Source: Nemertoderma westbladi (taxonomy: Eukaryota; Animalia; Xenacoelomorpha). Taken from it: a stretch of DNA of 57,275 nt. The notes beneath the pieces are model-generated. The model was given only the letters and a program-made list of their open reading frames with translations. It did no database searches and was not told the origin of the DNA. The translations under genes were made by a program, and so were the position numbers. Below, in pieces: positions 1 through 57,275 of the stretch (position 1 is the stretch's first letter; each line of letters begins with the position of its first letter). The stretch spans positions 1-57,275 of the forward strand of contig JAUCBJ010002023.1 in assembly GCA_032718475.1 (NCBI GenBank), given 5' to 3'.

Positions 1-296
1 TCCATCCTCCACCTTGCTGGGGAGCCAGAATTTTTATTTTTCCTTTGTTCTTTAGCTACAAGCGTTTAAAAAAGTAAATCCGTCGATATTGCACCAGGTA
101 CACCGCAGTTATTCTTCATCCTTATAGTGATTGGTACTAGTGGAAAGCTGGCTATTCAAGAATTCCAAATATGTAAAAATATTTGAATTTGGTTGTGAAA
201 TAGCTGAGATATGGGCATTCGAATGTTGCATGTATTTACTTGCGCTGCTGGCCATTTATTATATTTAATAAATACACAATGTTCTAGAACATTTTG
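1..296 (+). repeat. Dispersed repeat family A (runs off the window start), ending in the palindrome AATGTTCTAGAACATT
   Basis: Reverse complement aligns along its length with 55431-55705. A terminal fragment recurs at 2661-2705 and an internal part at ~57100-57215. Confidence 0.8.
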
Positions 297-316
297 TTTA
301 TGTGTGATGAATATCC

Positions 317-610
317 ATGTGGGGCGAGCCACGAAGTGAGTGAGCCTTAGCGTAGTGGTACCATTAATCAACCTGTCGTTCTGTCGTTCTGTCGTTCTGT
401 CGTGTTCAATTTTAAACGTTAATAACTCGGCCAATCTTTGATGAAATCTATCCAAACTTGGTACACATGTTGTTTGGCAAAAGTTTAGAAATTTTCCAAG
501 TAGAATTTCCGTGTGGCCTTCGAGAAGCTAAGATAATAGCAGTTAATTAGTTAATTAAGTTGATTACGGTGAAAACACCATTTTCAACCTGCCTTTTAAA
601 GGAAATTAAT
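317..610 (+). mobile_element. DINE-1/HINE-like (Helentron-associated) non-autonomous element fragment
   Basis: GGCGAGCCACGAAGTG hairpin head, short (CTGTCGTT)n microsatellite, then AATAACTCGGCCAATCTTTGATGAAA...AAACTTGGTACACATG. The body resembles 27085-27235 and the head recurs at 56776. Family assignment is from recalled architecture only. Confidence 0.45.
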
Positions 611-1812
611 TGTTTTACAGTATAAGATTTAAATAATTATAATTAAAAATTATACAGATGTAATCCACATACGCCATTCTATTATAGTTTTTAATTAGTT
701 CAAGTGATTTGCTTTAATAATTGTGTCTTTAATTGATCTAAAGTAATTAAAACGGCATAAAAAATTGATTCTCATTAAATACTGATCATTTATTGGCCAA
801 CTTGCAAGTTGGCTGGTACATAGATGGGGGATGTGTGTGTAAGGGAGCCAGTTGCTGGGAATGCCAGTGGAGGGGGGTTGTATGTAACTAGCCACACGGC
901 TGCCAGCTAGACCTAACGAGATTGAAACCTGCATTCCCTACCTCCTATTACACTATAGAGTCTGTGTTCTTTAGTCTCAGGTAATAGACAGATCTCATTT
1001 AATGATTGTCAGTCAATAAGATTACCACTGCAGAAGGCTTATATCCAAAATTGTTTATTTCTCAATATATTATGCTTATTATGATTATTATTATTATGCT
1101 TATTATTGATGGGATTTCTGTGTATTTTAATTGTCTAAGTTTTCAGAGGCATTAACAGTATATTAAATAAATTATTTGAATATCATTCATTACTGCATCG
1201 ACTTTATTTAGTACTGCGTAGATTATATTCCTGTAAACCACCTGGCTTCGCATATTGAACGTGCGATTGGAAATAAGTTTGTGCTACCTTTCGTGGGTGG
1301 TAGATGTCGCGGTTATGTATTGGTGGGTGGGAAGGGTTGGGGGCGGGGGGGGGGGGGGGGTGGGGTGGGGGTGCAGATTTAAAGGGCTGAACAGCACGTA
1401 CTGTCCCTCTTTTTTTGATTGATTGGCGGTGTGGTTAAATTTCTAAATTTTACTAATTTATAAAGTTAAATACTGATTTTGTGATACAGTCGCTCGATAT
1501 TAATTTGTATCTCATAACTGGGCCTCGTGCTGCGCGAAGGCCCCACGAACTTGTACTAGTTTCATATACTATTTCTGGAATTATTATAGGCCTATGTTTT
1601 ACCACTGAAGTGAATAACTGACCGGTATGTTTTTGCACTGCGCAGTAAGAAATCTTCGCCCTATTGAGCGTTAGTTTCCGGTACAGAACAACTCAGGATG
1701 CTTCATCATCACCTCTAGGCCTAAATAAAATACTCCAGCAGCCCTGTCAACTAATAATACTTCAATATTCCAGTGAACAGAGTCCATGGATTTCTAACTG
1801 ATTTCTACCACA

Positions 1813-2426
1813 ATGAAACTTCAAGTTATTTTTATTTTCTCTCAGTTACTGGATATCCTGATAGATCCAGTTAAGGCTGATGATGTTTTTACCAAAATAG
1901 TTCAGAATGACACGACCAGTTGGAATATTTATTGTATTGGATATACGCCATGGAATAACCCAACAGAGTCACGCTCAAAGTTGCTGTTTACTAAGAAGGG
2001 GAGTTCGGGAGAGGAGGAAGTGGTTGACGTAAAATATAATGTATTTCTCAAAGACTTGATATATACACCAAGCCTTCCGATTGGGTGTCTAAAGACCGCA
2101 AACCGTGGTGAAACCACTACTCCTCCGTTTGCTGCACCACCTGGCATGGAGAACAGAAGAGCGTTTTACATCAACTATGCGTTTAGTGGCTGCTCGGTTG
2201 AAGATGTTGGCGAATACTGTTGTAGACTTTACGATATCTATGCATCTAACGGAACATAATTATATTACATCGAAAAATGGATGTGTCACACCCCGTGATG
2301 AAATTGATTATTGGTGTTTCGGGTGAAATTGATGAATGTAGTAGTCATGACGACACGGCTTCGAAACCAAAAGAATACTCGATGATCGCGCTGATAACAA
2401 TAGCGACTATATTACCGATGATCTAA
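1813..2426 (+). pseudogene. Secreted/GPI-anchored Ig-like domain protein gene with two +1 frameshifts
   Basis: Signal-peptide-like N-terminus (MKLQVIFIFSQLL...VKA), B-strand Cys (WNIYC) and the Ig F-strand motif DVGEYC. Frame 1 stops at 2259. The text continues in frame 2 (NYITSKNGCVTPRDEIDYWCF) and then frame 3 (GEIDECSSHDDTASKPKEYSMIALITIATILPMI*, stop 2424-2426), ending in a hydrophobic tail. AATAAA at ~2578. Confidence 0.6.
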
Positions 2427-3461
2427 CGGATAACTCTCTCGAAATCTGAGACGAGATTTCAGATTATTCACAATCGTAACTTAACAGGTACAGGTTACAT
2501 TTACTTTAATTAGTCTCTATATATTAATTGCCGTAACATAACAAAATGCAACTTTCATATTGTTTAGTTCTTTAATGAATAAATCAACAGATACTTGAAT
2601 AAATTTGACTTGAATTATCATGTAGGCATTGCATCGTTGCCAAGCTACTTATGAGATAAACAAAATGTTCTAGAACATTGTGTATTTATTAAATGTAATA
2701 AGTGGACAGTTACAAATTGCCTAAGATCCCTCCATACAGCTAAAATACGCATGAGTATGACAACACTGTAGCTTATACGCCCGTACGCATACTGATTTAT
2801 TTGCATGTGATACACACATTGGGTATAGGAATAGGGCTATGATTATGTATACGACGGGATCAGACGAATACCATCGCGTGGAATAAGTGCCCCTACTCGG
2901 CTACAGAGAGTATACCCTAACTGGCTGCTCCATATGCGCATGCAGTAGCCCATCTCTCTTTACAAACCAAGCCAAGACAACCAAGCCTCACTTCCCTCTT
3001 CACAACTGTGTTTATTAGCCTATGAGACAGCGCAGTGGCGGTACGGCTAATGTTGCGGTACGGAAAGTCGCGGTACGACTACCCAAAAAGTCGCGTTACG
3101 GCAAATTGTCGCGTAACGGCTAATCTATTGTCTTAGTTTTACATAGGGAATCATTATCAATATTATTCTATGGTGTTTACGTACAGATTAGAAAGGTTCG
3201 TAAAATATAATGTAATAATGTTTTACAGCATGGGAGTATCTGGGGGGGGGGGGGGGGGGGGGGGGATTTTAACTAAAAACACTACATTTATTAATTACTG
3301 TATTATTATTGCTGTATTGAGTACCACAGTACACAGTACCATAGGTATCTTGGTCGAAAATCAGTATTTTGCCGAAATAATGCACTTTGAATTTATCATT
3401 ATATTAATCAAATCAAAAATTAAATATCTAAAACAAACTAAAGCTCTTGAATAAACCAGCA

Positions 3462-3655
3462 TGGTTCGGCCGCGAAGGGGTGGTTCGGGGGTGGGGTGGG
3501 TCGCCGAAGGGATGGTTCGGGGCTAGGTTGGGAAGAAATGGTTCGGCCGCGAAGGGGTTGTTCGGGGGTGGGTTGGGAAAAAATGGTTCGGCCGCGAAGG
3601 GGTTGTTCGGGGGTGGGTTGGGAAAAAATGGTTCGGCTGCGAAGGGGTGGTTCAC
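3462..3655. repeat. GC-rich ~45-bp tandem repeat (about 4 units)
   Basis: Unit ATGGTTCGGCCGCGAAGGGGTTGTTCGGGGGTGGGTTGGGAAAAA, probably the subterminal array of a non-autonomous DNA transposon. Confidence 0.75.
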
Positions 3656-4064
3656 TACACCAACATGCCATTCGGGATCACCAACCCCTCCCAATGCAGC
3701 TGGACTTTCAACTAGGTGATCGGCGGTTGGAAGGACGGCCATTGCCTGCTTGTCAATCCCCAAACAGAATGCAATATGGTCTAGGTAGCGAGCCAGGCGT
3801 TGGATTAACATCGATATGAAGTAGTGGAATATATTCCACAAAACCATTCATTGCTTCTTTGGCTGCTATTACAGTATTGACTGTAATCGGTATCTTCCAC
3901 CAAATGTGTCAATTTTCCCTACATTGAGGGAGCGTGAGGACGCTTTTTCGAAAATACGAATTATTGGTTTAATTAAAAAAAGTTCAAGGATTGAGATTCT
4001 CAAACTCTCACATAATGATAACAATAATTAGAAGACCGTCCCAATATTTTAACCACGCTATATA

Positions 4065-4257
4065 CCCTATAAGCATCAACACGTCAAAAACACGTGGATA
4101 CGACGTAATTATTTGACGTCAACGTGTTGAAAATAACGTCTTGGCCACGTGTATTTTGGAAGTGTCAAACACGTGTTTGAGCACGTCAAACCATGACGTG
4201 CTACAGTTTACGTCAAATGACTTGTTAGACACGTGTCAATTACGTCATCAGACGTAA
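4065..4257 (+). mobile_element. Truncated left end of a CCC-terminal (CMC/EnSpm-like) element with ACGT-rich subterminal repeats
   Basis: Starts TA|CCCTATAAGCA, followed by many CACGTG/GACGTC/ACGTCA motifs. No matching right end found. Confidence 0.4.
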
Positions 4258-4300
4258 TACTGTCATACTGTAGTCAGTCAGTAGGTATAAGTGCATACTG

Positions 4301-7300
4301 TAGTAATCTCAATATTTTAACCACTCATACTATAGATAGTAATCTCAACCCAATATTTGAACCACTCATGTTATAGATAGTAATCTCAATATTTTAACCA
4401 CACCTGCTATAGATAGTAATTTCAATATTTTAACCACTCTGTAATGCTATAGATAGTAATCTCAATATTTTAACCACACCTGCTATAGATAGTAATCTCA
4501 ATATTTTAACCACAGCTGCTATAGATAGTAATCTCCATATTTTAACCACACCTGCTATATGTAGTAATCTCAATATTTTAATATATGTAGTAATCTCAAT
4601 ATTTTAACCACACCTGCTATAGATAGTATTCTCAATATTTTAACCACTCGGTAATGCTATAGATAGTAATCTCAATATTTTAACCACTCGGTAATGCTAT
4701 AGATAGTATACCAATATTTTAACCACTCGGTAATTGTATAGATAGTAATCTCAATATTTTAACCACTCATGTTATAGATAGTAATCTCAATATTTTAACC
4801 ACTCATGCTATAGGTAGTAATCTCAATATTTTAACCACACTTGTTATAGATAGTAATCTCAATATTTTAACCACTCATGCAATAGATAGTAATCTCAATA
4901 TTTTAACCACACGTGCTATAGATAGTAATCTCAATATTTTAACCACACGTGCTATAGATAGTAATCTCAATATTTTAACCACTTATGCTATAGGTAGTAA
5001 TCTCAATATTTTAACCACACTTGTCATAGGTAGTAATCTCAATATTTTAACCACACTTGCTATAGAAAGTAATCTCAATATTTTAACCACTCATGCTATA
5101 TATAGTAATCTCAATATTTTAACCACACCTGCTATAGATAGTATTCTCAATATTTTAACCACTCGGTAATGCTATAGATAGTAATCTCAATATTTTAACC
5201 ACTCGGTAATGCTATAGATAGTATACCAATATTTTAACCACTCGGTAATTGTATAGATAGTAATCTCAATATTTTAACCACTCATGTTATAGATAGTAAT
5301 CTCAATATTTTAACCACACCTGCTATAGATAGTAATCTCAATATTTTAACCACTCGGGAATGCTATAGATACTGAAGTAATCTCAATATTTTAACCACTC
5401 ATGCTATAGATAGTAATCTCAATATTTTAGCCACTTATGCTATAGATAGTAATCTCAATATTTTAGCCACTTATGCTATAGATAGTAATCTCAATATTTT
5501 ATCTACACTTGCTATAGATAGTAATCTCAATATTTTAACCACACCTGCTATAGATAGTAATCTCAATATTTTAACCACACCTGCTATAGATAGTAATCTC
5601 AATATTTTAACCACACGTGCTATAGATAGTAATCTCAATATTTTAACCACACTTGCTATAGATAGTAATCTCAATATTTTAACCACTCGGGAATGCTATA
5701 GATACTGAAGTAATCTCAATATTTTAACCACTCATGCTATAGATAGTAATCTCAATATTTTAGCCACTTATGCTATAGATAGTAATCTCAATATTTTATC
5801 TACACTTGCTATAGATAGTAATCTCAATATTTTAACCACACCTGCTATAGATAGTAATCTCAATATTTTAACCACACGTGCTATAGATAGTAATCTCAAT
5901 ATTTTAACCACACTTGCTATAGAAAGTAATCTCAATATTTTAACCACTCATGCTATATATAGTAATCTCAATATTTTAACCACACCTGCTATAGATAGTA
6001 ATCTCAATATTTTAACCACTAGGTAATGCTATAGATAGTAATCTCAATATTTTAACCACTAGGTAATGCTATAGATAGTAATCTCAATATTTTAACCACA
6101 CGTGCTATAGATAGTAATCTCAATGTTTTAACCACACGTGCTATAGATAGTAATCTTAATATTTTAACCACTCATGCTATAGGTAGTAATCTCAATATTT
6201 TAACCACACCTGCTATAGATAGTAATCTTAATATTTTAACCACTCATGCTATATATAGTAATCTCAATATTTTAACCACACCTGCTATATGTAGTAATCT
6301 CAATATTTTAATATATGTAGTAATCTCAATATTTTAACCACACCTGCTATAGATAGTATTCTCAGTATTTTAACCACTCGGTAATGCTATAGATAGTAAT
6401 CTCAATATTTTAACCACTCGGTAATGCTATAGATAGTAATCCCAATATTTTAACCACTCGGTAATTCTATAGATAGTAATCTCAATATTTTAACCACTCA
6501 TGCTATAGGTAGTAATCTCAATATTTTAACCACACGTGCTATAGATAGTAATTTCAATATATTAACCACTCGGTAATTCTATAGATAGTAATCTCAATAT
6601 TTAAACCACTCATGGTATAGGTAGTAATCTCAATATTTTAACCACACGAGCTATAGATAGTAATCTCAATATTTTAACCACTTATGCTATAGGTAGTAAT
6701 CTCAATATTTTAACCACACTTGTTATAGGTAGTAATCTCAATATTTTAACCACACTTGCTATAGATAGTAATCTCAATATTTTAATCACTCATGCTATAG
6801 GTAGTAATCTCAATATTTTAACCATACTTGCTATAGATAGTAATCTCAATATTTTAACCACTCATGCTATATATAGTAATCTCAATATTTTAACCACTCA
6901 TGCTATAGGTAGTAATCTCAATATTTTAACCACTCATGCTATAGGTAGTAATCTCAATATTTTAACTACACTTGCTATAGGTAGTAATCTCAATATTTAA
7001 ACCACACTTGCTATAGATAGTAATCTTAATATTTTAACCACTCATGCTATAGGTAGTAATCTCAATATTTTAACCACACGTGCTATAGATAGTAATCTCA
7101 ATATTTTAACCACTCATGCTATAGGTAGTAATCTCAATATTTTAACTACACTTGCTATAGGTAGTAATCTCAATATTTAAACCACACTTGCTATAGATAG
7201 TAATCTCAATATTTTAACCACTCATGCTATAGATAGTAATCTTAATATTTTAACCACTCATGCTATAGGTAGTAATCTCAATATTTTAACCATACTTGCT

Positions 7301-10300
7301 ATAGATAGTAATCTCAATATTTTAACCACTCATGCTATATATAGTAATCTCAATATTTTAACCACACCTGCTATAGATAGTAATCTCAATATTTTAACCA
7401 CTCGGTAATGCTATAGATAGTAATCTCAATATTTTAACCACACGTGCTATAGATAGTAATCTCAATATTTTAACCACTCATGCTATAGGTAGTAATCTCA
7501 ATATTTTAACCACACCTGCTATAGATAGTAATCTTAATATTTTAACCACTCATGCTATATATAGTAATCTCAATATTTTAACCACACCTGCTATAGATAG
7601 TAATCTCAATATTTTAACCACACCTGTTATAGATAGTAATCTCAATATTTTAACCACTCGGTAATGCTATAGATAGTAATCTCAATATTTTAACGACACG
7701 TGCTATAGATAGTAATCTCAATATTTTAACCACTCATACTATAGGTAGTAATCTCAATATTTTAACTACACTTGCTAAAGGTAGTAATCTCAACATTTTA
7801 ACCACTCATGCTATAGGTAGTAATCTCAATATTTTAACCACATCTGCTATAGATAGTAATTTGAATATTTTAACCACTCGGTAATGCTATAGATAGTAAT
7901 CTCAATATTTTAACCACACCTGCTATAGATAGTAATTTGAATATTTTAACCACTCGGTAATGCTATAGATAGTAATCTCAATATTTTAACCACTTATGCT
8001 ATATATAGTAATATCAATATTTTAACCACTCATGCTATAGGTAGTAATCTCAATATTTTAACCACTCGGTAATGCTATAGATAGTAATCTCAATATTTTA
8101 ACCACACTTGCTATAGATAGTAATCTCAAAATTTTAACCAAACGTGCTATAGATAGTAATCTCAATATTTTAACCACTCATGCTATAGGTAGTAATCTCA
8201 ATATTTTAACCACTCAGGCTATACGTAGTAATCAAAATATTTTAACCACTCGGTAATGCTTTAGATAGTAATCTCAATATTTTAACCACACGTGCTATAG
8301 ATAGTAATCTCAAAATTTTAACCAAACGTGCTATAGATAGTAATCTCAATATTTTAACCACTCATGCTATAGGTAGTAATCTCAATAATTTAACCACTCA
8401 TGCTATAGATAGTAATCTCAAAATTTTAACCACACTTGCTATAGATAGTAATCTCAATATTTTAACCACTCGGGAATGCTATAGATACTGAAGTAATCTC
8501 AATATGTTAACCACTTATGCTATATATAGTAATCTCATTATTTTAACCACTCATGCAATATATAGTAATCTCAATATTTTAACCACACTTGTTATAGATA
8601 GTAATCTCAATATTTCAACCACTTATGCTATATATAGTAATCTCAATATTTTAACCACTCATGCAATAGATAGTAATCTCAATATTTTAACCACACTTGC
8701 TATAGATAGTAATCTCAATATTTTAACCACTCGGGAATGCTATAGATACTGAAGTAATCTCAATATTTTAACCACTCATGCTATATATAGTAATCTCAAT
8801 ATTTTAACCACTCATGCAATAGATAGCAATCTCAATATTTTAACCACACTTGCTATAGATAGTAATCTCAATATTTTAACCACTCGGGAATGCTATAGAT
8901 ACTGAAGTAATCTCAATATTTTAACCACTCATGCTATATATAGTAATCTCAATATTTCAACCACTTATGCTATATATAGTAATCTAAATATTTTAACTAC
9001 TCGGTAATGCTATAGATAGTAATCTCAATATTTTAACCACTCGGGAATGCTATAGATACTGAAGTAATCTCAATATTTGAACCACTTATGCTATATATAG
9101 TAATCTCAATATTTTAACCACTCATGCAATAGATAGTAATCTCAATATTTTAACCACACTTGCTATAGATAGTAATCTCAATATTTTAACCAGTCGGGAA
9201 TGCTATAGATACTGAAGTAATCTCAATATTTTAACCACTCATGCTATATATAGTAATCTCAATATTTCAACCACTTATGCTATATATAGTAATCTCAATA
9301 TTTTAACCACTCATGCTATATATAGTAATCTCAATATTTTAACCACTCATGCAATAGATAGTAATCTCAATATTTTAACCACACTTGCTATAGATAGTAA
9401 TCTCAATATTTTAACCACTCGGGAATGCTATAGATACTGAAGTAATCTAAATATTTCAACCACTTATGCTATATATAGTAATCTCAATATTTTAACCACT
9501 CATGCAATAGATAGTAATCTCAATATTTTAACCACACTTGCTATAGATAGTAATCTCAATATTTTAACCACTCATGCAATAGATAGTAATCTCAATATTT
9601 TAACCACACTTGCTATAGATAGTAATCTCAATATTTTAACCACTCGGGAATGCTATAGATACTGAAGTAATCTCAATATTTCAACCACTTATGCTATATA
9701 TAGCAATCTCAATATTTTAACCACACATGCTATAGATAGTAATCTCAATATTTTAACCACTCATGCTATATATAGTAATCTCAATATTATAACCACACAT
9801 GCAATAGATAGTAATCTCAATATTTTAACCACACTTGCTATAGATAGTAATCTCAATATTTTAACCACACTTGCTATAGATAGTAATCTCAATATGTTAA
9901 CCACACTTGCTATAGATAGTAATCTCAATATTTTAACCACTTATGCTATAGATAGTAATCTCAATATTTTAACCACTCGGGAATGCTATAGATACTGAAG
10001 TAATCTCAATATTTTAACCACTTATGCTATATATAGTAATCTCAATATTTTAACCACTCATAATGCAATAGATAGTAATCTCAATATTTTAACCACACTT
10101 GCTATAGATAGTAATCTCAATATTTTAACCACACTTGCTATAGATAGTAATCTCAATATTATAACCACACATGCAATAGATAGTAATCTCAATATTTTAA
10201 CCACACTTGCTATAGATAGTAATCTCAATATTTTAACCACTCGGGAATGCTATAGATACTGAAGTAATCTCAATATTTTAACCAAACGTGCTATAGATAG

Positions 10301-13300
10301 TAATCTCAATATTTTAACCACTCATGCTATAGGTAGTAATCTCAATATTTTAACCACTCATGCAATAGATAGTAATCTCAATATTTTAACCACACTTGCT
10401 ATAAATAGTAATCTCAATATTTTAACCACTCGGGAATGCTATAGATACTGAGGTAATCTCAATATTTTAACCACTCATGCTATATATAGTAATCTCAATA
10501 TTTCAACCACTTATGCTATATATAGTAATCTCAATATTTTAACTACTCGGTAATGCTATAGATAGTAATCTCAATATTTTAACCACTCGGGAATGCTATA
10601 GATACTGAAGTAATCTCAATATTTTAACCACTTATGCTATATATAGTAATCTCAATATTTTAACCACTCATGCAATAGATAGTAATCTCAATATTTTAAC
10701 CACACTTGTTATAGATAGTAATCTCAATATTTCAACCACTTATGCTATATATAGTAATCTCAATATTTTAACTACTCGGTAATGCTATAGATAGTAATCT
10801 CAATATTTTAACCACTCGGGAATGCTACAGATACTGAAGTAATCTCAATATTTTAACCACTTATGCTATAGATAGTAATCTCAATATTTTAACCACTCGG
10901 GAATGCTATAGATACTGAAGTAATCTCAATATTTGAACCACTTATGCTATATATAGTAATCTCAATATTTTAACCACTCATAATGCAATAGATAGTAATC
11001 TCAATATTTTAACCACACTTGCTATAGATAGTAATCTCAATATTTTCACCACACTTGCTATAGATAGTAATCTCAATATTTTAACCACACTTGCTATAGA
11101 TAGTAATCTCAATATTTTAACCACTTATGCTATAGATAGTAATCTCAATATTTTAACCACTCGGGAATGCTATAGATACTGAAGTAATCTCAATATTTTA
11201 ACCACTTATGCTATATATAGTAATCTCAATATTTTAACCACTCATAATGCAATAGATAGTAATCTCAATATTTTAACCACACTTGCTATAGATAGTAATC
11301 TCAATATTTTAACCACACCTGCTATAGATAGTAATCTCAATATTTTAACCACTTATGCTATAGATAGTAATCTCAATATTTTAACCACTCGGGAATGCTA
11401 TAGATACTGAAGTAATCTCAATATTTTAACCACTTATGCTCTAGATAGTAAACTCAATATTTTAACCACTCGGGAATGCTATAGATACTGAAGTAATCTC
11501 AATATTTTAACCACTTATGCTATATATAGTAATCTCAATATTTTAACCACTCATAATGCAATAGATAGTAATCTCAATATTTTAACCACACTTGCTATAG
11601 ATAGTAATCTCAATATTTTAACCACACTTGCTATAGATAGTAATCTCAATATTTTAACCACACTTGCTATAGATAGTAATCTCAATATTTTAACCACTTA
11701 TGCTATAGATAGTAATCTCAATATTTTAACCACTCGGGAATGCTATAGATACTGAAGTAATCTCAATATTTTAACCATTTATGCTATATATAGTAATCTC
11801 AATATTTTAACCACTCATAATGCAATAGATAGTAATCTCAATATTTTAACCACACTTGCTATAGATAGTAATCTCAATATTTTAACCACACCTGCTATAG
11901 ATAGTAATCTTAATATTTTAACCACTCATGCTATAGATAGTAATCTCAATATTTTAACCACACTTGTTATAGATAGTAATCTCAATATTTCAACCACTTA
12001 TGCTATATATAGTAATCTCAATATTTTAACTACTCGGGAATGCTATAGATACTGAAGTAATCTCAATATTTTAACCACTTATGCTATATATAGTAATTTC
12101 AATATTTTAACCACTCATGCTATAAGTAGTAATCTCAATATTTTAACCACAATTGCTATAGATAGTAATCTCAATATTTTAACCACACCTGCTATAGATA
12201 GTAATCTTAATATTTTAACCACTCGGGAATGCTATAGATAGTAATCTCAATATTTTAACCACTCATAATGCAATAGATAGTAATCTCAATATTTTAACCA
12301 CACTTGCTATAGATAGTAATCTCAATATTTTAACCACACCTGCTATAGATAGTAATCTTAATATTTTAACCACTCGGGAATGCTATAGATAGTAATCTCA
12401 ATATTTTAACCACTTATGCTATAGATAGTAATCTCAATATTTTAACCACTCGGGAATGCTATAGATACTGAAGTAATCTCAATATTTTAACCACTTATGC
12501 TATATATAGTAATCTCAATATGTTAACCACTCATAATGCAATAGATAGTAATCTCAATATTTTAACCACACTTGCTATAGATAGTAATCTTAATATTTTA
12601 ACCACTCGGGAATGCTATAGATAGTAATCTCAATATTTTAACAACTCATAATGCAATAGATAGTAATCTCAATATTTTAACCACACTTGCTATAGATAGT
12701 AATCTCAATATTTTAACCACACCTGCTATAGATAGTAATCTCAATATTTCAACCACACTTGCTATAGAAAGTAATCTCAATATTTTAACCACTTATGCTA
12801 TAGATAGTAATCTCAATATTTTAACCACTCGGGAATGCTATAGATACTGAAGTAATCTCAATATTTTAACCACTTATGCTAAGTAATTTCAATATTTTAA
12901 CCACTCATGCTATAAGTAGTAATCTCAATATTTTAACCACACTTTCTATAGATAGTAATCTCAATATTTTAACCACACCTGCTATAGATAGTAATCTTAA
13001 TATTTTAACCACTTGGGAATGCTATAGATAGAATCTCAATATTTTAACCACTCATAATGCAATAGATAGTAATCTCAATATTTTAACCACACTTGCTATA
13101 GATAGTAATCTCAATATTTTAACCACACCTGCTATAGATAGTAATCTTAATATTTTAACCACTCGGGAATGCTATAGATAGTAATCTCAATATTTTAACC
13201 ACTTATGCTATAGATAGTAATCTCAATATTTTAACCACTCGGGAATGCTATAGATACTGAAGTAATCTCAATATTTTAACCACTTATGCTATATATAGTA

Positions 13301-16300
13301 ATCTCAATATTTTAACCACTCATAATGCAATAGATAGTAATCTTAATATTTTAACCACTCATGCAATAGATAGTAATCTCAATATTTTAACCACACTTGT
13401 TATAGATAGTAATCTCAATATTTCAACCACTTATGCTATATATAGTAATCTCAATATTTTAACTACTCGGTAATGCTATAGATACTGAAGTAATCTCAAT
13501 ATTTTAACCACTCGGTAATGCTATAGATAGTAATCTCAATATTTTAACCACACTTGTTATAGATAGTAATCTCAATATTTCAACCACACTTGCTATAGAA
13601 AGTAATCTCAATATTTCAACCACACCTGCTATAGATAGTAATCTCAATATTTCAACCACTTATGCTATATATAGTAATCTCAATATTTTAACCACTCATG
13701 CAATAGATAGTAATCTCAATATTTTAACCACACTTGCTATAGATAGTAATCTCAATATTTTAACCACTCGGGAATGCTATAGATACTGAAGTAATCTCAA
13801 TATTTTAACCACTTATGCTATATATAGTAATCTCAATATTTTAACCACTCATAATGCAATAGATAGTAATCTCAATATTTTAACCACACTTGCTATAGAT
13901 AGTAATCTTAATATTTTAACCACTCGGGAATGCTATAGATAGTAATCTCAATATTTTAACCACTCATAATGCAATAGATAGTAATCTCAATATTTTAACC
14001 ACACTTGCTATAAATAGTAATCTCAATATTTTAACCACTCGGGAATGCTATAGATACTGAGGTAATCTCAATATTTTAACCACTCATGCTATATATAGTA
14101 ATCTCAATATTTCAACCACTTATGCTATATATAGTAATCTCAATATTTTAACTACTCGGTAATGCTATAGATAGTAATCTCAATATTTTAACCACTCGGG
14201 AATGCTATAGATACTGAAGTAATCTCAATATTTTAACCACTTATGCTATATATAGTAATCTCAATATTTTAACCACTCATGCAATAGATAGTAATCTCAA
14301 TATTTTAACCACACTTGTTATAGATAGTAATCTCAATATTTCAACCACTTATGCTATATATAGTAATCTCAATATTTTAACTACTCGGTAATGCTATAGA
14401 TAGTAATCTCAATATTTTAACCACTCGGGAATGCTACAGATACTGAAGTAATCTCAATATTTTAACCACTTATGCTATAGATAGTAATCTCAATATTTTA
14501 ACCACTCGGGAATGCTATAGATACTGAAGTAATCTCAATATTTGAACCACTTATGCTATATATAGTAATCTCAATATTTTAACCACTCATAATGCAATAG
14601 ATAGTAATCTCAATATTTTAACCACACTTGCTATAGATAGTAATCTCAATATTTTCACCACACTTGCTATAGATAGTAATCTCAATATTTTAACCACACT
14701 TGCTATAGATAGTAATCTCAATATTTTAACCACTTATGCTATAGATAGTAATCTCAATATTTTAACCACTCGGGAATGCTATAGATACTGAAGTAATCTC
14801 AATATTTTAACCACTTATGCTATATATAGTAATCTCAATATTTTAACCACTCATAATGCAATAGATAGTAATCTCAATATTTTAACCACACTTGCTATAG
14901 ATAGTAATCTCAATATTTTAACCACACGTGCTATAGATAGTAATCTTAATATTTTAACCACTCATGCTATAGATAGTAATCTCAATATTTTAACCACACT
15001 TGTTATAGATAGTAATCTCAATATTTCAACCACTTATGCTATATATAGTAATCTCAATATTTTAACTACTCGGGAATGCTATAGATACTGAAGTAATCTC
15101 AATATTTTAACCACTTATGCTATATATAGTAATTTCAATATTTTAACCACTCATGCTATAAGTAGTAATCTCAATATTTTAACCACAATTGCTATAGATA
15201 GTAATCTCAATATTTTAACCACACCTGCTATAGATAGTAATCTTAATATTTTAACCACTCGGGAATGCTATAGATAGTAATCTCAATATTTTAACCACTC
15301 ATAATGCAATAGATAGTAATCTCAATATTTTAACCACACTTGCTATAGATAGTAATCTCAATATTTTAACCACACCTGCTATAGATAGTAATCTTAATAT
15401 TTTAACCACTCGGGAATGCTATAGATAGTAATCTCAATATTTTAACCACTTATGCTATAGATAGTAATCTCAATATTTTAACCACTCGGGAATGCTATAG
15501 ATACTGAAGTAATCTCAATATTTTAACCACTTATGCTATATATAGTAATCTCAATATTTTAACCACTCATAATGCAATAGATAGTAATCTCAATATTTTA
15601 ACCACACTTGCTATAGATAGTAATCTTAATATTTTAACCACTCGGGAATGCTATAGATAGTAATCTCAATATTTTAACCACTCATAATGCAATAGATAGT
15701 AATCTCAATATTTTAACCACACTTGCTATAGATAGTAATCTCAATATTTTAACCACACCTGCTATAGATAGTAATCTCAATATTTCAACCACACTTGCTA
15801 TAGAAAGTAATCTCAATATTTTAACCACTTATGCTATAGATAGTAATCTCAATATTTTAACCACTCGGGAATGCTATAGATACTGAAGTAATCTCAATAT
15901 TTTAACCACTTATGCTAAGTAATTTCAATATTTTAACCACTCATGCTATAAGTAGTAATCTCAATATTTTAACCACACTTGCTATAGATAGTAATCTCAA
16001 TATTTTAACCACACCTGCTATAGATAGTAATCTTAATATTTTAACCACTCGGGAATGCTATAGATAGTAATCTCAATATTTTAACCACTCATAATGCAAT
16101 AGATAGTAATCTCAATATTTTAACCACACTTGCTATAGATAGTAATCTCAATATTTTAACCACACCTGCTATAGATAGTAATCTTAATATTTTAACCACT
16201 CGGGAATGCTATAGATAGTAATCTCAATATTTTAACCACTTATGCTATAGATAGTAATCTCAATATTTTAACCACTCGGGAATGCTATAGATACTGAAGT

Positions 16301-19300
16301 AATCTCAATATTTTAACCACTTATGCTATATATAGTAATCTCAATATTTTAACCACTCATAATGCAATAGATAGTAATCTTAATATTTTAACCACTCATG
16401 CAATAGATAGTAATCTCAATATTTTAACCACACTTGTTATAGATAGTAATCTCAATATTTCAACCACTTATGCTATATATAGTAATCTCAATATTTTAAC
16501 CACACTTGTTATAGATAGTAATCTCAATATTTCAACCACTTATGCTATATATAGTAATCTCAATATTTTAACTACTCGGTAATGCTATAGATACTGAAGT
16601 AATCTCAATATTTTAACCACTCGGTAATGCTATAGATAGTAATCTCAATATTTTAACCACACTTGTTATAGATAGTAATCTCAATATTTCAACCACACTT
16701 GCTATAGAAAGTAATCTCAATATTTCAACCACACCTGCTATAGATAGTAATCTCAATATTTCAACCACTTATGCTATATATAGTAATCTCAATATTTTAA
16801 CCACTCATGCAATAGATAGTAATCTCAATATTTTAACCACACTTGCTATAGATAGTAATCTCAATATTTTAACCACTCGGGAATGCTATAGATACTGAAG
16901 TAATCTCAATATTTTAACCACTCATGCTATATATAGTAATCTCAATATTTCAACCACTTATGCTATATATAGTAATCTCAATATTTTAACCACTCATGCT
17001 ATATATAGTAATCTCAATATTTTAACCACTCATGCAATAGATAGTAATCTCAATATTTTAACCACACTTGCTATAGATAGTAATCTCAATATTTTAACCA
17101 CTCGGGAATGCTATAGATACTGAAGTAATCTCAATATTTTAACCACTTATGCTATATATAGTAATCTCAATATTTTAACCACTCATAATGCAATAGATAG
17201 TAATCTCAATATTTTAACCACACTTGCTATAGATAGTAATCTTAATATTTTAACCACTCGGGAATGCTATAGATAGTAATCTCAATATTTTAACCACTCA
17301 TAATGCAATAGATAGTAATCTCAATATTTTAACCACACTTGCTATAGATAGTAATCTCAATATTTTAACCACACCTGCTATAGATAGTAATCTCAATATT
17401 TCAACCACACTTGCTATAGAAAGTAATCTCAATATTTTAACCACTTATGCTATAGATAGTAATCTCAATATTTTAACCACTCGGGAATGCTATAGATACT
17501 GAAGTAATCTCAATATTTTAACCACTTATGCTAAGTAATTTCAATATTTTAACCACTCATGCTATAAGTAGTAATCTCAATATTTTAACCACACTTGCTA
17601 TAGATAGTAATCTCAATATTTTAACCACACCTGCTATAGATAGTAATCTTAATATTTTAACCACTCGGGAATGCTATAGATAGTAATCTCAATATTTTAA
17701 CCACTCATAATGCAATAGATAGTAATCTCAATATTTTAACCACACTTGCTATAGATAGTAATCTCAATATTTTAACCACACCTGCTATAGATAGTAATCT
17801 TAATATTTTAACCACTCGGGAATGCTATAGATAGTAATCTCAATATTTTAACCACTTATGCTATAGATAGTAATCTCAATATTTTAACCACTCGGGAATG
17901 CTATAGATACTGAAGTAATCTCAATATTTTAACCACTTATGCTATATATAGTAATCTCAATATTTTAACCACTCATAATGCAATAGATAGTAATCTTAAT
18001 ATTTTAACCACTCATGCAATAGATAGTAATCTCAATATTTTAACCACACTTGTTATAGATAGTAATCTCAATATTTCAACCACTTATGCTATATATAGTA
18101 ATCTCAATATTTTAACTACTCGGTAATGCTATAGATACTGAAGTAATCTCAATATTTTAACCACTCGGTAATGCTATAGATAGTAATCTCAATATTTTAA
18201 CCACACTTGTTATAGATAGTAATCTCAATATTTCAACCACACTTGCTATAGAAAGTAATCTCAATATTTCAACCACACCTGCTATAGATAGTAATCTCAA
18301 TATTTCAACCACTTATGCTATATATAGTAATCTCAATATTTTAACCACTCATGCAATAGATAGTAATCTCAATATTTTAACCACACTTGCTATAGATAGT
18401 AATCTCAATATTTTAACCACTCGGGAATGCTATAGATACTGAAGTAATCTCAATATTTTAACCACTCATGCTATATATAGTAATCTCAATATTTCAACCA
18501 CTTATGCTATATATAGTAATCTCAATATTTTAACCACTCATGCTATATATAGTAATCTCAATATTTTAACCACTCATGCAATAGATAGTAATCTCAATAT
18601 TTTAACCACACTTGCTATAGATAGTAATCTCAATATTTTAACCACTCGGGAATGCTATAGATACTGAAGTAATCTCAATATTTTAACCACTTATGCTAAA
18701 TATAGAATCTCAATATTTTAACCACTCATGCAATAGATAGTAATCTCAATATTTTAACCACACTTGCTATAGATAGTAATCTCAATATCTTAACCACTCG
18801 GGAATGCTATAGATACTGAAGTAATCTCAATATTTTAACCACTTATGCTATATATAGTAATCTCAATATTTTAACCACTCATGCTATAAGTAGTAATCTC
18901 AATATTTTAACCACACTTGCTATAGATAGTAATCTCAATATTTTAACCACACCTGCTATAGATAGTAATCTTAATATTTTAACCACTCGGGAATGCTATA
19001 GATAGTAATCTCAATATTTTAACCACTCATAATGCAATAGATAGTAATCTCAATATTTTAACCACACTTGCTATAGATAGTAATTGCAATATTTTAACCA
19101 CACCTGCTATAGATAGTAATCTTAATATTTTAACCACTCGGGAATGCTATAGATAGTAATCTCAATATTTTAACCACTTATGCTATAGATAGTAATCTCA
19201 ATATTTTAACCACTCGGGAATGCTATAGATACTGAATTAATCTCAATATTTTAACCACTTATGCTATATATAGTAATCTCAATATTTTAACCACTCATAA

Positions 19301-22286
19301 TGCAATAGATAGTAATCTTAATATTTTAACCACTCATGCAATAGATAGTAATCTCAATATTTTAACCACACTTGTTATAGATAGTAATCTCAATATTTCA
19401 ACCACTTATGCTATATATAGTAATCTCATTATTTTAACTACTCGGTAATGCTATAGATACTGAAGTAATCTCAATATTTTAACCACTCGGTAATGCTATA
19501 GATAGTAATCTCAATATTTTAACCACACTTGTTATAGATAGTAATCTCAATATTTCAACCACACTTGCTATAGAAAGTAATCTCAATATTTCAAACACAC
19601 CTGCTATAGATAGTAATCTCAATATTTCAACCACTTATGCTATATATAGTAATCTCAATATTTTAACCACTCATGCAATAGATAGTAATCTCAATATTTT
19701 AACCACACTTGCTATAGATAGTAATCTCAATATTTTAACCACTCGGGAATGCTATAGATACTGAAGTAATCTCAATATTTTAACCACTCATGCTATATAT
19801 AGTAATCTCAATATTTCAACCACTTATGCTATATATAGTAATCTCAATATTTTAACCACTCATGCTATATATAGTAATCTCAATATTTTAACCACTCATG
19901 CAATAGATAGTAATCTCAATATTTTAACCACACTTGCTATAGATAGTAATCTCAATATTTTAACCACTCGGGAATGCTATAGATACTGAAGTAATCTCAA
20001 TATTTTAACCACTTATGCTAAATATAGAATCTCAATATTTTAACCACTCATGCAATAGATAGTAATCTCAATATTTTAACCACACTTGCTATAGATAGTA
20101 ATCTCAATATTTTAACCACTCGGGAATGCTATAGATACTGAAGTAATCTCAATATTTTACCACTCATGCTATATACCGGTATAATAATCTCAATATTTCA
20201 ACCACTTATGCTATATATAGTAATCTCAATATTTTAACCACTCATGCAATAGATAGTAATCTCAATATTTTAACCACACTTGCTATACATAGTAATCTCA
20301 ATATTTTAACCACTCGGGAATGCTATAGATACTGAAGTAATCTCAATATTTTAACCACTCATGCTATATATAGTAATCTCAACATTTTAACCAATCATGC
20401 AATAGATAGTAATCTCAATATTTTAACCACTTATGCTATATATAGTAATCTCAATATTTTAACCACTCATGCAATAGATAGTAATCTCAATACTTTAACC
20501 ACACACTTGCTATACATAGTAATCTCAATATTTTAACCACTCGGGAATGCTATAGATACTGAAGTAATCTCAATATTTTAACCACTCATGCTATATATAG
20601 TAATCTCAACATTTTAACCAATCATGCAATAGATAGTAATCTCAATATTTTAACCACTTATGCTATATATAGTAATCTCAATATTTTAACCACTCATGCA
20701 ATAGATAGTAATCTCAATATTTTAACCACACGTGCTATAGATAGTAATCTCAATATTTTAGCCACTTATGCTATAGATAGTAATCTCAATATTTTAACCA
20801 CACTTGCTATAGATAGTAATCTCAATATTTTAACCACTCGGGAATGCTATAGATACTGAAGTAATCTCAATATTTTACCACTCATGCTATATACCAGTAT
20901 AGTAATCTCAATATTTTAACCACACCTGCTATATACCGGTATAGTAATCTCAATATTTTAACCACACGTGCTATAGATAGTAATCTCAATATTTTAACCA
21001 ATCATGCTATAGGTAGTAATCTCAATATTTTAACCACACGTGCTATAGATAGTAATCTCAATATTTTAACCACTCATGCTATAGGTAGTAATCTCAATAT
21101 TTTAACCACACTTGCTATAGATAGTAATCTCAATATTTTAACCACACGTGCTATAGATAGTAATCTCAATATTTTAACCACACGTGCTATAGATAGTAAT
21201 CTCAATATTTTAACCACACTTGCTATAGATAGTAATCTCAATATTTTAACCACACGTGCTATAGATAGTAATCTCAATATTTTAACCAATCATGCTATAG
21301 GTAGTAATCTCAATATTTTAACCACACTTGCTATAGATAGTAATCTCAATATTTTAACCACACGTGCTATAGATATTAATCTCAATATTTTAACCACTCA
21401 TGCTATAGGTAGTAATCTCAATATTTTAACCACACTTGCTATAGATAGTAATCTCAATATTTTAACCACACGTGCTATAGATAGTAATCTCAATATTTTA
21501 ACCAATCATGCTATAGGTAGTAATCTCAATATTTTAACCAATCATGCTATAGGTAGTAATCTCAATATTTTAACCACACGTGCTATAGATATTAATCTCA
21601 ATATTTTAACCACTCATGCTATAGGTAGTAATCTCAATATTTTAACCACACCTGCTATAGATAGTAATCTCAATATTTTAACCACACGTGCTATAGATAG
21701 TAATCTCAATATTTTAACCAATCATGCTATAGGTAGTAATCTCAATATTTTAACCACACTTGCTATAGGTAGTAATCTCAATATTTTAACCAATCATGCT
21801 ATAGGTAGTAATCTCAATATTTTAACCACACGTGCTATAGATATTAATCTCAATATTTTAACCACTCATGCTATAGGTAGTAATCTCAATATTTTAACCA
21901 TACTTGCTATAGATAGTAATCTCAATATTTTTACCACACGTGCTATAGATAGTAATCTCAATATTTTAACCACTCATGCTATAGGTAGTAATCTCAATAT
22001 TTTAACCACACTTGCTATAGATAGTAATCTCAATATTTTAACCACACGTGCTATAGATAGTAATCTCAATATTTTAACCAATCATGCTATAGGTAGTAAT
22101 CTCAATATTTTAACCACACGTGCTATAGATAGTAATCTCAATATTTTAACCACTCATGCTATAGGTAGTAATCTCAATATTTTAACCACACTTGCTATAG
22201 ATAGTAATCTCAATATTTTAACCACACGTGCTATAGATAGTAATCTCAATATTTTAACCACACGTGCTATAGATAGTAATCTCAAT
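4301..22286 (+). repeat. 18-kb satellite array, 36-bp monomer (variants of 39 and 43 bp), roughly 480 units
   Basis: Consensus GCTATAGATAGTAATCTCAATATTTTAACCAC followed by a short variable tail (ACTT, ACCT, ACGT, TCAT, TTAT, TCGGTAAT, TCGGGAAT). A GATACTGAAGTAA insertion variant is common in the centre. Confidence 0.99.
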
Positions 22287-23523
22287 CATGTCACACCTGA
22301 TTTATATCAACAATTATTGAAAGCCGAGAGTAATTGGGCTTCATTTGACACTAGTTAATTCAATTCATGAAGGGAAACGTTCATAAAAATGCTGTTTATT
22401 GATAAACTCGGCAGATAAGTGTCTGCAGCCAGGTATGCAGCCAGTCTTATTGCAGTCCAGTAGGCCTACAACAGTTCATTGTTGCTTACTTTAGTAAGTT
22501 ACGGTGTCCACCTACAGACTCCCAATAACAAATTACCTTTGCGCCATACATTCTAGATATACATATTTTTCTAGAACGATTTGGACATTTTTTATAATAG
22601 AAAATAAAGCAAATATACGACAGGGTGTAGTATAATGAATTAATATTAAACTATACAGTATTATAACATACAAACACAAAACAGTATAATGTTTATAAAT
22701 TAATTAATAACACTGAGGAAATTAATGCAAAAAGTTTATACAAAATAAATTAGTTTACAGCTTTCTCATCATGATATTACAATCATTTATAGCCTAAAGG
22801 TTTATACAGTATGTATATATAGTTAACAACCGATGCAACAAAGCATTTGCTCGTAATATTAGAGTTCATTTATATATAGGATTTTATCGAATCGGTATAT
22901 ACAATATATCAATAAATATTTATTAAAGGATGAGGCCTAATTGTTTAATTGGTTAATGTCAGTTTATTGACTTTACGTTCAATACGATATGAAGTATACT
23001 GGCTGCATGCAGTCTGTGACTCATAAAAACAAAATAAGTATACTTTTAATATTTACAGTTGATTACATATACAGGGCCCGTATATAAAAAAAAATAGCTG
23101 ATTAAACTAAGCATTTATTTTTATACTCCGAATTGGTACATGTAGTTACTGCAGTAAATTTAAGATACTCAGAATAATTATACATGTAACACTGAATTAT
23201 ACAGACGGAGATTGTACTGTACAGTATTTACACAGTTAATTGGTAATGAGACGGTATATTTAATCGTTACACTGTATACAGCATGTCTAAACTAGAAGGT
23301 AGGTTTAGGCCTACTCGTTTTATACTGTATACTGTACTGAATACAGTTTATACTGTTTTATACTACACAATGGAATGTACCTAAATAAACATCTTATTGT
23401 ACAGTACTACACAAATACTACATACACACATATTATTGTTTATTGTACAGTATGTGGTAAACAACGAACAGTTATTAAATGAATGCATTTATGGTAGACC
23501 CACTAGGACTACCTGTATGTGAG

Positions 23524-23730
23524 TTATGAAATTAACAACACCACTAATCCAACTGGTAAAACAAAGAATGCAGCCACAATATTGGTTGCCTGGGATACCA
23601 GTACCGGCATGGTTGGCGGATTGCAGACGATTACGTCATCGGGGTCTTCTTGAACATCAGACTGGCAGCAGAAGGTCATACAGGCGGCGTGGTCATTTGC
23701 TCCTGCACTACCCTTCTTGTATGGACTCAC
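23524..23730 (-). CDS. Ly6/uPAR (three-finger)-like GPI-anchored protein, exon 3 (terminal)
   Basis: Acceptor TTTCGGGTAG| at 23731, phase 0. Encodes VSPYKKG...CMTFCCQSD...IVCNPP...VAAFFVLPVGLVVLLIS*: the CC...CN motif plus a hydrophobic GPI-signal-like tail. Confidence 0.8.
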   Translation of the reverse strand: MSPYKKGSAGANDHAACMTFCCQSDVQEDPDDVIVCNPPTMPVLVSQATNIVAAFFVLPVGLVVLLIS

Positions 23731-24152
23731 CTACCCGAAATGATGTTAAAATATATGTAATTATTAAATAATTAGTTTTAGTTCTGTTGTAATATAAATT
23801 CATAACATAGATCGTTTAAATCATAAAGTAAAGCTCATTAAGTTGTTGTAGGACTATGAAAGGTGAGACAAAACTTGAGCCATCTGCCTTATAGTATAAC
23901 ACATCCACGATTGAAATCATTTAAAATTGTATCATGTTTTTTTGTAAAATTTGTAATTTTTTCCAAGAATTCGAGGGGGTGTCTAGTCTAACCCCCCCCC
24001 CCCCCCCAAAGTTTAAGGTCTGAGTTTATAGGATTAAATTCGAAATAATAAAAACATTATCAGCAAGTAGAATATCCGTAACCAAGGATATGACTTCATT
24101 CAGTGGCGCAGTAATACAGTTTTGTTTATGTATAGTTCTGGTAAAAACTAAC

Positions 24153-24290
24153 ATCGCACTGATTCCTTTCGCTGAAATTGTTTTCTATTAAGGTACCAGC
24201 AGACGATTTGCAGGTTAGATCATCTTTACTGAGACATCCTCCTTTATAATAGATTGGACTAGCTGAGGACGTCGGCACAAAAACGCCACC
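24153..24290 (-). CDS. Ly6/uPAR-like protein, exon 2
   Basis: Acceptor TTTGTGACAG| and donor |GTTAGT; 138 nt, phase 0/0. Encodes GGVFVPTSSASPIYYKGGCLSKDDLTCKSSAGTLIENNFSERNQCD. Absent from the supplied ORF track. Confidence 0.75.
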
Positions 24291-24511
24291 CTGTCACAAA
24301 ATATTACAAAATATGTTATAGTTTACAGGTTAGGGCCCACCGTGTCTGGTGGAGTACGCGCGAAGGGTTACATAATAATATAAGGAAGGGTCTACAGTAT
24401 GTCTGTCATTACAGAGTTGCAATTTATTTTCGTCACATTTTTCACATTACTGTACATACAAAAAAAACATGTTATTACTTTATTGTATGTATTCTGTGCT
24501 AGACCTACCCA

Positions 24512-25010
24512 CAGGTGCGTGCAGAAGGGGTGGCCGGGGGGGGGGGGGGGGGTGGTGGGGGGCTCTGCCCGGGCGCCAAAATTTGTGCTGTTGTGGCGTA
24601 CACCGATATACTGAGTAGGCCTACTATACTATAAGATGGGATCTAGGACACTTCCCGCCCGGACAGTTCCCCCCCGGACACTCCCCCCCCCCCCCCGGAC
24701 ACTCCCCCCCCCGCCCAAGTAGGACACTTCCCCCCGGACACTTCCCCCCCAGTTAAAGTGTTAAAATTAATCTGGGTGCACCAAAGCAATAAACAAAAGT
24801 TAAAGATGGTTACATGACAAGTTGTATCTAGTCAAGCTTTTTTAAAATTATAAAAGAAACATTTTTATAGTCAAATTTTGTTTGTTTTTCTTTTAATTGG
24901 GGGCTGCCGCCCCCAAACCCCCGCTTCTTTTGTTGGGGGCTACCGCCCCCAGACCCCCGCTTCTTTGGTTGGGGGCTGCCGCCCCCAAACCCCGGCATTC
25001 CCTGTGTGCC
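24512..25010. mobile_element. Cluster of MITE fragments in intron 1 of the Ly6-like gene
   Basis: CAGGTGCGTGCAGA end, GGACACTTCCCCCC tandem subterminal repeats (24640-24750) and TTGGGGGCTGCCGCCCC repeats (24895-24995). Confidence 0.5.
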
Positions 25011-25546
25011 CGTGGTGAAAGACTTTAAGACCATTTTGAAATAATTCATTCATGTTTGTATCATCAGATAATAAATTGACTAAGCCTAATGTAGGAGCTG
25101 TATTGAGTGTTAACCAATTTAATATATAAATTACTACCATATTATATAATTCAACAAAATCCTATTAAAAATATTGCAAGTAACCAGGAAATTTAATTAA
25201 TTTATCAACATGTAATGCTGAACACAGAATACATGTCGACGCATGTCGATTTTACCCTTGTATTAATTAGTATTACTGAACCTGTTCGATGCGGTCGTTG
25301 AATTTTACTTCTGTATGCTGTTTTGGTCGATTTGTCCTGGAGAGGAATAAATTTTGAATGCGTCGAAAATGTTTTGGCCTGTTACGTAAAGGGTTAAGTT
25401 TTAACATATTTAGAATAATGTGGAGTTTATTCACAAATAAACTCTGGACTGTATCACATAGTAGTCTACAGTAGGCCCCTATAGCCTGCACATTTTAATT
25501 TACATAACAATTTACAATTTACAAATCTGGACTGCACATTACTTAC

Positions 25547-25744
25547 ATAACAAGTCTCTCCCTCGCATTTTCTACTATCTTCATACAATATCCCGTAACA
25601 ACGGCCGTCATTCTTACGTTCACACATAAACTCATATTCGTAGCACCAGACATTGTCTGAGCTAGTAGTCGCAGCGTGAACTGTACCACAACAAAATGAC
25701 AATACCAAGTAGAACAAAACCGACTGGAAAAGTAATGACATCAT
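25547..25744 (-). CDS. Ly6/uPAR-like protein, exon 1 (signal peptide and first cysteines)
   Basis: MMSLLFQSVLFYLVLSFCCGTVHA signal peptide, then VWCYEYEFMC...RCY...KCEGETCY and a perfect donor |GTAAGT at 25546. 198 nt, phase 0. The three exons join into 180 aa with 12 Cys in the mature part. Confidence 0.8.
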
Positions 25745-26680
25745 TCTGGTTGTTATGACAGCAAATAAGTTGTGGATTTTATAAAATATAATGGGTAGGA
25801 TGTTCTATACGAAATGTGGTATCGCAGTTAATAATGATAAATAATATATATCAAAAATACCAAATCACGATTAAAATGAAAGTGATTCAATGAAACAGTA
25901 ATTCGCTTAAATTTCTGCTTTGCAATTGTAATATATAGTTTATATTATATTGGTGATGCTGGAAGTATTTTGTACGCAGCTGTTGCCCCAAGACATTGCT
26001 ATACTGCCTTCCGCCAGTAGTTATGCAGTGAGCGCTGTTCTGTTCAGTATAATATTCCGTTGGCTTTCGTTTTAGGCAACCGATGCAATGAATCATCACG
26101 GTTCCTTCAAAAGCAGTTTGACTATTCAGAGTTCATATAGGGAATCGGAGTTGCCAGATGCTTTGTTATTATGTGAGAATAGCTCCTTCCCTAACAGGAA
26201 GTACATTCTAAACCATGCAGTTTACTGTAATGGCATGTTATGAGGTACTTGTGGAGGGAGCCACGAAGGTGGTTTATATATATATAACAAGCCCCTGTTA
26301 GTCAGGATGTCGCGTACGACCTTTAATTATCATTTCACGAAGGTGGCCGTCAGCAGATCTGTTTGCCTAATAAAGTGTGTTTTTTCAATATTCATCAGAC
26401 CACTCAGAACTCGATTTAGGTAGGGAATCATTTCACATGTTTTGGTGAGTGTGATTCCATATTTTTGTTGTCAGATAGATCTATTCTTTCGATTCTATGT
26501 CTATATTTGACTCTTTCAGAACATGCAGTAAAAACTTTTTGTAAAAATATTTTTGGTATATTATTAAAATAATATTAAATTAAAATTATCAAAAGAAAAA
26601 GTGAGTATTAATAATAAAAGTAATACAAAACATTGACTATACAAATTATTTAACTTTTTAAATTATTAAACGGATTTTTC

Positions 26681-26826
26681 AACTATCCGGCCGGATTACC
26701 GGATAGCAGCTTTGCCCAAACGGATATCCGGTCTGATCGGATATCCGGTCGGATCGGATAACCGGTCTGATCGGATATCCGGTCTGATCGGATATCTGGT
26801 CGGATCGGATATCCGGTGCACCCCTA
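26681..26826 (-). mobile_element. One end of a hAT-like MITE with an 18-bp palindromic tandem repeat
   Basis: Terminus TAGGGGTGCACCGGATATCCG on the minus strand; about 5 copies of GGATATCCGGTC(T/G)GATC. The other end was not found. Confidence 0.55.
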
Positions 26827-27084
26827 CTTGGAACATAACGAACCCTTAGAACCATAACCAGCCATCTCCACATTTTGTCAAAATTTATTTAATGGTAGGG
26901 GCTACTGTTGGAATGCTGAACTGAAAGTAGTTTCCATGATTAAAGGCTAAAGTCAATATCTGCATTCAAACTAGCAGATCTGGCAAGTCATAAAACCGAT
27001 GTCCAAATAACATATTTCGGAGGAATGAGCCGTGTCCAATAACGAGGCTGGGTTTTACAATAATTAGGCATGTCCATTGACGTG

Positions 27085-27235
27085 GCTCATACAAAATTTT
27101 AGAAATTTTCCAAGAGTAATTTATATGTCGGCCTCCGAGAAGGCAAAGCAGTTAAGGTTAACTATATTAATTTCGGTAACAAAGCGGCATTTTCAGCGTG
27201 TCCTTTCACGAAAATTACTTATTTTCTACTCTAAG
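27085..27235 (+). repeat. Second fragment of the element at 317-610
   Basis: TTTAGAAATTTTCCAAG...GGCCT(T/C)CGAGAAG...GCAGTTAA...CATTTTCA is shared with 480-600. Confidence 0.6.
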
Positions 27236-28038
27236 ATTAACCCTTAAACTGGTGAGGATTTTCTAAAAAGTCATCTCCACTAATTTACTAATTCGCAGCT
27301 ATTTCAAAATAATTAGCCTTATTCGATAAAAAAATTCCAACACTTAGATTTTTACATTCATAGAATGTTACGAATAATTTTCAAGTCATTCTTTTTATGA
27401 ATTCCAAACTGACATAATTCCGCATTCAATTCTTAAATTTTCATACAATTTTTTTGAGCTTTATAAAAATAAAAAAAACTCTCACCAAGGAGGAATAGCA
27501 AAAATATATAATCTCTACCAGGTCCAGACGTTGGCGGGCTGGCGCGGCGGGGTGGGGAGTCCAAACGGGCTTTTCAACTTGCCCAAACATTATAACATAT
27601 GTAGAAGTTTACTGAAATAAGAGATAAATGACAAGCAGGAAATGTCCCCCCTTTAATGCCCCCCCCCGCCCCCCCCCCCTGTAATGCTCTATACTCTCCT
27701 TATACAATATGTAGCCCCCCTGAAATGCGTCCCCTTGTAGTGCTCTATAATATAACTGTACGAAAATGGCATACAAAACTACTGTTTAACATCGCGAAAT
27801 GGCAAAGGTCATTGTACCTTGTAATTATAATTATTGTATAAGAATTCGGTAAGTATCCTAACTGTAGAATCGTATAAGGTAGGTGGATGAAAATTACATA
27901 TATAAATAAAAAAATTAAATCATCGAAACGGTTTTTTACATTTGCTGCCAATATTGAAGGGTAAAAAAAACTAATGATTCTGAAACAAATTTTTTATTGC
28001 CATTGGTGAAAAATTGCTAAACAAGTAAAATATGATTA

Positions 28039-29908
28039 GGGGCCGTGCACGTATGATGTCACGCTATTTTTGACGACCCCCCCCCCCCCCCCCCCGCCCT
28101 CTGTCACAATCTGTTACGAATTGTATAACCCACCTCCACTTAAGTCACGTCATAAAAAAAACCAGTATAGTTAACAAAAAATGTTAAATTTAAAATTTAT
28201 GTTAATACTAGTTCTGGTACCGCTATATTTAGAAATATGTAATTATTCTATATATTTATATACATATTTAGTATAGTATTAATATTAATTATAAATATTA
28301 GATTATTATCATTATATTTATTTCTCCAATTAAACAAATATGAAATTGCAATACACTTTCATAATTAAATCAATACTTATAAATGATGACTGAAGCTGAC
28401 TGACTGCTAATAGCCTGGAGCTAGCGGACGCAATCAGCCAGGTGTTAAGCTAAGTATCAGACATGAAATATTATTTTACTACCTTGGGTATTTATATTAT
28501 GACACATTTTATATATCCTTATATACTCTCCGGCCCAAAAATGAAATATTTATAGAACCATTAAATCAATTTATTCTGATACTATTGACCGATACCTACT
28601 TGGTTGAGACTAAAATTTGAAATCGAAAGAGTGGATGATGGCGATTTTATTTAAATGGGAATGAAAAGTAATTGACCAAAACAGAGTAGATTCAGAGTCA
28701 GATTCAGATTTAATTATTGATAATTTATTTTATACAATTTGAAGTAAAAATAGTTAGGATGTTACGGGCGGCAATTTTGTGAAGTCTATTAGCCTTTAGG
28801 TAAGGAGGTTAAATTTTACACAAGAGTATCCAGCATAAAAAATAAATAATAAAATAATAATAAATAAAGTAGATTTTATTAGCAATAAAAATATTTAACA
28901 GTTGCTGTAGGAGGTGCTGTAGGAGGTGCTGTAGGAGGTGCTTTTTCAGGTGTTTAGAAAACGTTGCTATTGTTTTTTATTCCTAATCATTACCGGGAAC
29001 TCGTTCCAAATAGACGTACCAAGATAACTAAGAGTTGAGTTTAGTTGAGAAGTTCAATATTACCTTGGGTGGCTGATCTTGTATTATAATTATGGAAGTC
29101 TTTAATTTTGTTGAAAAATAGCTATGAGATATTTCTATGGGCTAAATTGTTGTTACATCTGTATACAAACCTACCTATTTCGTACTTATAAAGTAAATCT
29201 AAGGGGAGAGGGGGGGGGGATATTTAAGGATTTGTAAATGGGATTAGCCGATGAACGATGGTGGCTGAAGGTAATACATCTTAATAATTTATTGATTTTT
29301 ATTCTGAGTGGTTTAATAATGCTTTCATAAGTTCCCCCCCAAAGTATGATTCCGTATATTAAGATGGGTGACTTACAGAAAAATAAAGTAATCTTAACAT
29401 ATTTATTGGGAATATATGCCTCAGTTTGAGAAATATACCAGAAAATTTTGAAATTTTTTTAGTTATGTAATGAATGTGACTCTCCAGTTTAATTGATTAT
29501 CCATCCTCACCCCTAAAAATTTAGTTACATGTACTTATTTTATTTTATTTGTGTTAATATGTACTATTGGGGTATTTGTAAAGTCTTTTAAAGTATATGA
29601 AAACAATTCGTATTCAGTTATTGATATTTGTTTTTCACAAAGATTTATTCACAAAGATAAATTAAATATTTATTCCTCTATAGCATGGTACTCGTTCGAA
29701 TAAATACTATTATTATAAAAATAATATATTTGATTGTAATACACTAATAAGTTTTTGTATTTATCAAATGTATTTTATTTGTTCACCCAAGTGCTATTGT
29801 GACGTCGCAAGTATAGCTACTACCCCCCCCCCCCCCACCCCCCTCCGTCACAAAATTACACCCCCCCCCCTCACTCCTTCGACCTTGACATCATTTGTGT
29901 ACGGCCCC
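28039..29908. mobile_element. PIF/Harbinger-like non-autonomous element carrying a nested LINE fragment
   Basis: TIRs GGGGCCGTGCACGTATGATGTCA ... TGACATCATTTGTGTACGGCCCC. Flanks TTA and TTT give only an imperfect TWA-type TSD. Confidence 0.65.
28689..29690 (-). mobile_element. Degraded 3' end of a CR1/L2-group LINE
   Basis: The minus strand at ~29482-29522 reads KFLGVRMDNQLNW, the typical post-RT motif. (TCTGAA)n-like tail at 28689-28712. No open frame survives. Confidence 0.55.
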
Positions 29909-29981
29909 TTTGAAGAATTCTAGGGAAAATTATAAATTGTTGAAAATAGATGCACAAAGGTAAAAATAAGATATAATGTAA

Positions 29982-30185
29982 TAGAACAATATGATAATGC
30001 TCTCCATAGCAAAAATATCAACCGACCATATTGTTGGGGCTCGAACCCGGTACCTAGTTCTCAAACTTCCGGTTATCTTCAGCTAGGTGTGTGTCCTAAA
30101 ACCAATGAGCTACCAGGACGGATTAAGAAGCCCCAATTGGGTCGGTAGATATTTTTCGCTATGGAGAGCATTACATATTGCCCTA
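29982..30185. mobile_element. 204-bp MITE with ~52-bp TIRs and TAG...CTA termini (Academ-like), enclosing a tRNA-like core
   Basis: TAGAACAATATGATAATGCTCTCCATAGCAAAAATATCAACCGACC pairs with GGTCGGTAGATATTTTTCGCTATGGAGAGCATTACATATTGCCCTA. Flanks GTAA and ATAA. Confidence 0.7.
30030..30118 (-). pseudogene. tRNA-derived sequence (A and B boxes; probably not a functional tRNA)
   Basis: Minus strand shows TGGTAGCTCATTGG (A box), a stem ACCTAG...CTAGGT around CTGAAGA plus 18 extra nt, and GGTTCGAGCCC (B box). The acceptor stem does not pair. Confidence 0.55.
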
Positions 30186-30494
30186 ATAAATTATATACTT
30201 AATTCACCGTCACTCACGCCGAAACAATTCATTAATTATTTATTAAAGGCAAAAATTAATTCATAAGAACAGTTTAAAGCAGATTGATTGAGAAATATTG
30301 GTGACTTCTGAATATCAAGTTTGTCATGGAGCTGAAATATATTGAACACGAACTTAAGATCATTAATTTATACCTGCGGCTGAAATCTACAAGACCGCGT
30401 AAAGTTAAATATTATTAAAAATGTGATAAATATTAAAAATACGGATGTGACCATATCGAATGAGTTTAAAGATAATCATAACTACTGTATAACG

Positions 30495-30632
30495 GTACAT
30501 CATTGTGTGAAAAGTATCACTTTTTAGCGTTTTGACCTGGGTTTATTGATGTGAGCGAGCGTAGCGAGGCAGTTTCACATAAATAAGAAAGGGCCATTCG
30601 ATAAATAGAGTCATTTTTATACAATGATGTAC
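30495..30632. repeat. Palindromic MITE-like element with a central CGAGCGTAGCGAG motif
   Basis: GTACATCATTGT...ACAATGATGTAC inverted ends; same architecture as 56870-57013. Confidence 0.55.
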
Positions 30633-31194
30633 GCAATTTGGTAACATAATATCAACTTAACGGCGTTCTGGAAGATTATTTAATCAACCGAACTGAGAAA
30701 TAATTCGAAAATCTAACAATGCGCCCAGGCCAAAAGTAAGAAACATTATTTAATTTGTTCACTATTCTCGGGGAATATTATTTACAAGATTAGCAAAGAG
30801 TCGAGAGAGTCGAGAGTCGAGAGAGTATTGAATTGAATTGGAAAGGTTAATATACGTTTTTTCCCATGTAAAACTTAATTTAATTCTTACCACAAGTAAC
30901 CAGGTTCTAATAATTACATATAAGGTTACAGGTAAAGAAATGTTCCACGCCGAGGTAACCAAATTATTATCCTAGAAAATGTGTTAAAATAATGGTTACA
31001 TAATGATCTGCCAATACACTGAATTCTACCGACTCTGAGCTTTTAGAATATATCATATGTTGGGCTATGAGAATCTTTTCTTTTACAAAAAATAAATCTA
31101 GATTGGCCACCTTTCTGTATATTATAGCCCCTAAAGTTGCAATAACCTTTGAGAGTGGGTGTGGATTTTTTACAATTATTTTAAGAGTAAAATA

Positions 31195-31850
31195 ATCCAC
31201 GACATGGGATCCAAGACATGGGATCCACGACATGGGATCCACGACATGGGGATCCACGACATGGGGATCCACGACATGGGGATCCACGACATGGGGATCC
31301 ACGACATGGGGATCCACGACATGGGGATCCACGACATGGGGATCCACGACATGGGGATCCACGACATGGGGATCCACGACATGGGATCCAAGACATGGGA
31401 TCCACGACATGGGGATCCACGACATGGGATCCACGACATGGGGATCCACGACATGGGGATCCACGACATGGGATCCAAGACATGGGATCCACGACATGGG
31501 GATCCACGACATGGGATCCACGACATGGGGATCCACGACATGGGGATCCACGACATGGGGATCCACGACATGGGGATCCACGACATGGGGATCCACGACA
31601 TGGGATCCAAGACATGGGATCCACGACATGGGGATCCACGACATGGGATCCACGACATGGGGATCCACGACATGGGGATCCACGACATGGGGATCCACGA
31701 CATGGGATCCAAGACATGGGATCCACGACATGGGATCCACGACATGGGGATCCACGACATGGGGATCCACGACATGGGGATCCACGACATGGGATCCACG
31801 ACATGGGATCCACGACATGGGATCCACGACATGGGATCCACGATATGGGG
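31195..31850. repeat. Minisatellite of 15/16-bp units GATCCACGACATGGG(G), about 42 copies
   Basis: Directly visible. A GATCCAAGACATGGG variant recurs five times. Confidence 0.98.
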
Positions 31851-32493
31851 CATTCTCCAGACGTTCTCGAAGTTTATCGAGGCATCAGAACGCTGATAAA
31901 TTGACGTAATGTAACAAAATAATATAACATTTAACACCAAAGGTATTATGTTCTTCCCATAATAGTAAAACACATCTGGTATTAATAAAGTAAAAGACGA
32001 AATAAGGTATAAATAAATAAAGGAAACCGTTAAAGGTTGTAACAACGTTGTTTTAATTAAAACTTGTAAAATGTTGGTATTTGCTGTTAAAGCTCAGGAT
32101 TGTATCGTTATACTGCACTTAAAAACCATTCGTGTAAAATATAGACCGCGTCTCAACTTTTACTTTGAATAAAAAAACAAGACACACAGAAAAACACGTT
32201 TGTTAGCCAGTCATTATGATAATGAAAATGTATCAACTTCAATCAGTTATATTCCTAGTTATAAATAAAGCTGGCGATATAAAACGTCCAACACTTAAAT
32301 AGGCCAAGTTCTTCAAAGTTTGTAAAAAAAATGTGAAGTTAAATTACTAGTACCAACTTCCTTCACGGCGCCGCCTGTAGTTATATTCTGCCAAATCGGA
32401 TACATAACAGTTGCTGCTACAGTTATTGTAGCACATACAGTGTTAGTGTAGCACATACAGTATTGCACTATTGGATATGTGACTACCACCGTT

Positions 32494-32748
<255 letters not shown>

Positions 32749-32913
32749 CTAAAAGTTAAATAAAAAATTACTTGTATAAACGGCATAGAACGAACAATAC
32801 CAATTAGTATGGTACGGTTGTGCCAAAATACAAAGTACTAATGACATTTCTATGCTACAACATAAGTAGTATTGCAACGTTGTGACAAAATACAAAATAT
32901 GACTAAACTTTAC

Positions 32914-35900
32914 CTTTTGTATAGCGAATATTAAACTGAGAGCGACCAGTGACTTCTGTCCACCAGAAAGTTGTCCCATTTCTCTCATTTCATTCTTTCG
33001 CCCAGAGAAGCTCACTTTGATGGAAACCCCTTTGAATTGCTCTACAGTGGGAGGCAGCTCCCCCTGACTCTCATCCTCAGAGTCGCCCTCGCCTACACCG
33101 GTTCGCCCTTTATCCATCTGTAAATGTCCACTTCCATCGGGAACTAAACGCATAAACACGTCCTCGAAATATTTCGAGATTTGCTTGAACGATAGTTGAA
33201 TAGCTTCGTACTTCCTGTGGTCCAACGCATTAACCAGATCTTCAATAGCCGCCTTACCGCGCTCCAAGTCATCCATCCGTTTGATCAATTTCTCTTTCTG
33301 TTCTGAAAAACTTATAAACTGATCAATAGCTTTCTTATTTACGTGACTGTATTTCTTCAGCTGCTCATGACAATTTTCTAACTTCTTATATAATTGTTTG
33401 GTGGTTAGATTTTGGTGTTTTGTAAAGGCTTCCGAAGGCAGAGATCCAAGCTCCCTTATTTTTTTCATGCATTCCTCCTTTTTCTTCAGAAATAACGTCT
33501 GTTTGTTGGTCATTTTGTCTAGATCTTTAGTCAACTCAGAAATAGCATCCTGGAACTCCCGTTCGTCGGTTAAGCTCTTCTCAATATCTCGTTGCATTTT
33601 ACTATCTTCCTTCTTGTGATCTTCCATTCCTTTCTCCACATCTTTCAATCGTCGATCGTTATCAATACCGACTTTCCTCGCCTGTGTTAGTTCATCTCTG
33701 GATTGTATCAATCGCGTTTCAACATCAACAGTCTCAATATCCTGTAATTGACTAACTAATTCCTCGTGGCGTCTCCTAAGGTTGTCACTAAGATAATTCT
33801 CGAGTTTATTCTTTTCCTCTTCGGTCCGCGTTCGATCCCGTATTAGTTGCTTGGATTCTTTGGTCAGGTGTTTAATCTGTTTTTCGAGGACAGATATTTT
33901 CTGTTTATCGTCTTCGTTAAACCGTGAAGCTAATGTTGTCCCCAATTCCTCCTGGTAACTTTTCTTCTGGGCTTCCATTTCTAGCATCGAAGTTTCCAAA
34001 CTTTGCAAGGATTTCTCTTTCGGGCGAAACCCGCGTTGAATAGTCTCGTGCTGTTCTTTGGTCAGCCTCAAATCGGTCCGTATTTGGTCCAATATGTCTC
34101 TATTTCGGCTCGTTTTACTTTCAATACGTTGCATCTCGCGTATCGCCTTGTCTATATCGCTCTCAGTAGCCTGCAACTCAACCTGATGCTGTTCGTTCCT
34201 TTCCTGTTGCTCAGAAAGCTCGGCCCTTAAACGGTTGATGGACTTCTGTAGTTCCAACCGAGACTCACGGGAGTCATAGTAACCGCCAGTAAGGGCGCCT
34301 CTGCGACTAACCTGGTCGCCATCCATTGTTATGCAGTTGCAATTGTATGCATCAGAGAACCCAGTGGCAATCTCCATATTCCTGCATATCAGCGTTTTTC
34401 CAAACACATGTTGAAAGGCTTTACTAAGTTTATCCTCGAAAGATAATTTATTGATCATAGGAATTGCGTCGGATCTGTGCTGGGATTCAACTTCTACCTG
34501 ATCTTGGGAATCCAACTTATTCAGAGGCATAAAGGAAACCTCACCGGGCATTTTGTGTTTATTCATCTCTTGAAGTATTTTAGTGCCGGTGGTATCCACA
34601 TCGACAACGTGGTGAAACAAACGTGATCCCGCTGTAACTTCCACACACGTGAAAAACTTATCGTCGCACGAAAAATTCTCTATAAGAGTGCCCTGGTAAC
34701 CATCAGCAATCTTTTTCAGGTCAGGTTTATTAGAATCCCGAAATATTTGAAGAACACGCCGTACACTATCAATTCCGTTGAGAACTGCTTTACCAGTTAG
34801 ACTCCTCAACCGCTGTTCCATTCTACTAAGTTCATCCTTTGTGTTCGACGTTGTTTGCTGTATCGCATTCTCTTCTCTCCACATTGCGTTTCTCTCGTTC
34901 GCTTTCTCGTCTTTACTCCGTTTATGCTGGTAGTACTCGGCGTTCAGCTTCTCCATATCCTGCCTCATCGTGTCCATCTTGGTGTTCAACTCCTCCATAT
35001 ATTTCTCCATGTCATATTGACGGTTCTTATCATCAGTTAGACCCTTTTTTAGCTTCTCTATCTGATCTTTCTTATCTTTGACGCTGTAATCGAGTTTATT
35101 TAACTCGCGTTTCAACCAATCGTCGCGCTCCTTCTGACTCTCGAATCGTCGCCCCCTACCGGTACGAGCGTACAACTCTTTACGCTGTTGATCAGCCGCC
35201 GCGAGCTCTTCGTTCGTCGATTGTTCTCGGCTACACAAATCCTCGTACCTCGGCAGTATAGTGTCCCGCAACTTGCTCTCAGTCGTCTCAATCTGGTCGG
35301 ATATTCCAGCCAATTTCTCTCTCATTTCATCGACCCGTTTGTTACCTGATTCTCTTTCCGCCTTTAGATCCTGAATCTCGAGCTCCAGTTTCGTGCGTAG
35401 AGTGTGAGAGGCTTGAGTTTCCAACGAAAGTTGTTCCACGTCGTCCTTGCATGTCTGCAATCGACTACGCAAATCCGACTGGTCTTTATATTGGTTTTGG
35501 ATTCGCTTCACCACTTCCTCTAGTTTCCCGTGCAACTGTGTATTCTCCTCTTGTCTACTCTCTCTCTCGTCCCCCAGTTTGGTAAGTTTATTCCTCGTCT
35601 CTTTAAGTTCTTTATCGTAAATAGTAAACTCCAAAGCTCGCCTCTGTTTATCCCACTTCTGGTACTCTTTTAATTCTTCTTTTTCTGTCTCCAAGGTACT
35701 GAGCTTTTCCTGTATATAATCTAAGACCTCTTTAATTTTCGCCAATCTTCCCTCATTTTCCTCTAGAATCTGCAAACTTTCCTTCTTCCTATCGTCGTAA
35801 ACTTTGGTTCCGGCCACCTCACGGAGAAGCTTGAGACGATCCTTATCCGATGCCGTGGCCATTTGGGTAATTTTCCCTTGTTTAACGATATAGTAAGGGT

Positions 35901-36300
35901 TGGATCGTGAAAATCCTGCGCTCTCCAAAAGATTCATGACATCATTTTTAGTGACCATCTTTTTGTCTAGGAAATATTGGTCTTTCTTGGAACCAATGAC
36001 TCTACGCAAAACAACCTCATGACTGTCAATGGGCATGCGACTGTCGGTATTATCGAATATTATTTCGACGAAGGCAGTGATTACCCGCGGGCCTGTACCC
36101 TCGTGCAGTAAGGCTTGGCGTTGTTCTGGTTTGAGATGACTGAATTCGTCACTTAAAACAAACTGGATTGCGTAGAAGAAATTGCTTTTACCCGAGCCAT
36201 TCCGACCAACAATAACATTGTGCTGTTTGCTGAATGGTTCAATAACGGTCTGGTCTTTATATGAACGAAACCCCTGAATTATAACCTGCTTTATATACAT
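32914..36300 (-). CDS. SMC3: Cohesin subunit SMC3, exon 1 (3387 nt)
   Basis: Starts MYIKQVIIQGFRSY (ATG at 36300). Walker A GRNGSGKS, acetylation loop GSKKDQY, hinge GDQVSRRGALTGGYYD, signature LSGGQ, and donor AAG|GTAAAG after AIQK. Total 1213 aa with exon 2. Confidence 0.98.
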
Positions 36301-36892
36301 ATCGATAATTGTTTCCCCAAACCCAAAATTTAAAGTCAACAAATATGAAATAAAGTGCTGGTCTGGCTGTCTGGTAGGACTATCGACTTTTGTGACGGAC
36401 TGATGGGTGATCAGATCAGTGATGTAAACCTGTAAAACGATACCGGTTGCCGGTTCCTAACTCATATTATTATACAGTTCTGCAGTTATACTGGTAGTAC
36501 AGTACAGCAATACACAATCAGACAATAGAGAATAGGCTAGTTAACATAGGTGACAGTCAGACCTATATGGAAAATTTACAAAAAGTGTGCCACACGGGTT
36601 CTGGTAAAACGAAAAGCGCGCCAGCCATGACATTCAATGCGCGCCAACCCCAACCATTCACCAAGAAATTTTGCAATTATTAGGTACCGGTACCGGTACT
36701 GTCTGACTGTATTATAGCCTATTGTAATAATTTATCAGTTTATACTGCAGCAGACCTACAGACCTATAGTATTAAAATATTAAAAGGAGTGCCTCAGTGC
36801 GTAGCGCGCAAATAAATTTTGCAGAAATATTAAGATTAATACAGTATTAGTCAGATAGTGATTTTAACGAGGTAGAATTATATCTTTATATG

Positions 36893-36935
36893 TCAGATGC
36901 CGTCTGATCCGATCCGATCCGATACGATCCGATGC
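36893..36935. repeat. Fragment related to the TIR of the 40030-54683 element
   Basis: TCAGATGCCGTCTGATCCGATCCGATCCGAT resembles TCAGATACCGTCAGATCAGATCAGAT at 54628. Confidence 0.5.
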
Positions 36936-37208
36936 AATTCAGCAATTATCCTAGCTACAACTGTCAGACTGCAGACTGTACAAGCCTAGCTGCTTAGGCC
37001 TACTTCTGTTTTGCCTATCACAGTTTCTCTAACACAATATCCGGGTAAATCTATTCGACCTACGCGTAGTTTGTAATTTCCATTCCTGTCATTTACCGGT
37101 AGGGCCAGAATTGCTGGTATTTTGAAACTACACGTAGCACTAACAAAGCCTGCTAACAAAGATTTTTCATTCCAGGTCCGGTAGGAGTTGAGTTGTTAGG
37201 CAAGTATC

Positions 37209-38945
37209 CCCAGCAAAGTCATAGCATGATAAGTCGCTGATAAATTGCTACTAATTTCGCCGGCTAATACCCATCAAACATATACCAAAATGTTCAGCAG
37301 CTTTAGGACTACTATCGTTGGTTTTGTAAAACATGGCCATTTGTATCTTCTAGAGCCGATTTTGTAACAATTTTTTGTACCCAATTTTGAAAAAACCGAC
37401 CTGCTCAAAAAGTGCCATAATTTTCGAACTAACGGTTTATGAATCTATCTATACTCAGTTTTCATCGTATATAAAAGCTCACAGATCATTGTGTTAAGGT
37501 TTCAGAATAGTAGCTTTATAAATAAAACAAATAGATTTGGGGTAATGGTCCCATAAATATATTAAAAAATTAAAGCTTGAGAAAATCTACCAAAACCATT
37601 ACACTCTTTATAGCAAAGGTTTTATATGCCGTTTTAGTAATGTTACAATTCTTGATGAAAACTATTTTTGCAAAGTAGGCCTACTTATTATTAAAGTAAT
37701 TAGTAGTTATTTGCACGCAGTCAGTCATCCAACGAAAATACTTTATATTTCCTTCGCAACATTTTCACAATTTCAGTTGTTTTTAGCGACTTGTTCTTTT
37801 GAAAGGGTTTGCGGAAAAATATCAATTTTCGGGCCATTTTTGGAAAGTACTAAAATGTGCCTTAGGGCCACCAGAGGCTTAATCCGGCACTGTTCGGATA
37901 TAGTACACGTATTAATACTGAAAAAATATGTGCTTTGTTTGTCCCCAGGATTTCCCTGACTGCCTGAAAGACATACTGTAGTCAGATACTGTAGTCTCGT
38001 TTGTACAGGTGTCTGACATTCTGACAATAACATACTGTAGGGCAGTATGGACATCGCCTTTACCTCTAGCTCTGCCATACACTCAGACCTGCAGACTCTG
38101 GATACATGGATTTCCGCACCTTTAAGGACAGACACAGCATCACACAGTAATTAATGGATTTATTTCATAAAACAATATGAATGGCACTGGACATAATATA
38201 GATCAATTTTCTTTGCTTCAGATTATATATTATTATATAATCGACAATTCTAAAGAACTGATAACTTTGTACTAATTTATTGCTATATATGGTCCCCAGA
38301 TAAAAAAATATTCGGATTATTAGTAGGCATAACTACAGTATATAATTATTATTTTACTCTCAGAATTTGCCGGATAAAACATAACATAGGCCTACAGTAA
38401 CTATGCATAACTAAACAAAACTAAGCTAAATGATCCAACCTTCGAAAAGTCTACAAATTTATCCTTCGTTTAGAAGGTAATTTATCCTTCGAATAGTAGC
38501 ATAAATTATCATTCTAAACGCAGGATAAAAACTATAAATTCATCCACCCTTCGAAAAGTCTACAAATTTAGCCTTCATTTAGAAGGATAATTTATCCTTC
38601 GAATAGCAGCATAAATTATCCTTCTAAACGAAGGATAAAAATTATCAATTCATCCACCCTTCGAAAAGTCTACAAATTTATCCTTCGTTTAGAAGGATAA
38701 TTTATCCGGCGAATAGTAGGCATATTTATCCTTCTATTTGCCGGCTAAAAACTAGCTAAATCTTCAGAATCTTCGAATAGTCTTCGAATTTATCCTTCGT
38801 TTAGAAGGATAATTTATCCTACGAATTGTAGACTGAATTATCAGACAATTTAGACGGCGAAAATGCTGATAATTTCGAAGAAAATTTATTTCGATCAAAT
38901 TAGCAGCATATTAGTAGCAATTTCGAAGGATGTGACTTTGCTGGG
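37209..38945. mobile_element. Non-autonomous CMC/EnSpm-like DNA transposon, 1.74 kb
   Basis: TIR CCCAGCAAAGTCA...TGACTTTGCTGGG, 2-bp TSD TC, and a ~110-bp subterminal tandem repeat at 38438-38830. Confidence 0.85.
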
Positions 38946-39284
38946 TCGGTATATGTCAGGTATCCTGGTGATTATCAGACAAACGGAATAACGGGATCGG
39001 TAGCTCATCGCTCTACATACAGCATCGGTAATAAATCATATTGGGCTCTTTCAAATACAAACACGGGATGAATAAAAAGTAGACTTAAAATCCACGTATA
39101 TTACCAAGTCCCTTTTTTTATCATTTTAAATATTCTACAGTCAGACAGTACAATAAGCTACCAGTCTACCGGTGAAGTGATTAAACGAAAGCTGAGTACA
39201 CACACACACTATAATTCAATTGTCAGATTGTTTCATAAAAACAAGTGCAACATAAATCCCCTCCCATATCCAGTCCACCGATTC

Positions 39285-40029
39285 AATATACCAGAATATA
39301 ATAACAGCCCACAAGGAATCAGCTAAGAGGCATATCCCCCAGAAACCCAAACGAAAACAGTACGTGCCATGACAAAACTCTGAGGTTAGTTGTAAGAGAG
39401 AAGATCTTAAGATAGCCTACAAAGTTAAAACCGAACAACCAACAACCGAAAACAATAACAAGGTTGAGAAAGCTAAGGACGATCTTAAATTGGCCTACAA
39501 CATCAGCCAGGAAAAGTACATACTGTACAGGCTGACAGAGTAAAATTGAAGCAATTACAACTGCTCACATACAGCAACAATCAAGACTTACCTGGCAAAC
39601 TGTAAATGAGGTATCTGGTCGGAAAAGTTGTGCAAAGGGGCGCCTCAAAGCCGATAGTCCTGATAATAACGTGTTGGGAAGTGGAAACATCACTTCAGCA
39701 ACTTGCTTGGGCAGCCACCAAACATCGAGGTCAGCCCTACAAGGAAAATATATGACAAGACACTCGCCTATAGAAACAGGGGACTTACACCTGCCGAACT
39801 CCAAATAAGCATTAAAAGCATGTCCAATAATAAAGCGAGTGGATTAGATGAAATCCCAGCGGAGGCCGGATGTTAAAAGGGGAAAGGCCACCACCAATTT
39901 GGACTAAAGTTCAACTAAAGCCTCTCCCCAAGAAAGGAGACCTTGGTATACCAACAAACTATCGTGGGATCGGTCTGCTTGTGGTAGCTGCCAAAATATA
40001 CAATAAAATGATTCTATATAGGATTAGGC
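39285..40029 (+). mobile_element. Old degraded RTE-clade LINE, 5' piece
   Basis: Remnant translations such as NNKASGLDEIPAE and PLPKKGDLGIPTNYRGIGLLVVAAKIYNKMILYRIR align with the intact LINE ORF at 45.4-48 kb. Many frameshifts. Confidence 0.85.
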
Positions 40030-40836
40030 GAGGTAGAATAAAACGTCTGTCCTTATCTGATCTGATCTGATCTGACGGCATCTGATCCTATAACCAATCA
40101 GGAGAAAGAGATACAGCGATACAGGTAAATAGCCAATATAGGAGATCAGGTTGCCATGTTACGTATCAGTATCATCATACGACAACAGTAGGCCTTCAGG
40201 CATACCGGTATGCAGCCAAGGCAGCAAAGGCATGTTAAAAATGCGATATACAGTACTGTAGGATGAAGGATGGTGGGTATGAAAGTTGTGTGATTGCCCC
40301 AGCAAAGATGGATAGTTTCAGATGGAAACAATTTTCGCAGATTTAGTTGGTGTTGAAACATTAATCATTTATTAAAAACAATACAGCCTTTCTGCCTTAG
40401 CTGCAATATTTTAGTAATCTTTCTTGTTAATAGTTGTCAATATAAAATTAATTATATTAATTATAATTAATATTATTGAATAATGATACTGTACTTATTA
40501 GTATATTACATTTAAAATATTTATTGTTTTTTGTTTGTTACGCTAAAGGCTGAAAGGGAAGGCAGGAAGAGGTACAGTACCTATGTACAGTACTGTACTG
40601 CCGAATATGGCAAAACACATTAACATGCCCCATATTCAGTCAGGCAGATCATCAATTTTGGGGTTACCCCAAATTTCGAATTCTGGTAATAGACTGTCGA
40701 AAATTGGGGTTTTTTGTTCAAATTTGAGGTATTTTTAGGCTCATAATATCGAGTGATGCTGTTGGAGCAACTTCTACTTTTAATATGTCTGTATGTTAAA
40801 ATATAATGTAAAATAATAACTTTTATCGATGCAATA

Positions 40837-41275
40837 GGGTCCTACGAATTACCCCAAAATACCCCAAAACACCCCAAAATACTCCAAAATACCCCAAAAT
40901 AGTCAAAAATTACCCCAAAATACCCCAAAAAGGCTAAAAAATTACCCCAAAATACCCCAAAATAAGCTAACAATGTTTTTTAACAGCGAGGGAAAGGAGC
41001 AGGTTACAGTGGCAAGTTTTTTTAACCAAAACAATAAACGAGAGTGAAGAAAAATTTTTTAATTATTTTGGGGTAATTCGTCATTATTTTGGGGTAATTC
41101 GTCATTTTACCATATTTTGGGGTAAATTAAATTTCCAAAACAAAGGCTCAAAAAAAAGTATTTTGGGGTAATTCTAAACTATTTTGGGGTATTTTGGGGT
41201 AATTATAAACTATTTTGGGGTAGTTTTATACTATTTTGGGGTGTTTTGGGGTATTTTGGGGTAATTCGTAGGACC
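40837..41275. mobile_element. Foldback/Mutator-like MITE with (ACCCCAAAAT)n arms
   Basis: GGTCCTACGAATTACCCCAAAAT inverted termini and a perfect 9-bp TSD GATGCAATA (40828-40836, 41276-41284). Confidence 0.88.
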
Positions 41276-41640
41276 GATGCAATAAAATATTTCACCGATG
41301 CAAACATGCTTTTATTGGGGGCGAAAATTGAAATTTGAGGTTAAACCTCAAATTTGAGACAAAACCTCAAATTTCGCCAGCCTTTACAACATCACCAGCC
41401 TGTCAGCAGTAGGGTTTAGCAGTAGGCTTTGCTGCTTAGTGCTTATAGCAGTATAGAGCTTGGTGAGAATGGGTGACCAGTGTAACCTGTGGCATGACAT
41501 GTATGCAGGGTACAGGGGTAGGCTTAACCTTACAGCACAGTAACTTACTGACTTACAGTCAATAACTTTAATGATTGTTAACTCCGTTAGTGATTGGTGA
41601 GAAAAATGCAGAAGACTAGAGAAATTTGCTATCCTAAGCC

Positions 41641-42049
41641 TTACTGTTGGTAAGAAGAACAGTCTACCAAATCCTCAATGTTGCGAGATTCAAGCTCACA
41701 CAGCTGCACAGTCACAGACTCAGGAAGGCCTACTACTGTATATCTTGTAGATGTTGAATCAATTCCAGAATTTGGAAGTTTGCATATTCTGGCATTCGTC
41801 TGTGGTCTGTTCTGTTCATCATTCATATCACACATCTTCGGAAAAAAATATGTTTTCTGGTTGTTGATGTCCTCTTTTAAAACTTTGTATATCAAATGAA
41901 GCCATTCCTCCCCTGATAGCTTGAAGACTTATGTAATTTTCGCCTGCCCTAGCTCTATCTGTCAATTGGAATTCTGTACCATCAGTTTGGAGCCCATTTC
42001 TAGACAAATGTTGTCGCAAAGGTTGACAGGTTGACGTGGTTTATACAAT
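41641..42049 (-). pseudogene. Degraded coding remnant with a SAP-like motif, inside the CAG-ended element
   Basis: LRQHLSRNGLQTDGTEFQLTDR fits the SAP pattern L+..L...GL...G.K..L..R apart from K>E. It is frameshifted and cut by the CMC-like insertion; coding-like sequence continues at ~43842-44480. Confidence 0.4.
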
Positions 42050-43841
42050 CCCAGTAAAAAATCCCCATGCGTAACGCATTCGTACAACATGCAGCATTCG
42101 TAAAAGGTGCGTGCAATGTTATTTAAGATTCGTGAAGCCTTCGTCAATGGTTCGTCAGTCCGAATAATTTAACGAATGCGTATAGTATTCGTATCGCATG
42201 TGAGAGTTCACTTGTAAATATATTCGTGGCTCATCATTCGTGGCACATGCGATACGAATGCTTCCACACCACACAAAAAATAATTCGTGGTTCATTCGTT
42301 CGTACCACATGCGATACGAATGCTTAGCCACGCCACGCTTAAAATTATTCGTGGTCCATTCGTGACGCATGCGATACGCATGCAAAGCACTCTCAATTAG
42401 AGTACCGTACAGACTGTAATACTGACCAATCACCATTCGGCAAAGAATCGAACATAGTGTTATTAGTTAGTAGCTCTCCCCCTTTGTTACCAGTCAGCCA
42501 GTCCTATGTACTTTTACTATATATTTATTTAATGGGTTGCCCAGTAATTCTCAACTCCCATTTATTATTTTGGTTCCCCATTATTTTGGTATGTAAACCT
42601 GTTCCCTTTACCAACATGCTTGATATACTGTAATAATGTAAAGGTTATGTACTGTAGGGTAGGTGAGATAAATAATGACAACATAAAACTACAGTATTAA
42701 CGTAACGAACTACAGTATGTAGGCATACTTATAGTATGTAGGCACTAGGCAAGGCAGGCACCCCCCCCCCCCCCCCCACCCGTAGTTTTAGCCTCTGTAC
42801 AGTAGTACTCATTTCCCAAAGTTATTACAGTAGTTTTATGTTGTCATTATTTATCTCACCTGGCCTACAGTACAGTACCAATACATATTATAAAGCATGT
42901 GGCATTTTTATTAAATTATACGTGTGTATGGTGATATTCTCACACAGTTTCTTAGGCCTCCAGGTCGAATTTGTTTAATTCGCTATAAAAAGCCATTAAA
43001 AAGTCTACTGATATACTGTAGCAGTTAATTACCGGTTACTGCTACAGTAGGCCCTACACTTATTAATGGTAAAAAAATCTTACAGACAAAATACATCAAA
43101 GGCATACATTTTATGAGATGCATCCACATAATTTCAATGTTTTTTTTACTATATTCTAGAATATTAATTCGTTTTTTTTCGATAATAAGTAATAAAATAT
43201 ATATATAATAATAATAAAAATATATATAATAATAAAATAATATAATATAATAATAAAATAATATAATAATAAAATATCATAAAAAATAATAAACCATCAA
43301 TAATAATTAATATAAGTATAATAATAACTATAACGATTTACGTCTGAAATTGCGTGCTCTTGAATTATATCTGAACATTTTTTTGGGGAAATTGAAAATG
43401 GCTTTCATATTCGATTCGGAATATCAAGTATATTTAAAAAAATAAAATAAAATGGACACGTTTTATCAGTTGTAAACTGTTAAAACTATGTAAACTGTAG
43501 CGAAATAATAAAAAAATAAAAATCCTGCGGTAAACATTCGTATAACACTCGTAAAACATTCGTAACGCATTCGTATAGCGCGGGAAACATTCGTATATAA
43601 CATGCGGGACGCATTCGTATCGTGTGCGGGAAACATTCGTATAAGATTAGGGACGCATTCGTAGAATGTGCGGGATTCGAATAAGGTTCGTATTACATTC
43701 GATATGCGAATAAAGGATGCGTATTTGGTTCGGTTTTCGCATTCGTATCGCATGGTTCATCTATGTAACATTTCAGAATGCGTTACGAATGCGTGAAATA
43801 TGCGCCATCCCATGCGTTACGAATGCGGATTTTTTACTGGG
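42050..43841. mobile_element. Non-autonomous CMC/EnSpm-like DNA transposon, 1.79 kb
   Basis: Perfect 15-bp TIR CCCAGTAAAAAATCC, 2-bp TSD AT, and dense GCATTCGTA/TACGAATGC subterminal repeats at both ends. Confidence 0.88.
42650..42873. repeat. Inverted-repeat MITE inside the CMC-like element
   Basis: AGGTGAGATAAATAATGACAACATAAAACTAC pairs with GTAGTTTTATGTTGTCATTATTTATCTCACCT. Confidence 0.65.
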
Positions 43842-44608
43842 ATATATGTGGACTTGATTCTTTTGTTAGTTATTCTATATGACTAGAAACTGGAGACTCT
43901 AACAGTCTAAAGTTGGAACCACTACCTTCTACAGTATACTTCAATTAAAGTTCAATTTGATAATGTGCTTTAAACTTATATGTAAAGATCTAAACCTGAT
44001 CCTCCATTACAACAATGTGCAACATCATCGCAGAGTATTTTAATATCCCAGCCAGACATCCAATGCAATCATGACCTGGCCAGTGGCCATATATATAAAA
44101 TTATGAAGCAATGGCCAAGCCCCGCCCATGCTGCCATGTCTGCATGTTCCAATGTTCCATACATCACCTCTTCTTTATCAGGGTTATTAACATATGGAAT
44201 ATGCTGGACCTGGAACACAGTAGAAACATCATCATCTCATCACTAATCGCTAGTCTTTTAAACAGTCTTTAGACTCTGCTTTCTTATCAAGACATCTGAA
44301 ATGTTTTAGAAATCTAAGTGACTGTTTGTTTATAGGCCTACTATACATACATACATCCTTTTAAATTGACCTTATGAGGAACCAGAATCATTTATAACTT
44401 GGGCAAAAAGTATAACCTTTTTCACTAACCTATTCTCGAGGCTTTATCTCATTTCTTGCCTTTCTCGACACCTTGCAGGCACTAAAGTTGCATTGCAATG
44501 GTGTGTTGTGTAGGGATGGATTTTGCTCAAATTTCGATCAAAAATTTTGATCAAAAATTTTGATCAACACATTCAATGAAATTTTAGAAATTCCACCAAA
44601 AATATTTT

Positions 44609-44891
44609 GGCACTTGTGTCAAATCAAATAGGTGACCCTCCTAATCTGCTAATCCTGAAATCACCAGCTATTGCTGAAATTTAGTGCAGGTGATATCAAT
44701 ATTCCTAACTCTTGTTTATTGTTTTTTGGTTACTTTCAACTCACCTCTGTAACCTGCTCCTTTGCTTTGCTAACCCTGTACTGTAACCGGGCACTAGTGA
44801 AAGTGACTTTAGTTTTGGTGATTTCAGGATTAGCAGAATAGGAGCTAGGAGGGTCCCCTACAGCGCTACAGCCCTATTTGACACAAGTGCC
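44609..44891. mobile_element. MITE with GG termini and long imperfect TIRs
   Basis: GGCACTTGTGTCAAAT...CTGCTAATCCTGAAATCACCA and its inverse. Flanks AATATTTT and AATGTTTT form an 8-bp TSD with one mismatch. Confidence 0.75.
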
Positions 44892-45379
44892 AATGTTTTA
44901 TTTTACTTTTTTTACCTGGAGAAAAAGTAAAATCACTGCAAAATTATGGCTCTATGCCTATGGTACATTATTATGTGGCAATATTATTCAATATTATTGC
45001 AGGTTGCTGTCTGGCTGTGTTGCCGACTTTGCAAAAGCTGTGCCCAACAAAAAGTTACAATATTCAGATATTATGGGGACAACTTTTTCCCTACCAGTAG
45101 GGAAAAAAGTAGGCCTACTACTTTTTCTCCCGATTTTAGGGCATAGGCCTATTCTTAAGCAAAAAAGTAGCCTAACAATATAAAAATATAAGTTCTTTAA
45201 GCTCTGTACTTCATTTTATATGTCTACCATCTAATACTGAATATGTTTTAAATATTATATTTCACAACACTCAGACACTACCCTAGGCTTACATCAGTTT
45301 ATTTTTTTACCTTTGCAATACAGTAACAAACTAACAACTACTGAACTAGGCCAACTATGACTTCTGTCTGTATCTGACT

Positions 45380-48055
45380 ATGCCAGTATGCAGCTATGTA
45401 TGCTACTTCTCATGTTCTGGAAGACTGGCTAAGAAGTTTCCTAAGGTGGTTCTGATTGTGTGCTACTCTCCAACTAGTGTTGCCCCTGTAGAGGAGGTGG
45501 AAAATTTCTACCACAATCTACAAGCAGCAACTGATGGAGTGGATCAGCATGCATTCTTAACATTCCTGGGAGACTTTAATGCAAGTCTGCATCAATCACC
45601 TACATCGCCCTGGGTCTATAGCAATAGTGTTAACCGAAATTCTGTCCATCCTCAGGATTTTATCTCTGGAAATGGATTGTTTTCGGCTGGAACCCAGTTC
45701 AAGAAGCGAACTGGAAAGCTATGGACTCATAGTGGACCCAGTGGTCACAAGTCCCAGATAGACCATATTCTGTTTCGTAGGAAATACAGGAGCTCTATAC
45801 AAGACTGTAATGCATTTACACTTCGACCCTTCTCCAGTGATCACCGCCTTATTGTGGCCAAGGTAAGACTTAGTCTGCGTGCTAGCAGAACAACGAAATC
45901 TGCCTTGCCACGGCATGACTGGTCCTCTCTGTTGCAACAGCCAAGTGTGAGATCCAGCTTCACACTACAGCTGAGCAACAGGTATGAGGCTCTTGCCTCT
46001 GAGGCGGCAGATCACTGTGAGGGCTATACTGCCTTTACAGAAGCAGTTAAGTTAGCAGCTGCAGAAACAGTTCCTGTATACCCTCGAAACAGGAAAAGGG
46101 CCCCCTGGACTGACAACAAAATTCAGAAGTGCCGAAATGACCTTCATAAGGCGCAGAAAGAGTCCCGACTCAAACAGACTACAGCGGCCAAGAATGCAGT
46201 TAAAGCTGCATCTAGGTCCCTGAACAGGCAGTACTCTGTTAATCTACAGGAGCTAATAAACCAACAGGTTGATGCCATCAATGATGCTGACGACAGCAGG
46301 CAATCATCCCAGGCATGGAGATCGATCAATCTGCTTACTGGGCGGAAAAGCCAACCAACCACCAAGGTTAAGGCTGAATCACCAGCCGATCGCCTCAATG
46401 GCTGGAAAGACCACTTTGAAAAGCTCCTCAATAATGACAGGGTATTGCCTGATAACTTTATAGAAGTAAAAGTGTCTGAGTCTGTACTCCCAGATATTCC
46501 CATTGGCGATATCTCCTTTGCAGAAGTGAAGGCTGCTGCAAAGAGCATTAAGACCAATCGTGCCAGTGGAGTAGATGGTGTTCCCCCTGAGGTCTTTAAA
46601 ATACCTGAGTGTTTAAAGCTCATCTATCCCATCATAGTAGACATGTACCGTACAACAAGAGTCCCACAAGAAATGAAAACAAATAAGTTGGTGCCAGTTC
46701 CCAAGAAGGGCAACCTAACACTCTATGGTTCTTTTCGGGGAATCTCATTGATATCGATTGCTGCAAAACTATACAATAGAATTCTATTAAATCGCATCAG
46801 GGATCCCATTGAGAGACTGCTACGTGGAAATCAGAATGGGTTCCGTAAAGGTCGTGGGACCATGGAGCCCATTTTGGCACTTAGAAGGATAATTGAAGAG
46901 TTATCAAAAAAGAAAGACAGGCATCTGGCTGTTATCTTTGTTGACTTCTTCAAGGCCTTTGATTCAGTCTCTCGCTCACGTATGTTCAGCATACTTTCAT
47001 TATATGGGATTCCTGATGAAATTATTGCAGCAATCAGATCAGTATACGATGGTTCGACAACATTTGTGTCTACTGTTGACGGTGACACAGAACCATTTGA
47101 AGTGTTATGGGGCGTCCTCCAAGGAGACACACTTGCACCATTCTTGTTCATTATTGTGGTTGACTATGTTCTACGCATGTCCTTAGATCATCATAATGAT
47201 GATGGGGTGATGATAACTCCACCTACTGGCTCCAGAAGTCGAGGAAATCCTGCCAAGTACCTAACTGATCTAGACTTTGCTGATGACTTAGGAGTACTCT
47301 CAGAATCATTAGAGGGAGCCCAGCGGCTCCTCAGCTCATTAGAACATGCTGCTTCTAGTGTTGGTCTTTTTATTAACTCCAGAAAGACCAAAATTCTGAC
47401 AGTTAACTTTGAAAGTCCTCAGCAAGTCTCTGATCGGATGAGCATAAGCTCAAAGGATGGTATGCTTGAGCATGTGGACGACTTCTGTTACCTGGGATCA
47501 TGGATCCGGAAGTCAGGTGAGGACCTTCGAATACGTAAGGGAAAGGCATGGGCAGCCTTGAATAGGCTTTCCAGGATTTGGAAGTCACCTAGAATTAATC
47601 GGAAACTTAAGGTCCGATTATTTAGAGCAGCAGTAGTTCCAGTACTCCTCTACGGGAGTCCATGCTGGGCTCTAACTGCTGAGGACACCAAATCTCTGGA
47701 TGGCACATTCACAAGAATGCTACGCCGGGTACATTGTGTCAAGTACAATGCACACATCTCCAACCAGACACTATATAACATTGGAGGTGTCTCATTGGTT
47801 CCCCCAAGCTTGACACTAGAACAAAATCGCCTCCGCTTTGCAGGACATTGCTTTCGCCGTGAGGACCAGCCAGTGCATAATCTTGTACTATGGCAGCCTC
47901 ATGGAGTGAATAAGCATGGTGGACAGCCCATGACTTTCTTGAGACGCATCTTAAAGGACACTGGCCTTAAAGATGCGGATGATCTAGCAAATGTCATGGG
48001 TGATAGGGAGTTGTGGCGGTGCAATTTTGTTGACAAGCCGGCACAGCATTCTTAA
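45380..48055 (+). CDS. RTE ORF: partial AP endonuclease plus reverse transcriptase (the ATG lies in flanking DNA)
   Basis: APE motifs CYSPT, GDFNA, QIDHIL and SDH. RT motifs QNGFR, DFFKAFDS, GVLQGDTLAPFLF, DLDFADD and FCYLGS. C-terminal RLRFAGHCFRR. Confidence 0.9.
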   Translation: MPVCSYVCYFSCSGRLAKKFPKVVLIVCYSPTSVAPVEEVENFYHNLQAATDGVDQHAFLTFLGDFNASLHQSPTSPWVYSNSVNRNSVHPQDFISGNGLFSAGTQFKKRTGKLWTHSGPSGHKSQIDHILFRRKYRSSIQDCNAFTLRPFSSDHRLIVAKVRLSLRASRTTKSALPRHDWSSLLQQPSVRSSFTLQLSNRYEALASEAADHCEGYTAFTEAVKLAAAETVPVYPRNRKRAPWTDNKIQKCRNDLHKAQKESRLKQTTAAKNAVKAASRSLNRQYSVNLQELINQQVDAINDADDSRQSSQAWRSINLLTGRKSQPTTKVKAESPADRLNGWKDHFEKLLNNDRVLPDNFIEVKVSESVLPDIPIGDISFAEVKAAAKSIKTNRASGVDGVPPEVFKIPECLKLIYPIIVDMYRTTRVPQEMKTNKLVPVPKKGNLTLYGSFRGISLISIAAKLYNRILLNRIRDPIERLLRGNQNGFRKGRGTMEPILALRRIIEELSKKKDRHLAVIFVDFFKAFDSVSRSRMFSILSLYGIPDEIIAAIRSVYDGSTTFVSTVDGDTEPFEVLWGVLQGDTLAPFLFIIVVDYVLRMSLDHHNDDGVMITPPTGSRSRGNPAKYLTDLDFADDLGVLSESLEGAQRLLSSLEHAASSVGLFINSRKTKILTVNFESPQQVSDRMSISSKDGMLEHVDDFCYLGSWIRKSGEDLRIRKGKAWAALNRLSRIWKSPRINRKLKVRLFRAAVVPVLLYGSPCWALTAEDTKSLDGTFTRMLRRVHCVKYNAHISNQTLYNIGGVSLVPPSLTLEQNRLRFAGHCFRREDQPVHNLVLWQPHGVNKHGGQPMTFLRRILKDTGLKDADDLANVMGDRELWRCNFVDKPAQHS

Positions 48056-48103
48056 AAATGCAGCTGCAATGCAGCATGCCGATCCTAGTAGTAGTAGTAG
48101 TAG
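45399..48103 (+). mobile_element. Young 5'-truncated RTE-clade LINE
   Basis: Uninterrupted frame to 48055, very short 3' UTR, (TAG)6 tail at 48086-48103, and a candidate TSD AGCTATG (45392-45398, 48102-48108). Confidence 0.93.
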
Positions 48104-48267
48104 CTATGAAATTCAAATTTGGGGTAAAACTCAAATTTAGAGAATTAACCTAACCTTGTATTAAATTTGAGGTAATTCCAAAATTGGGTTTATAATTTGA
48201 AATTTGAGGTATTCTCAAATTTGATGATCTCCCTGACTGATATTGCCCTGATTGCCAGCTGATACAG

Positions 48268-49129
48268 CGGAGTTTATACCCAAACGATGAAGGAAGATCG
48301 AAAGGTGGGTGGGAAGGTGGAAATCAATAAACGATGTTTTTACCTTCCAATTGAAGGAAAAGAGCAGGTTACAGCGGCGGCAATTTCTAACCAAAACAAT
48401 AAACGATGTTGTTGAAAATTTTCACCCACCGCCGAAAAATACAAGTTTCAGAATTCTTATGCAATTTTTACACATTCCATTGAATTCCGATCCCTCACAA
48501 ATCCGTATAACGCAAGAAACCCCATACTCAGATACTTCCAAAAAACACAAGTTTGAGATGTATAGTTGTTAGATAAATATTTATAAACCTCTAAAATGTA
48601 AGATAGGATTACAGTATAAGTTGTCACAATCAATTGAATTATTGAATGAATTTTCAAAAGTTCTTGCTGGCACCAAATTTTGCACACAGCACCGAAAAAT
48701 ACAACGTTGATGATATGCCTGGTGCAATTTTCATATATATTCCAACGAGACTAGAATGCCTAAAAACCCCTATTGCGGAAAAAACAGCTTCAACGTTATC
48801 GTGTCTGCACTGCATGGTACTTCACATAGCGCGCCATTTGGTGGTCTCGGGTGAATGTTTGGATTTGACCTAACCATATAGGTTTACTACTGCAGATCCG
48901 CAGCGGGCACATCGGGGCAGGTGTGGGCCATCGGAATCCGACAAGGCAGTGCACATATTGACATTTGGCGTATGTACATTTCTTACAGAAGGGAGCCACT
49001 GGTTAAGAGTAAAAAACAGCTTCAAATACTCAATTTACAAAATTGAAATATTTCAAAATTTGGGGCTGGCACCAAAATTTGGTACCCGCCGCCAAAAACA
49101 AGATTAAAATTTCTAGCTTATTTTATATG
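48268..49129. repeat. Unclassified non-autonomous repeat that is the target of the Gypsy insertion
   Basis: Contains the shared MITE core at 48356-48405 and internal repeats (GCTGGCACCAAA at 48667 and 49064; AAAAAACAGCTTCAA at 48779 and 49011). Ends not defined. Confidence 0.45.
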
Positions 49130-49134
49130 AATTC

Positions 49135-49356
49135 TGTTAGGCGACCGTGTAGTGGTCGGTAACAATGTTCAGTAGGCCACTGTCTGTACGTGACAGCAAT
49201 GTAGGCCTGTCTGTCTGTGGTGTAAGAAACAAGATGTATGACATACGACAGTCTGTACTTCTATTCTGACAGTCTAACTATAATCATATTACACAGTAAG
49301 CTGCATGGTACAAAGGTGCTATATTATGTTAGGTCCTCATTCCTAGTATCCTAACA
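49135..49356 (-). repeat. 3' LTR
   Basis: Identical by eye to 54112-54333. Confidence 0.97.
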
Positions 49357-49508
49357 TCACCCCCACACAAAATGATTTGTTATACTGTATGTCTAATAAA
49401 GTTTTGAATTATGGGTACTCTACGTATCTCGAGTTTATCCACACATATAATTCTTCAACCAGTATATGTTGTTATATTTAGTTCGAGTTCGTATAATTAT
49501 TGAATTCA

Positions 49509-52500
49509 TCAAACAGTATATTGTTTCCCACTTCGCAATGTTTTTATTACTTGACCTTGACCTTGAGTCTGTCCCGGTTCCCGCGTTGCTGGATACTGAG
49601 ATTGTCCCTGCGAAATAGGATCAACCGAAGTACCTTCCTGTGTGGATCCTTGGGTCGGTTCCATGATGTCACCACGTCCTGTTGCTAGTGGTAGACCGCC
49701 GGTTGGTACTCTTTTACCACTTCCGACACTGGGACCTGCTCCAGCGTGACGGCTCATCGTAGTAGTTGGATTCGAATTGGTAATGGATGTGGTACCTTCT
49801 TTGTCATTCCATGGGTTGTATCGACTCCTTATTTGGTTAACATTGCGTTTGACCAAAATATCACCAACTTTAACCATGTATACTCGCGATCCAATCCTTT
49901 TTATTATTCGTCCCGGGAGCCACTTTACAATTATTTGCCCCCTACCCGGTCGACTATAGTTTTTTATCCAGACCGCTTCACCGATCTCGAATTTTCCACT
50001 TGTTTCGTCGCTTTTGTTACTCGTCACTGGATATTCCAATAACCGTTCTAACCGAGTCTTTGTAGGATATTGGAAAATTGATTCGTTCGGGGTTTTTCCT
50101 CTTGGTGTGTACAGTGAATTTCTATCCTGCATTAGGAAATTACTGATCTTATCTTGTATAGTATCGTTTTCGATACTGAACTTTTGTTTCTTCATCGAGT
50201 TCTTTATACTTTGCACGGTTCTTTCAGCAGCACCATTTGAAGTTGGTGAATAGAATGCGGAACTCCAATGAGTTATACCGTTGTCTGTAAAGAAACTTTC
50301 TATTTCTGTTGAAATGAACTGTGGTCCATTATCACTAAATATTATCGCCGGAATTCCTGTAAATGCAAACATATTTTTCATTTCTGTTATAATTGTAGAA
50401 GACTTTGCATTCTTTAATACTCTGGCATCTTTCCAACCAGAATACGTATCAACCATACCTAAAATCGTATGTTCTTCGAAATCTGCTAAATCAGTGTGAA
50501 TTCGTTCAAATGCTGCCTTAGCTGTTGGTAATGACACATATTCTTGAGGTGGACTGTTGGCGAATTGTTGACATGGTGTACACTCTTTGATGAATAACTT
50601 TATATCATCTACTATACCAGGCCACCAACAGATGTCTGCTGCTTTTGTGAGCATTCTTCTTTCTCCGATGTGTGCGGAATGTAGTTCCTTCATTACATGT
50701 GCCTGTAAGCTGGATGGTATTATAATTCGATTACCACGCATAATTATTCCTTCTTTGATTGTAAGTTCAAATTCAATAGCTTTGTAATGACGTAACTCAG
50801 GATTATTTGTTTGTATCTTTTCGCCATATTCGACTGTGCGTTTCAAATGACATAATCCCGGATCAGCCTCAGTAGCATCTTGTAATCCTTGTTTGGTTAA
50901 AGGAATGTCTACTATGTTTTGTTCCTGTTGTAAGTCCATAGCTCGAATGTCTATATCTGATTTATCCTTGTAAATATTATCTTTGGTCGCAGGTGTAAGT
51001 CTTGATAATGCATCAGCAATATTCTCTTCTGAACTAATAGCTGTAACTGCGTAGTTATGAGCTGCTAGCTCAACAGCCCAGTGTTGTAACCTTGAAACAG
51101 TCGTAGCAGGAAGCGCTTTTAATGGACCAAATATTCGTTTGAGTGGTCTGTTATCGGTAACGATTGTAAACTTATGACCGATTAAGAATTGCTGGAATTT
51201 TCTTGTACCAAACATTATAGCAAGTGCTTCCCTGTCGAGCTGGCTATATTTTCTCTGATGCGTATCAAGTGTAGCTGATGCAAAAGCAACTGGTGTGAAT
51301 TCACTTTTCTCATTAATCTGCCCCAATATGGCAGATACAGCCTTTTCAGACGCATCGGTGATTAATTCCGTTTTCAACGATGGATTAAAGTGAACCAGTA
51401 GTGTACAATTCGATATGGCCTCCTTCACATTATTGTATGCATTGTTGGCTTCTTTTGACCATTCAAATGGTGTATCTTTCTGTAGTAATTTGTACAATGG
51501 GTTGGATATCTCCGCGTATTTGTGTACATACTTCCGTAAATAATTCATAAAACCCAATGCACTTTGTAATTCTTTCTTTGTGGATGGAGGTTTCATATCC
51601 CTGACTGCTTGTACCTTCTTTGGATCTGGCAAAAATCCTTTGCTTGTAATTATATGCCCACAGAATTCCACTTCTGACTTCACAAATGAACATTTCTTCA
51701 TTCCTATAGTAAGTCCAGCTTCCCTAAGTGCTGTAAACACTGTCTGGAGATCCCGTAAGTGCTCTTCCATATTGTTAGAAGCTATTAGAAACTCGTCCAT
51801 GTATGATACTGAAATGTATTTGCTCAATGTACAATGAACAACTTTAAGACATTTGGCTGCAGCTGGAGTGATTCCATATGGCAACCTTGTAGGTTTTAAC
51901 AATCCTAATGGTGTCGCTAATGTAAGCAGCGCTTGGCTTTCTTTATCAATTGGCAATTGGTTGTAAGCTTGTGCCATATCCAACTTCGTAAAAATTGTCT
52001 TGCCCTGCAGTTTGGCGGACATTTCCTCTTGAGACATTAAAGGGAAATAATCTTCTATGAGGTACTGATTTACAGTGCTCTTATAGTCCCCACAGATTCT
52101 GACGGATCCATCGTTTTTAGGCATAATTACTAATGGTGTAGCCCAATCAATGTTTTCTCCCTCATCTGTATGTACTAGACGTCCTTCTTTTATGTCAATC
52201 TTTAATTGTTCTATGACTTTATCCTTGTATGCATGTGGGACTGATCTTGAATGAAGGAATTTGGGATTTGTGTTTGATGTTTTGATCCTAATTTGTAAAG
52301 GTTCTCCCTTATAACATCCCACGCCAGTTAGAACCTCTGTAAATTCTTGTAACATGGTTTGTAACCGATATGGAAGATCTTTCGTGTCTAACTGAGTATT
52401 TTGGATTTTAATATCCTGTTGTAACAACTCATCAATACTAGTTCCGCGATGCACTAAATGTTGTAGCCAATATAGACCAAATAATGGTGAATTTTCGGTT

Positions 52501-53792
52501 TCACTCTCCTCTGCAATAATTAGCGGCATATTTTCTAACTTTGCCACATTTGTACCTGGGAATTCAACCACAACGTAAATGACTCCCTTGATCCTGGCAG
52601 TTCCTTTGCAGTATCCACGTAACTTTGAAGGACAATCATGTAATTGTATATCTTGGAACTGTTCATCGTATTTGTTGTATGGTAATATGCTATGCTTAGC
52701 GCCAGGATCGAATTCCATTTGTATTTTCTTATTATTTATAAGAATATCTAGTTGAATCGAATTGACTTTGGGTAAAGTCACTGTATTAATCTCAACTTCA
52801 TTGCCTAAATCCTGTAAAATATCTGTATGTTTCATGAATAAATCGTCATTGTACTCTCCTTCATCTATGTCAACCATTCCAACTGAGCCTCTTTCACTGT
52901 TTGGCTTAAACTGATTAGATCTGGTTGCATTACGTTTTTTAAAACATGCCGTTTCAACGTGTCCCTTAGCTTTGCAATATCGGCATATGATATGTTCTGG
53001 CATTCTGCATTCTGTAATTTTATGGCCTTGTTTTCCACAACGGTAGCAAGTAATCTGCCTACTTTGACTAACCTGCCGTGGTTGTGAAGTATATGAATTT
53101 GAACTACCTCTGCTAGTTCCTCCATGGTATCCTCCACGACCCCGGCTGTTTCCAAACCGACCACGATTGGAGGATCCTTGGTCTCTCTGACTTGTATTAA
53201 CACGTTGTATCTCAATCTCTGATTTGTTTCTATCATATGCTATGTTGCGAGCTTCCTCAAAGCTAATTGCCGTATTTAGCGCTTCAGGGAATGTATCTTC
53301 CTGCTTTTGTATCAATTCGGTTGCAACATGATTATCTATTAAACCAGCAGTCAGCTGTTCTCGTAATTGGCCATCCAAATCTGTAAATTGACAATCTCTG
53401 GCAAGGTTACGCAATCTTTTTGCATAATCTGTAATGCTTTCCTCTTTTTGCTGTGTACACAGTCTGAATTTTCTCCTTGCTGCTTCCTTGGACTTGCCTT
53501 TGCGATAGTAAGTTGTAATGGTATCCAACAATGTATCAATTGGATCCTTTGCAATATCTGCTGGATATCGTAAATCATTCAGCAGATCTAATGTTGCTAA
53601 ACCGCAGTTCGAAATGAATATATCTGTCTTGGCTTGTTCTTCTTCTAATGCTGTCATTGCTGTATTGTCCGGTTTCACCCAGTTTGTAGTTCTGAGAATC
53701 GTACGGAACATAACCAAGTATGTCTCCCACCGGTCTTTCTCAGGGTTAAAAGGAGCACAAACGTTACTGTATTTAACGCCTCTGTAAGCCAT
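49509..53792 (-). CDS. Gag-Pol polyprotein (Gag with two CCHC knuckles, protease, RT, RNase H, integrase), 1427 aa
   Basis: Knuckles CYRCGKQGHKITEC and CRYCKAKGHVETAC; protease FDPGA; RT VRICGDYK, KLDMAQAYNQ and YMDE; RNase H DAS, DREALA and ADALSR; integrase HHCC, IHTD, SDNGPQF and SNGAAER. The PR-RT-RH-IN order is Gypsy. Confidence 0.97.
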   Translation of the reverse strand: MAYRGVKYSNVCAPFNPEKDRWETYLVMFRTILRTTNWVKPDNTAMTALEEEQAKTDIFISNCGLATLDLLNDLRYPADIAKDPIDTLLDTITTYYRKGKSKEAARRKFRLCTQQKEESITDYAKRLRNLARDCQFTDLDGQLREQLTAGLIDNHVATELIQKQEDTFPEALNTAISFEEARNIAYDRNKSEIEIQRVNTSQRDQGSSNRGRFGNSRGRGGYHGGTSRGSSNSYTSQPRQVSQSRQITCYRCGKQGHKITECRMPEHIICRYCKAKGHVETACFKKRNATRSNQFKPNSERGSVGMVDIDEGEYNDDLFMKHTDILQDLGNEVEINTVTLPKVNSIQLDILINNKKIQMEFDPGAKHSILPYNKYDEQFQDIQLHDCPSKLRGYCKGTARIKGVIYVVVEFPGTNVAKLENMPLIIAEESETENSPLFGLYWLQHLVHRGTSIDELLQQDIKIQNTQLDTKDLPYRLQTMLQEFTEVLTGVGCYKGEPLQIRIKTSNTNPKFLHSRSVPHAYKDKVIEQLKIDIKEGRLVHTDEGENIDWATPLVIMPKNDGSVRICGDYKSTVNQYLIEDYFPLMSQEEMSAKLQGKTIFTKLDMAQAYNQLPIDKESQALLTLATPLGLLKPTRLPYGITPAAAKCLKVVHCTLSKYISVSYMDEFLIASNNMEEHLRDLQTVFTALREAGLTIGMKKCSFVKSEVEFCGHIITSKGFLPDPKKVQAVRDMKPPSTKKELQSALGFMNYLRKYVHKYAEISNPLYKLLQKDTPFEWSKEANNAYNNVKEAISNCTLLVHFNPSLKTELITDASEKAVSAILGQINEKSEFTPVAFASATLDTHQRKYSQLDREALAIMFGTRKFQQFLIGHKFTIVTDNRPLKRIFGPLKALPATTVSRLQHWAVELAAHNYAVTAISSEENIADALSRLTPATKDNIYKDKSDIDIRAMDLQQEQNIVDIPLTKQGLQDATEADPGLCHLKRTVEYGEKIQTNNPELRHYKAIEFELTIKEGIIMRGNRIIIPSSLQAHVMKELHSAHIGERRMLTKAADICWWPGIVDDIKLFIKECTPCQQFANSPPQEYVSLPTAKAAFERIHTDLADFEEHTILGMVDTYSGWKDARVLKNAKSSTIITEMKNMFAFTGIPAIIFSDNGPQFISTEIESFFTDNGITHWSSAFYSPTSNGAAERTVQSIKNSMKKQKFSIENDTIQDKISNFLMQDRNSLYTPRGKTPNESIFQYPTKTRLERLLEYPVTSNKSDETSGKFEIGEAVWIKNYSRPGRGQIIVKWLPGRIIKRIGSRVYMVKVGDILVKRNVNQIRSRYNPWNDKEGTTSITNSNPTTTMSRHAGAGPSVGSGKRVPTGGLPLATGRGDIMEPTQGSTQEGTSVDPISQGQSQYPATREPGQTQGQGQVIKTLRSGKQYTV

Positions 53793-54096
53793 TGTAATTT
53801 GTTGGCTAACTGTATTATTGTTGTATTGCTGAAATTCTATTAGTAACTTGCTGAGGCTGACTGTAGCGTAGCCTGCAGACTGTCAACTGTATAGTATTGC
53901 ACTGTATTGTACAACTGTAGCTGTACTACCGGTACTGTAGACTGTAGGTAGGTAGGAGTGTAGGCCTACCGGTTTCCGGTCCGGTTAGACGGTACAGTTC
54001 AATCTTTGCCGTTTCATCTTCTGTATTGAAGAACACCAACGCATTATAATTAAATGTACATAAGGTATAATTAAATTAATAATTGAGTTTATATTT

Positions 54097-54108
54097 ATCG
54101 CAGCGCCA
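54097..54108 (-). other. Primer-binding site
   Basis: TGGCGCTGCGAT begins 3 nt after the 5' LTR. A Ser-type tRNA primer is plausible but unverified. Confidence 0.75.
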
Positions 54109-54111
54109 ATT

Positions 54112-54333
54112 TGTTAGGCGACCGTGTAGTGGTCGGTAACAATGTTCAGTAGGCCACTGTCTGTACGTGACAGCAATGTAGGCCTGTCTGTCTGTGGTGT
54201 AAGAAACAAGATGTATGACATACGACAGTCTGTACTTCTATTCTGACAGTCTAACTATAATCATATTACACAGTAAGCTGCATGGTACAAAGGTGCTATA
54301 TTATGTTAGGTCCTCATTCCTAGTATCCTAACA
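54112..54333 (-). repeat. 5' LTR
   Basis: TG...CA termini, adjacent to the PBS. Confidence 0.97.
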
Positions 54334-54379
54334 AATTCCTTTTAGTTAGTAGCGTTAGTTACAGAGAGTGAGGGGGGGG

Positions 54380-54595
54380 GTTAAGGGAATACCGGGGAAA
54401 GTTCACATGCTGACATGGGCAGAAACTCCAGTATTCATTTAGCTACCATTTAAGGATGCAAGGCAGGCAGAGATGCCTCGCTAAACTCTTCAAAGCATTC
54501 GTGACGAAACAAAATCTACCTTAGCCCCCATGCCGGGATTGAACCCACAACCTCCGTGAGATGTGAATTCAATATAACCACTACACCAAGCTGCC
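54380..54595 (-). mobile_element. tRNA-derived SINE (3' boundary approximate)
   Basis: Minus strand GGCAGCTTGGTGTAGTGGTT (A box) and GGGTTCAATCCCGG (B box), followed by a non-tRNA body. Confidence 0.7.
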
Positions 54596-54683
54596 AAGGT
54601 GGGCTCTGAATCAAGGTGGAACAAGTGTCAGATACCGTCAGATCAGATCAGATCAGATAAGGACAGACGTTTTAGCCATCCTA

Positions 54684-55415
54684 GGATTAGGCCTCACATA
54701 GAGAAACTACTGCGTAAGAGCCAAAACGGATTTCGACCAAGTAGATCAACAATAGCTCAGATACTGTACTTGCACTACGGAGACTGATTGGAGGAATTAA
54801 GTCAAAGAATCTTCCCGCAGTCATGACTTTTATGGACTTCAAGAAGGCATTCGACTCCATCCATAGACAGATAGAGGTAAAATGCTTGAAATCCTAAGAG
54901 CTTATGGAATACCAGAAGTAATTGTTGATGGCATTGGATTGTTATATTGTGACACACAGTACACAGAAGCGCAGGTACTCTCACCAGATGGTGAAACTGA
55001 GTTTTTCTCAATCCTGACTGGCGTACTGCAAGGTGACACATTAGCACCATTTACTATTTGTAATTATGCTGGATTACGCAATGAGGACGGCCACAAACGG
55101 TGAAGATCTGGGATTCACACTTCAAGAACGCAGAAGTAGTAGATATCTGGCTGTCTGGCAACTATAGTCACAGACACCGACTTTGCGGATGATATCGCCC
55201 TGCTAAGGAGGTTGGATTGCATATAAATGCTACCAAGACCGAATTCATGACCTTTTACAGCTTTAATGTTGATGGAAACTTGACAACCATTGATAATAAT
55301 CAACTAAGGAAGATCGACGACTTCCAGTACCATGGATCATGGATAGAGAGTAGCAAAAAGGACATAGAATGTAGAAGTTAGGAAAGCAAAGGCTTGGCAG
55401 CTTGGGTAGCTCTAT
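54684..55415 (+). mobile_element. Old degraded RTE LINE, 3' piece (continuation of 39285-40029)
   Basis: RIRPHIEKLLRKSQNGFR, DFKKAFDS, GVLQGDTLAPF, DTDFADDIALL and RKAKAWVAL, with frameshifting micro-insertions. Confidence 0.88.
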
Positions 55416-55430
55416 CAAAAAAGCTCTATA

Positions 55431-55705
55431 CAAAATGTTCTAGAACATTGTGTCTGTTGTGTATTTATTAATAGAATAAATGGCCTGTAGCGGAAGCAAA
55501 TACATGCAAAATTCGAATGCCCATATCTCAGCTATTTACCAACCAAATTCACATATTTTTACATATATTTGGAATCCTTGCACGGTCAGCTTTCCACTAG
55601 TAGACTAGTACCAACAAAGCTAAAGAATGAAAGAAAGACGTAGCTAAAGAATGAAAGCGAAAATAATAATTCTGGCTCACCCAGCCACCAGCAAGGAGGA
55701 GGGAG
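55431..55705 (-). repeat. Dispersed repeat family A, inverted copy
   Basis: Reverse complement of 1-296 with small insertions. Confidence 0.8.
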
Positions 55706-56220
55706 GAGAAAGTATCTCTGTTTCAAATTTCATGCAATCTCATTAAGATTTGTAGAAAAATTTGGGGGGGGGGGGAGGTACAGGTACCTGAATAACGACA
55801 CTATATTCCAGAACATGGTGTAGCGGTGTAGGCCTACTGTACTGCTGTATGCAGGTATGAAGATATACCGTACTGCCGTAGTCCTTTGCTTTGCTTTTTT
55901 TGCATATATATACAATTTAGGCCTACCCTACCGTACCTTCCACCTTCACCAAATTACTACTGTTGACTAGAAAAATGAAATCAATTAACTGATGAAATAG
56001 AAATGTAATTAAGGATTTAGGGCGGCCATGCTCTTTCATTCGTGCATTCAGGAATTATACAGCAGTACAGTACCCACTACCCAGTAAGCCGGCAGGGCCG
56101 GTTAGCGGAACTACTATCACTATTATACTACCACATACCAGTTACCTGGGCGGGATACAGGGCTGCAAGAATAAACAAGTCTGCTACCTACCTGCCTACT
56201 GCCAACACAACAACAGACAG

Positions 56221-56450
56221 GGGTGTAAACGCTACGCGGACAACCGTCAGCCGACAACCAACGCCGACAACCATTATTAAAGCTAATTAATGTTATTTAT
56301 TATTTGATGGAAAGGAACAGGTTACAGTACTGTAGAAGGTTATTCTAACCACAACAATAAACGAGAGTCACGAACTCAGTTTACATTTTCATATTTGCTG
56401 TTGTCGGCAGTGGTTGTCGGCTGTCGGTTGTCGGCGTAGCGTTTACACCC
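56221..56450. mobile_element. Mutator-like MITE, 230 bp
   Basis: TIR GGGTGTAAACGCTACGC with CCGACAACC subrepeats; TSD AACAGACAG / AACAGACGG (9 bp, one mismatch). Confidence 0.85.
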
Positions 56451-56459
56451 AACAGACGG

Positions 56460-56620
56460 GGGTGTTTGAAAAAGGTGGACTGGACACAGAAAACATGGAC
56501 AGTGGACAGACCAATCACGGGCGAGTTGCGTCACACAGCATGTCCACCCTTTTCAGCTTTGTTGTCCACCTTTTTCAAATTTGAAAAAGGTGGACTGGGT
56601 TGAGAAAGAACAGGTAATGA
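56460..56620. repeat. Adjacent MITE remnant with TTTGAAAAAGGTGGAC direct and inverted repeats
   Basis: The motif occurs at 56465, inverted at 56564-56579 and again at 56580; a partial shared core follows at 56602. Confidence 0.55.
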
Positions 56621-56869
56621 AATGATCAATCAGATTGATTTGCACATTATATTGTACTGTAGCAGCTTTTTAAGTTAATTAGTTTTTTAAGTTTTTAAGG
56701 ATTATTGTTATTATTATCCCATACAGTACTTACTGTGACCAACCGAAGTTGTCCAAGTAGAGTAGTTCAATAATATGGGCGAGCCACGAAGTCTGTGAGC
56801 TGACCCTTAGCATCAATATTTGCACGTTAATATTCTAACACATTACACGTTAATTAATAACTACTGTAT

Positions 56870-57013
56870 CTATTGTACGGTAAATATATGCTTTATTTAC
56901 TGTACCGTTTGTCCAGAGATCTGTTATTAAACTACCGAGCGCAGCGAGGTGGGTAAATAAGACAGATGGAGGCGCAAAAAGGTCAATAAAGTATTTTATT
57001 TATTGTACAATAG
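56870..57013. repeat. Palindromic MITE-like element with a central ACCGAGCGCAGCGAGGT motif
   Basis: CTATTGTAC...GTACAATAG ends and imperfect arm pairing. Confidence 0.55.
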
Positions 57014-57275
57014 GCCAGCCTATGTAGTTTTATTGTTAAAATCATGCTTATTATTATTATAATTACTGTTCTAAAAGAAATTGTTTAATAAATAAATTTT
57101 GTCAATATTGCACCAGTCGCGCCGCCGTTTTACTTCATTCTTATACAGTAGTGATTTGTTTGTAGCCATGGAAATCTGCCGTTGCAACGATTCTAAATAC
57201 TATGTAAGATAATTATTAGTTTCGTTCAAAAATATATTACTTAATATAAATATTAATATTGTATGTTTTCCCCCA

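Follow-up and report, generated by a model that had tools for sequence, protein, structure and literature searches.

Short repeats around CAG or CTG in a Nemertoderma westbladi contig as probable excision footprints of a cut-and-paste transposon family

Results

Scars in the window

The window, a stretch of 57,275 nucleotides from Nemertoderma westbladi (contig JAUCBJ010002023.1), contains the SMC3 gene, RTE-like LINEs of which one is decayed, a young Gypsy element and old non-coding DNA. Here, five-base words are repeated exactly around a central CAG or CTG (N5-CWG-N5, called scars below). The densest cluster sits immediately upstream of the SMC3 start, and the young Gypsy element, located between scars 48524 and 54405, contains no scar. 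Scars are named by their first position, and features are unstranded unless a strand is given.

36362..36947, densest cluster, seven scars: 36362, 36475, 36514, 36698, 36731, 36754, 36935
37955..40796, scars 37955, 38084, 39137, 39219, 40545, 40784
41444..41456, scar TATAG-CAG-TATAG, 8 nt missing from the family contig
41508..41711, scars 41508, 41543, 41699, within the candidate element described below
41734..41740, Sleeping Beauty-type scar TA-CTG-TA, 5 nt missing from the family contig
42022..45391, scars 42022, 42490, 43898, 44126, 44135, 44641 (doubtful), 45006, 45060, 45267, 45336, 45379
48524..54598, scars 48524, 54405, 54586
54863..54875, scar ATAGA-CAG-ATAGA, +8 frameshift in the decayed RTE-like LINE
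55146..55158, scar TCTGG-CTG-TCTGG, +8 frameshift in the decayed LINE
55393..55405, scar CTTGG-CAG-CTTGG, +8 frameshift in the decayed LINE
55448..55462, scar variant N6-CTG-N6, inserting 9 bp relative to two paralogous copies in the window
55837..56199, scars 55837, 55847, 55868, 56058, 56187, the first three stacked along with a TA-CTG-TA

The first-pass annotation had listed 21 such sites, and all 21 are exact N5-CAG/CTG-N5 motifs; its listing was correct but too short, since its range holds 39 motifs, 18 of which it had missed. The whole window contains 43 (19 CAG and 24 CTG). For the counts, we took as non-coding set the old DNA at 36300-45350, 48060-49130 and 53880-57275 (13,518 bp), in which 38 motifs were found against a mean of 0.48-2.11 expected from Markov controls (orders 1, 2, 3, 5 and 6, 100 simulations per order, highest count 8). 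Permutation of the flanks (2000 rounds) gave a mean of 0.9 and a maximum of 5. When the length of the repeat was varied around a CWG spacer in the same set, the counts were 5, 6, 38, 3 and 2 for k=3 to k=7, and among all 3-mer spacers at k=5 CWG ranks first, with 38 of 457 occurrences flanked by repeats (next by rate, 4/138). The peak specific to five-base copies and CWG that had been predicted is therefore present and sharp (38 against 0.5-2.1 expected). Allowing one mismatch between the N5 copies added 34 sites, against 8.4 expected and a maximum of 21. Scars of the TA-CAG-TA or TA-CTG-TA type co-occur, with 40 in 13.5 kb.

Since 33 distinct 5-mers were found among 39 scars, the scars are not copies of one repeat. 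The spacer does not appear to be templated by the flanks, because it is explicable as P-nucleotides at only 5/43 sites and plain 8-bp tandem duplications account for 4/43. These four sites (376, 384, 36754 and 42022) are doubtful, slippage being possible there, and two of them together make a short array. At 32/43 sites, the match does not extend past five bases. Scar 44641 has a near-match in the opposite arm of a small inverted repeat and may therefore be that element's own sequence. Finally, scars 36362, 36475 and 36514 were recovered ungapped inside single-copy contigs of the public runs X1 and X3, one of which may be the assembly's own sample, making an assembly artefact unlikely. None of the three outcomes that the first-pass annotation had named as refuting its reading was observed.

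Scars as insertions and their targets

Four scars (41444, 54863, 55146 and 55393) are 8-bp insertions. At 41444, the high-depth family contig has an 8-nt gap at 854/889 of the depth in X1 and 3479/3506 in X3; that this gap is in the minority in X2 (151/2668) and absent from X4 (0/61) weighs against the footprint reading. In X1, 36 nt are deleted where 37 were expected, a gap total from which we infer that scars 41508, 41543 and 41699 are also missing from the family contig. The TA-CTG-TA at 41734 is a 5-bp insertion relative to the same contig. In the decayed LINE, three of three scars lie at +8 frameshifts, and removal of 8 nt rejoins the reverse-transcriptase motifs, although about three further frameshifts lie away from such scars. 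Among the matches listed from public-run contigs, which covered 6.8 kb, no allele carried an element at the position of a scar, which weighs against the footprint reading.

The target had been described as five bases of free sequence. The 5-mers are indeed variable, but a palindromic bias was found: target positions deviate from expectation (10/156 against 29, p 2e-5; 57/156 against 29, p 2e-7), G being avoided at positions 1-2, C favoured and the centre A/T, which gives a loosely palindromic pattern. A central CWG occurs in 7/39 targets against a 3.4% background. No scar was found in 10,349 bp of coding DNA (SMC3, RTE and Gypsy), as would be expected if older DNA gathers more scars and genes are cleared of them. 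One half of the window has ten times the scar density of the other (2.8 and 0.29 per kb), a difference that weighs against the footprint reading. Density did not simply follow CpG depletion, since scar-rich DNA had a CpG o/e of 0.21-0.35 in some parts and of 0.86 in others.

A candidate donor element

The first-pass annotation had predicted a donor with CAG termini and a 5-bp duplication, and an element with this anatomy is present inside the scarred region at 40637-48239, with the following parts and nested insertions.

40637..48239, candidate donor-type element with inverted CAG...CTG ends
40632..40636, plus strand, left 5-bp target-site duplication (TSD) ATATT
48240..48244, plus strand, right 5-bp TSD ATATT
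40637..40682, plus strand, left terminal inverted repeat (TIR), beginning CAGTCAGG, followed by AAATTTGAG-type subterminal repeats
48194..48239, minus strand, right TIR with subterminal repeats
40827..41274, nested MITE with a duplication of about 10 bp
42050..43841, nested CCCAG...CTGGG element with an AT duplication
45350..48108, plus strand, nested RTE-like LINE with a 901-codon open frame and a TAG-repeat tail

The TIRs match over 47 nt at 85% (E 2e-7, one flanking base included), and the 19-base end motif occurs exactly twice in the window against 0.01 expected. The scar spacer corresponds to the first three bases of this candidate end, which carries the matching 5-bp duplication. An alternative parse of the ends, with a 3-bp TAT duplication, requires two chance matches. 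The nested MITE is missing from the family contigs, in which positions 40826 and 41275 are joined in 4/4 runs, and a candidate 7-bp duplication was read by eye around the RTE-like LINE. Once the nested insertions are subtracted, the element is estimated at about 2.5 kb. Its interior shows high depth in runs X1-X3, and roughly tens of copies exist. The copy in the window is decayed and probably non-autonomous. It is the single candidate of its kind, as no other CAG-ended element combining a convincing TIR with a 5-bp TSD was found in the window; the pair 36748-55839 was rejected as it is made of scar-like words.

Discussion

Excision footprints and rival explanations

We propose, with a probability of about 0.75, that the motifs were left behind when members of a cut-and-paste transposon family excised. 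This family would have CAG...CTG ends and duplicate five target bases, and 40637-48239 is one likely member. Judging from this element and the scars, a transposase supplied from elsewhere in the genome would insert the element at a 5-bp staggered, loosely palindromic target. By analogy with Sleeping Beauty, excision would then involve a cut in the non-transferred strand 3 nt in from each end, a stagger suggested by the shape of the scar, and would leave a CAG-3' overhang on both flanks. These overhangs could pair with one central mismatch, and their joining would yield TSD-CAG-TSD and TSD-CTG-TSD at similar rates (19:24). With some support from the targets, a scar may rebuild the favoured N-CWG-N target, in which case scars would cluster and stack.

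The same donors could instead have been mobilized by a hairpin-forming enzyme of hAT5 or CMCT/Transib type that makes its first nick 3 nt within the element, such that the opened flank hairpin carries CAG. Subterminal repeats are frequent in hAT elements, and the candidate element has them. Moreover, hAT elements of the hAT5 group have 5-bp TSDs and CMCT elements have CA..TG ends with 2-5 bp TSDs (PMC12730594), and G is the third base of hAT ends, which are often CAG (PMC1131882, PMC3014272). However, hAT excision leaves a heterogeneous set of footprints that include flank-complementary insertions as well as deletions (PMC3499496), whereas the spacer here is constant and flank-templating is possible at the five sites mentioned above only; Transib ends are CAC and not CAG (PMC1131882), and Pfam searches gave no hAT or RAG-like domain. 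We thus regard this explanation as unlikely. An 8-bp-TSD hAT footprint was rejected on the 32/43 sites that lack a match past five bases.

More doubtful still is the idea that no whole element was ever present, the 3 nt being left by an integrase or transposase whose strand transfer aborted, or by retroelement insertions with extreme 5' truncation. It draws on scar density: four N5 scars and one TA scar lie beside 8 substitutions in 423 bp, and such a very high density means that many cycles of insertion and excision are needed if the scars are excision products. The local Gypsy element likewise makes a 5-bp duplication. Insertions of truncated LINEs differ in length and in the size of the TSD, unlike the sharp peak observed here; CAG/CTG would come neither from LTRs, which have TG...CA ends, nor from the tail of the local LINE, a TAG repeat, and a full element with the predicted ends lies in the window. 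As for 8-bp slippage duplications that mutated later, a microsatellite effect or an assembly artefact, they would fit the four full tandem duplications, two of them in the short array. This explanation is already contradicted by the specificity of the spacer, by the extension data and by the absence of scars from 10.3 kb of coding DNA in the same assembly; the three scars recovered in X1 and X3 also speak against it, and we give it hardly any weight.

Comparison with known systems

Excision footprints, our preferred reading, recall those of Tc1/mariner elements, in which the first or last 2-4 element bases stay between the duplicated target; Sleeping Beauty leaves TA-CAG-TA or TA-CTG-TA by a 3-nt recessed-cut chemistry (PMC6943129). 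Similarly, the duplicated target here flanks exactly three bases, a constant CAG/CTG corresponding to the terminal 3 nt of the candidate element and found in similar numbers, and TA scars are also abundant in the window. Unlike Tc1/mariner, the duplication is not TA, the targets being five variable bases, occasionally six, and the TSD of the element ATATT; the net insertion is 8 bp here and 5 in Sleeping Beauty.

The 5-bp TSD, seen as ATATT at one element and as the k=5 peak, is shared with hAT5, for which the literature search found no footprint data. With hAT elements in general, the candidate shares CAG-type ends (PMC1131882, PMC3014272) and a short TIR with subterminal repeats, but hAT excision sites are variable and flank-templated, and the P-nucleotide footprint left by flank hairpins does not match the constant, element-derived CWG (5/43 sites explicable; PMC3499496). 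PMC6004678 and PMC3517528 deal with similarly named elements unrelated to hAT5. Transib and CMCT elements also have 5-bp TSDs and CA..TG ends (PMC1131882, PMC12730594), and two mosquito Transib families prefer palindromic targets, CASTG and CAWTG (PMC1131882). In contrast to the terminus CAGTCAGG here, Transib/RAG ends are CAC with a heptamer/nonamer TIR (PMC1131882); donor-flank hairpins are expected for Transib, and its targets are GC-rich, against an A/T centre and avoidance of G at positions 1-2. A 5-bp CAG family is not among the families in the part of PMC3845634 used here. In the literature searched, whose scope excluded Repbase Reports and most subscription papers, no description of an N5-CWG-N5 footprint was found.

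The length of the TSD and the chemistry of excision are taken to go together as traits of a superfamily, Tc1/mariner combining TA with element-derived overhangs, and hAT and Transib/RAG combining 5-8 bp with flank hairpins. To our knowledge, no superfamily unites the features proposed here. If true, a family mixing these traits would point to an uncharacterised transposase, or to hAT5 cutting unlike other hATs. We see an even chance that an undescribed transposase lineage joins a mariner-like 3-nt recessed cut to a nearly free 5-bp target, and has cycled so often that there is locally about one 8-bp scar for every two point substitutions, making excision a leading source of small frameshifting insertions and the scars a fossil map of past jumps. 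With densities of up to 2.8 per kb and reading frames broken by them, scars are a considerable source of mutation in this animal. They can also be counted, by a scan that takes seconds in any genome, and the preferred target, the activity in a region and the relative age (from perfect versus one-mismatch copies) could be read from them without a surviving element.

Transposase and homologue searches

The open frames and stop-read-through frames of the candidate donor element gave no relevant Pfam match, including to hAT (with its C-terminal dimerisation domain) or RAG-like domains, and no coding homology to a DD(34-41)D/E transposase was found in this decayed, probably non-autonomous copy. Two word-seeded homology searches with the element interior returned nothing at E<=10, and an ESM Atlas search gave no result. 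The sole match of a full HMMER scan, a repetitive AAA_12 protein, was rejected as spurious. When scars and nested inserts were masked by script, no long open frame reappeared, the longest having 88 codons. A scan for the TIR motif gave 0 matches in viral contigs and 40 loci in metagenomes, the latter with no further similarity to the window and read as chance matches. On the minus strand, the stretch at 41831-42019 resembles a SAP domain by eye.

Scar counts

The first-pass annotation had listed 21 places where an exact 5-mer is repeated around CAG or CTG (CWG), here called N5 scars, and all 21 coordinates proved exact. The whole window contains 43 such motifs, 39 of them from 36362 onward. 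The proposed excess over chance was borne out, with 38 scars in the old non-coding DNA (36300-45350, 48060-49130 and 53880-57275; 13,518 bp), where Markov controls of order 1-6 average 0.48-2.11 and flank permutation 0.9. A peak at repeat length k=5 with a CWG spacer, which the annotation had named as a check, is present: counts with this spacer for k=3-7 are 5, 6, 38, 3 and 2, and the excess is confined to repeat length five and to CWG. A one-mismatch N5 class (34 observed versus 8.4 expected) looks like older scars, and site 44641 possibly belongs to a small inverted repeat.

Related classes recur in the same old non-coding DNA. TA scars (TA-CAG/CTG-TA) are as dense as the N5 class, with 40 in 13.5 kb and 17 in the 13.8 kb upstream; TA-GGCC-TA and TA-CCGG-TA are found as well, 9 and 5 times. 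N6-CWG-N6 occurs at three sites (38759, 48242 and 55448) versus 0.24 expected (p 0.002), one of them abutting the right target-site duplication (TSD) of the candidate donor element described below.

Distribution of the scars

Features of the window
1798-2259: open frame of 153 codons with an Ig-like motif, D-x-G-x-Y-x-C, at its end; no match in a Pfam search
4301-22286: satellite of 18 kb with about 480 copies at a 36-bp period
31195-31850: minisatellite, 15-bp unit, 45 copies
32749-36300, minus strand: SMC3 gene, which places the DNA in an invertebrate animal; best matches 55-56% identical, drawn from several invertebrate phyla and none from a close relative
near 32510-32750, minus strand: short last SMC3 exon, the first coding exon being a single one of 3.4 kb
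37209-38945 and 42050-43841: two CCCAG...CTGGG elements, both with internal tandem repeats, the second with an AT duplication
49133-54333: young LTR retrotransposon of Gypsy type with an open frame of 1457 codons, LTRs that are nearly identical and an AATTC duplication

N5 scars are absent from SMC3, RTE and Gypsy coding sequence (0 in 10,349 bp) and from the Gypsy element as a whole. There are 2.8 of them per kb to the right of where SMC3 starts versus 0.29 per kb in the 13.8 kb of upstream non-coding DNA. From 1-32750 to 36300-57275 the frequency of N5 scars rises tenfold, whereas that of TA scars changes only about twofold, and the N5-rich zone begins at the start codon of SMC3. Mobile elements are nested within the right third of the window, and contigs without the CCCAG...CTGGG element at 37209-38945 exist in three public sequencing runs (X1-X3).

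The scars as insertions

The N5-CWG-N5 motif is genuine, and there is good support for reading it as an insertion signature: the motifs, four of them demonstrably, are insertions of 8 bp in which a target duplication is combined with a constant, non-templated CWG. We compared 36300-43100 with the contigs of four public runs (X1-X4) from at most three samples, X2 and X3 being two runs of one sample and one possibly being the assembly's source. The share of depth in contigs that lack the 8 nt at 41444 is 854 of 889 in X1, 3479 of 3506 in X3, 151 of 2668 in X2 and nil in X4. Across 41417-41839, an X1 contig of the candidate donor's family is 36 nt shorter than the window, close to the 37 nt to be expected from the four N5 scars and single TA scar in this stretch, and differs from it by 8 substitutions; scars here come near substitutions in frequency. 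One TA scar is likewise a 5-bp insertion relative to its family contig. Single-copy X1 and X3 contigs align to 36300-36618 without a gap, so the scars at 36362, 36475 and 36514 are present in read-derived sequence; their absence from raw reads was what the annotation had named as counting against it. The single-copy contigs of X2 and X3 differ in this interval by a 5-nt gap, which may be a TA scar that segregates.

All three N5 scars within a decayed RTE-like LINE at 54680-55430 lie at +8 frame changes needed to continue the reverse-transcriptase homology and TA-CTG-TA at 54762 matches a +5 frameshift, while about three more frameshifts lie away from scars. Relative to two paralogues within the window, 9 bp are inserted at the N6-CTG-N6 of 55448. 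At 54952 in the LINE, N5-CAGT-N5 coincides with an in-frame 3-residue insertion.

A candidate donor element

A search for inverted ends flanked by 5-bp duplications returned three pairs, two of which were A/T-rich low-complexity matches. The third delimits a CAG...CTG element with terminal inverted repeats (ATATT, CAGTCAGG... at 40637; ...CCTGACTG, ATATT at 48239), plausibly a donor within the same window as the scars. Its arms match at 85% across 47 nt and have subterminal repeats in common, and its 19-base end motif occurs only at its two ends (0.01 expected). Parsing these ends with a 3-bp TAT duplication is possible but requires two chance matches. Three insertions enlarge the span: a MITE that the family contigs lack, an RTE LINE and a CCCAG element. 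The interior reaches roughly 30-65x single-copy depth in X1-X3, depth being a rough guide only. No transposase was detected in it by Pfam, word-seeded and HMMER searches, so this copy is probably non-autonomous or too decayed. The 14-15 scars within it would stem from other copies that struck it later. No filled/excised allele pair was seen among the matches listed for 36300-43100 in the contigs of the four runs.

Origin of the scars

We consider it likely (probability about 0.75) that the scars are excision footprints of a CAG-ended family with 5-bp TSDs, left by a route like that of Sleeping Beauty, which yields TACAGTA or TACTGTA (PMC6943129). The non-transferred strand would be cut 3 nt inside each element end, the two CAG overhangs would pair, and the central mismatch would be repaired either way, giving a CAG or a CTG spacer; the 43 scars hold 19 CAG and 24 CTG. 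An hAT5/CMCT enzyme with an internal nick would agree in TSD length (PMC12730594), but hairpin-type enzymes give variable flank-complementary junctions (PMC3499496), a route by which only 5 of the 43 spacers could arise, and we regard this origin as unlikely. Abortive events without a whole element seem less probable still; besides the scars, the window contains a CAG-ended element flanked by a 5-bp duplication. Slippage or artefact is very improbable, plain 8-bp tandem duplications accounting for 4 of the 43 sites.

The scars function like the Tc1/mariner footprint but lack its TA target, and they depart from the hAT footprint despite the TSD length shared with hAT5. Transib also shares the TSD length (PMC1131882), but the candidate donor does not have CAC ends. 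We do not file the system under a known family. Our literature search, with Repbase Reports, where hAT5 was defined, lying outside it, found no description of the N5-CWG-N5 footprint geometry.

Target preference

Among 39 scars, G at positions 1-2 and C at positions 4-5 of the target are depleted (10/156 versus 29 expected, p 2e-5), and the reverse arrangement, with C at 1-2 and G at 4-5, is enriched (57/156, p 2e-7); A/T predominates at the centre. A central CWG is found in 7 of the 39 targets versus a 3.4% background, so an existing scar may help to attract the insertion that follows; scars are found stacked at 44126/44135 and at 55837-55868.
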